A DNA stretch of 60,400 nucleotides, the filler included, from Hausera hauseri (Eukaryota), in NCBI GenBank assembly GCA_046269625.1. It is 11 parts of 11 records of this genome, joined end to end, with 100 filler letters (N's around TTAATTAATTAA, not from the genome) between each part and the next. Parts side by side here need not be neighbours in the genome. Positions count along the whole stretch, not along the records: positions 1 to 8,431 come from JBJURY010645441.1; 10 more parts are not named here. The stretch is one strand, 5' to 3'. Shown here in pieces: positions 1-60,400 of the stretch. The translations under genes and the position numbers were made by a program. The first letter of the stretch is position 1. Each line of letters opens with the position of its first letter. The notes under the pieces are model-generated. The model saw only the letters and a list, made by a program, of their open reading frames with translations, was not told the DNA's origin and searched no databases.

Positions 1-301
1 CGGTGTCGGTTAGCGGCCTATCTGGTTAGTGAAAGTTGTGGTAGGTTCCCCTCTTTTTGTTGAGGCAATTCGAAATAATTCTGCTCAATTGGTTTAACTT
101 CTTTGCGTTGCACTTGCTTATTAAGGTTTATTTTCCTTAACTTAGTATCATTATGTGTTAACGATTTTTGGCTCTCTTCCGGTTGATATTTTTTAATTTC
201 GTCTCTCAATCGTTTAATATTTTCTTTTGCTTCTTCCAACATCTTACTTAAAACAGTATAGCTTACAGGTGGTTGCACCTCGCTCGCAGTTTGAATTTCA
301 A

Positions 302-694
302 TTAGGTCAGGATATATTGAGGTTGTTGATATAGGTTTGATAAGTCTTGAAACGAATTTCGTGGTGGTTTTTGTGGAATGCTTGCTATACTACTTATCGA
401 ACAAGTATCCATGTCGGTTATCGAGGGTAAGGGTACTTGTTTTCTTGCTTGATCATTCAAGGAGGGATTATCTGTTTCCTCATCATCAACTATTATACGG
501 CTATTAAACATATAATATGCCGATATCAGCAATAACATGACCGTACTGCTCCACGCATTTGTAGCAGTAATCGCGTGCGTTGGTTGGGCGTCCGCACATC
601 TAAATATTATAAGCAATATTAACGTCAACATAGTTATTGTAGACAACTTAAAGGGATTTCCGAAAATTGTGGGTGGAGTATTAATTGTAGGCAT
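302..694 (-). CDS. Element-associated ORF with two hydrophobic segments and an acidic/low-complexity tail
   Basis: ITMLTLILLIIFRCADA and WSSTVMLLLISAYYMF. Same strand, directly after the third protease-like region. Confidence 0.4.
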   Translation of the reverse strand: MPTINTPPTIFGNPFKLSTITMLTLILLIIFRCADAQPTHAITATNAWSSTVMLLLISAYYMFNSRIIVDDEETDNPSLNDQARKQVPLPSITDMDTCSISSIASIPQKPPRNSFQDLSNLYQQPQYILT

Positions 695-899
695 TTCTAT
701 TATCCGTGTTGGCGTTATTTTTCGTGCTAATGTAGATTCTGTATTCTTTTCACTTATTTGCTTTAATGTAGCATAATTTAATGAGGGTGGAAAAGTCTCT
801 TATCCTGTCACGAACTACCAATGATCATTACATTGAGGCTTTGCATCTTGGTAACCTTCGCAGTTGAATACTATTGATCTCCCCATAACTTTGAGTTAT

Positions 900-1145
900 G
901 CTCCCGTCAGTTTGTATAATACATCGAAACCAATAATAAAATCAGAATACGACTTTTGTGGGTTGGCATAACAGGTAACATCAATATACCCTATAGTCAG
1001 ATCTAATTTTCCGCATGCTTCGGGTATATAATGTGTAATTCGTTTATATAATCGCAAATTTATACGGGTCAGTGGAGTGGTGCTATCAAGTTCCGCATTA
1101 ACGTACTTACCTTACACCTTAACCAATATTGGTATCAGTAAGGGA
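900..1145 (-). pseudogene. Third, more degenerate retropepsin-like domain
   Basis: Manual translation: IPILVKV*GKYVNAELDSTTPLTRIN (DST at 1079-1087), frameshift, ACGKLDLTIG..DFIIGFDVLYKL (IIGFD at 923-937). Not in the ORF track. Confidence 0.55.
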
Positions 1146-1259
1146 TAATCGTTATAATCCTGACGATAATGCATATTATATAACAACTCCAACCTTTTTA
1201 TTTCTTCCTCCAGTTCGTTGACATTTTTTCGATACTTCTCCAGGTCTTTCGTTTTCTCC

Positions 1260-1590
1260 AGCGAAATCGTAGCTACGTCTATTACTATATCGTAATCTAT
1301 TAACGTATCTCTACCTAAAATGCAAGGAATGGTGGAATTTTCTAGTATGTGGTATAAAATCTTTGATCGTTTATTTTTTAATTTAGTCAAGGCTGTAACT
1401 ACGCCTATTACTTTAACTGATTACCATTTATTAGTTTTTGGTTTATCTCACTACTTTCATTCAATTTTAGTTTTAAAATTTCCATTGTAGTTTTACTTAA
1501 GTAATTTTTGGCTGCTCCTTTATCTATTATTGCTTCAATTTTAACTTTATTTATAGTTATAGTTGTAGTTACCATATTATTTGATCCGTG
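1260..1590 (-). pseudogene. Second retropepsin-like domain, downstream of integrase
   Basis: TITINKVKIEAIIDKGAAKNYLS (D-K-G at 1516-1524; AAA is one substitution from Thr ACA), then PCILGRDTL at about 1300-1327. Confidence 0.75.
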
Positions 1591-1749
1591 TTCTATGAAT
1601 GCTATCGTTGTATTTTTATCCACCGATTGCGTTCTGTTCCTCAATGGATACCTACAAGGTGGTATTTGTTCCGTATTCTCGTCTTCCAACTGCATTCTAT
1701 TCCTTAATGGGTACTTGCAAGGTGATGTTTGCTCCAGTTTGCGTTCTTT

Positions 1750-3003
1750 AGCTACTGGTCTACATCGTTGCACACTCATCCAAGAGGTTTTACTCGGGTT
1801 AGAGAGATTTTTTAATTCCACGCTCGATTCAGTTATTTTTAGTATTTTATATGGTCCTTTGTATGGTAACTTCAATTTTGGGCTTTCGCCTGGTTTACAG
1901 GTCTCATTTAATATTAACCAAGTTTCCGATTCGATACACGTGGGGTTTTGTTTTTTTGTCGTACTGATCTTTGTAGATTTCTTGGTGATATTTAATTTTC
2001 AATCCTGCTCTGATCCACGCTTCTTGTAACTTTCCTGAAGAATTGTTGCATAATCCAGTTCCTCCATCAGTTGTGATTGTGGCGATCTATATTCGAGGTA
2101 AATTGGCATAATATCTCGTCTACCATACAACAAAAAGAAGGATAATTCTCAAGTTGTCGTATGAGGACTTTGTCGGTAAGCATATACACAAGGTTTTATA
2201 TATAGATCCCAATCAGCTGGGTGATCATATGCGTAACTAAATATCATAACTGAAAATTGTTTATTAAAAGCTTTTACCGCGCCGTTGGCTTGTGGGTAAT
2301 AAGGCGATGTAAATTTATGATTAACTCCTAGTATTGCCAATAATTTTTCCATAAGTTCGCTACAAAAATTACTTCCTCTATCATATATCATTGTCATTGG
2401 TACTCCATATTCGAATATTACGTCGTCGACCAACCTTCTGGACATAACATCCGTGGTTTGGTTCATCATTGGCATCGCTATTGGAAATTTTGAGTAGTAG
2501 TCAATAGCTGTAAGTACACATGTATTTCCTCTAGCGGTAGTTGATAATGGTCCAATTACATCAACGCCTATACAAATAAACGGTGATGCTAAATCTGGTA
2601 CTGGTTTTAATGGTGTTTTTCTTGCTTGAAAATTTCCTCTTCTTTTTGAACAGACTTGGCAGTTTGTGCACCAATCTTTTACATCATCTGCTATCTTCGG
2701 CCAGTCATATTTTTGCTTAAGTCTACTTAGTGTAGCTTTATAACCTCGATGTCCTCCTAATTGTCCGTCATGGTAGTGCATTAAAAGTTTTGCTCGCATA
2801 TGTTTCGGTACAACCATAAGTAAATCTTCGCTATCCTGGTAGTAGATATTTCCCCTTTCCATGTTATATTTATTTTTGCTCCCTTCTTTGTTTAATCTAT
2901 TACGGATTTTACGAATTTCGTCATCCTTCGCCCGTTCTTTAGCTATAGCTTCGTGTGTGATTGGTATAGATAAAAATGTGCATTTGGTCATTAACGTTTG
3001 CAT
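1750..3003 (-). pseudogene. pol: Integrase (HHCC, DDE core, GPY/F)
   Basis: HDGQLGGH..CQVC, GVDVIGP, YDRGSNF, YYPQANG, and C-terminal PYKGPYKI at about 1845-1870. Confidence 0.93.
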
Positions 3004-3844
3004 TATACACTTCGTCTATCATGATCTGAATTAAATCAATCATTTTATAGTACTCATACAAAATATCCTCTACTAATGGATCTTTATAACCGCTTTGTCT
3101 TATATTTTGTTGATTATCCTTATTAAGTGTTTGAATAATCATACTTATAAGTTGGTTTGTATCTTTGGTGCGCTTCTTTTGTGTTGCTTTGGGTATACTT
3201 GGATGAACTTTTTGTGAATAATATTCTTTCAGATCCTGCATGTCATCATAATCAAAATTTGGATGACCATTATAATCTCGATCGATATCACTTTCTTGCA
3301 ATCTTGACAGGAAATCTGTTTTAGCATTTGCTTTTCCTTTACGATATTTTATTGAAATTTCTAGATCCTGAATTTCTGCAGCCCATTTCATTAATTTTCT
3401 ACTAGTATCCCGTTGTTTCATTAACCACTGCAAAGGTTTTTGATCCGTATATAATATTATTTCTCGTCCGGTAATATAATACCTAAAGTCTCGTAAAGCA
3501 TATGCTATAGCGTAACATTCTCTTTCAATTGTTGACCATCTAGTTTGCGATTCACTTAATGTTTTACTGAGACATGCTATTATTCCTTCGCGTGGTCTGT
3601 CAGGAACTGATTGTCCTAGGACTGCTCCTATCGCATAACCACTGGCATCGGTCATAATTATATATGGATAATTAGGATCATGCAACTGTAATATTAGTGG
3701 GGAAGTTAAGACTTGTTTTAAGACTTCAAAAGATCTCTGGTGTGTTTCTTCCCAATTCCATGTCGTTCCTTTTTTGGTTAATTCTACTAGCGGTTTAACT
3801 ATACTTGCAAAATTATATACGAACTTTCTATAGTAATTAGCCAT
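2939..3844 (-). pseudogene. pol: RT thumb/connection and RNase H
   Basis: TDASGYAIGAVL, STIERECYAI, YTDQKPL, YRKGKANAKTDFLSR. Confidence 0.93.
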
Positions 3845-3849
3845 TCCTA

Positions 3850-5016
3850 ATAGTCTTTGCAGTTCTTTAAGGTATTTCGGTGGTTTTAACTTTTTAAGTT
3901 TTCTACATTTCTAGGATCAGGTTGGATACCTTTACTTGACACTATATGTCCGAAGAAGATAACTGTATTCTTAGCAAACTCGCATTTCTTCATTTTAATC
4001 TTTAAATGAGCTTGTTTCAGTCTATCAAATATTTGAGAGAGATGTTTTAAGTGTTTTTCGAAGTTTTCGGAAAATATTATTACGTCGTCTATGTATACCA
4101 TACAGTAAGTTAGTCCTTGTAATACAAAATTCATACATCTTTAAAATGTAGCAGGTGCTCCTGTTAGACCAAAAGGCATAACATTAAATTCCCATAATCC
4201 AGTTCCTGTATAAAAGGCTGTATTTTGCTTATCCTCCTCAGTTACCTCTACTTGCCAAAATCCACATTGCAAGTCTAAAGTGGTGAATATAGTGGCGTTC
4301 CGCAAGGCTGTCAGCATTTCATCTATTTTTGGTAGTGGATAATTGTCTTTCTTTGTGACATTATTTACTGCTCTAAAATCTACACAAAAGCGTTGTGTTC
4401 CATTTTTTTTCTTTACCAGCACTACTGGAGACGTCCATGGTGAGAAACTTGGTCTGATAATACCACGCTCCACCATTTGTGATATTTGTCTGTCACATTC
4501 CTCTTTCTTAACCTCAGCCATTCTATACGGATTTTCTTTAATAGGGTAGATATTCTCTGTAATTATATGGTGCTGAATAACGTTATTTCTGCCAATATCA
4601 TTATCATTCATAGCTATTATATCTCGATTCCTATGAAATAGTTGCAACAATTTCTTCAATTGATATGGGGTTAATTCGCCATCCTTAAATTTAATATTCT
4701 CATCTTCTACAAGAAACGTTGCTGCGCATACCTTGACTTGTTGTAATTGTCCTAAATTGAGATTTTGTCGCAATCTTATTTCCTTCTTATTAATGTTTTC
4801 TATTGGCTGCTCCAAACATTGTACTTCTTTTGGCACAAATAGAGGGTATTGTAAGATCTTATATTTCTCATTGTTATATAAGTTCGGTTCGAACATACAA
4901 GTTTGCTTAAGGTACTGAGATGGTGTCGTTAACATTACCACTATCTGATGTTGCGGTTTGATAATAACATCATAAGTCAAAGGCATGCTAATTTCCTCTA
5001 TTGGCAAATTAGTCAT
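3850..5016 (-). pseudogene. pol: PR-RT linker and reverse transcriptase
   Basis: ORFs 4141..5016 and 3886..4134: PIKENPYR, RFCVDFRAVN, LDLQCGFWQV, MPFGLTGAPATF*, YIDD (4084-4095), FFGHIVS. Confidence 0.95.
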
Positions 5017-5064
5017 TGTCTATTTGAGAGTCTTTGTCGATATATCCATTGAAATTCCTGTTAT

Positions 5065-5370
5065 CTAGGATAATACGTCCATTCCTATTACTAAAGGTAC
5101 TGGCAATATTTTATCATCGACCACAAATAGGGTAATTGTATAGGGATTATAATCAATTCTTATCTGGATATTTATTTTTCCTAAGAATCGCACTTGTGTG
5201 GAATTGGCTGCTTCTATTACTATGTCACTTGGCATAATCGCTCCCTTTTGATTGTCAGTTAAATATGAATGTTGAATCATCGACACTGATGCACCAGTAT
5301 CTAGTAGTGCCATTGAATTCAATCCGTTAAATCGTACTGAAACATAAGGAATATTTCCTGTTGTTAGAGT
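5065..5370 (-). pseudogene. pol: Retropepsin (aspartic protease) domain 1 of pol
   Basis: PYVSVRFNG..ALLDTGASVSMI (DTG at 5293-5301) and C-terminal LVIGMDVL, within ORF 5065..5805. Confidence 0.92.
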
Positions 5371-5759
5371 GGTTTGTGTCATGAAGATGAATTTTGTATT
5401 ATTCCATCTAGCATCCGCAGTATTATACTGTCGTAGTAGGCTCGGTGGGTAAGTAGAAGTCGGTAAGCAAGTATATTCATCTAAATCCCTTGCCATCGGA
5501 AGATCGTGCATAGACGCAACTTTCATTTCTTTGTATTCCGGATATTCTGGATATTCGTCAATAGGTTCGGGCTTATAATATGTTAGTACTTCTGGTTCGG
5601 AATGTTGTCTGGCTTTCTTTCTTAATAATTTATATTTCACCAAATACTCCTCCACTGTTAACTTAATAAAAGCCTGTAACTTTTGTTCTAATTCTGGGGC
5701 TAGACGAAGTTCTTTTCTTAATTTATCAAGTTCCTTCGAGTGCCAGTACATCAGTACTG

Positions 5760-7640
5760 ATTGAGCCATTGAGGGAAACATCCCAACATAATTTTCCAAG
5801 TACAACCGCGTACTTTCTTTATGTTTCTAGCGGCTCCTATTTGTCTTAGGATGACCATTATAGTAGTAATTATAACATAAATACCAAAATCTCCCGATAT
5901 AACTTGGCCAAAGATAAGGAATTTATTCTAAAAGTCGTAAAGGATCTTTTTAGCTCTTTTTTCTAAATGATCGACTGGTAATAACATTCCGTAATTGGGT
6001 ACTCTATCTGGTCCTTTAATGACAGTATATACAAATTCAGTAATAACTTTCTCTCGGATATTCTGGAATAATACTTGCTTTCTTACCGCTTCTAAGTCGT
6101 TTAATGAATAAAGTCCACTGATAGGGAGTTCCCTATTTACTTTAAATTTTATACCTTTATCTAACGGTAATAACACAATCGTCTGAGGAGTGTTCATCGT
6201 AGCTGGTGGACGGGTCTTAGTCCATCTTCCGTCATTAAGTTTAAAAGCTGGATAAAAATCTTTATAACATGGTGCAAAAGTAATTTCAGTAGGTAGTAAC
6301 AATTTCCGTGTAATCGGATCTACATACCCATATTTGTCTATATTTTTATCATTGTATCAAACCATTAGTTAATTCGTGCAGTTTGCTTTTGAGGATGTTA
6401 CTGGTGTTACTTCTATCGGCGGACACCGATATACATGAAGTATTTCTACTTGTACCCTACCAAATGTTCTGGGGCGGTAACCCATAATCAAAGCAATGTA
6501 TTCGGGAAATTGTCTAGCTAATATCAAGTTATGTTGATTCAGTTTTTGAGTAATTTAACAGTCTCTTAATACCATCATATTATATAACTCAACTAAATCC
6601 ATTTTCGCAGTATCATAGATGTAATCTATCTTGTTATTCGTATATAAGTACCACTTTATATCTTCGGTTGGTAACTTTCCGGTATTCACTAGTGTTTCTT
6701 TTGTTACAAACAAGTCTTCATAAGATGTTGAATATACCGAATTTGATCCACAAGTGGATACTGCTCCTTTGCATGTTAACACTATTCCATCTTTATTATT
6801 GGATGACATCAAGACTTTCAGGGAAGGGGTTTGTTTTAGAGTTCGTGGAGTAGGTAGACTTATGTTATGATTGTGTTCTGGTTCTTGGTATTCATCATCA
6901 TAGTACAAGTCGCCTTGTATTTCATACATAGATACTTGTTTCAGGAAAGCTAATGGACATATCATAATCGTCTTTTCTCAAACTACTGTGGATTCTCCTA
7001 GTATACATACTCCATCAGAGTACGTGCAGGATGGTGCAGTCAACATTTTTCCTGTATTCGCATCAAATTTTTACAAATTTTACTTTGTTTTCTTTTAAGG
7101 TAACGGTATAATCTTCTATTTGCACTACAGAGGATTCCTTTTGACCGTTTATCATTATTTTTTCTCCATCACAACCTCCTCCATATCCAGGCCACATTTT
7201 CCCAGCTGTAACTATTCGAGAGTGAACTCGTTTTCCTATACCTGCTTGTATTGGTTGTTTTAGACCTACATGAATTGAATCTATAGCCTTTCTACAATTT
7301 TCAGCAGTTATTGTTACTGGTTTAGCTAATCCTATGGGATAATCACTGAATTCCATGAATTATGACCACAATTTTAAGCGAATATTACTTTATTAACCTG
7401 ACATTCCTTTACTTGCACTTGTTGATAACTAATTCTCTGATACAAATTGTAATTGTAAGGACATTCCTTTCTTACTGATATCGAATTTGCGTTTTGGCAT
7501 TTACCTTTATCCACTAATGATAGTCTGGCTCTTATTTCTGGTCTGGAACAATCATAAGCCTCTAACACTTTCGCAGTTTTTAGAGTGCTTACTGCTATCA
7601 AGTATAATAATAAACGAATAATTTGTACTACCCAATCTGA
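5760..7640 (-). pseudogene. Chuvirus (Jingchuvirales/Monjiviricetes)-like class III fusion glycoprotein, disrupted
   Basis: Manual translation through stops gives, in order: hydrophobic signal-like stretch, AYDCS..LSL..GKC, VKECQV..NCGHNSW, AG..GCDG, C..STSYEDLF, YTNNKIDYI..LYNMMVLRDC, FPEYIA..EILHVYRCPPIEV..NCTN..VDPITR, SGLYSLNDLEAVRKQVLF, and TM block KFLIFGQVISGDFGIYVII. This matches the motif order I recall for chuviral G. Confidence 0.82.
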
Positions 7641-8431
7641 AATATTAGTATTCTTTGGATATATTAATGTAGTGGCATCAAATTTCTTGAGAATTTCATC
7701 CCAATCACCATGTTTCTTTACCCAATCTTTTGTTAACCTATCCATATGATAAGCCAAATCCTTTACTATATGGCGTAACTTAGCGTCAACCTCAGTTTGA
7801 TTTTTAAAACTAACCACTATACATCCCAATGCCATTAGCAGTCTATTTTGATCACAATCCTTTAATAATTGTGTCAATTCTATACTCAATCCACCTTTCA
7901 GTTCCTATTTCCGTAATAGTCTTGTAATCTGCGATGAAAAATTTCTAGTCGTCTCTATTATAGACTGTAATGGAATTGTTGTAATTGTTGGTACCTTCTT
8001 AAGTTTCTTTGGGTTAGCTTTCTTGATTAATTGTTCTGAAAGTTTATAAGTTGTCAATGTTACTTTTGGTATATTTATTTCAGGCTGGGCTGATGTTCCT
8101 GGAATAGGATCTTGTACTTGCTCATCCTATTGTCATTAATAGTGAACCGTTGAAAATTATTATATAAGACGGTTTCTAATGTTTCTCGTTGGTCTCTACG
8201 CTTTCGCGACAAAGGTCTTTTCTTTCATTGTTTTTCTGGTTTTTCTTCTTCCTCGGGATTTTCATTATCATCACTTACTGGGTTAAAATCACATTTTCGT
8301 GGTCTTCCTTCTTTCTTCTTAGTACCAATTTCCATAGTAATCTGATACTCTTTTCCTGTAAGGAGTCCATAATCTACGACATAGTCATTGTCAATGACTG
8401 ATCTACCATAAACATCAGTTTTTGCTATTAT

Positions 8432-8531
8432 NNNNNNNNNNNNNNNNNNNNNNNNNNNNNNNNNNNNNNNNNNNNTTAATTAATTAANNNNNNNNNNNNN
8501 NNNNNNNNNNNNNNNNNNNNNNNNNNNNNNN
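8432..8531. other. Artificial contig spacer (44 N + TTAATTAATTAA + 44 N); identical spacers start at 15010, 21647, 26245, 30740, 34790, 39780, 46741, 51266 and 56016
   Basis: Ten identical 100-bp linkers containing a six-frame stop 12-mer. Confidence 0.99.
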
Positions 8532-8841
8532 AATAAACAAGAATATAAATAATATGCATAGCAATACAGGCATGAGAGAAATGAATATATATATAGACAT
8601 TGTATTAATCTGCCACACATCCTTATTGATGGTCAGGTCCTCATTGGCTGGACACTCCGTCACTATTTCACCATCTGTCAGGGTGGGCACATAAACAATA
8701 GGCTCCTGTCCTTGAGTGACAGGATCAGTGACACACATGAAATAGATTATTTAAAATGAAATCATGAAAAATAAAATAAAAATAAAATTAAGAATAATAG
8801 AGTAAAAAATAAAATTATATAATTATATTTTTAACCTCACA

Positions 8842-10905
8842 TCAAACCTCCTCCGATTCGACCTCTAACTCCAACTGACCATGACTCCCCAATAAAGGAA
8901 TCCTCTGACTCAAATAGTATTGTGATCTTGGATCCACTTCTTTGTTCAGAGTAGTTTCAATGAATCTAGTTAATAAGGTCCGTATGCAAGGCACACAGCA
9001 GCATCCACACACTACCAGCAGGGCCAGAGCACAGCATATAGATGTCATAAAGCTAAGCATGACTGCTTTATATTGTCCAAAAATGTTTTCCATCCACATA
9101 CTGAATGGGTTTTCTATGCCACTGTTATCGGCCAATTCATTACTTAATGTTTTCAAACCTTCCAAAGCCTTAGTTATAGTGCCATCTGGAGCAGTATTGT
9201 TGGGAATAAAAGTACAACAATTTTCTCCAAACATTTTACAAACGCCACCTTTTTCTGCTAAAAGAAAATCTAAAGCTATCCTATTTTGCCAGGCCATCAG
9301 GCTGGTTTTGTCTAATTGTTCATGGATTCCTCGCACCGCATCTCTAGTGTGATTGACAAAGCGCTGCTGGTTATAATAGATGTAATTGATCCAATCCACA
9401 TTTTTGTTGACAGTGGACCACCAAAACAATAGGCTCTCGAATCCTGCAGCTACTTGGTCTCGTGCTTTAAACTCGTCCGGGACTCCCCTGGGCACTCCAA
9501 TAGCATCAATGTAGATGTGTGGGTCAAATGAGCCAGATGGGCCTGATACAGCACGACTAACACGGCTGTTGGTGATATGAGTCTCTGTCATTGGAACCCC
9601 CTGGATGGGCAGTACATATAACGTGCCTTTCCATGCCTTTGGAAGTTTGGTCCTCAGGACCTTTGGGGTGCACATCCACCAGATGTCTGCCCTTCCTACA
9701 GTCTGATTGCTAAACCACTCTGGGTCAAATCCATTTGTGCCATCGTCACCTGAGATGATGTCTCCACACCACCCCAGATGACCCACTTCGACTGAGCCAG
9801 AGTTCCTAGCGAAACAGGTGTAGTTACCTTTGTATGGCATGTACGTAGGGGGCACCACCCTGTTTTACTTCAGGGTACAGATAGTGGACCGTGGTACAGT
9901 TCCCATCAGTTGGTGCACCTCTGAACAGAGAGACAGCACATTTCAAGCCATTTTCATCATTGTGTCGATTTAGAGGGAATGGTGTAGTGCCCAGGTGAGG
10001 TCTAGCTGAGGAGCAAGCATAACAATTAGTTTTATTTGCAGCCTTGGCGGTGTACATGATCCAATTCAGCCACTGATTTTCATCTTCAAAACCTGTTTCA
10101 ACTAAATAAGTGTCCTTTAAATTTGTTATATTGACTAATCTAATTAATTCTGGTTGGTCTTTAGTGGCTAGTGGATTTTCAGGAGATGAGGTAATGTTAG
10201 GCTTGTCCGTCTTGGCCGCTACTTTAGATTTTGACACTACCTGTAGTCTAAATACTCCCAGGTTATCATCACCAGATTGATAGGTTCCCAAGATCAAATA
10301 CCTGGTGTCTTGTACTCTAGGGGAAATTAAAGACAGTATCAGAGGGTTACAGGTGCCATCTAGACAGGGATGTTTGACAGTGGCCTTTCGTATGGTCAAA
10401 CGGCATTTTAAATTCACATTTGTGGTAAAGTTATTAGACTGTGCACCCACATCTCCATTGTACCCCCAATCCAATCGTGAGGTGCTAGTGATAACTCCAA
10501 GCCAATGTTGACAAGCGCATTGTCTATTCCACTGTCTCTGCTGGCCTCCATTTAACCATGGAACCCATCGACTGTTCTTTGTACTGTACCATGCTGCCTT
10601 ACACCAAGCTGCAGTGTTGCACACATATTTGTCACTCCAAACCAATTGTGACTGTACCAACCCTGTGCAATCAGAGACTTGACATAGATCAAAACTGGCC
10701 ACACAATCCACAGATTCTGTGCAAACAATGGTAGGTGGTCCAGTTTTGGTCTATTTATTGTGAGGTCAGTCTGATGTTCTTCTTTGGCTAGGAAATGAAT
10801 GATAAACATAACAGCTACTAACATGGATAAAAAACACAGAGTTATTTTTTCAAAGGGCATGGTCGATGAACAGGAGGTCGTACCTTTGGTCGGTTTGAAG
10901 CGCAT
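8842..10905 (-). pseudogene. env: ERV envelope (gamma-type Env of a fish epsilon-like retrovirus), two frameshifts
   Basis: SU CxxC (CYAC), RVSR cleavage-like site, immunosuppressive domain WQNRIALDFLLAEKGGVC, CX6CC (CKMFGENCC), TM followed by CGCCCVPC. Spread over ORFs 10552..10905, 9824..10711 and 8842..9858. Confidence 0.95.
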
Positions 10906-10990
10906 GTATTGGTAGGAATTTTGCTTCTACCCTCTAAAAGACAATGGGGCTGGCTTCAAAACAGAGTTTTAGGAATAATTATTATTATTA

Positions 10991-13850
10991 TTATTTTTCC
11001 CCAATGTCAGCCAAATTGTTCCTAACTTCCTGCAATGAGCGGGAAGGTGCTGGAGTGGGTATACAATGTGTAAGGTGGTACCAAACTGCCCCTTTTTTGC
11101 CTTTTAATTTAACGGTGTGGGTGGTCACCTCACTGACCTCCCACGGACCAGACCACCTGGGCTCTGTCCACTTTCTTTTGTGGACTTTCACCCTTACCCA
11201 GTCTCCAGGCTTCACAGTCTTCAGCTGTGCTTCATCATCACCATCATCATCAAGAGGGGGCTCACTCCTCTGCACCTGTGTGGACAAAACTCGAGTAAGA
11301 TTAGTTAGGGTCCTCATATATTCATCCTCCTCAATTTGCCACAATTCCAATGCTGGTCCGGTAACACACTCCCTGGGAGGGCTAGGCATTTTTCTCCCAG
11401 GTAACAGCTCATGTGGGGACAAATGTGTCTTGTCCCTTTCTTCTGACCTCATTGCCATGAGGGCAAGTGGTAGGGCATCGACCCAGGTAAGCTTGCTCTT
11501 ATGGCAAATCTTAGCAATTTTTCTTTTTATTGTCTGATTGGCCCTTTCGACCAGTCCTTGGGAGGATGGGTGATAGACTGCTCCGAATTTGTGTGTTATT
11601 CCCAAATGTGTTTCTACTTCTCTTAGATGTTTGCTAATAAAATGTGTGCCATTGTCGGCTTTTTGTGCTATGAATTCACAATCGTGTGGTTCTAGATCAT
11701 TATGTGGCAGGTTTTTAGCCATGTTGACAGTCTCCTTGTGGGAGTAGGTGATGTGTGGCTGTGTTAGTGTGTCGCTGATCCTCATTTTTCTGGTAGGAGA
11801 GAGCGTAAATGCCATAGATGTGAGAAAGGCTACTACACCATGGTTTGTATTATTGGTTAGAGGGTGACACATCACTAGGTGAGCTGTTTTGTCTACTGCT
11901 TTTGCTAGAGCTGCTATATGTCTAGTGCAGTGGGTCTGGCCCTGTTCCATGATGTCTAATTTTGAACTGTGATACATTAAGACATTTCTATAACCTTCCC
12001 TCCCCCCTTTCTGAAAAAGGATGGCATTGACAATTCCATTCTTTTCAGAAACATCCAGGAAAAAAGGTATGTTGTAGTCTGGTGCCTGCAGGTGCGCTGC
12101 CTGGGCAAGTGCCTGTTTTAGTTCAATAAATGACCTTTCCGCACCCTCTGTCCACATTATTTTAGCACCCAGGTTCCTATGTCCCACCGTAGCTAGGCAA
12201 TTTCTTAAAGGTTGAGTGAGACCCACGTAGTCAAAAATGAAATGTCTACTATATCCTGTAAGTCCTAAAAAGGCTAGCAAGTCCTTGACTGTGTTTGGCC
12301 TACCATGGTGTAAAATAGACTGTCTTTGTGTGTCAGTTAGAGTATGTCCTGTGCCAGAAATTTGTCTGCCTAAAAAAGTGACTACAGGTCTGCATACTTG
12401 TAGTTTGTCCTTTTTTACCTTGTAGCCTAAATCAGACAAGTGATTTAACAGGGTTAGGGTAGTGGTTAAACAACTGTCACTGTCTGTTGAAGCTATTAGT
12501 AGGTCATCAACATACTGGATTAGGACAGTACCATCAGGTAAAGTAAGATTTGATAGGTCAGAGTTCAAGGCAGCATTGAAAAAACCAGGGCTATCCTTGT
12601 AACCTTGTGGAAGTCGATTATACGTATATTTCTGTCTATTGTACGTGAATGAGAAAATATCTTGACAGTCTGGTTGTAAAGGTAGGCAAAAGAAGGCATT
12701 GGCTAGGTCGATTACAGTGAAACAACAATGTTCTGGTGATAGATTTTGTAAGGCCAGATAGGGATCAGGGACCGGGATGTTTTCAGTGATGGTGGCATTG
12801 TTAATTTCTCTAAGGTCATGAGCCATTCTCCAACCTTTTCCCTCTCCCATTGGAACTGGCAGGATTGGAGTATTCCAATTTGAGGTGGAATGTCTAAGGA
12901 CACCAGCTCTCAATAGACCAGTTATGGTCTGATCGATGCCTGTGATCTGTTCAGGTTTTAAGGGATATTGCGGGCGCCAGACAGGTGCGACATCAGGTTT
13001 TAATCGCACCTTAACTGAATGATTCATTACAAAACCAACATCAAAAGGGTCAACTGTCCAGATTTTTTTTTTTTCAGGGACCTTGGCCAGGTAAGAATTA
13101 GCTAGTTCATGATCACTATGTTCGCGGCCATGGTGCCTGCTCAACTGTTGTTCCTCTAAGATTGCTGTGTCATTACATGTGTGTGAGATTTTCCAAAACA
13201 AGTCATCTGTAGACCTATGTAAATTTGTGATTTTGGTTGGCACATAGACACAGGCAATGGCTTGCTTTACCATGGGACCCAGGGAACGAGCTTCGAAACC
13301 ATGACCTATTGCTAATGTGACATGAGGATGTGTGGGGTGGCCAAGGCATTCTACAAACCACTGTAGCTGGTCATCAGTAAGGCTAACACTGGCAGCTACT
13401 CCAGCCTGGCTGACGTAAATGTCTGTGATATTTAAAGATTCCAACTGTCCCTCCTTCTCATCTTCCCAGGCCTGTTGATACTGTTCATCTGGGACACGTA
13501 GATAGTTGTATGTGCAATGTAAGGGATCAATGAATGGGCAGTGTGCACCAATGGAAAAAATCCAAGGCTTCCAGGACAGATATGATTTCAAAATTTTGGG
13601 GCTATCCTGGCCCGCAGACATCAGTCTGGACCAGAATATACTAGTGTTTTGACTACATAAAGCAATGTCAGGTGTATGTGACATAAACAGAATTCGTGCA
13701 TGATCTGGGATAGGGTGTGGTTGTAATGTCAATCTTAAGCCTTCCTTGGTGCAGTAGATAGTAGCCCCCAGTTTAGTTAATAAATCTCTCCCTAGTAAAT
13801 TGATTGGGCAATTAGGGGCAAATAGAAAAGAGTTGGTGATGGTTTGTTGT
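10991..13850 (-). pseudogene. pol: ERV pol: protease C-terminus, 2H phosphoesterase-like insert, RT, tether, truncated integrase
   Basis: [11 protein letters not shown] at about 13780-13810; [18 protein letters not shown]; [25 protein letters not shown]. Confidence 0.95.
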
Positions 13851-13859
13851 ATTCGTCAG

Positions 13860-14995
13860 TAGGGGGTTCACACCTCTGGGCCTGTGAGGACAAAACTAAT
13901 TCAAATTTAGTTACAGTCAGTATTGAAAACATTAGGCTCCTGTTTAATAAACGTACACTCAGAACCAAAAAACTCAGTACATCCAAACTTAAGTATCAAC
14001 CATCAAACAATATGTCAATACACGCCAATTCTGGAAAGATTAAAACAAATTAAGAACATGAAGATCATGAAAAATTTGCAATTCAGGATGAGAAAACCTG
14101 GACAACCATTCCCAAACACCTTTTAAAACTCTAAAATTATATTCCATTTCTGAACTAAATCAAATCCTGATAAGATTATAAGAACTGGAGCAAGTTATCA
14201 AAGGGCACCAGTATCTGATTACTTGAGTAAAATTTACTGACAACATAAAACTAAAATCTAAAAAATCATCAGGACCTGACAAAATCCTGAATTAAAAACT
14301 CTAAATTTCACTTGGCGACATGGAAAAGTCTGTAAGTTGGTTCTGAGTGTAGGTTTCTTTCCTAAAATATGGGATCAAGATCTTATAACACCAATCAATA
14401 TCGAATCATGATATTCCAGAAAAGATCCAGATCCTGGGGAAAGCAAACGTGTTTTCTTTGGGAAAAACAGAGCCTTTTATGCCAATTTTAAAATATTTGA
14501 TAAATATTTCCAATTTGTGTCTTTTTTATATATTTAATAATTTAACTGATTTCTCATATTTGAGTGAGTTATGAGGTTCTCTTACACATGCTCAATTCTA
14601 TATTTGGGACAAACATTAATTAGAGACTTTGCACACAGAGTTTTGTAAAAACCTCCTAAAAGGACCGATACACAAACAACCAGATTATGAGAATAAGACA
14701 CACAAACTAGGGATAAACAACTGAATTATTGGGAAACTGAAATCAAGTAAATTTTAGTTAGTTATTTGGTCCTTAAACAGACTGCAGATTATGTGAACTC
14801 AGTATCCGACCCTATAATGAGAAACACCTTTACAAGGTCCAGACTGAGCACACACGAGCTGGCCGTGGAAATGGGGCACCACACCCGGTTACCCTGGTTG
14901 TCTTGAGAGTAGAGATAACAGTACTGCACCCACAGTACAGAATAGTTGGAGCTACACTTCCTCACCCAGTGTACCAGGTACCAACACATTTGCTC
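13860..14995 (+). mobile_element. Highly decayed LINE ORF2 fragment (L2/Crack/Daphne-like) truncating the ERV
   Basis: SGPDKIL, FPKIWDQDLITPI, and C-terminal RLSTHELAVEMG..ELHFLTQC..Y motif. Confidence 0.6.
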
Positions 14996-15499
14996 CCATT
15001 TATTTTTATNNNNNNNNNNNNNNNNNNNNNNNNNNNNNNNNNNNNNNNNNNNNTTAATTAATTAANNNNNNNNNNNNNNNNNNNNNNNNNNNNNNNNNNN
15101 NNNNNNNNNCTGAAATATCGTGGGGTTGTTATAAGTCACAGTAGTAGTTTTCTGGAGGCATTAAGAATGTTAGATAACATAAATCTTCAGCGCTACTTTT
15201 TGCTTAATTTCGCTCCTGGATTATCGATTACGTTGACTAGCTAGCGAAGAATTTGTGGGTTATTTATTGCATTTATTGAGACCTCATCTCTCTCACCAAA
15301 TATGCTTTTATTAATAGTTAATGCTTCCAATATATATTTTTCTGCCAGTAGATCCATTGTTTCCATCACTGTCATGGTGGACACAGAGCAATCACTGCTC
15401 TTGCATTAAAAAAAACATGCTCCCTGGTTTTCTTTATTATTTTTCTTCGACCCTCTTTTGTGAACTCCTTTTTTTATTTTTATTTAAACTCTCAACTCT

Positions 15500-15645
15500 C
15501 CGTAGCGTTTTGTATTTTATGTTATTTTTGCATTGCCTCGTGTGCGGACTTTTGCATTTTGTATTATTTTTCCATCGCCTCGTGTGCGGTATTTTTAATT
15601 TTACATTATTTTTTCATCGCCTCGTGTGCAGTATTTTTTATTTTT
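15500..15645. repeat. 42-bp tandem repeat (about 3 copies) in the retroelement leader
   Basis: GCCTCGTGTGC recurs at about 15535, 15577 and 15619. Confidence 0.85.
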
Positions 15646-16275
15646 TATTATTTTTTGTCTTTGTTAGCGTGGTTTTGTCTTTTTAATTTAATTTAGTTAT
15701 GCTTTTTCCACGGTCCTCGACTCATGTTAAAACCCTAGTCTTGACTCACCAATTTCGTCTTTTAAGAAGGTCCCTAACACTCTTCCAGCAAAACGTTAGC
15801 TGAGCTACCACGTGACCTCGTCTACATGGATTACTACCAACCCGTCGGTCGATAGGGGGCGCGCTACTGCAGAGATAACTAGGATTTTTTCTTCTTCACT
15901 TTTCTCATTTATCATTTCTCTTTACTTTTCATCTTATTTCTCTTTTTCACTTCCTTTAATCTTAGCGCTTTCTCTTTTTGTTAATCTGTACTCTTTTGTA
16001 CGAGTTACCCGATTATTCTGCACACTTTAAGCTCCGTGCTCAATGCCCCAGTGTTCATTTTAACCTTAGCTTCTAACACGCCTTTTATTTCAGGAGACAG
16101 TGCACCGTGCACATCCAGAGGTTTCAATTTGGTTTACGGCCGAATAGCGGAGATTTTGAGCCTTTCGGCCAACTTAGGTAACCCGCTTACCTGATTTGTG
16201 AGGCCTCTCCTCTGGATGTAAACAGTCGCTCTGCTCGTGGGTCGAATCTCACCGCTGCTCGTGTGCTCACTGATC

Positions 16276-16295
16276 ATCACGTCGGACGGTCACCA
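16276..16295 (-). promoter_or_regulatory. Primer binding site, tRNA-Trp-like
   Basis: TGGTGACCGTCCGACGTGAT versus the tRNA-Trp complement TGGTGACCCCGACGTGAT. Confidence 0.75.
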
Positions 16296-17152
16296 TCTGA
16301 AGGATTCGCTGTATTCAGTGTGATCGGAGCACAGAATTCGAGGAGCACTTCACCTTAGTATAAAAGATTTAATTGAACACAAAGTTAAAGTATGCAGAAA
16401 TTACATGTAATCAGAATGCATTCTGAGGAACAAGACAGACCGAACCTTGTGTTCTGTTCTCCTGAAGTTGTTCAACGTGTCTCTGCACGTCAAGAGTTAT
16501 TTATAGAGTTTATCATGTCCCGCCCCTGTCAGAGTGGACAGACCTTTGATTGGGTGTCAAAACCTCATGATGGTCAGAGTGACACCGAGCTCCAGCCAAT
16601 CACCGGAGTGGGTCACGTTACTATGGTTACTCTGAAGGCCGCAGACGGCTTACACATTCTTTCGACTGATAACGGCTAATTTATGATGATGTTTTGAGCT
16701 CAGGAACACTTAATATCACGCTTGTTCAGAGTGGGTTTCATTGTCTGCATTAACCTGTTAACACTCTTGTGGAGCTTTTAAGCATTAACTATTATTAAAG
16801 TAAGAACCTGAGAGATTTACTTAGTCAAACTTATTAAGTATAAACTATATAAATGTTGTGATTTAGTTTTATTTATGTTACTCAATGTGTGTGTAGGGTG
16901 AGCGGCCAAGACACCATGTGCTGAGAGAACAAAGGACTCTTCCCTCCTGAGCAGATAGTATCTTACCTGCACCCAAACTGTTTGATTATTTTGTAGTTGA
17001 ATCAAATGTGAACTTGTAAGATTATCCTTATCGAATGTGAGATTATATATGAAGGTAAAGTAATTAGGAAAAGTAATTGATTAACACTTTAACTGACTAT
17101 AGGCAACACTTGATAGAAAACATAAAAAGGTATAAAAATATGAAATCCAACA

Positions 17153-18512
17153 AAAGTGATGTGTAAGCATGTTAAAGTGCAATAATAACTGTCTTCTCAG
17201 TTTTAAGTTGTTTCCGGTTTTTAGTTTTTGACCTTGTGATATTTAAACCGCCATTCTAAATCAGCCATGACAAAGTTCTGTCTTAGTTTCATCAAAGTCA
17301 TTAGGACTTGGTCTACAACAGGCACTGACAATGAAACAAGAAAATTGTTGTAGGCAGGTTACAAGTGTGTGAAACCATGAGTGGAATCCCTGTATACAAG
17401 AGGGAGTCTGCATCACTCTGTAAAATGTTGTCTGAAACAGGGTGTGGCAGTGCTGGGGATGGTGCCCTCATTCCACATGTGATGGTGGACCTTTTAGAAT
17501 AGCTGTGTTCCTCCAGCCCTGGATCTGACTGTTGTGTTTGGGCATCAAAGAATGATGACGTTGATGTTGAGCACAGCTCCTCATTCTTCTCCACCTCATG
17601 CTCATCTGAACGTAGCAATAACACATATAATTCTTAATGTAAGATGCATTAAGGTTTTACCATAGCATTATAGCATTTACCCTCCCATCATATTTACTTG
17701 GGGAGGACCCACAGTCCCCCATCCCTTGCATGCAACATCTACTAAGCTCTCCAGGAAATTTAGGAAAACTTGGTACATTACATAAGATTTTTAAAAAATG
17801 CCTCAGGGATTATTCATAAACAGTTCTGTTGTTAAACTACAATATTTTTAGTTTTTTGCTGCCCTGCTGTCAGTGCCATAAACACAGGTTGTATTTTTAC
17901 TGCAGAGAAAATCATAATACCGAAGACAAACAAATACTATAATGCTGTGACCTCCATACACTTGAAATCATACCTGATATTCCTGTCACTGTTTTCAATC
18001 CTTCTGAGGATTTGGCATGTTTTCTCCAGTGGTTTATTCTAGTCTAACCACAAAACAGGATGTAGGTTTTCCTCCGTCTGCCGTTCGACAACAAAGTTAA
18101 ATGAGTACACATATAGCGTTTCGGGGGGTCTCTTCAAGTTCACATTTTTCAGCCACATTCTCTTTACTTCTTCACCTGTAAGTAGATGACGGAAACTATA
18201 CCGGTTTTCATAGGAACACTGTTCTTTTGTTTTGGGTCCATGTTTAAAACCCTGTTGTTGTAGCCACTGATTTAGTTTGGTCTGGTTGTTCATGCATCTG
18301 TGAACACAACAGGTGCCTGGACTCTGGTTGGACATTTTCATAAACTTTACATTTGTTAAATTAATGTCAACAAGACAAAAACAGAGTTTTCTCTGCTAAA
18401 CTGAATGCAAATAACTTGCAAATAAACTGCAGTCCGTACTTTGTCACTATGGTACTGTTGCTTCCGGTGTCTGACAGGAAGTTGTGCACCTAATCATTTC
18501 TACAGTAGAGCC
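17153..18512 (-). mobile_element. PIF/Harbinger (ISL2EU-like) transposon remnant with THAP domain
   Basis: CCVHRC..WLKNVN..YVYSFNF..P.LWL (decayed THAP), followed by LLYTGIP and DQVLMTLMKLRQNF..DL..RF transposase HTH. Cut off by the LTR at 17152. Confidence 0.72.
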
Positions 18513-18649
18513 ATCAGGAATAAGGTGGATAAATAACACCTTTCTCATAATGGATCAACCAGTTTGTTGTTGACGTCCAAAACTAGCTGTTCACATGGTA
18601 AAGGCAGACTATTAGCCTAACAATTGATCATTAGTGCCCTGATGGCCAC

Positions 18650-18880
18650 TTGGTATTTAGAGGGGGCTGAGTGATACTAGCATCAACAGCATTCTAAGAG
18701 GGGGACAGTTGAACATGGAGGCCTTCGCCCCGTTTAAAGACGGTTGTATTTTTTTCACAAAGATGGCTTTCTTCAGTCCTCTTTCAAACCAACGTTCCTC
18801 TCTATCAAGGATGTGAACATCTTCATTTCTGAAAGTGTGACCACTGGCCTGGAGATGAGTGTAGACTGCAGAGTCTACAG
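18650..18880 (-). mobile_element. Penelope-like element, C-terminal half of the GIY-YIG endonuclease
   Basis: DSAVYTHLQASGHTF..VHILDREERWFERGLKKAIFVK..PSLN. Confidence 0.85.
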
Positions 18881-18892
18881 AATCAAAATACA

Positions 18893-20560
18893 TTAAGATA
18901 AGATAGAACTTTATTGATCCTGCAGGAAATTGTTGTGCCAGAGTTTCAGTAAAAAGGACCACACTAAAGGAATCACACAATATATAAAAAATAACAGAGA
19001 ATATAAGAAATACTAGCAATTAAAGTCTAAACAGGTCTGGTGCAGACAGAAACATCCATCCATCCATTATCTTTACCCGCTTCTTCCATTTTGGGTCACG
19101 GGGGTCACCAGTGCCCACGTCCAGCAATCACTGTGTGAGGGGCAGGGTACACCCTGGACAAGTGGCAAGTCTATCACAGGGCCACATAGAAACAAATGAG
19201 ACAAACAACCATTCATTCTCTCACTTACACCTAGGGACAATTTAGTTACCAATCAGCCTAACATACTGTACATGGTTTTGGTCTGTAGGATGAAACTGGA
19301 GTACCAGGAGAAAACCCATGCATGCACGGAGAGAACATGCAAATTACACCCAGAAAGGTCCCCGACCAGTATTTGAACCAGGGTAACCTGCTCGCTGAGA
19401 GGCAGCAGCTCTACCAGTTGTACCGTCGTGCTGTCCAGACAGAAACATTTTTAAGTGATTATTATGGTGCAGGATTAATTTTACTGTCCTGTCTGTAGAA
19501 AGGGGTTGAAAAGCTCAATAGCCACAGGGAGGAAGGGCTTCCTGTGGCATTCTGTGGAGCACCTCTGGTCTCAGTCTACGACTGAAGGTGCTGCGGTAAG
19601 AGTCCAGGGTGTCATGCAGGGTGTGTGATGTGTTGTTCAGGATCTGGAGCAGGTTCCTCAGCATCCTCTGTTCAGACACCTCTGTCAGAGACTGCAGTTA
19701 CACTTCCAAAGCTGAGCCAGCTCTCTTGATAAGTTTGAGTTTGTTGGCATCAGCTTTCTTCAACCTGCTGCCCCAGCACACCACAGCATAAAAGATGGTG
19801 CTGGAAACCACTGAGTGGTAAAACATATGCAGCATGGTAGCAGGTATTAAAGAACCTGATTTTCCTCAGAAGAAAAAGGCGACTCTGCCCTTTCATGTAG
19901 ACGGCGTTGTGTTAGCTGTCTTGTCCAGTTTATTGTCTAGGTGGACCCCCAGGTACTTGTAGCAGTTCACAGTGTCCACCTTAGTATCCTTGATGTTGAT
20001 AGGGTTGTGGGGGGGAGGGCGGGGGGCTGATCTTCTTCCTGTAGTCCACCTGCATCTCTTTAGTTTTTCCAGCATTGAGTTGCAGGTGGTTCTGTCCACA
20101 CCACTCCACAAAGCTGTCCGACCATACTTCTGTATTCAGCTTCCTGGTCACCAGTGCTGCAGCCCACAGTGACAGAGTCATCAGAGAACTTCTGCAGATG
20201 GCAGGATTGTGAGTTGTACCTGAAGTCCGAGGTGTAGAGGAACAGAAACCATGAGAGGACCGTCCCCTGAGGAGCCCCTGTGCTGCTCAGTATGGTTTCC
20301 GAGGTGGTGCTCTGCAGCTTTACATACTGTAGTCGACCTGTGAGGTAGTCTATGATCCAGGTGACCAGCGAGTCCTTCACCTGCATGTCTGAGCAAGTCT
20401 TATGGTGTTAAAAGCACTGGAAAAGTCAAAGAACATGACTTTGACTGCCTGCCCTGTCCAGGTGCATGTAGGCTCTGTGCAGAAGGTAGATGATGGCATC
20501 ATCAGCTCCAATGCATGTCTGGTATGCCAACTGTAGAGGTTCCAGGTATGGTTTCATCAC
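18893..20560 (-). mobile_element. Rex1/Babar non-LTR retrotransposon, 5'-truncated
   Basis: TGAPQGTVLS, CHLQKFSDD, YKYLGVHLDNKL; 3' end GGATCAATAAAGTTCTATCTTATCT. Confidence 0.88.
19043..19448 (-). mobile_element. Fish SINE (Mermaid/HE1-like) nested in Rex1, with a 13-bp TSD
   Basis: (GGAT)n tail, GGGTACACCCTGGACA core; TSD CAGACAGAAACAT at 19043-19055 and 19436-19448. Confidence 0.8.
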
Positions 20561-20574
20561 TGATCTGACTGATT

Positions 20575-20740
20575 ATGGCAAAGACTGGTCCATCCCAAAG
20601 ATCCAGTCCCCCGGCACAGACAGAGAAATGTTGTGTATGCTGTTCAGTGCCAGGAGGGCTGTGATCAGTCTTACATCAGGGAAACTAAACAGCCACTGAC
20701 CAAAAGGATGTCCCAGCACAGAAGAGCAACATCATCTGGC
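20575..20740 (+). mobile_element. Penelope-like element, N-terminal half of GIY-YIG
   Basis: PKDPVP..NVVYAVQCQEGCDQSYIRETKQPL..RMSQHRRATSSG. Confidence 0.85.
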
Positions 20741-21035
20741 TAGGGCTGGGCGATATCTCGATATTTTTAAAATATCGAGATAAATTTATTTTGCAATATA
20801 AGTTGAGACTATCTTGATATAAATGATTTAGTTTTATACTTGGAAATCCTGCAGTCTTCTTTCTCCCAGGCAGTCCCCCTCCCTCTCCTTCACACAGCCT
20901 CTGCCGTGCTCCCACTCCCCTTCCTGCTTCTTCAGTGTGGGCAGCGCCGGGCAGGAGGAGACGTTTAGTAAACACAACAGCTAGCATGTGTGAAGCTCCC
21001 AGCTCCGTCAGATCTGACTCTTTGAAATAAAACAC
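20741..21035 (+). mobile_element. hAT-type DNA transposon terminus
   Basis: Begins TAGGGCTGGGCGATAT with CGATAT subterminal repeats, typical of fish hAT ends. Confidence 0.6.
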
Positions 21036-21175
21036 GGTTCAGAGCTCATTTAGCCATGCTGTATGCCTTTTTAGAGGAACAGAGAGAGGAAGCGCAACAT
21101 TAATAAAGCAGCAGTTTAGCCACTAAGGACCGTATTTTTAGCAATATGATAAAGTGCTGCTTTATTAATCTCATG

Positions 21176-21646
21176 ATCGTTAAATCCTGTTTTTTCCAGC
21201 TGAGGCGATTGTCTAAGCTGAAGCCCATATTATCCAAAAATAACCTGGAGACAGTAATACATGCATTTATTACATCTAGGCTTGATTACTGCAATTCACT
21301 CCTGTTTGGTATCAGTCAGACCACCATTGCACGATTACAACTGGTCCAGAACGCAGCAGCCCAATTTTTAACCAGTACAGGCAAAAGAGAGCACATTACA
21401 CCAGTCTTGGCCTCCCTGCACTGGCTACCGGTTCATCTTTGAATCCAGTTCAAAATTCTCCTGTATGTCTACAAATTGCTGTACAGTCTTGCCGCCCCAC
21501 CCCACCCCCATCTCTCTGATTTGATACACCCGTATGTCCCACCACGTGCTCTGAGGTCAGTGGACCAGTTACTTTTAACAGTTCCAGGAACTCGTCTTAA
21601 ACGCAGAGGTGACAGGACCTTCTCTGTAGCAGGACCAAGACTCTGG
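21176..21646 (+). mobile_element. L2 LINE ORF2 C-terminal fragment
   Basis: HAFITSRLDYCNSLL, LQLVQNAAA, HITPVLASLHWLPV, FSVAGPRLW. Confidence 0.93.
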
Positions 21647-22299
21647 NNNNNNNNNNNNNNNNNNNNNNNNNNNNNNNNNNNNNNNNNNNNTTAATTAATT
21701 AANNNNNNNNNNNNNNNNNNNNNNNNNNNNNNNNNNNNNNNNNNNNGTGTTTGAAACGAATGCTGTGTTCTGAGTACAAGAAAGCAAGCTTAACTGTATT
21801 GCACTTCATATGTTTAATATTGAACAAGTATATATACATAGATTTTTTGTTTTAATAATACAACTTTTTTGGAGATTTGAATTTTAAAGTTTACTACGCC
21901 ATTTTTTAGATTTTGCCTCATTTTGAGATTTTGTTTGTGATATCCCTTACTGTGGTTCGATGGATATTGTGCAATTCTTAACAAATATCGAAAGTTTAAA
22001 GGTTGATGTAAGTTTTCAAATTTTAACATCGAAAATCCAAAATATAGATTGGTCTTTTCTTGATCACATTGGTACCCATTCACTTTATGAATTGATTGGT
22101 CGATTTTCCGAATTATTGTTTATCTTTTCATTGAATACAACTTTAACGCTGAAGGTTGCAGAAGTTTTAAAAGAAGCAGATTTTTCGAAACGAAATGTAT
22201 TTATGTTTTATTTGGAAAGTTTATAGTCTGAATCCTGATTTCAAGTATTTATTGCTGACAGCAATGCGGAATATGCGTCCCAACATTTATTCTAGTGAA

Positions 22300-22513
22300 G
22301 AAATTGTCGTGTCTTACATTGAGGATATTACAAATCTGGTTGGGCTATTTCGGTCAGAAAACTTTTCGCAGTTTCCCGGTCCGTCTCCAACATCTTTATG
22401 AAGTCAAAGTATCTCTCGCATTTTCCAATAAAGGTTTCCACGTTGTCACCTTTCTAGAATTCTTTGGGCATCAATTTCTTCTAGAAGAAGTCACTTGAAG
22501 CGTTGGTCGCCAT
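22300..22513 (-). pseudogene. Possible gag N-terminus remnant
   Basis: Manual translation MATNASSDFF*KKLMPKEF*KGDNVETFIGKCERYFDF resembles Gypsy Gag N-termini. Confidence 0.35.
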
Positions 22514-22799
22514 GTTAGTAGGTCGAGTCTCTACCACCCCAACCTCAGCGTCACTTGAAGATTGTAAAATAGAATTATCCATAAGAGATTTATCATAAAA
22601 GTTTTATATAGCATCTATCCCCTTCACTCATTAAATGAGTCTTATTTTCCTCCTTTTCTGAATTTCCTGACTTTCTATTGGCTATTTATTGAATTAACTT
22701 TTAATTGAATTTAAACATTACTATCCGTTTAAATTTCTCCTCACACTCTTGTCTTCCAATGTTTTATTGTCACAAATCGCGCGAATACACTGAAAAAGT

Positions 22800-25277
22800 C
22801 AAAAACCTTTAAGCCTTCATCTTCAACATTTCACAATATTCTCACGAGGTCAAGCGCTGCATTTGCACAACGCCGTCGTGACCTCCAAGCAGAACGCCAA
22901 AACATGGTTCAAGCTGAAATTTTGTAATTTGAACGTTGGATTTAATTTTGCAGCAATCCGACGGTCTACTTCTCACTGGGCTTCACCATTTTACATAGTA
23001 CTAAGAAAGATGGCACGCTTCTGCCTTGTGGAAATTATCGTCCTTATTAACCCCTTAACTATACCAGAAAGTTACCCTCTCCTTATGATCTCTGACATTT
23101 TCCGCAGATTAAATGGTAGCAACATATTTTCCACCGTGGACTTTCACAAATGTTATCATCAGATTCCAGTCTCTCCGGAAGATATTCAGAAGTCTGCTAT
23201 GACAACACCATTTGGTTTTTTCGAATACTCTACATGCCGGATGGACTTCGCAACGCTGCCCAAACATTCCAGCAACATACAGACTCTGTGCAGATTTGCA
23301 TTTTGCATCCCCATATAACGACGACACCTTATAGCCTCCGGATACAAAGAACAATACATGGAACACATGGGCACTCTTCTTAAACGCCTTCACGATCATA
23401 ATTTCCAAGTGAATAGGAGTGCATCTCATTTCTCGGCCCAGTCTGTCAGATTCTTGGGCCATGTCATTTCGGCGCAAGGGAACGCACCATTGCCTGAGCG
23501 ATTTATTCCATTCGGAATATTGCTTGTCCATCGACCGTGACAGAACTGCGTAGCTTTCTAGGAATGGTTAACCTGTGCCACAAGTATATTCATAACTGTT
23601 CACATTTCTCTGTGAATCTCTCTGACCTAGATTCTGGTCCAAACGACGTAAAATTCAGTGAACGGATTAAACTAAAATCACAGCTATAGGATCACAGGAT
23701 CGCAGGGTCACAGCTCATCCAAAAAAGGACGCACCATTGTATATGTTCACTGACGCATCTAAAATAGTTGCAGGCGCAGTTCTACATCAACTGAACAACA
23801 AAACTCACGGGCCATTAGAATTCTTGAGCTATAAGTTCTCTAAAACCGAAACGCGTTAGTCGACTTTTGGTAGAGAGCTGCTTTCAATTTTTCTAGCCAT
23901 AAAACATTTTCAACACATGCTGACTGGGCGTTTTTCACAATCCAAGCCGACCATAAGCCGTTAATAAAAATGCTGCAAATGCGCAACCCTTCTCCACGCT
24001 AAGAAAGGCAAATTTCGTTTATCTCTGAATTTAATTTTAATATTCTATATATACCAGGCGAGAAAAAGGTTGTGGGTGATTTTATATTATGGTCTGTGCC
24101 GTCGATCTATTTTCTTCCGGTATTCTCTCAAGAAACACTTCGGCAAAATCCACCGCCACCATCCAACATCTCACAATTTAAGAATACCGAAACCATAGAA
24201 GGTGTCATCTTTTATATCTCACTGTCGGGAACTTTTGGACTATATTTTCAGAGGCTTTACGCAAACAAGCCTTTGATCACATCTATAATCTTCACCATTC
24301 CGGTATTTCAAACACTTATCGTCTTCTTTATACCAAAGTAATTTGGCCAGCCATGCGTCGAAACGTAAAACACAGGGTTTCTCATTGCATTCCATTCTAA
24401 AAATTCAAAACTTCGCGGCACATTAAACCACCGTTATATCATTTACCGACGACGTCACGTTTTGACACTGTCTATACTGCCCTCTCTCACCTATCCGAGG
24501 GTTCGCTTACTTGCTGACCATGCCTGATAGATCAACAAGATGGCCAGATATCATACCACTTCTTAATATCAAAGCTGATATCATTCTCAAATGGGTCAAC
24601 TGCTTCGGAACACCAAAACATCTCATCCCCAATCAAATATGCCAATTTAAATCCTCACTCTTTAAAGCGCTAGTCGCTCGTTTGAGAATCGAGCATATTC
24701 ACACTTCCCATACCATCTTCAAGCCAACGGAGTTTTGGAACGATTTTACCACACCTTTAAAGCTTCGTTAAATATTCTCGCAGACAATAACGATCAGTGG
24801 CTAGACATCATTCCGTACGTTTTACTTGGTTTGAGAAATACGCCAAGTTCATCGACTAATCACATTCCAGCTCAAACATTATTCAGTACATCACTCCGCC
24901 TGCTTTAAGACCTAGTTGAAAAGACAACTGACACAACGGAGCGTGACATAGAGGCAGCTAGAAAACATTCTGAATCATTGGACGATGATAAATTTTGCCG
25001 TACAACAAACAATTATAAAGAGTTTGTACCAGAAAATATGTTTACAGCGAAATTTGTTATTCTAAAAATTCAAACAAAGGCGGGTTTACAGTCAACTTAC
25101 ACCGTGCCATATAGAGTTTTAGAATGGCACTCACATACCATCAAAATACTGAAAAATAATAAAATAACTTCGGCTCATTTAACTAATATAAAACCAGCAT
25201 TCATAATGCATGACGAACTTGAAACTATAGAACAGCCGATCAATGATTCCTCGTTCCGCAAACGTTTATTAAACTAA
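22800..25277 (+). mobile_element. pol: Decayed Ty3/Gypsy pol (CsRn1-like): RT-RNase H-IN
   Basis: SHWASP, YHQIPV, TTPFG, FLGHVIS, FTDAS, TFGRELL, ADHKP, DRSTRWPD, HLQANGVLERF across many frameshifts. Confidence 0.88.
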
Positions 25278-25519
25278 AACTTACCACCGAAATCTGGCAT
25301 AAACAACCGCGAAATTATCAACCAGTACAATCGTACTGGAAACTTACTGTGGTGCCCACAATGCATTGTGACCCTTTGGCCAATTAAGGCCGGTGCAACG
25401 TTTTCGTCCCGACGGTGTCCCTATCTCGGGCCGGCTGTTTTCCCTCGGAAGATCTTGCCGTTAGACGGTCCAAACTTACATTTAGTGTTTTTAATATTGC
25501 ATGACACGTCTGATTCTTA

Positions 25520-25990
25520 TTCTAGTACGGATCTCACAATAAACAACATTCCTTCTGCAGTGCCAGACGATCATGTAAAGAAGCTGTTTTGTAAATTTGG
25601 TTCGATAAAGTCATGCAAATTATTAAGAAATAATGATAAATATACAAAAATGTTTGATTTTTGTGAATATAGTGATCCAAAAGGCGCAAAAAATACCCTG
25701 CAACATTTGCATAATTATAAACTTCACGCTCGAATACTGAAAGTTTCTTATGCAAAATTACTTCCAAAACCAAAAGCTAAGTCAATTGGAGTAACGAATT
25801 TGCCGAAAAGCACACAAAAGGAAAATGTCGTATCAATCAAATTAACTGGTTGCTGTCATTTAACAAATTGAGGTATTGAAATATTGGCTCAGTCTTTTCC
25901 CAATATTGAACTGACTCAACTATCGCTGCAATTTCTAGTAAAATTTTGCCACAAATTGGAAAACGTATCGGTAAAATTTCTGAAAATATC
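25520..25990 (+). pseudogene. ELAV/Sex-lethal-like RRM protein fragment (RRM1 plus disrupted RRM2)
   Basis: TDLTINNIP..LFCKFGSIKSCKLLR..FCEY..LKVSYA then KSIGVTNLPKSTQKE. The RRM1-linker-RRM2 spacing resembles ELAV/Sxl. Confidence 0.6.
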
Positions 25991-26956
25991 ATATTTATCA
26001 AATTCGGTTACGGAGAAACCGTGGGCAACTGATTCAATTTTCAGCAAATCATTATTTCGAGAAGCAACCAGTGCAGGTTAGAATTAAGCAGCTGTTGATA
26101 TCCAGACTGACGCAAAAGTCATGTAACAGCTAATTTTGATAAAACAGTACAATGGAATGTGAAAATTACAAAAATACATTATTGGCAATTTCGCGTATAG
26201 CAACCCTCTTCTAGGGGCCCCGAAGCATCTGCAGATTCCAGAGANNNNNNNNNNNNNNNNNNNNNNNNNNNNNNNNNNNNNNNNNNNNTTAATTAATTAA
26301 NNNNNNNNNNNNNNNNNNNNNNNNNNNNNNNNNNNNNNNNNNNNGTTTCTGCAAACGAAGCCAGAATTTTGCACTTTTTCAAGTCTCCTCCGCTACGTTT
26401 AGGAATGTTGAATTTTGACAGATATTTCGTTTCTTTTCTCCATCTAATGTATTCGTCCAATTAACAATCCCATTTTCTCTCATCCATAATTTCGTTCATG
26501 CCCATAAATCGAAAACACTGCAAATCGAATATTAAAAGAATTCAAAATTTCTAAACATAGTAGGGGAGAATTGAACAAGTGTCGAAATACTGTCACATTT
26601 AAGATGTCCAATTGCAAAACGTAAAACATATGGAAAAACATGACTTTTAAACACTATTCGATGGCCAACTTCATTGTTCAACAAGCAAAATCCATTGATA
26701 TAGATTTTTCTAAATATTGCCTGAACTCATTTTATTGTTGTTTTTTGATGTGGAGTCAACTTTCCGTTAGGCCTATTCAGATTTTTGGTTGTGGTTATTA
26801 TCCAAATTGTAATAAATGATATTTCCTCAAAAGGTCAACCTTCAATAACCTTTGATGGATTGATCCACCATAAGTGTACGTCTCGCAATACATATGCACT
26901 ATCCCTCAATCATGTTATTTTGTTTGTTGTACTTCGGAGGACACCGTAACATCTTG

Positions 26957-27141
26957 TACAGTATTCCCCGGACCCACTTCTTTTGGTTCAGTGACATGGG
27001 TTTTTATTCCTATGGTATTTCAATTAAGAGCTGTCTAGAAGAAACTGCAGAAAGTCGGTCAGCTTCTGTGAATCTTAAAAAATATTGATTTTCATAACAT
27101 GAGTCAAAATTATGCAAAAAATGGGTCCTGGAGATACTATA
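26957..27141. mobile_element. Possible decayed MITE
   Basis: Imperfect inverted ends TACAGTATTCCCCGGACCCA and TGGGTCCTGGAGATACTATA. Confidence 0.35.
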
Positions 27142-27404
27142 TTAGGCCAAAAAATTGATAGTGACCCTTTGGGGTCCTCAATCGCATATATAGAACATGT
27201 TTTCAATAACATACAAAACTGGATATAATTCAGTTAGCGTTACAATTGAATTAATTTGCAGTATTGTTTCATTATGTTTATCCATTGTTGCTATGTCAAT
27301 TTGTAGCAATCTGTGATGATACAAATCTTTGTTTTCTGCATTGGCCGGAGTATTCCATTTACTGAACATTGGTTGTAAATTTTTACCATTCAATTTCATT
27401 TCCC

Positions 27405-28178
27405 ATGATTGTAGTTTGGTGTACAATTTTATATTTCAGTTTATTTATATTTTACCCACCGACTGTTCAATGTTTTATGAACTACCTTTTAAACTGTGGC
27501 TATGTTGCATCAAAGTACCAACTGAAATACTTTCTATTCCAAAACAACAATTGCATATTTACTGGTGAAACATCGAATTCCATATCAACAAACACGACAT
27601 ACAAATTGAGTCAAAATATTTTAATGTATCGAACGGTGGCTGGATCTGGAGTTGACCCTTATGCGGTATTCACTGATACTAGTAACACGTATGTCAATTC
27701 ATCATTGGGTAATAATTACAAAAGTTATTTGTGGAACATTTGGTCTGTTATCAAACCAACTAAAATTTCTGTGGTGATCAAGGACAATTCGGGAAATATT
27801 AATGCATCATTTCAGTTTGTGGTGAATTCGACGGATACGAGAGAGTCTTGGTTTTCCTCGAATAACCTCATCAATAGTTATCCATGGTTAACGTCTGTCA
27901 TTATTTCAGATCAGTTTGTTGATTTCATGATTCGAGGAGCGTTTAATCGGGTATTTCCGATGTTCAAACAGTTTTCTGGATGTGATAAAGACAACGGATA
28001 TCTCACCATATTAAACAGTAGAGATGATTGTTTGACCAAATATGGCTGTGAGTTGAGAATGGCCCCAATAATTATTTTCACAACCCCCTCGAATGATATT
28101 TTCACTGGTGGGAATTGTGGAAGGGTTTTGGAAATTTATGGCGAATTTGGTAATGCTAATGTATTTGTCAATCAATGA
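27405..28178 (+). CDS. Single-exon predicted secreted cysteine-containing protein, unknown function
   Basis: Intact ORF with signal-peptide-like N-terminus. Motifs YRTVAGSG, NYKS..W, WFS..L..S, GC..D.G.L resemble an uncharacterised invertebrate extracellular domain. Confidence 0.7.
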   Translation: MIVVWCTILYFSLFIFYPPTVQCFMNYLLNCGYVASKYQLKYFLFQNNNCIFTGETSNSISTNTTYKLSQNILMYRTVAGSGVDPYAVFTDTSNTYVNSSLGNNYKSYLWNIWSVIKPTKISVVIKDNSGNINASFQFVVNSTDTRESWFSSNNLINSYPWLTSVIISDQFVDFMIRGAFNRVFPMFKQFSGCDKDNGYLTILNSRDDCLTKYGCELRMAPIIIFTTPSNDIFTGGNCGRVLEIYGEFGNANVFVNQ

Positions 28179-29539
28179 AAGGAGACGAAATGGGAGATAT
28201 TGAACTGAAATCATTATTTGTTCTCATTTTAGTTTATCATGTATTGTAATCCTTTTTAATGTTTGATTATCTTTTTTCTTTTGAAGTATTTAAATACATA
28301 ATTTTAGCATTGAAGTGGTAAAATTTTGATTTTACGTTTTTGGATGATTTACAGAAATATTCATAAATTGATTACGCAGTCTGTTTTACGCGAGAAAATT
28401 TATGATGTTCTTAATATTTTATTATTAAAGAAAATAATCGATATTTTATTACTACTTTGTTGGGATATCATTCGATTTTATATGGAAGGAGTAAATTTAA
28501 CCAATGATAGTAAATGATTGGAAGGAGGAATCTTATACAAAATATTACTTACAAGAGACTGGAAATTATAATTTGAAATGTGGCAATATGCTAACTCAAC
28601 TTTATTCCTGACTTAATGGGGTGTAAATGAAAAGGCCACAAAATTATTGTGGAAGGCGATTGTTACCTGCAGAGCACTTTTATCCATCCTCTCCTTTCTA
28701 TGTATTGTCAACATGAGGAGAGGTCAAGGTCATTTCTAGTTACGATAAATGAATTACCACAGGTGATTTTAAAAACTGTGCAGATGTCATTTAGATTTAC
28801 TTTATTACATTGTGTATTTCTCAAAATATGATAAACAAATTCTGGATGATTAAACGTAAACGAAATCCATTTATAAGAAATGAATGCTTTTAAAATAAAA
28901 TCATTTAAAAATATTGATTTAAAACAATATTCTATTAAACCATGTTCAATTAATATTTAAGAATTCACAAAATCCCAATTTGAATAATTTTGTTATTTTG
29001 AATTAGATTTAGGTCCAATGACCAAATGGAAATTCTTTATGAAATTATACAATCAAATACAGAGCATGAGTCATTTCAACAACTCCATTACTCTGATCTT
29101 CATCTATAAATTGGTTGCTGATGTTTATACCACCCAAATATTTTGTATTTCTAAAATATCCCCAGACTATTCCTATATAAGTATCATCGAAATGATAACA
29201 ACAAATTGGATAAATATTGTTCGTGATAACGTCAGTACTCCACCTCGATGGGTCTATGAATCCTTGATGATTTACATTTTATGTGGGCGTTTAGGCAATT
29301 CTGGCCATCAAAGTCTGACCAACATAATTTTAAAGGTATTCATTCGAATAATGATGTGGTCGTTAAAATTTTCTAATTGAATTTACAGTAAATTTATATA
29401 CACCCGTTGTCATTTATTAAGATGCCTAAATGAAATAAGTCAACCATATTTTGTTAAATTTATGGAAAGGAAGACAATTCTCACCTTTAAAACCGTTCTT
29501 ATTAAAATACAACACAGATCCTTGAAACTCGAACAGTGT

Positions 29540-30739
29540 ACCATTTTCCTTTGACGTTCTATGAGACGACGCAAACGCCGACTCGAGAGATTTTGAATTT
29601 CGATCCTCTGATTCCAGATACGACCCTTGAATTAAATTCGTTGTACTCAAACGATAACGGCTGTACATCGTTGTTTGTATTTCTTCTAGCATCGTCCATA
29701 ACTCCATCAAAATTGAATTCAAAGGCCTTAATAACAGCATCTCGAATAATTTCCATACACAGGATACACTTTTCTGAAACCACCTGCAATTCACGCCAAA
29801 CATGTAACATTTCATCTCTACTATTGCAGATAAGTCTTTATTTTTGACCAGAATACACAGGCAAAAGGTAGTTAGTAGTCTCAACTGCAGATTCAATTTG
29901 CTGTTTGAGTTTTGAACCCCTTGTTCAAAGGTCTAGTGCTTTTGTTGATAAGCAGCAACCGATTTGGGACTACCCCCAACTTCTTCGGTTATAACTAATT
30001 TTTTCTCTTGTATGTGGACTAATAAATCCTGACAATTGTTCAGGAATTTATGTAAGTCCCACGATGCTTTAAGCAACTGGATTGTTGTTTCAATTGGTTC
30101 CAGCAGATTTGCCCATGCCTCGTTGATTCGATCTTTCCATTGAGCAATTTCTGCACATTCAGCGTGACCTTGATTGATCATAAAGTCACACATTTCGTTT
30201 GCTGAATTTATTCTACGTCCACCCATCGGGTTCGTTTCTTTCGCAAACTCGGTGAATCTGTCTTGCAACAAACAGCAATGTTTCTAATCCGATCCCATTT
30301 CATGGCTACTCGCCAACACTATCCATTCTACTATCCAAGCTTCTAAATATTGGGTTTCTTTGAGAAGATGGAACATTCTCAGTCGATGATTGTCAACTTC
30401 GTTGTTTAACAGCTTTAGTCGACGAATTAACTACTGAACAACCAATTGAGAATCTCCAATGTTACCATTGTTTTGGATTTAATTGAATTTCTNNNNNNNN
30501 NNTATCTTCGATATCTCGTAAGAATTGTCGGACTTGCTTTTGATTCTGTAAATTTTCACGCTTCAATTTGCTTTACCTTAACTCTGACCTTCTGTTGCAT
30601 TTGTTCAATTTCTTCTCTGTCTGGATATTGCCCCTTCAATTCAATGGCTCGAATCTCCGCATCTTCGAATACTTTTAGTTTCTGTTCTATTTCTTTGTCT
30701 TTTTTCTCTTGGTCTTCCAACTGCTCGTTAATTTCCACC
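29540..30739 (-). pseudogene. Beta-spectrin repeat region, disrupted copy
   Basis: LQDRFTEFAKET..GHAECAEIAQWKDRINEAWANLLE..ASWDLHKF, continuing YSGQK*..EMLHVWRELQ. In-frame stops and frameshifts are present. Confidence 0.85.
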
Positions 30740-31002
30740 NNNNNNNNNNNNNNNNNNNNNNNNNNNNNNNNNNNNNNNNNNNNTTAATTAATTAANNNNN
30801 NNNNNNNNNNNNNNNNNNNNNNNNNNNNNNNNNNNNNNNGCAGCAGATTGTACCTCTATAGAAAATTTAATTGTTGTGTTAAATCAAATGAACATTCACC
30901 GATTGTACGATACAAACTACTTTAATGCTGTTGAAAAGGTACGCGGTGAATTAAAGAACTTGAAAGAGAAAATAATGGACAAAATACACGACTAACAGTT
31001 TG

Positions 31003-31152
31003 TGTGTACTATGTAAACAAAGAAAAGTGGACACGGTATTCTTAATGTGCGGCTATCTCGTTGTTTGTCAAATGTGCTACACCAAAGTAACCCACTGTCC
31101 AGAATGTAAATGTACTATAACGGAAATTGTACACATTATTAATGACTTTTAA
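31003..31152 (+). pseudogene. IAP/MDM-type C3HC4 RING finger (His replaced by Tyr)
   Basis: Manual translation CVLCKQRKVDTVFLMCGYLVVCQMCYTKVTHCPECKCTI. Below the ORF-track cutoff. Confidence 0.75.
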
Positions 31153-32009
31153 CAGAACCAAACAGCATCATGGACTTCAATGACATAGAGGTAATTTTAA
31201 CTTGTATCATTTGTGAGAAAATACTCAAAGTAAATGTCTATTGTTTACAATGGAAACAAATCGCTATGAACAAATTTTATATAAATATAGATGCAATTTC
31301 ATTTCACGTTTGTCTTTAAAATGTCTTCGGAAAACAATTCAGGTGACAGATCTGCGATATTCGCTCAATATTCGTCCAGAAATTCCTGGTTGTATAATAG
31401 ATACAACTTACAATATCTGCGCAATTCAATTGCCATTGACGCAAAGGGTCAAAATCAAATCTGTGAAATATGGTCTATTGGTGAAGATCATCGACGATTA
31501 TTTGGATACAATAGAAGACAATTAAAAAGTTGACAGTGATTTCGTGTTGACTAACAATATCCGAAACACCGCCCATTTTTCTCAAGGGAAAATTGACGAA
31601 AATTGTCAATTCACGTGGAGAAACCAGCAGCAATTTTGCCACCGGAAGGAAATAAAGGCTATTTAACATTGAAGTTGAAAGGACACAAGGACCTGCACGG
31701 CGTTAAATCACCAATATTGACGCTGGGAAAGTTTACGTTGATTTAATAAAAGTAATTGAGTTTGTTTTGTTTTTGTTAATTTTCTTATTGTTTCTCGCCT
31801 CATTAGATTAAATATATAGATAAAATAAATGATAATAAACCAAGACAAAACATTGAACAATGTGCATTATTGGCAAAACACAGATTGAATTGTCTGTCAC
31901 AATATACAGATGATAATCAAAATAACAGGTAATTGTTGCAGTATCTGGATCACTGCACTGCATCACATTGATCTGGTTGAGTTGCGTCGTCATAGCACCG
32001 AATGTGTGC

Positions 32010-33157
32010 GTGTTTATTTTACCCACCAATGTCCGTACGCCCAACTTTTATTTCACCCCACCCACTTACGCTTATCATCATTACATGATAAAGCGACTTT
32101 TGTATTCGTTACCGTATACAGCTGGTGCTCAATTGATGGTGCCTTTAATTGCCATTCTCCTCTGCCTTCATAGACACGGCTATAAACACCGTGGTTTATT
32201 TCCTTCTGTGCCAGCTGAACTTCTTTTATGCGCATTTTCAGTCCACAGTCCGTTAAAAGGCTATAGCATTTTGGCAGTAGAAATATCCATCCCCGATACT
32301 GAACCCGACTTTCGCTTTCATCCTTGAAGCAGCCGATTTTGTTTGTGATGGCGTTGCTGTTCAATGGATGATTCTGTGGGTAATTGGACGTGTCCAGTAA
32401 TCCGTCTGCAGTCATTTACCGCAATAGCTGTTCGTGATCGACGTTTTTCAGTTTAAAGAAAAAAACTGTCTGTGTCACCGGCAATTATATTAATGTTGCA
32501 GCCGTCAAACCTTTGCCGGTATCGTGCCGTTTCAAGATACTGCAGCTAATACATCCAGAACTTGCTCAGATCTATACCACTTGTCCTATATAACTGGGCC
32601 GGTCCAGTACGACTTCTTTCCTGTTTAAAAGTACGTCAACCAATCCATCGGCAATGTGCACTGATCGCCTGAACTGCGCCTTGCTGGTGTACGTGACCAA
32701 CTGCGTTTCACTGTTGCATAGGCGCACGTTGAGCCGCTTTTTCAGATTCTATACTGTTTTTCCGTATAGAGAATTGTTTTTTAGCTTGTAATAGTACTTT
32801 CCAAACTTACTACAAGCTACAGCTCGTTTCTCCGAATTCCGATCAATGTACGCCTTGAATATCGGAGCCTGTGCGAATCGCATTACGCGATCTAATCATG
32901 TGACGCGTACACCCAGCTGCATGTAAAATTGCAACAGACGCCAATGAATAATGTAATTTGATTTGGGTTTATGCGTCATAAGCAGCTTCTTTAACTTTGA
33001 GCCAGGCGGACACTGACTAATTGGTGCGACTGGTAATTCATGCCGAAAGACATGCAGCTCACCTGGTACCACGAGAACGACTTCCATCAGGTATCCGATT
33101 GAGCTGTTTTCTGCCGTGTCTGCTGTCGGCAGATTTTCCATTATGTCGTCCAGATCT
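32010..33157 (-). pseudogene. Protein-primed DNA polymerase B, C-terminal half
   Basis: GYLMEV, YYKLKNNSLYGKT, GDTDS, LDTSNYPQNHP, IGCFKDE, DDKRKW..AYGHW. Confidence 0.9.
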
Positions 33158-33159
33158 TG

Positions 33160-33450
33160 TCTGTCGAGCGTGACCTACGACAAACTGGTAGTTGCGGTGG
33201 TTTTGTTGTCAATACACAAACGCCGTCGTTACCGGGCGAACATTGGATTGCTCTGTACGTATATCTTACCGTCGTCAGAGTATTCAACCCGCTCGAATTT
33301 TATTATCTCTCATCGTTAGTTTCTCAAATTGAAAGATAATCACGTCATCATCGTGTTGAATATAATGGACTTTATTATCAACATCCATTGACCGTATCAT
33401 GTGGACATTACTGTTTATAGTGGCTTATGTTACAAACACTTGTATGAATT
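33160..33450 (+). pseudogene. Adenain-type cysteine protease, 5'-truncated
   Basis: GFVVNT..PGEHWIALYV..VFNPL, then YQHP..SCGHYC. Confidence 0.85.
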
Positions 33451-35130
33451 TGAAATATTATTTCGTTATTTCACTTCGGTGTCTTTGTTACATGTTACAA
33501 ATATTGGATTCTATTATTGTACGATTACAACATTTGTCGCGACTCATTAGTTCGTATTACTTGTTTGATGGTGATACACCTTTATTATTGTAATCTCAGG
33601 CATTCTCGTGATTAGTAGTAATTGGTTATGGTTTGTGTGATGGTAATTTAATAGATAGATTCGTCAGATTTAATTGTTGCTGTACAATAGAATAAAATTT
33701 GACTTTCACACAAAGCATTTATAATGATGATGATGATGGTAATTTTTGACATTAACGCGTTTCGTTCGGATTTAAAGTGCTGTTAATCAGAAAATAAAAC
33801 AAATCTTGATCTTTACAATGATAATTTTTACCATTAATGCGTTTCGAGCCGTTTTTCGCCATCTCCCGATGATCTGATCGTGAGGCGTCTATAATATGAA
33901 ATGTACATCTTATAACGGGCGACGTGTCTAACTGATTTCCACCACCGACCGACTTTGACAAGAGGAAATTTTTTGAGTTTCAAATTTTTCCCAACGCTTT
34001 TCCAACGACCTTGAACCGTATCCATTCGATTTGCCGACATCGATTTCACCTTTTTTTCGAGTACTAGCATGTTAGCAATGTGTGCGTTACTCGTGGCCCA
34101 TTTCTTGTTTTGCATTTTTGTTCTCTAGCTCCTCGTCCTTAATTTTGTGAGTTCCTCACCGCTATAAACTTTTGATCGTCTCGTCACGCGCAACCGATTT
34201 GACTCAGCCCACGGATCATTGATCGACCTCCTTTTCGGTTAGGAGGAAGTCGTGAGAAAGTTTAGTTGAATGATCGTTTTAGCCAATCAGGTGGAGAAAA
34301 GTGGTTCTCTGACTAATCAGAGTAGTGCGGTAGAAAAGATACTTTTTCCTACTTCAGTCATCATAAGTAGGTAGATGTGAGGACATGACCCAAACCCCAC
34401 CCCCAGGGAAGGAATGAAAGAAGTTGTTTGGGATGAGTCATGGGGTAGAAAAGTGATACACGCGCACTCGGTTAATATGGCGGAGATGGGAGGCACACGG
34501 TCATGAGAGTGATACACACAAGCACGTGTACTGTATGGATTCGGAGTGGTTTAAAAATTTGAATTGGGCGCCAAACATTTTTTTTGTTTAAATTTTGGAT
34601 TTGAACAAAGGGATTTTGGCGTAGACAGGGTTTCACTATTCCCACTCCCTTTTTGTTTAAATTTTGCAAAGCTGCTATAAATACCCATGTGAAACTGTCA
34701 CTTATGAAAAATGACTCAACCAGATATCTTGTCATCATTTAAATCAAAAATGACAGTTTATGCAGCAGTGATTAAGTTGAAACAGGAAGNNNNNNNNNNN
34801 NNNNNNNNNNNNNNNNNNNNNNNNNNNNNNNNNTTAATTAATTAANNNNNNNNNNNNNNNNNNNNNNNNNNNNNNNNNNNNNNNNNNNNATACGTACAGT
34901 CTTAATTTCCAGCGGCGTTTTTCTTTAATCGTCGTGTAATGTAATGGTCGTAAACAACAAATGTCATAAATGTACGAAAGTTCCTTTACCTGATGTTTCT
35001 CCACTTTCTGTAGGTCGAATAACATTGTTTTCTGTCATTTTATTGAACTAATTATGTTAATCGCTTTTAAATATCGTAGATCGTTGACTTCACTAATGAG
35101 TTGTAGATAACTCTGATTAATCAATGAATT

Positions 35131-37149
35131 CTAAAATTGTTGAATCTTATTATCAATAATCTGTTTTTGAGTAAACGTCTTAACACTAGAAATCTGTGCC
35201 GATCGAAAATTTCCAATTTGCGTTGTTAATGTCGTATCACCTTTCAAAATGTTGACGAGCATACTTTTCATGCTAACAATTCGACCAGCGTCAATCGTTT
35301 CATTAGCGAATTCAAACATGGGAAATCGAGTTATGGTATAAGACACATCTTCAGGCTGAAGGAAATAGTTGACATAGTTGAGATAATCCGTAGTCAGTGG
35401 TACATATTGACTATCTTCGGATAAAGTAAACATTGCATCCGGATTTTGTTTGGAAAATAGAAACTTTTTGGTATATATATTAATGTTCAATACAATATTT
35501 ATAATTCGATTCGTCAGACTACCGATTTGCTTCAATTTAAGTTGATCCGGATAAACATCATATCTGTTACCAGTTTCATAATAAATCAGATCATCGATAA
35601 AATCTTGAAGTGACAGATTTTCCCGTTGAATGGCATCGTTTGTGTTGTTTTGTCCGAGGAAGAGCTTGAGTATCAAACCATAACTCGGCGGTTTAGCTAT
35701 TTTAAAGAGTATATCAACTCGATCTCGACTGACAATGTCATATATTTGACTTCGTATAATTTTCTTTAAGTTCAAATTAGTAACTCCATCTTTCGCTGCT
35801 GAAAATTCACTATAATCCTGTAACAATAAAACATTACTAAGACTATATACACGAACAATAAAAATTGGCAGTTCAATAATAAGAAACCGGAACTTATCCA
35901 AAGAAACCTCAATTTTTACTATATCAGTATTATCCAGTAGGCCACGATTTTTATAAAGAATCTTGCTTGCTTCGATATCCGCCAAAGTAAAATATTTCTT
36001 CTTTCCACTACCTGACAATATTTTCATCGGTTCCCGATAAAATGAACCAATAGTATTTGTGATGTTAATAAATTGAAGCTTCAACATTTTTTCGTCAACC
36101 TTACCAACAACCTGAATGTTGTACTTATGCAGAGGACTATTCTGAGACGTATAAACATAGAATGGTGTTACAAAAACCTGAAAGGGAATCGTCTTTGTTT
36201 CAAGCACATTGATCAGCTTTAAAATTATCCTTTCACTTCGTACGAAATATGTATCGAATATTTCTAAATCGACCAGGAAACTATGTTCAACGGATTGCGT
36301 ATATTGATGGAGTTTAAAAGCCACTAATCCGTGAGTTAAATCGGAAAATGTAAAACTCCAAATTATTTTAGACGGATCTCGGAGGTTGGAGAATTTTGCA
36401 ATATTGTTGGGTTTCAAGTTACGAATGTTGACAATCAGCGGTCCTCTTTCTTTGTCTCGTGTACTGATTTCCAAACAGTCCCGAGGAAGAACGGAGAAGG
36501 TTCCACCGTAGTTCTTCAGCTGTATTGTGCGGAAGGCTTTTACAACTGGTGGCAATGGAAGAGGAAAGGTGCCATCTGATGAAGGAACAGTATTGATATA
36601 AATGGGTATTTGGAGATATGTGACATCCAGTAACCTCGTAGTTTTAATATTGTATATCTCAATTGTCACAGGCAGGAAATCGACAGGCGGGCTATTTGAT
36701 TTGCGGTGCATAAAACGATATCCCATTAACAATGCTTGTTGACATTCAGTGTTAAATGTCGGCACTTTTGTTTTGTTAAACGTAATCAGTACTCCGGTAC
36801 TTGGCCAAAACCGACTAACCATCCATGGTTCCGGATCTGAATTTTTCTCCACAACATTCACATGCCGCATTCGACAGAATTCGGTTGTTGGGTCGTATTT
36901 TATAGTTAAAATATTTGAACTCAACGCTTGGGATAAACCTTTCCAACTCTTTACATGTAAATATGATTTCAAGACAACTCGACTTTGCGTTTTTGGTGGC
37001 ACAATATTAAAAATAATTGACGCTTTTTTCACCGAAGAATGATGACGTCGAAATAGATAGATACTGAAATGTACGACATCGGATAATTGCAACGGTGAAC
37101 CTTCGTGTTGGTATTTAACCGAATATTTCGGGAAGGAGCACGGAAATTT
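35131..37149 (-). CDS. FREM1/FRAS1-related extracellular matrix protein, one large exon (CSPG-like repeats)
   Basis: Splice acceptor TTTTATTACAG at about 37150, then KFPCSF..VKYQHEGSP. Repeats SFTFSDL..G.VAF, FTLADI..ILY, PPSYG, FTQKQI. More than 650 open codons. Confidence 0.65.
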   Translation of the reverse strand, partial: KFPCSFPKYSVKYQHEGSPLQLSDVVHFSIYLFRRHHSSVKKASIIFNIVPPKTQSRVVLKSYLHVKSWKGLSQALSSNILTIKYDPTTEFCRMRHVNVVEKNSDPEPWMVSRFWPSTGVLITFNKTKVPTFNTECQQALLMGYRFMHRKSNSPPVDFLPVTIEIYNIKTTRLLDVTYLQIPIYINTVPSSDGTFPLPLPPVVKAFRTIQLKNYGGTFSVLPRDCLEISTRDKERGPLIVNIRNLKPNNIAKFSNLRDPSKIIWSFTFSDLTHGLVAFKLHQYTQSVEHSFLVDLEIFDTYFVRSERIILKLINVLETKTIPFQVFVTPFYVYTSQNSPLHKYNIQVVGKVDEKMLKLQFINITNTIGSFYREPMKILSGSGKKKYFTLADIEASKILYKNRGLLDNTDIVKIEVSLDKFRFLIIELPIFIVRVYSLSNVLLLQDYSEFSAAKDGVTNLNLKKIIRSQIYDIVSRDRVDILFKIAKPPSYGLILKLFLGQNNTNDAIQRENLSLQDFIDDLIYYETGNRYDVYPDQLKLKQIGSLTNRIINIVLNINIYTKKFLFSKQNPDAMFTLSEDSQYVPLTTDYLNYVNYFLQPEDVSYTITRFPMFEFANETIDAGRIVSMKSMLVNILKGDTTLTTQIGNFRSAQISSVKTFTQKQIIDNKIQQF

Positions 37150-37417
37150 CTGTAATAAAAACCATTTTTAAATTTTTTTCAAAAATTAATTTATTTTTCA
37201 CGTGAAATACTCCTAATATTTTAATTATACTGACAGGAATTAATAAATGTTTTATCTATGTATTCATACAATTCTGAATTGTGGTGACCAACTTACAACC
37301 GAGACATTATTCACATACATAGGTAATGTCATCTAGATTACGTATCTAAGTGTAGAGTATGAAAATCTGAAGGATGTAGCAACAATGAAAATTTCACTGA
37401 TTCAGTATTTCAAAGTA

Positions 37418-38502
37418 CAGGGTGACACAACTAAAGGTCGAATTTTAAACCTGAGATCTGTCAAAATTAAAGAAAGCCATATGACGGAAACGATGTATTT
37501 ACAATAACATATAATATAGCACTTATTTATACACTGTTAATATGTTTCTATATGCTTTCCGTCTTCATCTATTAGCAGTTGTAGTCGGTCTTCATAATTT
37601 CTGAAAACAACTTGTAGCATTTGCGGTGTAATAAGAAGAAATGCCTATCTGATACTCTATTGTAGTGCTGGAATGTCAGCTGGTCGCGTAGCATAAACTT
37701 TGGCCTTTATGAATCCCCAGAGAAAATAGTCACAAGGTGTAACATCCGCTGAGCGATGCGGCCAAAGCATATTCAGCGATAAACGCCCTTATCCAACGTT
37801 TCGGAAAGTTGTCATTTAACCACGCTCTCACCTCAAGACTCCAATGTGGTGGTGCCCCATCTTGCATGAATGTCGGAGTTTGTTTCTCACGGCGATTGAG
37901 GGAAGTATAAAATTGGTAATTAAGCATTTCAAGATAACGAATACTTGTGATGGTTTCATTGAAGAAGCTGGTAGACTTTCTTCTTGGAGATGGCAGCCCA
38001 TGCTGTGATTTTCCGTGAATGCAAACCATGCTCTGTGGTTTAATGACAATTTACCAGTGCCCAGTATCTGTGGTTGTGTCTGTTAACGTTACCATCCAGG
38101 TGAACATGGGCTTCATCAGAAAAGGTAAGATATTCCAAGTGTTGCTGATCATTACCAATTCTTGATAACTCGTCAACTGCAAAATTAATCCGTCAAGCAT
38201 AATCTTCTTGACTAAGGGCTTGGACCACGTGTAGTTTGTAAGGGTGCCATTTAGCATTTTGCAGGCATCTCCTAACAGGTTCACGACTAATTCCAGTGAT
38301 AGCAGCAGCACGTCTTGTTGACAAATCAGGATTGTCCTGAAAATTATCGGTTACTTGTTCAACAGCTTCATCAGATGTTGATTGCTTTTGTCTTTCCTGA
38401 TCACATTTAATAAACTACCCGTTTCCAAGAGTTCGTCATATGGCTTTCTTTATTTTTGACAGATCTCATGTTTAAAATTCGACCTTTAGTTGTGTCACCC
38501 TG
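37418..38502 (-). mobile_element. Tc1/mariner superfamily transposon (DDxD, rosa/DD41D-like), decayed
   Basis: About 50-bp TIRs CAGGGTGACACAACTAAAGGTCGAATTTTAAAC.., TA TSD at 37416-17 and 38503-04; FSDEAH, MQDGAPPHW, TPCDYFLWG. Confidence 0.93.
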
Positions 38503-39702
38503 TACCATGCAGTGCACACCTTCAAGGATTTTGTATCTTCTAAATTTTTAATTTTATTAGCTCCTACCGTAGATTAATTATAATATCTTATGTTGTATTG
38601 GGTAGAAACGTATTAAATTAGTTATTTAAAACAAATAAATTCCTTGAACGTACACTTAAAATGTGCACACTAATAAATATTGAAATAAGTTTATATATTG
38701 GAATTACAGTAATATAAAAACGCCGGTTCTGGCATAGACCCCCCAGAATTGTGCAACCTCCTATTTGAAATTGCGCAACTTCCGGTGTAAAATTGCGTCA
38801 CATCCGGTGACATTTGCACAACGTTACGCAATGAGGCAAAAGTTGCGCAGGTGTCCTCGTGTGTTCAGCTTTGAAAAATTGTGAAAATCGCGTAATAACA
38901 CTGAGAAATTGACCTGAAAGAAAAAGTGGTTTTCGGGGAATTGCGTCGGACTGAAGAAGTGTAATGCAATTTTCTCTTCATGGTTGACCTGGGCACATCA
39001 CGGCGGTTCGAATGGTATAGGGATTGTAGGGATAACTCTTCTGGATAATCCGAGAAAGGGTTTGCCGGTTCTGGAACAGTTCCAGTTTTTCTGCGAAAAT
39101 GACCGGAAAGTCAATATCTCAGCTGTTAGGAGTCGTACGGAGTTCATGTTGGTGTCATTCGATTGGCCTCAATGAGCTGAATCGAATGGAGCACAAAGTG
39201 ACGTTATGAGCAGAAAACTGAGCAAAAAATAGTTTGAAATGAGCACTGCTCAAAATCCTCACATCACACACGATTTTCGTCGATTCCATCATGTAGTATT
39301 CGTTTAAGTCTATCGACTCGTATGTGAATGGATTTAGTCCAGTGGGCAGTTTGAGCACAAATCAATTGTGCGCTAAAGCGGTTTAAAGTTTAAAAAAACG
39401 GGAAAATGACCATAACTCCGGAATGCTAGTGGATAGTGAAATGGTCTTTATTTTGCTGGAACGACGATTGGGAGACGAATCGAATGGTGCAATGATCATG
39501 GTTTTCCGACTCACCAAGTTTCAGCAGTGAGCACTTGAGCACTTTTGAGGTTTTCTGGGGATTGAGTAGGAACGAAAACCCGCATTGTCGGTTTTTCAGC
39601 ACAGTTGGTCTTGGTATGGCAGCGCGATTCGAATGATATATAACACGTTCGGACAGCTTTTCTGACGGCCCTACAAAAGGTATGCCGGTTCTGGAACAGT
39701 TC

Positions 39703-39779
39703 AGTAACTCCATCTTTCGCTGCTGAAAATTCACTATAATCCTGTAACAATAAAACATTACTAAGACTATATACACGAA
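39703..39779 (-). repeat. 77-bp exact copy of part of the FREM-like exon (35779-35855)
   Basis: Direct sequence identity up to the contig end. Confidence 0.92.
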
Positions 39780-41414
39780 NNNNNNNNNNNNNNNNNNNNN
39801 NNNNNNNNNNNNNNNNNNNNNNNTTAATTAATTAANNNNNNNNNNNNNNNNNNNNNNNNNNNNNNNNNNNNNNNNNNNNAACATTTGTTTACCTTGACCA
39901 GACGTCAGCCGTGGAGCATGTGCTAAAGATAGCACTAATCATCATTTAGCATTGAAGCTAAAAAATATTGTAATGCCAATCAGCATGCAAAAAATGAGCC
40001 ATAGTTACCTTACCTTACTCTTTAGTTTAATAAAACGTCCAAAAAAGGGAACAGAAAGTACTGTTAAAAGCCACAACTCGCAGTAAAACATAGAAACGCA
40101 TCATTTGAATTAAAAGAGACAGCCACTAAACGAGTTGATCTGAGACACATCTCAGAAAAGTGGTGAAAGAGGGGGCTGTGGAGTTACAATAAGGAGGAAT
40201 TCAGACCAAAGCATTGCAGTTCCACTTTACATAGACCCCAGCTGAATCATTTTGATGTGCAAAAGAACCATTTAAAAGTGTGCCCCGTCACCTTTAATGG
40301 TTTAAACATATTGCATTTTGTCTTCGATTACATTTTTCACGGGTTGGTCTTTTCCTAAAAATCTTTAACAGATTATATTTATTGAAAACTCAAACATATT
40401 GGACTGTGATAAATTGGATTTTACAGTCTGAGTAATACAATAAATGTGTATATTTTAATTTGCCACATCATCATCACCACATTATCCCTAGGAAATGAAG
40501 AGCATCACCATTTTTTCTATTTACAAGTTAAAGGCTCCCAAATAAGCTCATGAAAGAAAATAAAAAAGCAGAGAACATTTGTTTTTCTTATTTACTTAGC
40601 CCTGGTTTTGAATGGGTAAACGATATCAGACGGCATAAAGAAAGGAAGAGATATTGGGCAAATTTTGCTAATAGAAAATTACAACACAGACCAAAATGTC
40701 ATCTTAACAGTCATGCTCGGCAAATTTTGGTAATTTATTGTCCGAAGTCTGGAGATCGATTGACGTAGTTAAATAATTTTTGACAAGTCCTCCTTTACCA
40801 ATTTATTCTTAAAGCCTTTCCCAAGTACAAAAATCCAAATACCCAAACTCCACAGTCACCAGCGGGGAGACCCAGCTTCACTCCATTTTTGAATCCGGGG
40901 CTCCTTTCGATTCCCAATTCCCTTATCGCGTGATCTTAGTCATATCAGATGACGTTCCCTTTTCCTGTAGTTTTAGTAATTAATCAAGACAAAATGTAAC
41001 AAGGAGAGCTTTAAGGATGTCTGTCACATATTTTGACCAAATTTTGTATACGAGTGCTAAAAAATATGCTAAAAACGATGGTGACTGTTTCCACTTTCGA
41101 AAACTTTCGAGACCGTTGTTTTAAAGCGAAAAATGAAGTGACAATACTATTGCTTCATGCGATAATTGTCAGGTATGCAAATTATTCAAACAACAACCAA
41201 AATTAATGCAACCTTTAGAAACAGCTAATAACTCTATAGATAGTTCTCTGCGTCTTTATCACGTGCATTTATCACGAGAATACCATTCAATCATTTAATT
41301 TGCATGATTAATAAAGGAAGTTATTTACAATTAGCGCATGAAACAATGGTATTGTGATAACGAAAAAGTTCAATTCCTTGCCCATAATTTATGCTATTAT
41401 TACATGAGGCACAG

Positions 41415-41671
41415 TGACAAACAACGTTAACAATATTCTATATGTATTGAATAAACGTTTAATTATTCACCCGAACAAGAATCAGAATGCCTTAACGCTG
41501 ATGAATAGTCATGTTTCTCAGCTTTANNNNNNNNNNAATTTATGATATTACTAAATTGAGCAAAATGACAAACAACGTTAACAGTATTCTACATGTATTG
41601 ATTAAAACGTTTAATTATTCACCTGAACAGGCATCAAAATGCCTTAACGCTGGTAAACAGTCATGTTTCTC
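41415..41671. repeat. Diverged tandem duplication, period about 150 bp, spanning a 10-N gap
   Basis: TGACAAACAACGTTAACA...GTCATGTTTCTCA occurs twice with substitutions. Confidence 0.8.
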
Positions 41672-42594
41672 ACCTTTAAAACATTTTATCGGAGTATATT
41701 CATGGTGGTATTGATTGTGAGTTTGAGAAACAAGAAGAACTTATGTTCGACTCGGAAACAGGTGAAGAAGAAATTTTTTATTTCCAGCAATTTTTTATTT
41801 GAAATTATGTCAAAATGTTACAAAAACGGGTACGAAGATATCAACAGATCCAGATTATGAAAAAGAACTAAAGTGTTCCTATGCTTTTGTATCTGGTCAA
41901 TACACGGAAAACAGATCCAAGTAAGTAAGTAAAAGTGTGCTTTCTTCCTCACTTATCAAAACAGGTTTTAACCACATTTCCCCATGTATCTCGCTATAAC
42001 GATCATTTTCGGTAAAATTTTGGTCAGACCCTCCCTGGCCGAAAAGGAGGTCGATCAATGGACTTTGGACCGAGTCAAATCGGTAGACTGTGACGAGACG
42101 AGCAAAAGTTTATAGCGATGAGAAGCTCGGAAATGTAAGGGTGAGGAGCTAGAGAACAAAAAAGCAAAACAGGAAATACGCTACGGGTTACGCAACACTG
42201 ATTGATGACACTCTAATATGTCGTACAAAGGTGTAATTGATGTAGGCAAATCGAATGGGGGAAATTTCAAACTCAAAAAAATTTCCCCCTGTTCAAATTG
42301 GCCGGTGATGGAAATCGGTTGGGCACGCAGACTGTCATGAATTGAGCATTTCATATTATAGATGCCTCACGATCAGATGATCTTAAGATGGTGAAAAATA
42401 ACGCGAAACGCGTTGTTAAAACTATAATTGAGAAATCTGTCAAATTGTACGAAGTTTTATTCCGCTGTACGTCAACGACAACAGCGAAATCTGAGTCTAA
42501 TAGTAAAGTGGCATTATCAGGAAACCAACATAAGCATGTATAACAAAATTATACATTTCAAATACACAAAGCTGTTGTACAAAAGCAACAGAAA

Positions 42595-42990
42595 GCGTTT
42601 AGCAATTGTTCACAAAAGTGTTTGTAGCATAAGCCACAGTAAGCAATAATGTCCACATAATAGGGTCAATGGATGTTGATAATAAAGTCTGTTATATTAA
42701 ACACGATGATAATTTGATAACTGTCTTTCAATTTTTGAAACTAACGATGAGGGACAGTAAAACCCGAGTGGGTCAAATACTTTGACAACGGTAGGATGTA
42801 CGTACACCGCAGTCCAATGTTCGCCTGGTAACGCTGACGTGTGTATATTGACAATAAAACCACCACCACCTGTTTGTCGTAAGTCACGTGGCACACAATC
42901 CAGTGAAAACACACCACGAAATTTTGCATCCAAGAGCAGTTGTCCGTAGTGACTGAGCTGAGTGGAGCCAAACGTAAAACGCAATTTATG
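42595..42990 (-). pseudogene. Adenain-type maturation protease
   Basis: FRGVFSLD, IVNI..PGEHWTA, VFDPLG, LCGHYC; one in-frame stop. Confidence 0.9.
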
Positions 42991-43049
42991 AATAATAATA
43001 ATAATAAATTACTTCATGTTACTAAGAAAGAAGAGACATCCGTTTTTAT

Positions 43050-44284
43050 TTATACGATGACGGTTCTATTTTTCATTATTTCCACCTCAGCATCAAATAC
43101 AGTGTAAATGTACATCACGGTAGACTCTTCCAGCGCTTTGGCAAGATGAACCTCTAGTCTCAGGTTTCCCTCTTGAGGTAGTTATGTCTGCTCAACGTCA
43201 TAATCCGGCGCCACGACAAAGGTAAAGAACGGATAGGCAGACTTGAACAAATCCATCGACATTCCATTGCTGACATTTTTGTTTAGCAAGCCCATGTTGC
43301 GTACGATAGATTGCATATATGTGCAAATGTAATCGCCGGCCTCGAATTTTGCTTATACGTCTCAACGAAATCCGCACTCTTGCCAAAATCGATATAATTC
43401 ACATTGCTATGGGTAAACGTTTCTGACTCGGTGGTATAACTGTCGATTTGTTGGGTAGTCGTTTGAAATGAAACACGCATAGATTTTGGCAATCGCATAT
43501 CGCTAAACAGAGTGTCCTTATAAAACAATGTCGAACCTTTGGGTATGGTGTACAACATGAGTTCTGTGTGTTGTAATGGATAATAGGTATTTTGTGTTCC
43601 CAAATCCAATCGATGTCCCATGAGCACAGATGGTTCTACCTTTACACGACGAACATATAATCGTGCCTCGGTAATTTTCAGTATGGGTTTGAGATTTGCC
43701 ACGGCGGTTTTCAAACAAAAGACATTGTCGCTGCGTTTGAGCCCAATCATGGCTTTAACACCGGGTATTAAGTATTGCGGCTGATCAAAAAAGTCAAAAT
43801 GCAGTGGTCCACACATTGTAAATGCTTTTGATTCTGCCACCCATTTCTGAAGGTTTGTTGATGTGGCATCGTATCCGATGGTGTTGGTCAAATGACTCGT
43901 TTTCGTGTCTATAATGTAATTCAACGCCGTTTCGATGAGAGCTTTGATACTATACAGATTGGCGTTGTCTTCAATTTTAACACTGTTCGAAGTCAGTAAA
44001 GCTTGCCGGAACAGTGTGAGGAAAAATTAATTGGCCGGCGTGACAGTATCTGTTGCAGCGAGAACCGTTGATGCATCCTTTTTAACAATGACTATTACAT
44101 ACAGTAACGTATCGTTCAAATCGAGATATTCATTGTCCAACACCATTATATTAAATTGAATGTCAATGTTGTCGTCCATTGAAACAGAATCAATGGAGTA
44201 GATTTCCTTAAATTTTGTATTATCAATAACAATTTGTGGCGCGGTCTTGTAAAATATGCACAATTCAGATTTTGCAGATGCCAT
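43050..44284 (-). pseudogene. Double-jelly-roll major capsid protein (Maverick PY / adintovirus hexon-like)
   Basis: KSELCIF..PQ, YLDLNDTLLYV, GPLHFDFFDQPQYLIPGV, ARLYVRRVKV, GNLRLEVHLAKAL. Confidence 0.88.
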
Positions 44285-44301
44285 TTGTCTGTTTTTTTTA
44301 A

Positions 44302-44645
44302 ATCAATCGAAAATCGTACGACGACGACGACGACGTTTGTTTATAGTTGAAAAGCTCGATGTTATACGTCGTTTTCTCAAGCCAGTGCCAGTGAATTGTT
44401 TTCTGACTGTTTCAACGACTCACGGTGCAGCGCTTTTTATTTCTGGCAAGGCGTGTTCCTTTAACGACGGTAGAATCGACTTGTTTTCATGTATCACATC
44501 CTATGCTGTTATTGCTGCCACGGCTCCAATTCGTTTCAATACCGGCAATACTAAACGTGCCAATGTACGCAACCAACTAGAACCAGACTGTTTGCCGACG
44601 AAATACTGCAGTTCACCGTCCTGCTGAGATTTACTGTAAATGGAA
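44302..44645 (-). pseudogene. Small basic core protein (adenoviral pVII/pX-like)
   Basis: Manual translation ..KQSGSSWLRTLARLVLPVLK..FTGTGLRKRR..KRRRRRRTIFD*, with two stops. Confidence 0.65.
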
Positions 44646-44657
44646 ATGATTTGAGAA

Positions 44658-45698
44658 TCAATGATATTTTCGACGGAAATGAAGAGTTAGAGTTGTGGTA
44701 CCGTATGAAAATTCAATAAAGTAGCCTGCGTCACATATTATATTGACTTGTTTATAGATGTAGATAACACTGGTATATACATTGGATTATCGAGTTTGAC
44801 AGTAACATTATCACCAGCAGTGTACCTGTTACTTGTTGGACAAATTGCACGGAGTAGCGGTACTCGTACTCTACCGAGCAAGATCGGTTCGGTGACGTTC
44901 GTGTAAATGTACATTTCATGTAGTCCGTTTTTTTTTCAGTTTTGTTTTAAGTGTCGCAACATGTGTCTTATTCGATTCAAACCACTGGTTTTCGAAACTC
45001 AATACCATGGTCTAAGCTTTATCCAACAAAATTTCGACAAAGCCCTTGTACAGTTCGAATGTGATGTAGCCATTTATATCTGAATTTTAAGATTTAAATA
45101 TGTATTGGTACTTTTTAGCGGAAAATGTCGAACGGGATCTGCTACGGATTTACAATAGACATTATCGTCAATTTCAATTGATGTAGCATGCATCGTTGAT
45201 ATATTTTGTCCAGCAAAAATAATGTCCACATGCATTCCTAGGTATGTATTTTGTGCGATGGCATCATCAGCAACGATACTTTTACCTTTGATTTCTGTAG
45301 TTTTGAATCCAAATTATTTCGCCACTTCAATAGAAGTGAAACGGACAGTAAATTCAGTTTTATTATCAAACCGTACTTTTCCATTTTTTTCGCATAACAC
45401 GGATTTTGTCTTCTTTTGCACTCTTATTAAAGTCGCTCGTACAAACATAAGAGGTACTCGCCAACATCTTTATCATTTCCAAATAGTAGTTGACATGGTT
45501 CATTTGCCGTCACCCGGTGATCTATGCTGTAATGTATATTCGTATTGTTTTTCAATGTCACCGATGCGTAAAGAAAGTTAAATTCCGTTGTCCGGATAAA
45601 TCTATTGGATTGTCCAAATCTATAATGTATTGACTGGCTAAATTCTTCGGACGAGTCGTCGGACAACTGTTGTTCGGCAACACCATGTAAATACTCAT
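44658..45698 (-). pseudogene. Minor capsid/penton-like protein 1
   Basis: MSIYMVLPNNS..N.ASQY..DLDNPIDLSG at the N-terminus; MYIYTNVTEP..VPLLRAI..NPMYIPV..TLHFRR at the C-terminus. Confidence 0.75.
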
Positions 45699-45737
45699 AT
45701 TCACAATGATGTCAATGGTGATTATGGAGTTTGTTTA

Positions 45738-46740
45738 TTATCGACGACGTCGAAAATGTAGCGTCAAATGTGTCACTGACCCGAACAGAAATTTAACGGG
45801 TTTCCAAATTCATCTAGCATGTGCACCGAAATACTGTGTACAATATTGTGAAATAACAATACATACATGGACCGAATGATATTAATGTGAGAGGTTTCGC
45901 CGGGTGTTTTGTACGTGTCAGAATCAAGTGTAATAGAAGCCAGTAGTTGTTTACGTTCTCCGCCAACAAATAGAGGTTCGGTTAGATCCATTAAAACGTT
46001 GATTCAATAAAATACTCCATAGTATCGTTTTTGTACTTAGCGACAATAGATCGACCGCAACCGGTTTGACCGAATTCTCGTTTCTTAAAGCCCAGATTTC
46101 GTGCCAATAGTTCATCGAATGCAAAATATGTAACATTGTCATGTAGTGTAAACGAAATACAACCGTCAGCATTTAATTCAAATGTCTTTAGGGCTAATTT
46201 CGCTACTATCTTGATGGATTCATATAATTCTGTTTCCGATTACAAACGTTTGCTGTATCCTGTGGTATACGCGTAATTTTTTGATTCTGTATTTTGCCAG
46301 TTCACTGTAATATCGGTTTTCATGAGTTTGGAAAAGTTCAATTTTCTTTCACCAGCTATGACATGTCCACCTAAATTCAGACCTTTCGAGTGCACATTGA
46401 CGGATTGAAAACCCCATGCCTGAGCATCGGCTATTGATTTAAATTGCAATGCAATTGGCTGTCGGTGTTTTAGAAACAAACGATTGTTTAAATAAAAAAT
46501 ATGAATCGGGAAATATTGCCGCGTATAATTGCGAATATGAAAAGTTCGCTTAGAGTCGTCATTTAACTGTAAATAACTTGAAGCCGGAGAGTGTCGTAGA
46601 GTAAAGTAAATACCACTGTTTTCACGTATTGATATCGGTGAAAATTGAAATGTGAATTCCGTCTGTAAGTAGATCGTGTATCTACCATTCCGACATCAAC
46701 GTCACACGAGTATTGTAAAGTAGAATTTTCCATAAGGTTT
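45738..46740 (-). pseudogene. Minor capsid/penton-like protein 2 (5' end cut by contig edge)
   Basis: DLTEPLFVG..QLLASI..MYV..ISVHMLDEFGNPLNF..TLHFRRRR. Confidence 0.7.
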
Positions 46741-46899
46741 NNNNNNNNNNNNNNNNNNNNNNNNNNNNNNNNNNNNNNNNNNNNTTAATTAATTAANNNN
46801 NNNNNNNNNNNNNNNNNNNNNNNNNNNNNNNNNNNNNNNNTTGTATGTTCTTTTAACCTTTTCTAAGATTATACACTTTCATCCCTGATGACGTCATTC

Positions 46900-47150
46900 T
46901 TCTTGCATAAACATTCTCCTTCCATACTTTATCTTCATCAACACACAGCTTCTCTAACGAGGTCCACACCAATCTGACTTGTCAGTTGTCAGTGTAGCCT
47001 CAGCTATCCTTTCCAGCCAGACTATCTGCCCTCTCATTTCCATTCACTCCTGCATGACCTGGTTAAATATATGCATGTATTATTTTAACCAACATGTCCA
47101 GTTGTCATTCTTATAAGTCATGCTGCATTGTTCAACTAGCCATCATCTCA
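46900..47150 (-). mobile_element. RNase H C-terminal remnant of a non-LTR retrotransposon
   Basis: PGHAGVNGNERADSLAGK at about 47010-47062. Confidence 0.6.
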
Positions 47151-47759
47151 GTTCTCATGCCAGATACATTTGTATATTGGGCATCCATTCTTGTTCAGTA
47201 GTTTTGCCATTAAGATAAGTAACAAAGCTTAACTTGCTTTGTTGTTTGATCTCTTCATCACCGAACATCATCTCTTCTGGATGAGCCCTGATAAGGGCTG
47301 TAGTCCTAAGAAGGGCTCAGAAGTGTTGCACTGAGCAGTCCTGCTGTCCCAGTTGGTGACTAGGAGGGCGGACCGAGGTCCTCCAGGCTTTAGTGCAATG
47401 CTCGGCCTCCTAGAAGTGATCCACCTTTCAGCTGGGGGCCATGTCGATCCTCTCGATTTTCTTCTGTTTCCAGGACGAACTGCCAGGAAATGTTGAAAAG
47501 TCTTGGCCAGTATGTTGGTCCTGGCCATGACTAGATCGCGAAGCGATCTCAGCCTCAGTGTCCCAAAAACTATACTACAAATATGGACTCCGGTTAAGAA
47601 AGACACGTGGCTAAAATGTTAATTTTACAGTCTTCAGTGAATATATGTTTCATAATCATGCTCAGTATATTAGAATACACAAATCAAACTCAGCTCGGTG
47701 AATTAACGTCCGGGTTTCATGTCATCCTTCAGCTTAATGTCTCGACTGCTTCATTTCCA

Positions 47760-49200
47760 TTGTCAGCAACATTCATCCCGTCATTAAGTTTACCCCCACT
47801 GTGTCCACTTCTGGCAACTTCCTCGACATCACTGAACCTACTAAACTCTCTACCACTGTCTTCTACAAACCTATTGATGCCCATAGCTACCTTCTCTACA
47901 ACTCCTCCCACTCTCTCTCCAATCTTCAGTCTCTACCATATTCCCAACTTCTCCGCCTACGTCGGCTTTGTCAGGCCGACGATGACTTAACGACATACCC
48001 CTATCAGATGATGGACTTCTTCCGCAGAAGGTTGTGCCCTGAACATATTCTATCATCGACTCTCACCCGACTCTCCTCCCTTTCACGAGAAGCTGCCTTC
48101 ACCTCTAGGCAGGCGGATTCTTCCGACAGGGTTAAACTCGTCCGCACCTTCCACCCCACAGTCCCTCGGTCAAGAACATTCTCTTTCGTCATCTCCCTCT
48201 TCTACTCTCTGACCCTCGCACTCGCGAGATTTTCCGGGACAGGCCATTTGTTGCATGGAGACGTGCCAGCAACGTAAAGGACCTACTGGTCCATAGCCGT
48301 TTCCGGACTTCCCATGACTCACTTAGAGGTACTTCTCCTTGTTGCAGACCCTACGCGTCCTTTTATCACACTAGCCGATTTGTTGCACGTCTCCGGTGGC
48401 TTTTTCACCATTCGGGATAGTTTCACATGTCTATCGCGTAAAATCATCTACACTATCATCTGTAGTCAGTGCGACATGAAATATATCGGCAAAAGCGGAG
48501 GAGGCTAGCCGACCGTTTCAGCGAGCACCTATGTAACATCGAACAACAACAATCCACGCCTGTGGGCAACCAACCACTTCAATAGCCCTGGCCACTCCGG
48601 GACTACAGATGTTCTCGTCACCGCTATCAGTTTCTGCTCTTCCGATGAGAAAGCTCACCGCACAGTGGAACAGTGGTTGGTGTACAACTTCAACAATCTT
48701 GCTCCTAACGGTCTTAATATTCACCTTTCTTTTCATTAATCTGCTTTTGTCTCCATCCCCGTTCGTGCGTTCTCTCCTTCTTTCACATCCATTTACTTCC
48801 CACCGCACAGCATGCCTTCCCCTTTTCTATGCAAGCGATCTTTCTTGCGTCTCTCTAGTCCTGTATCTCTACGCGCCTCTACTACCACTCACCACTCCCA
48901 AATCTACACACCCTCCTTCCGTTCGCGTTAGTAGCACTTGTGCTAGAGCGCTCCCCATTCGTCGGATCCATCATCTGACTCTGCTGCGTCTAGGCACTAC
49001 TTTCATCCACACATGCGGTCACATGTCGTCATTCTCCAGATCGATATCGTGTGTGGTGCTGGGCATTATCTAGGCTAATTCATAGTTTTTTTTAATTTTA
49101 TTTTATCATATAGTCTTGATTTTTATAGCTACGTTTCTTTTTGTGTTGTGTTGTATTTGTTCCTGATGAAGACCTAGTGGTCGCAACGTAGTTTGTTTTT
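47760..49200 (+). mobile_element. Penelope-like element: RT C-terminus, GIY-YIG and 3' region
   Basis: FLDI, VFYKP..YLLYNSSH..SLPYSQLLRLRRLC, FTC..IIYTIICSQC..YIGK, RFSEH, APNGLN. Confidence 0.9.
49129..49191 (+). ncRNA. Degenerate minimal hammerhead ribozyme motif at the Penelope 3' end
   Basis: CTGATGA(49163)-A-GACC-TAGT-GGTC-GCAA-CGTAG; core GAAA is altered to GCAA. Confidence 0.5.
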
Positions 49201-51366
49201 TCATTCCTTCTCCTTACGTGAGACTTAAACTACCAAATTTTTGTATTCCTACTTGCACCTTCGTAGCCCTCACTCGCCATGTGAGGTTCTGACCGGGGTA
49301 TGCGAGGTACTGACAGGAATATCCTTCTCTCCCAATATCCGATCCCTTCGTACCACTACAGAAAGAAAGACAGAAGCTAGTACACATTTTTGGTTTGTAG
49401 CTGATACTCACTATTCACGGTTGTGTCCACCCTGAAGCCATTTCTGTACACAACATAGGGAAAAAAAAAACGTATTGTATGTGCAAATAGAAATACTAAG
49501 TAAGTTATGTTGCTTATTTTGTCTTCTCAACAATTCATCCTGCCTATGATTTTAATTTATTTTTCTCAGTGTCTGGCTTCCGTTTAGTTTACATTCAGCC
49601 TTATGCCATGTGTTTAATGGCATGCAAGCTGTAAACAGTTTACTGACATCAAAGTCGCTACAAGAAGACATCAACGGTTTTAACATGCAGGCCTGGTCTC
49701 AAGATCTTGGCCATGTGTTGAGACATCCAATGGCAGACTGAAGGTGTAATTTTATTTTGAAAGAAAATGTATTTTAGACCAAGGCTCTTTCGATCTCGCA
49801 TGCAAACGAGATTCCTTGTCAAATATCCACTTTGTCGACTTTATCTGCCTCTCGTTAGCTCATTATGTAATCCTTCTATTATTAAATTATTCAATAATTT
49901 ATGAAATAAGCAACAGTCAGATAATAGCACTAATTGCGAAGAAAAAAAACGACAATAAAACATACTACAAGTTTATGAAACGTGATAAAACAGCAGCCCC
50001 AACAGGAATGACGCAGTTTGCGAACTGAACAGAAACAAACCAAGAAGATCAAGTATATATATTATTACAATGCTATATGACACGTATTGCTTGCAGCGTA
50101 TGGTTACAAGCTGATGCATCCCAGTGAATCAACATTAATCCTTCTCCACATGGATACACATCTCTGTCTCTAGAGACAAATTAAAAGCTAACCGACATCT
50201 GTTAATGACAGGCCTTTGAAGTTCTCCTGGCGTAACAACCACGCATCATTGCATGTTCTTTGATTAAATGTGGGAGGACGTTTGGTTGTTGAAGCGAACT
50301 ATGGCATTGAAATATGACAAGAAGTTCGTGTTTTTGAAATACGAATAAACACTCTAACGTTCCTCTGTGTTACCTTTCTTTTCATTATCCAGATCAGAAA
50401 ATATATATTTTTCCTTCACCTAGACCCGGGAATTCAAAAGCTAAATTAATGCAATAATTTCGTATTAATTGGCAAGGAAATCCTGTCAGTTGCAACCCAT
50501 AGCTGGCCCTGATGCACAGTGCCATGGCTGACGTCAGCCAATATCCTCTACCCACGTATTCGTCGTCGTCCCCAGGCAACGGTAAGGAAACGTGCCGGTC
50601 AAAGGGCGAATGTTCATTGGGTGGTGGATCACTTCTAGAAGGCCACGCATTGCACTATAGCCTGGAGCACTTTGGACAACCTCCTAGACACCACCGGGAC
50701 AGCAGGAAAGCTCAGCTACCCTCCTCCGTAGTCCTACTTAGAACTGCAGCACCGCGTTCTCATGGCTCATCCAGAAGAGCTGACGCTTGGTGAAGTGGAG
50801 ATTGAACAACAACAATTATTTTGTTTGTGTAAATAAACAGCAATTTACATCAAACTCAAAAAAGCCCTATCTTAATGTTCCAGCTTTCCTTTTTGTTCTT
50901 GATTAGAGTTAATTGTCGCTGATGTTGTCATAGTATTTGTAGAGATATTCTGGAACTGCAAGTGAGCTATGTTTCTGAACTGTATGGATGAGATATCATA
51001 TTGAGTTCATGGTGATTGTAATAGTGTTCATGAATCCTGAAACTTGTAAGCCTAAAGTAAAAAAAAAAAAATCGAGGGGATTGCTTAGACTTATACCACT
51101 TGATCACTCAGTCAGATAATCAAGTCTAAATATAATAATGCGAATCCATTTTTTAGTCAATATTTTTCAGCGTCTTGTGTTCACAAAACATAATAAATCG
51201 ATATAAAATTGTATAACTTGCGTCATGATTTACAGACCAGCAGACAAGAATTGTCATGATGTACTNNNNNNNNNNNNNNNNNNNNNNNNNNNNNNNNNNN
51301 NNNNNNNNNTTAATTAATTAANNNNNNNNNNNNNNNNNNNNNNNNNNNNNNNNNNNNNNNNNNNNT

Positions 51367-52167
51367 ATTATGTGCTGCATATTTGCCGTTACACGGGTAG
51401 CATCTGGTCGCGGTTTGTCGTTCCATGAGATAATACAAATGTGTCGAATGCAACCGCAGTCCACTAAGCAAATCTACCGAGAAGTATTCATGGAAGTACA
51501 AAAAACGGCCACCAGTATTACATCGGGTAATTTACTACCGGATGCTAATAAATGTACCATGCATACGTCACCTGACGGCACACAGCAACTTGTCCGACGT
51601 AAGGAAATCCATGATGGCATAATCCGATTCTATAAGAGAATTTTTCTACCCAATTTGCACAATTACATCAAACGGTTCATGATAACGTACTCACTGTCAT
51701 CAACAGGCAATTCGTCCCAAATGCACCAGCCCCACTTATCGCCGATGCCAACGCATACTGTGAATTTATTTAAAAATACAAAACAGAGTGCTGATATGAA
51801 TGGTAACACGTTTGTGCCAGTAACTGAAATGCAATCGATATGGACTGCGTCAATAGGAGATTATGAGTACAAAGAACATCTACTATTTCTTGTTAAAACT
51901 GTTGATCGACAGTTCAGAGAACACGAACAATACAGAAATTCAAATAGGCGTCATCCGTCATCTGTTCTGAATGATAGACATACTACTATTAATAATGCAG
52001 CTGCTGTTCCACACTCTGGTATACGAGAACCACAGCATCCATCATATGATTCTCCTATGTCTAAATATGGAATTGAACCATCTAATTTTGCGCTAACCAC
52101 TCGATTCAGTTTGTCCAACTGGTCGGCTATAGAAATATTATTTCTCGCTGGTGATAAATCCGATTGA
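51367..52167 (+). CDS. Retinoblastoma-family (p107/p130-like) protein, pocket B and C-terminal part; 5' end cut by contig edge
   Basis: IMCCIFAV.RV..LSFHEII..CRMQPQ..IYREV, then DGIIRFYKRIFLP.L..Y and PHLSPMP, paralleling the RBL pocket-B motifs. Confidence 0.78.
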   Translation: MMCCIFAVTRVASGRGLSFHEIIQMCRMQPQSTKQIYREVFMEVQKTATSITSGNLLPDANKCTMHTSPDGTQQLVRRKEIHDGIIRFYKRIFLPNLHNYIKRFMITYSLSSTGNSSQMHQPHLSPMPTHTVNLFKNTKQSADMNGNTFVPVTEMQSIWTASIGDYEYKEHLLFLVKTVDRQFREHEQYRNSNRRHPSSVLNDRHTTINNAAAVPHSGIREPQHPSYDSPMSKYGIEPSNFALTTRFSLSNWSAIEILFLAGDKSD

Positions 52168-53238
52168 TTAAGCGATATTATTAATAATGCGAATATGGTA
52201 AAAACCAATAGAATATACCCACTTTCCGACGATGAGGTATTTTCGAACTATCGAAGTTTTTCGGAACAATTGGATTAGTTTGTTTTTACCTTGATTGCGA
52301 AAACGCCACCATCATCTATTGATATCCTTTTGATTAGAATTAATAAACAACTGCAAGATAAAAAAGCAAATATCAAATAAATCATCTAAAGTAAAACTAG
52401 TTGCATCAAGACTGATACGTTCTGTTGCAAGACTTTGTAGCCCTCCAGCTACAGATGGCTCCAGATTTTAACCGTAAACGTCATCAGAGTCGACTAAGCA
52501 GTAATGTTTACGTTTATTCAGCAAAACCAAGATTCTTAGATGTTTGTAAACGCATTTTCGAAAGCCTACTCTTTGTGTCTTTGTCCGAACTACCAAGAAT
52601 CGCAGCGAATAATACTGCTTTCATTCGAATTTGTTCATTCGCAACTGGTGCATCTTCTTGCGCAATATCCTCGATAACGATGCCTTTCTTTCTCAGTTTC
52701 AACTGACAGACGCACATAAAGGTAATCCAATAGTTGTTGCAATATATATTAAACGGTATACGGACCCTTTAATGGCATTTGCCTATAAAGATTATTTAGT
52801 TTATTCTCCATCGTTACAGTCATTCACAATCACGTCTGGCGAAGCCCAGCAACTTGCCTTTAGAACCGCAATCTACGACGAACAGCCAGAGGGGAACTCG
52901 GCCACCCTGCATTTTGGTGCCCGTTCCGCCGGGGCGGAAGTCCCGACCGCCAACCTTGCGCCAGTCGGTCGGATGGCCCCTTCGGTGTCTGCCCTACATC
53001 ACGCCCTCAGGCGCACCACTTTTCCCCCTCTTTTTTCTTTTTTCTAAACAATACACATATTTATATCCTCACTTCATCACATCTACACATTTCCATCTTT
53101 CGAACCTCCATTTCTTCCTTACTTAATTCCTCCAATTTTTATCTCACCCATAACGGCGCTATCATACCTCTCAACGAAACCCTACCATTTTTCTCAAGCC
53201 ACACTTGCCTCCACATACATCTCCATATCCACGGTGGC

Positions 53239-56015
53239 ATGAACTCTTCCCCAACTATTAACACCACGGATAAAACCACCACAAAACCAAAACCTGTTAT
53301 ATTACTCCAAAAACCCATTCCTACACCTACTAGCAACCTCTCATCTATTACCTCTTCCGCTCCTTTCCCCAACTGTACCGAGTTTTTCATCGACAACCAA
53401 GGCTCTAGCAAAACTTGGTTGCAATTTCACCAACTTTGGCTGCAAGCAAATAACATCACCGACTCTTTAACTATAGCCCTTAACCTTCTTTTCCTACTGC
53501 CTAATAACATCAAAACCCGCATTCACAACATCATTAAAATTTTTGGACTTCCAGATCTTTATTCCCAACTTTCTAACTAAGTCCTAAATATCACGGAATC
53601 TTCCATGGACACGATCATCCAGCGTTTCTTCTACAACAACGTTATAGGCACCCAACGGCCATCAGAATTCTTACGTACCTCCCTAGCACATTTCCATACA
53701 CTAGGCGTCACTAAAGAGCACAACCCAGAACTACTGCGCCATTATTTTCTTAATGCGCTACCTATCCAAATCCGGGCCCTACTTACCGTGGTGGGGACTC
53801 CACGCCTCTTGACAAATTGGCCGAATTAGCCGATAGCACACACAATGTCCTACACGTAAATTCTCCACCAGTAGTTTCAGCAGCAGTTGCAGCTAACGAT
53901 AATACATCCATAGAACAACAACTTAATCAGCTACGTGCTAAAAATATTGCACTACATGCAACAATCAACAACATCAATAATAAATTGAACGAATTGTCTC
54001 TGTCCCGTCGAGGGGGTTTTGCCGCTGACCGCGCTCGTTCTGTGTCTAGAAACTGCTCACCATCGCTTGCACGTTCGTCGATCTGCTATTACCACATCAG
54101 ATGTAACACTAATGCTCAGAAGTGCTTCCCAGGGTGCAAGTTTTCAACAAGAATTTTTCCTCGGACACCGTTGTTTACATCTACCTCGCAAGGTTCAAAA
54201 ATCAAGCTCGTAAATGTATTCCAGGCTGCACTTTCAAATGAAACACGAACGACGGACGTATTGCCTTTCCTTCTAATAGTCGTCCCAGTTTACCCTTTCA
54301 AAAAAACTAAGTGAGCCGCTAGAGGTCACGGCAAACTCTGGCAAAGGCACTACTTCACATTCTGAACGCCGACACGTCTTTTTGCTGTCTTTACTCTAAA
54401 GGCTACAATCACTGCTCTTACAACGCAATCTGTTGATTCCTCATTGACACAGGTGCAGCGATTTCTCTATTACCGCAAACCTTTCCCATACAAAATTCTC
54501 CATTCAAACTTAAGCTCTTATGCACTGCTTCACGCCAACCGCTGCACATTTCTGGCATGGCTAAATTATCTTTCACTTTACCAAATTTTCCAAAACCTTT
54601 CCGCTGGACGTTCACAGTTGCTAACGTCCATATGGCATTTCTAGAGTCAGACTTTCTCACACACTATAATTTACTGGTTGACTGCAGTCAACGATGTTTG
54701 AGGAACAGCACCACCGGCGACATTTCTGGTCATGTAAATAGCGTTTCGACTACCGCGCAGTCGACCGGAACGCGGAGATCAATCTTAAAAAACCAACGTG
54801 TACTTCGAATTTTCATAACCATAAGTTAGTTCGTAAATTTTGAAATAATAATACTGATATTCGATTGAGGTTCAGTGTCGATAATTGTGGTACTGCCACC
54901 AACGCTAACTCATTCGACGAAAATACCTCATCCAACACCATTTTCAATTCAACCATCTTACACCAAATACCACTTGACTGCACATCACCAAACAACTCAC
55001 ACATTGCATTTGCTACTACTCAAGCCGTTTCACCACTTTCACCGAATCTCTCACAGTTACCTACAACTTTACAACAGGTCGTCAACACATTATGCCCACG
55101 CGTACTTAAAAAATACCGTACCTTTACTCCCGCAAACAGCACTTTACATTACATAGTCACACAGCACCAACGTCCAATAAGCCAAAAGGTGCGGCCTCTG
55201 TCACCTCGTCGTAGACAGGCAGTAGAAGCCGAATTTCTTGAGCTAGAACGTTCCGGAATAGTATGCCGTTCCAAATCTTCTTGGTAATCACCGTTACACG
55301 TGGTACAAAAAAGGACGGTACATTTAGACCATGCGGTGACTACCGACAGCTAAACAACTTGACTATCATGGACACGTATCCTTTACCACTCATCAAGGAT
55401 ATCATGCATCGTCTTAACTCAACCACCATCTATTCAACCATTAATTTAGCTAAAGCATACCATCAAATACCTGTAGCACCCTAAGACATAGAAAAAACCA
55501 CTGTAACTACTCCTTTTGGCTTCTACGAATACCTGTTTATGCCATTCGGTTTGCAAAATGCCGCACAAACTTTTCAGCGGAACATCGATTCAATTCTTGC
55601 AGAATTCCCATTTGCACACCCTTATATCGATGATATTCTAGTCGTTTCATCGTTGGCCAAACAACACGAAGAACACCTTCGTGCAGTATTCCAACGTCTT
55701 AACGACCATAATCTCCAAGTCAATTTCGACAAATGCCAATTTTTCAAAACACACATTAACTTTTTAGGCCACGTTATCACACCAGACGGTCATTCTCCCC
55801 AATCAGGCCAAGTTGAAGCTCTTAAAAATATCCAGGTGCCACGTACGACGACCGAAATGCGTAGCTTCCTTGGTACACTACACTTTGTACATAAATATGT
55901 ACCATATTGCTCGGAATTAACAGCACCATTCGTACATTTAAGCGGCGGCAAAAAACATCAGCCAATCCAGTGGACACCTGAATTGGTTGACAAATTCGAC
56001 AAGCTACGCGAAGGC
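53239..56015 (+). mobile_element. Decayed CsRn1-clade Ty3/Gypsy element (gag-PR-RT)
   Basis: Gag GTQRPSEFLR, FLNALP and CX2HX9CX3C knuckle (CYYHIRCNTNAQKCFPGC); FLIDTGA; RPCGDYRQLN, MPFGL, YIDD. Confidence 0.92.
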
Positions 56016-56479
56016 NNNNNNNNNNNNNNNNNNNNNNNNNNNNNNNNNNNNNNNNNNNNTTAATTAATTAANNNNNNNNNNNNNNNNNNNNNNNNNNNNN
56101 NNNNNNNNNNNNNNNAGCGATGACGTTGCCATCCGAAGGTGTCAAAGGCTGTCTGACACTGAAATTGAAAGGTTACAAAGAACTGTGTAGCGTTAAATCG
56201 CCAATGTGGAAATTAGGCTAATTTAGTTTGATTTGACTTTCCTTTTGTGTTTTATGATTAATAAATTATTGATTTTACTTTTCTCTTAATTTGTTATTTT
56301 TATTAAATATCTTACATAATAATACGTTAAATTAAAAAGACAAAGCAAAATACGTGAAACAAATATACATTATTCACAAAATCAAATAACAGCAAGTGTC
56401 ATAGTTTATAAATTGTACTGGTCTGATTGACTTCGTCTGAGCTGTCTGACTGTGCATGTGCTTTACGTCAACCGCCAAT

Positions 56480-59400
56480 GTTTATACGCCCAACTCTTAT
56501 TTCGTCCCTCCCACTTTCGCTTATCTTCGCTGCATGACAAAGCAACCTTTTTATTTGTGATGATATACAGTTGGTTCTTAATCGATCGTATGGTCGTTTG
56601 AGACACAACAGCCTTTCCTTATTCTTGTCCATCATAGAAACGGCGATAATCACCGTGATTTATTTCCGTCTGTTTCAGCTGGATGCTTTTTGCCTGCATT
56701 TTCGGCCCACAGTCCGTCAGAAGACTGTAGCACTTTGGGTGCAAAAATATCCATTCCGTGTATTGAACCCAGCATTCACTTTCGTCCTTGAAGCAGCCGA
56801 TTTTGTTTGTTATCGCGCTGCTGTACAGAGGATGGTTCTGTGGATAGTTGGACATGTCCAGTAGTCCATCTGACATCATTTGTCGGAGCAGCTGGTCTTG
56901 ATTGATGTTTTTCAACTCAAAGAAAAACAGGCTGTGTCACCGGCAACGATACTGATCTCACAGCCGCCGCCGCCAAATATTTGCCGGTAACGTGCTAAGT
57001 CACAATACTGGAGCTTGAACATTCGCAACCTGCTCAGGTCCAATACCACTTGTTCAATATAGCTTGGTTGGTCCAGTACAACTTCTCTGTTTAACAGCAC
57101 CTCATCCAATATATGGGCAATGTGCATTGATCGCCTGAACTGAGCCTTGCTGGTGTATGTATCCAGTCGTTTTTTGTTGCTTCACAGGCATACATTGACC
57201 CACTTCTTCAGATTCTCCATTGTTTTTCATTACAGTGAATAGTTTTTGAGCTTGTAATAATCCTTTTCGAACTTTGTACAAGCTGCGACTCGTTTCTCCT
57301 AATTACCATCAATGTACGCCTTGAATATCGGCGACTGATTGAAGTGGATTGCACGATGAAGCTGTTTGACGCGTACATCGAGCTGCAGGTAAAACTGCAG
57401 TTGACGCCATGAACCTCGTAATTCGATTTGGGTTCATGCGTCATAAGCAGTTTCTTTACTTATAAGCCGGGCGCACATTGGATGATTAGTGCTACGGGTA
57501 ATTTGTCCAGAGCGTCATGCAGTGTATCTGGTACCAAAAGATCGACTTCCATTATGTAGCCGACTGAGCTGCTTTCTGTCGTGTTTGCTGCTGGCAGACT
57601 GTCCAGCAATGTATCCAGTTCTTGTTTGTCCCTTATCCATTCAAATGAACCGTACGGCAAGGGTTGCGAAAGCGCTCAGCCGTACAGATTATCAATATCG
57701 ATGTACAATATTGACATTGTATCATCGTCATCACTGGTTACGTGATTCTTGTTGACAAATGTCATGCCACCACGAATACCAACATCAAATAGTATGTATA
57801 TTTCCGGGTCTTGCAACAGCTCAGTTTTCCTGTCCAGCGACATTAGTGCCGATGCCCAACTCATCCTCGGTATGGAGTGAAAGTTTAGCGGCTCCAGCCT
57901 ATCTTCCGCCAACGCCTTAGCATGAAATGTCTGAAACACAAAGGCTAACAAGTACATGTCCAGTTTCAGGTACTGGAGCATGTACTCCAACATGTTTCTG
58001 CAGCCAAGCTCTGTCCACGCTTTCTGTGCTCTGTGGTACTTGTCCTCTGTGATTCCGGTCAATTGTGGCGGCAATTCATCTGTTGTCTGAAGCCGCTTGT
58101 ACAACACAGCAAAGTCATATGGGAATATGCCTTTGCTGCGTGCAATATGCGTAGGGAACTGCGCCAGCATTATCGGCAAATCCGGCAAGGTACTTAAGAG
58201 CTTTCCTAGAGACTCATTGAGGAACTGCAATGAGTCAAGAAACCGTACCTAAAACCGGTTTATGCGCGCCGATAGGGACAATTACTTCTCCATCGTTGTT
58301 GGAATTATGGACAGTTCCCAGTGCGGAAATCCGTTTATGGCCCATTTCAGAATATGGTGACAGTCATAACTTTGAAAGTTATGAAATATCACCGGTAGGA
58401 ATGCCAAACACGCTCTGCCAAATTGCATGCATTACATGTGATCCCAAGTATCATCCGGTAAAGTGGTCATGATCAGGTACGAGCCGTTCCTGTACATCGA
58501 ACGGCAATATTTTTTGGCATAGGTAACATTCGTCAGTGGCAGCGAAAAGCAGCGATTCATATTCATCTGCCCAGCTTAATGGCTTCGTGCTGTTATTCCG
58601 ATACCACGGCGCGATTTCCGCTTTCACTATTATTGCCAACTGATGCAGGAAATCGCGGACACAGTTCCATCCTTGGAAAACGTAATATTGTGGTTGTCCG
58701 TCGTCTTTAATTGGAACAACCAGCATGCTGACGTCTATTGGGACATGTTTTTCGTCGTAGATGTTGTGCAGTGGTAAAATTGCCTCGATATCGGCATATA
58801 CCACATATGTCGGACTGTCGGTTTTTGACCAGTCACTAAATCTCAGTTTCTTTTTGACTGGCATGACATACATTGTTGTTCCTGTTGCATTTTTCCTGCA
58901 CAGGCCACATGCTTTTCCCATGTTGCTTCTGACCTAAAGCCATGTAGACATATGAGACACCATTTGCAGTGTATGCGTTTTTGAACAAACTGATCATGGT
59001 CCATGTTTAGTAGTCCATCATAATTTGTTACTGCCACATAATAAAAGTTTTCTGCATTCTCTAACAACAACAAATTTACTGGGCGTCCATTTGGGTTTCG
59101 ACTGCGGGAGATTATATCTACATAGGGATTTTTGTATATTTCTTCATCTGCCGGTATCTCATTCATTGTGTTGTACCGGAACACGTTTATTGACAATGTT
59201 GGATTGAGCCATTCAAATGCCGGGATAGTTTTGAGTTTCATCGACATCCAGCTTTTGTCGTAGACCAATTCGGAGAAATAATTACTGTACTGCTTTGAAC
59301 AATTTGCACAATGTCTGGACACTTGATTATATTTTAATACGACCAAAATACTATAAAGGAAACAGTATTCATCGACCGTATTTTGCACATTCACTACCGC

Positions 59401-59954
59401 CATAGACTGCTTCAAGGCTGCAGGTGTCGGTATGAAAGACCGTCCGGACAGGTATATCATATCACTTGACTTTGTTATAATAAAGCCGAAAGTTACAATC
59501 ATTACAATTCTCCAGCCGCTGCCTTTTTCCGTATAGTTTGCGATTTTCTCATGGAGCTTTTCGCAAATATCCTCAACGAAATCTTTGGTATATGGTACAG
59601 ATCGATGTGACAGGTACAATTGCTTCCTGTCACCTTGCACGTTTTCGAATTCTGCAAGTGCATAATACTGCACTTTGCAGTGTTGAAATTTCCGCACTTC
59701 AACTTCCAGTCGGTTTCGCACACTGGAGGGGACATGTCTCAATTGCATTGTTGTTGTCGTTGCCGCTGACACGTCCACCTTCATGTCCATGTACGATCTG
59801 TTTAGATCGTACTTGAAGGCAATGGGTGGTTTCTGCTAGTCCTGTTGCTGCTGCTGCTTTGCGTGCATTCTTCATTGCTTTTATATGCTTGACATATCCT
59901 ACTGGTTGATGTTGTTGTTGTTGTTGAGAGGATGCTTCTTTTTGTTGAGTCCAT
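56480..59954 (-). pseudogene. Maverick/adintovirus protein-primed DNA polymerase B with endonuclease-VII-like insert
   Basis: VVNVQN..CFLYSIL, YADIEA, CYLC..DHDHFTG, KGIFPYD, GIRGG, YIDIDNLYG, GDT, LDMSNYPQNHP, IGCFKDE over about 7 frameshifted ORFs. Confidence 0.93.
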
Positions 59955-60032
59955 GACTAGTTGCTTTTTGGACAGCTTAAACTGGTTTAAGTGTTCATTG
60001 TGAAAATTATAGAATTGTTGATTACAGTTGAT

Positions 60033-60371
60033 TTAATCGTCAACTATAGAACAACCGGGACAAACGTAGGCCCGTTTACCGTGCAGCGTTGTGCCATAGT
60101 ACTGCTCCATTGCCGTATGGTAACCACCAATGTTATGCGCTCTACTAGTACAGTAACGTGGGTATGTGGGGCAATTCGCAATCATCTTCTTCTTTGACTG
60201 CCTAAACGGCCCGAGATGATGCTTGTGCCTCTCGTAAAAGTCGGCGTACGGGCACTGGTTTGAAGTATTGCACGTGGAACATAGATATGTGTCCGTCCCC
60301 ACAGCGTAATACTTCGCCATCTGCTGATGGCACTTTTCCTCATCCACGTATATGCGTGATACGCAATACAC
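60033..60371 (-). CDS. Cys/His-rich small ORF upstream of pPolB, unknown function
   Basis: CSTC, CP..P..C..H, CPGCS. Co-oriented with pPolB. Confidence 0.4.
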   Translation of the reverse strand: MYCVSRIYVDEEKCHQQMAKYYAVGTDTYLCSTCNTSNQCPYADFYERHKHHLGPFRQSKKKMIANCPTYPRYCTSRAHNIGGYHTAMEQYYGTTLHGKRAYVCPGCSIVDD

Positions 60372-60400
60372 GGAATAACAATTGCAGTTCTGAATGAGAA

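What the first reader, a model, noticed from the sequence alone, without database searches (positions are those of the whole stretch)
900..1600. Two extra retropepsin-like domains downstream of integrase (three proteases in one element)
Seen: the integrase C-terminal ORF (1408..1875) runs in frame into IEAIIDKGAAKNYLS, later ILGRD. After a short coiled-coil linker a third unit reads V*GKYVNAELDST..DFIIGFDVL. Known: retropepsins work as dimers and LTR elements normally encode one, before RT. Inference: the tandem PR2-PR3 pair could fold as a single-chain pepsin-like dimer, or act as an inactive regulator for processing an unusually long polyprotein.
Basis: partly seen in the sequence, partly recalled or inferred. 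Interest (0 to 1): 0.8.

Follow-up and report, generated by a model that had tools for sequence, protein, structure and literature searches.

The report
Extra protease pair after retroelement integrase
A decayed copy of a giant, virus-like Ty3/gypsy-type retroelement carries, after its integrase, a second genuine retroviral-type protease domain and a third, degenerate protease-like domain; both are conserved across the many sister copies, an arrangement I did not find described for such elements.

Summary
On the minus strand the window reads: G-like fusion glycoprotein, PR1, RT, RNase H, integrase, PR2 (1575-1259), a helical linker, PR3 (1147-863), then more coding sequence.

- **Part of the element.** The PR2-PR3 cassette is not a nested foreign element. 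At least 40 sister contigs (78-91% identical) carry it next to the integrase. One sister has a single 804-aa open frame from integrase to PR3. Another has a 1,382-aa open frame from PR3 onward.
- **Under selection.** Pairwise dN/dS among 27 copies is 0.16 for PR2 and 0.12 for PR3, against about 1.0 in a shifted frame.
- **PR2 is a true retropepsin.** Most sisters read DTG; the window's DKG is private. Pfam scores exceed the curated cut-offs. AlphaFold2 gives pLDDT 85-95, and Foldseek matches Ddi1, HIV and EIAV proteases.
- **PR3 is weaker.** It has no Pfam or PDB sequence hit, and AlphaFold2 failed. It does align in register to a 71-sequence retropepsin profile (0 of 200 shuffles reach the score). 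It reads DTT, never D-[TS]-G, and has a shortened flap.

So the element has two proteases plus a probable pseudo-protease. Whether PR2 and PR3 form a single-chain dimer is untested. The architecture matches the planarian Burro elements; papers I could search do not mention a protease after integrase.

The parts
5928..7889 (-). Context: pieces of a G-like class III viral fusion glycoprotein (env-like), directly upstream of PR1
   Evidence: Pfam PF24664 Monjiviricetes_fusion hits on three ORF pieces, covering profile positions 247-509. The profile N-terminus is found in a sister. The junction with PR1 is conserved in at least 40 contigs. In sisters L061 and L063 the glycoprotein end, a hydrophobic anchor and the PR1 N-extension form one open frame.
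5065..5805 (-). PR1: the canonical retropepsin ahead of RT. D-T-G is at 5293-5301 and VIGMD at 5077-5091. It has a 150-aa N-terminal extension.
   Evidence: Pfam RVP scores 26.2 bits (cut-off 20.7) and gag-asp_proteas 27.1 bits. DTG is present in 5 of 6 sisters.
2149..5016 (-). RT (5016-3886), RNase H (3844-2939) and integrase zinc finger plus core (3003-2149), Ty3/gypsy type, with frame breaks
   Evidence: Pfam RVT_1, RT_RNaseH, RT_RNaseH_2, Integrase_H2C2 and rve.
1576..2148 (-). Integrase C-terminal region and a spacer holding a tandem ~20-aa repeat (PPC[KR]YPLRNR...), leading in frame into PR2
   Evidence: Translation. Continuous with integrase in the 804-aa open frame of sister L055. dN/dS is 0.08 for the integrase C-terminus and 0.17 for the spacer.
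1259..1575 (-). PR2: the second retropepsin domain. The triad is at 1516-1524 (DKG in this copy) and ILGRD at 1307-1321. This copy has a one-base length difference near 1410, so PR2 is split over two frames.
   Evidence: Sisters read DTG in 20 of 29. Pfam gag-asp_proteas scores 31-32 bits (cut-off 28.2); Asp_protease_2 and Asp_protease are also at or above cut-off. The PDB profile hit is the Ddi1 retroviral-protease-like domain, E=0.002. AlphaFold2 pLDDT is 85-95. Foldseek target-normalised TM-scores are 0.59-0.73 to Ddi1, HIV-1 and EIAV proteases. dN/dS is 0.16. The frame break is shown.
1148..1258 (-). Charged, helix-prone linker of about 37 aa between PR2 and PR3
   Evidence: Translation. 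AlphaFold2 predicts a helix for model residues 117-135 at modest confidence, pLDDT about 54-65. dN/dS is 0.07.
863..1147 (-). PR3: a degenerate retropepsin-like domain. The triad position is 1079-1087 (DST here) and IIGFD is at 923-937. This copy has in-frame stops at 1112-1114 and 896-898.
   Evidence: DTT in 26 of 35 sisters and never D-[TS]-G. hhalign against a 71-sequence retropepsin profile: local score 19.6, P=0.002; global score 17.4 against a shuffle mean of 2.75 (sd 1.8, max 11.2); 0 of 200 shuffles reach either score; all landmarks are in register, with two gaps in the flap region. All ten best ESM Atlas feature hits with a family are retropepsin-like, score 0.92-0.94, but with 151 shared features. 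dN/dS is 0.12. Negative results: no Pfam hit, no PDB sequence hit, AlphaFold2 pLDDT below 40.
1..862 (-). Continuation of the same reading frame in the family: two hydrophobic segments (within ORF 302-694) and a coiled-coil-like stretch (ORF 18-278). It runs off the contig.
   Evidence: Sister L052 has a 1,382-aa open frame from PR3 through this region and 1,000 aa beyond. At least 40 contigs match window 1-900. No Pfam family.

Best explanation
The window is a decayed copy of a giant, env-bearing Ty3/gypsy-type retroelement. Its very long polyprotein reads: env-like glycoprotein with membrane anchor, PR1, RT, RNase H, integrase, PR2, helical linker, PR3, then more than 1,300 residues with membrane segments and internal repeats.

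PR2 is a bona fide retropepsin. The family keeps DTGA and I-I-G-R-D, the flap has normal length, and the fold is predicted with confidence. It is only 19% identical to PR1, so it is not a recent duplicate.

PR3 is a retropepsin-derived domain that has lost the glycine of the catalytic triad (DTT) and about 15 residues of the flap hairpin. It is as strongly constrained as PR2.

The most likely working (inferred, not shown) is this. PR2 is a second aspartic protease that serves the C-terminal half of the oversized, membrane-tethered polyprotein. PR3 is its non-catalytic or half-catalytic partner lobe, or a dimerisation or regulatory module. PR1 keeps the classical Gag-Pol maturation role.

Shown: the domain order, continuity of the reading frame, family-wide conservation and selection, PR2's identity and predicted fold, and PR3's motif state.

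Inferred: PR3's homology (about 0.8), PR2's activity, and any PR2-PR3 pairing (about 0.3).
For: - **Contiguity.** At least 40 contigs span window 850-1900 at 78-91% identity, and at least 40 span window 1-900. Six longer contigs are collinear with the window.
- **One frame.** L055:1893-4304 (minus strand) is an 804-aa open frame holding Integrase_H2C2, rve and the PR2 profile hits, and it ends in PR3. L052 has a 1,382-aa open frame starting in PR3. The window's stops and frame break are private to this copy.
- **Selection.** dN/dS is 0.07-0.17 in every segment, against 0.99-1.16 in the +1 frame.
- **PR2.**
- **PR1 versus PR2.** 19% identity over 90 aa, E=5e-4.
- **PR3.**
- **Membrane context.** The env hydrophobic anchor is in frame with the PR1 extension in L061 and L063. 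Hydrophobic segments follow PR3.
Against: - PR3 gets no Pfam hit in any of 13 copies, even at E up to 10.
- PR3 has no PDB sequence hit and no hit among 1.84 billion representative proteins.
- PR3 got no confident AlphaFold2 model.
- Its ESM Atlas shared-feature count (151) is in the range the tool gives for 'chance or distant relative'. The PR2 control gave 185-192.
- The column-shuffle null used for hhalign controls composition only. It does not control for generic beta-strand periodicity.
- No protease activity, cleavage site, dimer or expression was shown.
- No LTRs were found, so the element's ends and full content are unknown.
Confidence: 0.72

Rival explanations
1. PR2 is a real second protease, but PR3 is not a retropepsin homologue. 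It is a conserved small beta-rich domain of other origin whose 'ELDTTT' and 'IIGLD' strings mimic retropepsin motifs by chance.
For: No Pfam hit, no PDB sequence hit and no phmmer hit. hhalign against the shallow PR2 profile finds nothing in register. AlphaFold2 pLDDT is below 40. The ESM Atlas shared-feature count is low. The triad glycine is absent in all 35 copies.
Against: The global profile-profile alignment puts six landmarks in the right order: the first strand, the D-T-x loop, the following helix-like turn, A-x-G, I-I-G-x-D and the terminal strand. No column shuffle reached either observed score (0 of 200); the global score of 17.4 compares with a shuffle mean of 2.75 (sd 1.8). All ten best ESM Atlas hits with a family fall in the one clan that was predicted beforehand. 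PR3 sits directly behind a true retropepsin, at a start-to-start spacing (about 143 aa) like that of the tandem retropepsin protein P0001.
Confidence: 0.18
2. The PR2-PR3 segment is a fragment of another retroelement (its gag-protease end) nested in or abutting this copy, not part of the element.
For: Retropepsins normally lie before RT. The window copy shows a frame break and stops at the unit boundaries.
Against: The same junctions occur on both sides in at least 40 independent contigs. Integrase, PR2 and PR3 form one open frame in L055, and PR3 plus the downstream region form one in L052. dN/dS is as low as in integrase. The breaks are private to this copy.
Confidence: 0.02
3. The cassette is a captured retropepsin module, Ddi1-like or from another element. 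It is used against host proteins (host manipulation, in the spirit of the apoptosis and ubiquitin domains reported in Burro elements) rather than to process the element's own polyprotein.
For: PR2's nearest solved structures and PDB sequence hits are Ddi1 retroviral-protease-like domains. PR2 is only 19% identical to PR1. The closest integrase relative, P0017, has no PR after its integrase, so the cassette is a lineage-specific gain. Burro elements carry host-like regulatory domains (PMC6431247).
Against: Pfam scores for the retroelement-type family (gag-asp_proteas, 31-32 bits) are at least as high as for the Ddi1-type family (26-28 bits). No ubiquitin-like or UBA domain accompanies it. The ESM Atlas neighbours of PR2 are retroelement-type clusters. 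Nothing here bears on substrates.
Confidence: 0.12

Closest known systems
Burro / GYPSM1 giant gypsy-like LTR retroelements of planarians (Grohme et al. 2018; Arkhipova & Yushenova 2019, PMC6431247)
   Same: Both are Ty3/gypsy-type pol elements of very large size with thousands of copies. Both have the otherwise unique placement of a mononegavirus-like fusion glycoprotein in frame directly upstream of PR.
   Different: The published description lists gag, regulatory domains, env, PR, a dUTPase-like domain, RT, RH and IN. It mentions no protease after integrase. I had no Burro sequence to compare. The host of this window is unknown; the assembly holds several different animal mitochondria. No dUTPase-like signal was found between PR1 and RT.
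Retropepsins (clan AA: Ty3/gypsy and retroviral proteases, Ddi1 retroviral-protease-like domain)
   Same: PR2 has DTGA, a flap of normal length, I-I-G-R-D, profile scores above cut-off and a confidently predicted retropepsin fold. PR3 has the same order of landmarks.
   Different: The position is after integrase instead of before RT. There are two such units in tandem in addition to the normal PR1. PR3 has DTT and a shortened flap.
Pepsin-like (A1) bilobal aspartic proteases, thought to derive from duplication and fusion of a retropepsin-like gene (own knowledge)
   Same: Two homologous half-barrels lie in one chain. The first lobe has a flap and the second lacks one, as in pepsin, where only the N-lobe carries the flap.
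   Different: Pepsins keep D-[TS]-G in both lobes, whereas PR3 does not. The lobes here are joined by a helical linker of about 37 aa. No bilobal structure was obtained.
Tandem retropepsin proteins in public protein sets: P0001 (326 aa, metagenome contig) and P0010 (kinase plus two retropepsin-like stretches)
   Same: Two retropepsin-type domains lie in one chain. In P0001 the start-to-start spacing is about 144 aa, like PR2 to PR3.
   Different: Both P0001 domains keep DSG. They are not linked to RT or integrase, and their identity to PR2 is only 26-32%.
Multi-protease viral polyproteins, such as papain-like plus 3C-like proteases of nidoviruses (own knowledge; analogy only)
   Same: A very long, partly membrane-embedded polyprotein has more than one protease placed near the regions it would serve.
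   Different: The protease classes and viruses are unrelated. No cleavage map exists here.

Membership tests
Retropepsin (Pfam gag-asp_proteas / Asp_protease_2 / RVP; clan AA): PR2 | Profile match above the curated cut-off | tested here: met
   In open sister frames, gag-asp_proteas scores 31.3-32.4 bits (cut-off 28.2), Asp_protease_2 27.2-28.7 (24.3) and Asp_protease 26-28.3 (26). The window copy's N-half alone scores 20 bits, below cut-off.
Retropepsin: PR2 | Catalytic D-[TS]-G(-A) triad | tested here: met
   DTG in 20 of 29 sister contigs. The window copy itself reads DKG at 1516-1524.
Retropepsin: PR2 | Second conserved motif, hydrophobic-hydrophobic-G-[RM]-D, about 60-70 residues after the triad | tested here: met
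   ILGRD at 1307-1321 in the window. IIGRD, IVGRD or ILGRD in 21 of 32 sisters.
Retropepsin: PR2 | Retropepsin half-barrel fold | tested here: met
   AlphaFold2 pLDDT is 85-95 over residues 1-106. Foldseek E is 3e-7 to 1e-4 with target-normalised TM-scores of 0.59-0.73 to Ddi1, Rickettsia APRc, HIV-1 and EIAV proteases. This is a prediction, not an experiment.
Retropepsin: PR2 | Dimer-dependent, pepstatin-sensitive proteolysis | not testable with these tools
   Needs expression and an assay.
Retropepsin: PR3 | Profile match above the curated cut-off | tested here: not met
   No Pfam family for any of 13 copies, or for the 1,378-aa ORF, at E up to 10. No PDB sequence hit.
Retropepsin: PR3 | Catalytic D-[TS]-G triad | tested here: not met
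   DTT in 26 of 35 contigs, the rest DIT, DST, DTA, DTI, YTT, YYT or YAT. No copy has G at the third position.
Retropepsin: PR3 | Homology detectable by profile-profile comparison, with landmarks in register | tested here: met
   hhalign against 71 retropepsin domains: local score 19.6 (P=0.002); global score 17.4 against a shuffle mean of 2.75 (sd 1.8); 0 of 200 shuffles reach either. A smaller 18-sequence profile gave 17.2, reached by 5 of 300 shuffles. The signal is weak in absolute terms (hhalign probability 5-13%).
Retropepsin: PR3 | Retropepsin half-barrel fold | tested here: inconclusive
   AlphaFold2 pLDDT is 27-40 for PR3 in both runs. The alignment holds only near-identical sister copies for this part.
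Ty3/gypsy (Metaviridae-type) LTR retroelement | PR-RT-RH-IN order with gypsy-type RNase H and an H2C2 integrase zinc finger | tested here: met
   RVP, RVT_1, RT_RNaseH, Integrase_H2C2 and rve occur in this order on the minus strand.
Ty3/gypsy (Metaviridae-type) LTR retroelement | Long terminal repeats | tested here: inconclusive
   No long direct repeat in the window. No similarity between about 1.5 kb upstream and up to 7 kb downstream extensions. Contigs end before the element does.
Burro-like giant retroelements | Env-like fusion glycoprotein in frame between the gag side and PR | tested here: met
   Monjiviricetes_fusion pieces at 7889-5928 lie directly before PR1. The junction is present in at least 40 contigs. 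In L061 and L063 one open frame runs through the glycoprotein end, the anchor and the PR1 extension. The feature is described in PMC6431247.
Burro-like giant retroelements | dUTPase-like domain between PR and RT; planarian host; sequence similarity to Burro1-4 | tested here: inconclusive
   About 215 aa lie between PR1 and RT, with no Pfam or PDB sequence hit. The host is not identified. No Burro sequence was available for comparison.
Pepsin-like (A1) single-chain bilobal protease | Two homologous lobes in one chain, each with D-[TS]-G | tested here: not met
   There are two lobes in one chain, but the second has DTT. A working resemblance is not excluded.

The most novel reading that the evidence does not exclude
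PR2-linker-PR3 folds as an asymmetric single-chain retropepsin pseudo-dimer: a flap-bearing catalytic lobe plus a flap-less lobe with an altered triad. That would be a natural retroelement-borne counterpart of the duplication-fusion intermediate postulated between retropepsins and pepsins. It would act as a dedicated second protease for the C-terminal, membrane-associated half of a giant polyprotein.
Probability: 0.3. Interest if true: 0.8.

Novelty: new variant of a known kind. Interest (0 to 1): 0.55.

Why it matters
LTR retroelements and retroviruses are taught as having one protease, placed before RT, which works as a homodimer.

A family with thousands of copies that keeps two further retropepsin-type domains after integrase under strong purifying selection shows that this layout can be extended when the polyprotein becomes very large. 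One of those domains is intact; the other has a changed triad and a truncated flap.

It also offers a natural tandem, asymmetric retropepsin pair. Such a pair bears on how bilobal pepsins arose and on how pseudo-proteases regulate their active partners.

If the family is Burro-like, this adds an unannotated functional module to the largest known LTR elements, which are abundant and expressed in a regeneration model (PMC8532177). The practical stakes are modest. This is domain-architecture biology of a transposon, and the function remains inferred.

Tried and rejected
- **Shallow AlphaFold2 run.** PR2-linker-PR3 with only sister copies as the alignment gave mean pLDDT 33.7, useless even for PR2.
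- **Second AlphaFold2 run.** Adding 11 distant PR2 homologues rescued PR2 but not PR3.
- **hhalign of PR3 against the shallow PR2 alignment.** It gave only an 8-column match in the wrong register. BLASTP of PR3 against PR2 gave the same.
- **PDB sequence search with the PR3 profile.** Nothing.
- **Word search.** The PR2-PR3 region within an 804-aa query gave nothing at E<=0.001.
- **Exhaustive phmmer of PR2-PR3.** 16 weak hits, all to PR2, so no depth was gained for PR3.
- **Sequencing runs.** Two coded runs, neither on record as RNA. Laying them gave only short repeat unitigs. They gave no information on this copy's breaks or on expression.
- **dUTPase-like domain between PR1 and RT.** No Pfam or PDB sequence signal.
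- **Host identification.** Abandoned. The assembly holds at least six full-length COX1 genes, and the two I compared are 73% identical, so no single mitochondrion can be tied to the element.
- **Nested foreign element.** Considered and rejected.
- **Recent duplication of PR1.** Considered and rejected: PR1 and PR2 are 19% identical.
- **Consensus or repaired sequence.** None was built or used. Alignment tools printed majority lines on their own, and I did not use them.

Full report
**What is in the window**

The 8,431-bp piece is a whole short contig of a fragmented assembly of 868.6 Mb in 909,086 contigs. All coding signal is on the minus strand. From 7889 down to 1, Pfam gives this order:
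- pieces of a Monjiviricetes-type viral fusion glycoprotein, 7889-5928;
- a canonical retropepsin PR1, 5805-5065 (LDTGA at 5290-5304, VIGMD at 5077-5091);
- reverse transcriptase;
- a gypsy-type RNase H;
- an integrase with H2C2 zinc finger and core domain, ending near 2149.

No long direct repeat, and so no LTR, lies in the window.

**Check of the observation**

- ORF 1408..1875 (minus strand) continues the integrase C-terminal region and ends in ...IEAIIDKGAAKNYLS... D-K-G is at 1516-1524.
- ILGRD is at 1307-1321.
- After a charged stretch comes V*GKYVNAELDST, with D-S-T at 1079-1087, and IIGFD at 923-937.

In this copy ILGRD is in a different frame from the ORF that holds DKG. The copy differs in length by one base from three sisters near 1410. 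It also has in-frame stops at 1112-1114 and 896-898.

**Is the segment part of the element?**

- A search of the window's own genome with 850-1900 found at least 40 contigs at 78-91% identity, most over the full length.
- The same holds for 1-900, for the glycoprotein/PR1 junction at 5500-6400, and for 7600-8431.
- Six longer contigs are collinear with the window from RT or integrase through the cassette and beyond.
- Sister contig C442912 (L055:1893-4304, minus strand) is one 804-aa open frame. It holds Integrase_H2C2, rve and the PR2 profile hits, and it runs to the end of PR3.
- Sister C726546 (L052) has a 1,382-aa open frame that starts in PR3 and continues about 1,300 residues downstream.
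- At the two places where the window has stops, 33 of 34 and 33 of 35 sister contigs have sense codons.

**Selection**

I projected 27 well-covered copies onto a naturally open sister frame and computed pairwise Nei-Gojobori dN/dS per segment.

| Segment | dN/dS |
|---|---|
| Integrase C-terminus | 0.08 |
| Spacer | 0.17 |
| PR2 | 0.16 |
| Linker | 0.07 |
| PR3 | 0.12 |
| Same segments read in the +1 frame | 0.99-1.16 |

Most divergence among copies is synonymous. The family diversified as functioning lineages, and PR3 and the linker are as constrained as PR2 and integrase.

**PR2**

- The window's N-half alone gives weak hits to five aspartic-protease families, E=0.001-0.1.
- Intact sister frames pass curated cut-offs: gag-asp_proteas 31-32 bits against 28.2, Asp_protease_2 27-29 against 24.3, and Asp_protease 26-28 against 26.
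- The triad is DTG in 20 of 29 sister contigs. DKG in the window is a private change. I-[IVL]-G-R-D follows in 21 of 32.
- A profile of 15 sister copies hits the Ddi1 retroviral-protease-like domain in the PDB, E=0.002, end to end.
- With 11 distant homologues from an exhaustive HMMER search added to the alignment, AlphaFold2 models residues 1-106 at pLDDT 85-95.
- Foldseek matches Ddi1, Rickettsia APRc, HIV-1 and EIAV proteases, E from 3e-7 to 1e-4, with target-normalised TM-scores of 0.59-0.73.
- The ESM Atlas control gives 0.95 with 185-192 shared features, all neighbours retropepsin clusters.
- PR2 is only 19% identical to PR1 over 90 aligned residues, E=5e-4. It is an old or captured paralogue, not a recent duplicate.

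**PR3**

The negative results are real.
- No Pfam family for 13 copies, or for the long ORF, even at E up to 10.
- No PDB sequence hit.
- No hit in 1.84 billion representative proteins.
- No usable AlphaFold2 model, pLDDT 27-40.
- No copy has D-[TS]-G. 26 of 35 read DTT, and the aspartate is kept in 32 of 35.

The positive results are as follows.
- hhalign of the PR3 alignment against an 18-sequence retropepsin alignment gives a 73-column in-register match, score 17.2. 5 of 300 column shuffles reach it.
- Against a 71-domain profile built from unrelated proteins, the local score is 19.6 (P=0.002; 0 of 200 shuffles reach it; null mean 10.5, sd 2.1).
- The global score against that profile is 17.4, against a null mean of 2.75 (sd 1.8, max 11.2; 0 of 200).
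- The global alignment puts six landmarks in order: the first strand; ELDTT under aLiDTG; the turn after it; A-C-G-K under A-n-G; IIGLD under ILGxD; and the terminal strand. Two gaps total about 15-17 residues around the flap hairpin.
- All ten best ESM Atlas feature hits with a family are retropepsin-like clusters, score 0.92-0.94. The shared-feature count of 151 is what the tool calls 'chance or distant relative'.

The family was predicted in advance from the motifs, so I take these results together as fair support (about 0.8) for a retropepsin-derived domain. The domain has lost the triad glycine and part of the flap. By itself it is unlikely to be a conventional homodimeric protease.

**Context and the closest known kind**

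- In sisters L061 and L063 the glycoprotein's C-terminal part, a hydrophobic anchor and the N-terminal extension of PR1 are one open frame.
- An env-like gene in frame between the gag side and PR is exactly what Arkhipova & Yushenova (2019, PMC6431247) describe for the giant Burro/GYPSM1 gypsy-like elements of planarians. They call it the first such case, with hits to mononegavirus fusion glycoproteins. Their domain list ends at integrase and names no further protease.
- Two other papers that mention Burro (PMC8532177; search) and two literature searches for a second or tandem protease in LTR elements turned up no such report. The searched library is partial, so this is absence of evidence only.
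- Overlapping contigs show coding sequence for at least 1.5 kb upstream and at least 4.5 kb downstream of the window, with no LTR. The element is therefore at least 14 kb.
- I could not compare with Burro sequences or identify the host. The assembly contains at least six full-length COX1 genes, and the two I compared are 73% identical.
- Membership in Burro is therefore an inference from architecture.
- The closest integrase relative in the protein databases is P0017, 47% identical through the integrase C-terminus. It continues into a signal-like segment, a 330-aa ectodomain-like region and a membrane anchor, with no protease. The cassette is thus a lineage-specific gain at a place where related elements attach membrane proteins.

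**How it most likely works**

Shown:
- one very long frame with a membrane-anchored glycoprotein, PR1-RT-RH-IN, PR2-linker-PR3, then two pairs of hydrophobic segments and three internal repeats;
- all of it under purifying selection.

Inferred:
- The polyprotein is membrane-tethered at both ends of the pol region.
- PR1 does the classical maturation.
- PR2 has an intact catalytic signature in the family and is a second active aspartic protease placed at the boundary to the C-terminal extension.
- PR3 is either its partner lobe in an intramolecular pseudo-dimer or a non-catalytic dimerisation or regulatory module.

Two pieces of own knowledge bear on the pseudo-dimer. Tethered single-chain HIV protease dimers are active, so a 37-aa linker is no obstacle. 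Pepsins also have a flap on only one lobe.

I put the pseudo-dimer at about 0.3. Nothing here tests activity, substrates or pairing.

**Verdict**

The element belongs to a known kind (a giant env-bearing gypsy-like element) with a module I did not find reported, so I rate it a new variant of a known kind, interest 0.55.

All tests used natural sister sequences or per-codon tallies.

Noticed in passing
window 5928-7889 (minus strand); L061, L063: An env-like Monjiviricetes/class III fusion glycoprotein lies directly upstream of PR1. In two sister copies it is in one open frame with PR1's N-terminal extension, through a hydrophobic anchor. This is the unusual env-before-pol order reported for Burro elements.
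   Followed up: partly
L052:4068-8213 (minus strand) and L052:2495-3940 (minus strand); window 1-862: Downstream of PR3 the family has a 1,382-aa open frame with two pairs of hydrophobic segments and three internal repeat modules, each holding an 'EPLFIGS' motif. A 482-aa ORF with a fourth, related module follows. No Pfam family matches any of it.
   Followed up: partly
window about 1600-1740 (minus strand): A tandem repeat of about 20 aa (PPC[KR]YPLRNR-MQ-x-ED-x-NT) lies between the integrase C-terminus and PR2. The relative P0017 has a single similar motif (YNLRSK) at its integrase end. It could be a processing site or an integrase tail motif.
   Followed up: no
window 4420-5064 (minus strand): About 215 residues between PR1 and the RT domain match no family in Pfam or by PDB sequence search. 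Burro elements are reported to have a dUTPase-like domain at this position.
   Followed up: partly
G000 contigs C677661, C233294, C444356, C688771, C31113, C272174 (L081, L082): The assembly holds at least six different full-length mitochondrial COX1 genes. The two I compared are 73% identical at protein level, and one looks vertebrate-like by eye. The assembly therefore mixes several animals, and the element's host cannot be read from it directly.
   Followed up: partly
P0017 (821 aa, JGI contig of 3,047 bp): The closest integrase relative (47% identity) has its integrase fused in frame to a signal-like segment, a 330-aa ectodomain-like region, a membrane anchor and a short tail. That is an env-like protein attached to integrase, with no protease.
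   Followed up: partly
P0002 (2,658 aa, Caenorhabditis nigoni, CAO4382312.1): This predicted nematode polyprotein has a Monjiviricetes_fusion / herpes gB-like segment upstream of a retropepsin and gypsy-type RT-RH-IN, and it gives two gag-asp_proteas matches. The order is similar. It may be a real element or a merged gene model.
   Followed up: no
sister copies, window 850-1960 equivalent: Copies differ mostly at synonymous sites (dS 0.5-0.8, dN about 0.06). The family looks like many long-lived active lineages rather than one burst followed by neutral decay.
   Followed up: partly

Follow-up and report, generated by a model that had tools for sequence, protein, structure and literature searches.

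Contig positions 1-8430 of the Hausera hauseri DNA analyzed here (60,400 nucleotides in total, hereafter the window) contain, with a probability of roughly 85%, a decayed copy of a high-copy, Burro-like GAG-ENV-POL Ty3/Gypsy element with an envelope gene of the gB/chuvirus type. The other contigs of the window are unrelated to this one and are set apart by N spacers. Along the minus strand, the encoded parts follow in the order ubiquitin-like, Bcl-2-like, internal signal, class III glycoprotein (G), transmembrane anchor (TM) and tail, protease (PR), reverse transcriptase (RT), RNase H (RH), integrase (IN) and protease-like repeats. Judged by sequence distance to the fetched relatives, and by description for Burro1-4, the element is a new, divergent family of the known planarian Burro-type layout; its nearest intact relatives share about 30% identity in G and 57-61% in RT.

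The original prediction assigned 4141..7889 to this element. G indeed lies upstream of pol, but RNase H, integrase and extra modules extend beyond 4141 as far as the contig end, and the element reaches the contig edges on both sides. Both contig ends fall inside coding sequence, and neither end of the element lies in 1-8430, which accordingly includes neither LTRs nor Gag. Decay is heavy, with 8 frame breaks and 12 stops along the path from G to IN, and length varies in other copies where the window copy is broken. Word-index protein searches recovered only P0001, an intact relative, and one unrelated plant protease; scans of viral contigs with P0001, the RNase H ORF and alignment A2, and the first metagenome scan, returned nothing.

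Ty3/Gypsy pol

By pol order (PR-RT-RH-IN) and RT type, the element is placed in Ty3/Gypsy (Metaviridae), as predicted originally. The aspartic protease (5026..5343, minus strand, as are all features below; DTG at ~5301) was recognized with PF13975 (E 7e-6) and PF00077 (E 1e-5) and is interrupted by a stop at 5067. It is followed by a spacer (4700..5020) without a Pfam match, which is homologous to the corresponding spacer of relative P0009 (iE 0.003) and occupies the place of the dUTPase-like domain of Burro. The RT (3889..4560; PF00078; YIDD at ~4095; stop at 4143) has its best PDB matches in the Ty3 RT (4ol8/7q5b, E 1e-56), and further match types are caulimovirus-type (1e-41), foamy (1e-20) and HIV (1e-7) enzymes. 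The connection and RNase H occupy 3300..3865 (PF17917, E 1.7e-32; PF17919). The integrase (1700..2811), disrupted by a stop at 2151 and a frame break near 2030, comprises the zinc finger, core and C-terminal domain (PF17921, E 1e-19; PF00665, E 1.5e-12), the last of which matches the relatives.

A class III fusion glycoprotein ahead of pol

The ectodomain of G (5931..7569) was delineated by Pfam matches, homology to P0001 and the predicted fold of P0001 G. Frame breaks near 7335 and 7070 interrupt it, as do stops at 7376, 6980, 6557, 6371 and 6359. Three of the five G fragments matched PF24664 (Monjiviricetes_fusion) singly, and the single frame 7061-5781, with its five stops read as X, matched it with an E-value of 2e-40. 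In P0001, the match covers positions 5-591 of the 653 in the profile (E 1.9e-63), and the ectodomain, with 14 cysteines, lies between a hydrophobic signal (at 1337) and the TM (at 1911). The fold was assessed on P0001 rather than on the broken window copy: the model, with pLDDT mostly above 85, had its best Foldseek matches in chu-like virus G, with an E-value of 7e-41, and in herpes gB, with one of 1e-14, and all 35 matches of the G profile (A4) against the PDB were to gB. Thus, the claim of a class III fusion protein held, and G is supported as a chuvirus/gB-like fusogen with predicted fusion activity and a predicted trimeric state.

The original prediction rebuilt one glycoprotein of ~600 aa from five fragments, with a signal-like start and a single frameshift. 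The minus-strand fragments at 7904-5928 do belong together, but the ectodomain proper is ~540 aa, the larger figure counting the signal and TM as well. The break near 5775 was confirmed, but additional breaks in the G region occur near 8128, 7335 and 7070. The signal (7570..7643; hydropathy peak at P0001 1337) does not start the protein: it is internal, homology to P0001 (61-70% identity) extending upstream of it as far as 8431, the edge of the contig. The same hydrophobic stretch precedes the conserved start of G in the relatives. The TM anchor maps to 5847..5921 (P0001 1911-1929, hydropathy 2.5), and a stop at 5930 lies directly ahead of it. The cytosolic tail (5346..5846) consists of a conserved amphipathic segment, whose motif is kept in the relatives and within which the break near 5775 falls, and a variable linker to the protease.

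An endogenous chuvirus-like G gene located upstream of an unrelated Gypsy pol, by chance or through nested insertion, would account for the likeness of G to chu-like virus glycoproteins, for G and pol being out of frame in the window copy, and for the linker between tail and PR having no detectable homologue. An LTR or PBS boundary between G and PR, which the original prediction gave as the mark of nesting, was sought together with a polypurine tract; no convincing candidate was found, the interval containing three CA..TGG words in coding sequence and no purine run. Moreover, 1-8430 contains no repeat (nor do the loci L001-L003 of relatives), base composition is even over all parts (A 0.35-0.43), and multi-copy cover spans the whole contig, with 34,374 contigs over the element in run X1 and 4,351 in X2, across 30 of 30 bins, G included.

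Phylogenetic evidence also speaks for G and pol belonging to one element. The first G tree included the 113 of 148 matched proteins that passed the coverage filter; window G falls within a clade of 19 (support 0.91), 13 of which have the downstream protease motif, against 1 of 95 others, that one lacking a Pfam protease. G is nearer to retroelement-borne, Pol-fused G (29-32% identity) than to chu-like virus G (23%, L004). Three pairs, P0009/P0155, P0159/L001 and L003/P0017, recur in both the RT tree and the G tree, with weak nodes at the RT pair P0159/L001 (47) and at the G node by which the window sequence attaches to the main clade (50); because the two trees largely agree, nested insertion is unlikely. 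Chance or nested association is therefore largely refuted, and we consider it highly improbable.

The junction between G and Pol

Past the break near 5775, the frame stays open through the DTG motif (ORF 5826-5065, PF13975/PF00077). The predicted stop-free run from the tail to RT accordingly stands as far as the protease, but stops occur at 5067, 5022 and 4143. The distance from TM to DTG is ~200 codons here compared to 126-382 in the relatives, and that from TM to the protease is ~600 nt, which places the gB-type env upstream of pol within the 2 kb used as a criterion by Chary and Hayashi.

The arrangement of env before pol within one polyprotein, as originally predicted, is broken in the window and open in the relatives. 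The tail motif is in one frame in P0006, P0008-P0015, P0017, P0019, L001 and L003. Among 26 relatives chosen by length and score from the best 150 of 758 matches, an aspartyl-protease Pfam match follows PF24664 in the same chain in 14, five of them with RT. G, protease, RT and RNase H share one frame in seven proteins (P0155 and P0159 included) and two DNA loci; the open single frames comprise 3426 codons in L001 and 2693 in L003. Upstream of G, a Gag knuckle or capsid is present in P0011, P0017, P0019, P0020, L002 and L003.

P0001, the only close relative, ends ~10 residues beyond the G/Pol junction. No copy of the window family (the window and P0001) was seen with an open frame from G to PR.

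The sub-lineage of the window and P0001 might instead obtain Pol through recoding, by programmed frameshifting or stop readthrough in the G tail, with the 5775 break native and G made in excess of Pol. Consistent with this, the window copy and its sister P0001 are each interrupted in the G tail, at points ~10 codons or less apart; the break of the window copy has a slippery-type heptamer, a proximity shared by only 7% of positions; and most of the summed contig depth at 5775 shows no length difference, the share that does being only 14% in X1 and 23% in X2. However, the heptamer is non-canonical and one of the seven other breaks also adjoins one; the downstream structure is not significant (z -1.2, with 21 of 200 shuffles as stable); P0001 reads through the break point in one frame; and L001 and L003 are open there without a heptamer. 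Furthermore, length differs at 5775 in 12 contigs of X1 and three of X2. Recoding appears unlikely on this evidence, and we attribute the break near 5775 to decay of the window copy.

Relationship to known elements

The suggestion of a possibly undescribed lineage is not supported: the order was already published for Burro/GYPSM1, and gB-type GAG-ENV-POL elements are already listed. According to the accessible text of Arkhipova and Yushenova 2019 (PMC6431247), planarian Burro/GYPSM1 encodes ubiquitin-like, BCL2, env, PR and RT, with env in frame between gag and pol and showing matches to mononegaviral fusion glycoproteins; the Burro elements exceed 30 kb with their LTRs and vary in their accessory sets. 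On that description, the resemblance extends to the order (putative) ubiquitin-like, BCL2-like, env, PR, spacer, RT, RH, IN; to a polyprotein of several thousand residues with env in frame, here seen in the relatives; and to a high copy number with decaying copies that carry stops and frameshifts. Burro-like ankyrin repeats are present in relative P0155 (4844 aa). Unlike Burro as described there, P0001 shows no BIR, MATH, Smc, AIR1 or ankyrin matches (Pfam to E 10) and has two degenerate exonuclease-like segments; in the window, likewise partial, Pfam detected no BIR, MATH/TRAF, ankyrin, Smc or AIR1. The post-integrase protease-like and membrane modules go unmentioned for Burro in the accessible part of PMC6431247. 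Neither these nor exonuclease-like modules were found in the Burro-type literature searched; the Grohme paper, its supplement, the Repbase entries and figure panels may have them.

Chary and Hayashi (PMC13524379, accessible text) report GAG-ENV-POL elements of the gB type from nematodes, bryozoans and flatworms, those of flatworms being Smed_errantivirus_1-6 and C1a, and find GAG-ENV-POL elements not to be monophyletic. These errantiviruses share with our element a Ty3/Gypsy pol and a gB-type env before pol, and the cysteine layout of their domains I-II visibly parallels that of P0001. By eye, relative P0117 matches the published env stretch of Smed_errantivirus_1 almost letter for letter; in a later G tree of 103 proteins, it groups with P0001 in a clade of 20 that also holds 10 fused proteins (support 0.90). 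This link and the low GC content suggest that the element probably comes from a flatworm. Because domain I of G is only ~30% identical to those available from gB-type GAG-ENV-POL errantiviruses, the window element represents a separate family. The main text of PMC13524379 does not contain 'Bcl-2', 'fused' or 'frameshift', nor 'Burro'. The element described here joins the Burro (BCL2-env-PR, 2019) and gB-type GAG-ENV-POL errantivirus (2026) literatures, between which no mutual citation was found in the texts searched, and supports a class III, chuvirus-like identity of the Burro-type env.

As cited in PMC13524379, the nematode endogenous retroviruses of Sacco et al. 2022 are metaviruses with ENV before POL and a captured RNA-virus glycoprotein; by that account, they share the ENV-before-POL order, but their hosts are nematodes. 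Anakin elements are BEL/Pao elements carrying chuviral G (Dezordi 2020, as cited); they resemble our element in having a PF24664-type glycoprotein on an LTR retroelement and differ, as far as described there, in their BEL/Pao pol and in G not being fused ahead of PR. In P0120, G follows a DUF5641 domain and hence is 3' of the integrase. Identity of the window element with Anakin was rejected given the Ty3-type RT, the position of G before PR and the lack of BEL/Pao Pfam families. The layouts of Troyka (PMC12440569) and Cer1 (PMC10309623), as presented in the accessible text, are unrelated.

Predicted working of the polyprotein

Active members would encode a single polyprotein, as shown in relatives, comprising Gag, accessory, ubiquitin-like and Bcl-2-like parts, signal, G, TM, tail, PR, RT, RNase H, IN and extras. 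The internal signal would thread G into the ER, where cleavage by signal peptidase would release the N-terminal Gag-accessory part; the signal may be retained as a tail anchor for the Bcl-2-like domain, which could then damp apoptosis. The TM would stop transfer, so that Pol would remain in the cytosol, continuous with the G tail, until released by the protease. Because the signal peptidase cut would part Gag from Pol, packaging of Pol as Gag-Pol would be impossible, and either the G tail or co-translated RNA would have to carry Pol to the budding site, whereupon G would fuse particles into neighboring or stem cells. The predicted topology would entail that the G tail tethers Pol, which is plausible. 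Processing, budding, fusion and anti-apoptotic activity are predicted activities of the element.

It is possible, albeit less probable, that env is maintained without infectious particles, G functioning in cell-cell fusion or intracellular assembly while the element spreads as an ordinary retrotransposon. This is compatible with the anatomy that the polyprotein explanation draws on; particle or infectivity data were not found in the accessible literature on related elements, and, according to Chary and Hayashi (PMC13524379, accessible text), copy number does not directly show that elements are active at present. Against it, the ectodomain is full-length and its cysteines are conserved across lineages only 30% identical, implying selection on the fusogen.

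The small group with an envelope inside the Gag-Pol polyprotein thus gains a divergent family of very high copy number, and its layout raises the question of how Pol is packaged after signal peptidase splits Gag from Pol. For that question, intact relatives and S. mediterranea are better handles than the broken, truncated window copy.

Accessory modules

The C-terminal part of a putative ubiquitin-like domain and an acidic linker occupy 8129..8431, cut by the contig end and 61% identical to P0001 1070-1170. This piece has no Pfam match, and the region has pLDDT below 50 in the P0001 model. P0001 950-1110 matches P0159 (4.8e-7) and P0011 (4e-4), and two relatives, L002 (E 0.0047) and P0020 (E 0.031), have a weak Pfam ubiquitin match in the corresponding position.

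The Bcl-2-like helical domain with a BH2-type motif (7692..7961; one stop at 7907) is assigned from weak HMM scores, all below the Pfam cut-off, in the right position, directly before env as in Burro/GYPSM1. An HMM built from three relatives only gave 19.5 bits for P0001 (reached by 0 of 1000 shuffles) and 8.0 bits for the window domain (2 of 1000), whose score in another test was not above the best of 500 shuffles. Bcl-2-family chains made up 58 of the 60 best rows when profile A3 was compared with the PDB (best E 0.043), and PF00452 was detected in relative P0007 (E 0.00096). The region in the window and P0001 had no Pfam match, and single-sequence PDB searches found no Bcl-2; the best Atlas score was 0.76 (unnamed), and the single-sequence model (pLDDT 48) is too low to inform, its structure search listing generic helical bundles and no Bcl-2. 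We know of no Bcl-2-like domain in the nematode endogenous retroviruses compared above (those of Sacco et al.), which reportedly have a single continuous gag-env-pro-pol ORF.

P0001 continues for 1,340 residues upstream of the signal in one frame and begins downstream of any capsid or knuckle. The leads for its exonuclease-like segments are Atlas features of RNase T / arenavirus NP exonuclease, scored at 0.88, and an identity of 33% across 85 aa with the PF00929 domain in an L001 accessory ORF (E 7e-4). P0001 330-830 had no match among ~150 fetched proteins. An AlkB-like domain at P0001 ~585-640, seen by eye only and without support, was dropped.

A distinct Burro-related lineage might be envisaged whose polyprotein contains its own domains for host control, namely two DEDDh-exonuclease-like segments with degenerate catalytic sites, the ubiquitin-like and Bcl-2-like domains and, after the integrase, protease-like repeats together with a second membrane module, and in which the in-frame G-to-Pol link has become a site of regulated recoding, as in retroviral gag-pol. 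The accessory-domain leads come from one relative, P0001, and the recoding part is weakly supported; we regard this combination as improbable.

Downstream of the integrase, an aspartic-protease-like domain with an altered catalytic motif (1290..1563; PF13975, E 0.0015; frame break near 1412) occupies the same place as the post-integrase DTG domains of P0009 and P0155. A possible second protease-like remnant (830..1130), without a Pfam or phmmer match, is suggested by motif reading only. A signal-like and TM-like pair follows at 500..652, the first stretch with a hydropathy of 1.8-1.9 at 652-646 and the second recognized by eye; hydrophobic pairs are also present after the integrase in P0009, P0012, P0015 and P0155.

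Anatomy and decay of the element

The element lies on the contig at 1-8430 of the window, in which unrelated contigs are joined by N spacers. The GC content of this contig is 33-37%, all features of the element lie on the minus strand, and the coding sequence is cut by the contig edge at both ends. Three fragments matched the Pfam family PF24664 (Monjiviricetes_fusion; E = 2e-40 for the frame 7061-5781, with X placed at five stops), followed by protease (PR), reverse transcriptase (RT), RNase H (RH) and integrase (IN). The protein search returned one close relative, P0001 (1963 aa), with which window positions 8431-5760 are colinear in four pieces at 61-70% identity.

The glycoprotein (G), transmembrane and tail-to-protease readings of the original prediction are borne out by the PF24664 matches and by a frame that is open from 5826 across the DTG motif until a stop at 5067. 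G, which had been rebuilt from broken ORFs, is real, but the breaks, located near 8128, 7335 and 7070 by alignment with P0001, exceed those reported. The supposed signal-like start is an internal signal, as colinearity with P0001 begins at 8431, upstream of G, and the proposed stop-free path to RT is closed by the stop at 5067 and by further stops at 5022 (ahead of RT) and 4143 (within RT). The window copy is decayed.

The element is multi-copy: contigs of two runs (34,374 and 4,351 contigs) reach a high summed depth in every one of the 30 bins examined. Length differences in other copies occur at the breaks of the window copy, among them the one at 5775, in the G tail before PR (12 and 3 contigs), where length variants account for only 14% and 23% of the summed depth.

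Identity of the glycoprotein

Among PDB matches to a profile of 100 G sequences, all 35 were herpesvirus gB (best E = 5e-4). An AlphaFold model of the last 936 residues of P0001 was confident for G (blocks mostly 85-97) and poor across its first 300 residues. In Foldseek searches with this model, the top viral models were glycoproteins of chu-like viruses (E = 7e-41), and the top solved structures were gB (E = 1e-14, rmsd 12-14 A), upholding the proposed chuvirus/gB-like assignment. By its modeled fold, G belongs to the class III fusogens of chuvirus/gB type, with predicted activity.

Fusion of G and Pol in relatives

A G search over 1.84 billion representatives yielded 758 matches; from the best 150 of these, 26 relatives were picked by length and score for domain annotation. 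Protease follows G within one chain in 14 of the 26, and five of these include RT and RNase H as well; P0155 (4844 aa) and P0159 (3003 aa) are two further G-to-Pol chains. At the DNA level, single frames of 3426 codons (locus L001) and 2693 codons (locus L003, plus a Gag knuckle) hold G, PR, RT, RH and IN. G and Pol share a single frame in relatives, and the tail motif split near 5775 in the window is uninterrupted in them. P0001 ends about ten residues beyond the G/Pol junction, so that an open junction within the window/P0001 family rests on no copy, and is known from relatives outside this family.

A native programmed shift at the junction near 5775 would also account for the break, but the heptamer there is non-canonical, and no stable structure was found downstream of the break; we consider such a shift a tentative possibility. 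That the element represents a lineage combining its own accessory set with a recoded G/Pol junction is unlikely. The G-PR interval of contig 1-8430 shows neither repeats nor a run of purines, and its base composition does not change stepwise.

A tree built from 114 G sequences places the window and P0001 in a clade of 19 (support 0.91), where a downstream protease motif is present in 13 members, versus 1 of 95 sequences elsewhere. For nine relatives, the RT tree, rooted with a retrovirus-like pol from window 8842-13855 (minus), and the G tree have the main pairs in common, with some nodes weak.

In P0043 (797 aa), RNase H directly follows PF24664 in one chain, representing either another type of G/pol junction or a deletion. 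The NCBI record of P0012, a G-PR-RT-RH-IN polyprotein, assigns it to a Flavobacteriaceae MAG as a hypothetical protein; it is probably mis-binned animal DNA.

Accessory and post-integrase modules

Directly upstream of the signal lies a Bcl-2-like domain that the original prediction overlooked. With a three-relative profile, P0001 scored 19.5 bits, a value that none of 1000 shuffles reached, whereas 2 of 1000 reached the 8.0 bits of the window; in a separate test, the score of the window domain was below or equal to the best of 500 shuffles. Bcl-2-family chains made up 58 of the 60 PDB matches listed for a five-sequence profile (best E = 0.043). Further upstream is a ubiquitin-like segment, with weak matches in L002 and P0020. 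P0001 additionally contains a stretch rich in Arg, Asn and Ser, and a pair of exonuclease-like segments in which, by eye, the usual acidic motif is missing; for these there are an Atlas lead (0.88) and a match to a PF00929 domain of an accessory ORF in L001. This ORF (L001:10617-12104), located after the polyprotein, combines a protease-type motif with an exonuclease of DEDDh type (PF00929, E = 1.4e-5), in which, unlike in the P0001 segments, the acidic motif is retained.

Downstream of integrase, the window encodes a protease-like domain (Pfam) and a hydrophobic pair, with counterparts in P0009, P0012, P0015 and P0155. Several aspartic protease domains per polyprotein occur in P0155, P0011, P0009 and P0159; in P0155, up to 7 Pfam protease stretches flank RT-IN on both sides, with a C2H2 finger and ankyrin between. 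A second signal-ectodomain-transmembrane module follows integrase in P0009 (2486-2740) and P0012 (2257-2560); it gave no Pfam match and includes a stretch resembling, by eye, fibronectin type III.

Place among known elements

Chary and Hayashi (PMC13524379) list gB-type GAG-ENV-POL elements from Platyhelminthes, Nematoda and Bryozoa, S. mediterranea accounting for six of them; for the nematode elements they refer to Sacco 2022. The env stretch published there as Smed_errantivirus_1 is carried by P0117, which groups with P0001 in a clade of 20 (support 0.90, 30% identity). In P0117, a mitochondrial ribosomal protein L47 domain precedes an N-terminal piece of G, a junction that probably stems from faulty gene modelling at an insertion. 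The element is classified as a GAG-ENV-POL gB-type Ty3/Gypsy element. It would work like Burro, the giant Gypsy elements of planarians, a likeness drawn from the description of Burro; the element probably belongs to Burro in the strict sense and probably comes from a flatworm. Identity to the nearest intact relatives is 29-32% in G, among the matches listed, and 57-61% in RT. Judged by sequence, this is a real feature: a new family of a known kind of element.

Proposed working of the polyprotein

Viral polyproteins with internal signals provide the general basis for the topology proposed here. The internal signal would direct insertion into the ER, and signal peptidase would free the Gag-accessory-Bcl-2 part, leaving G lumenal and Pol cytosolic, joined to the tail of G until released by the protease. 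With Gag split from Pol, Pol would reach particles only via the G tail or RNA; the original idea that the G tail tethers Pol appears reasonable. A probable role of the Bcl-2-like domain is to dampen cell death in the host.

Other features

A separate contig (8842-13855, minus) encodes a retrovirus-like pol (RT, RH and IN, the last with a C-terminal domain of MLV type) along with a class I env (PF00429 TLV_coat, E = 1.4e-10), split by a frame break near 9850; it looks like a vertebrate-type endogenous retrovirus unrelated to the element on contig 1-8430. In the viral collection, L004:85-10775 is a chu-like negative-strand virus genome with the order G, middle ORF, L (PF24664, PF00946, PF14318, PF14314). 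A single-exon piece of a FREM/cadherin-like animal extracellular-matrix gene (PF19309, PF16184) lies at 35131-37167 (minus), and a piece of protein-primed DNA polymerase B (PF03175) at 57676-59835 (minus). The latter region, 32165-33165 and 42000-44026, on separate contigs, contain direct and inverted copies at 76-82%, suggestive of Polinton-like elements. Other Gypsy-type RT fragments are present at 55485-56012 and 22794-23318 (plus), also on separate contigs.
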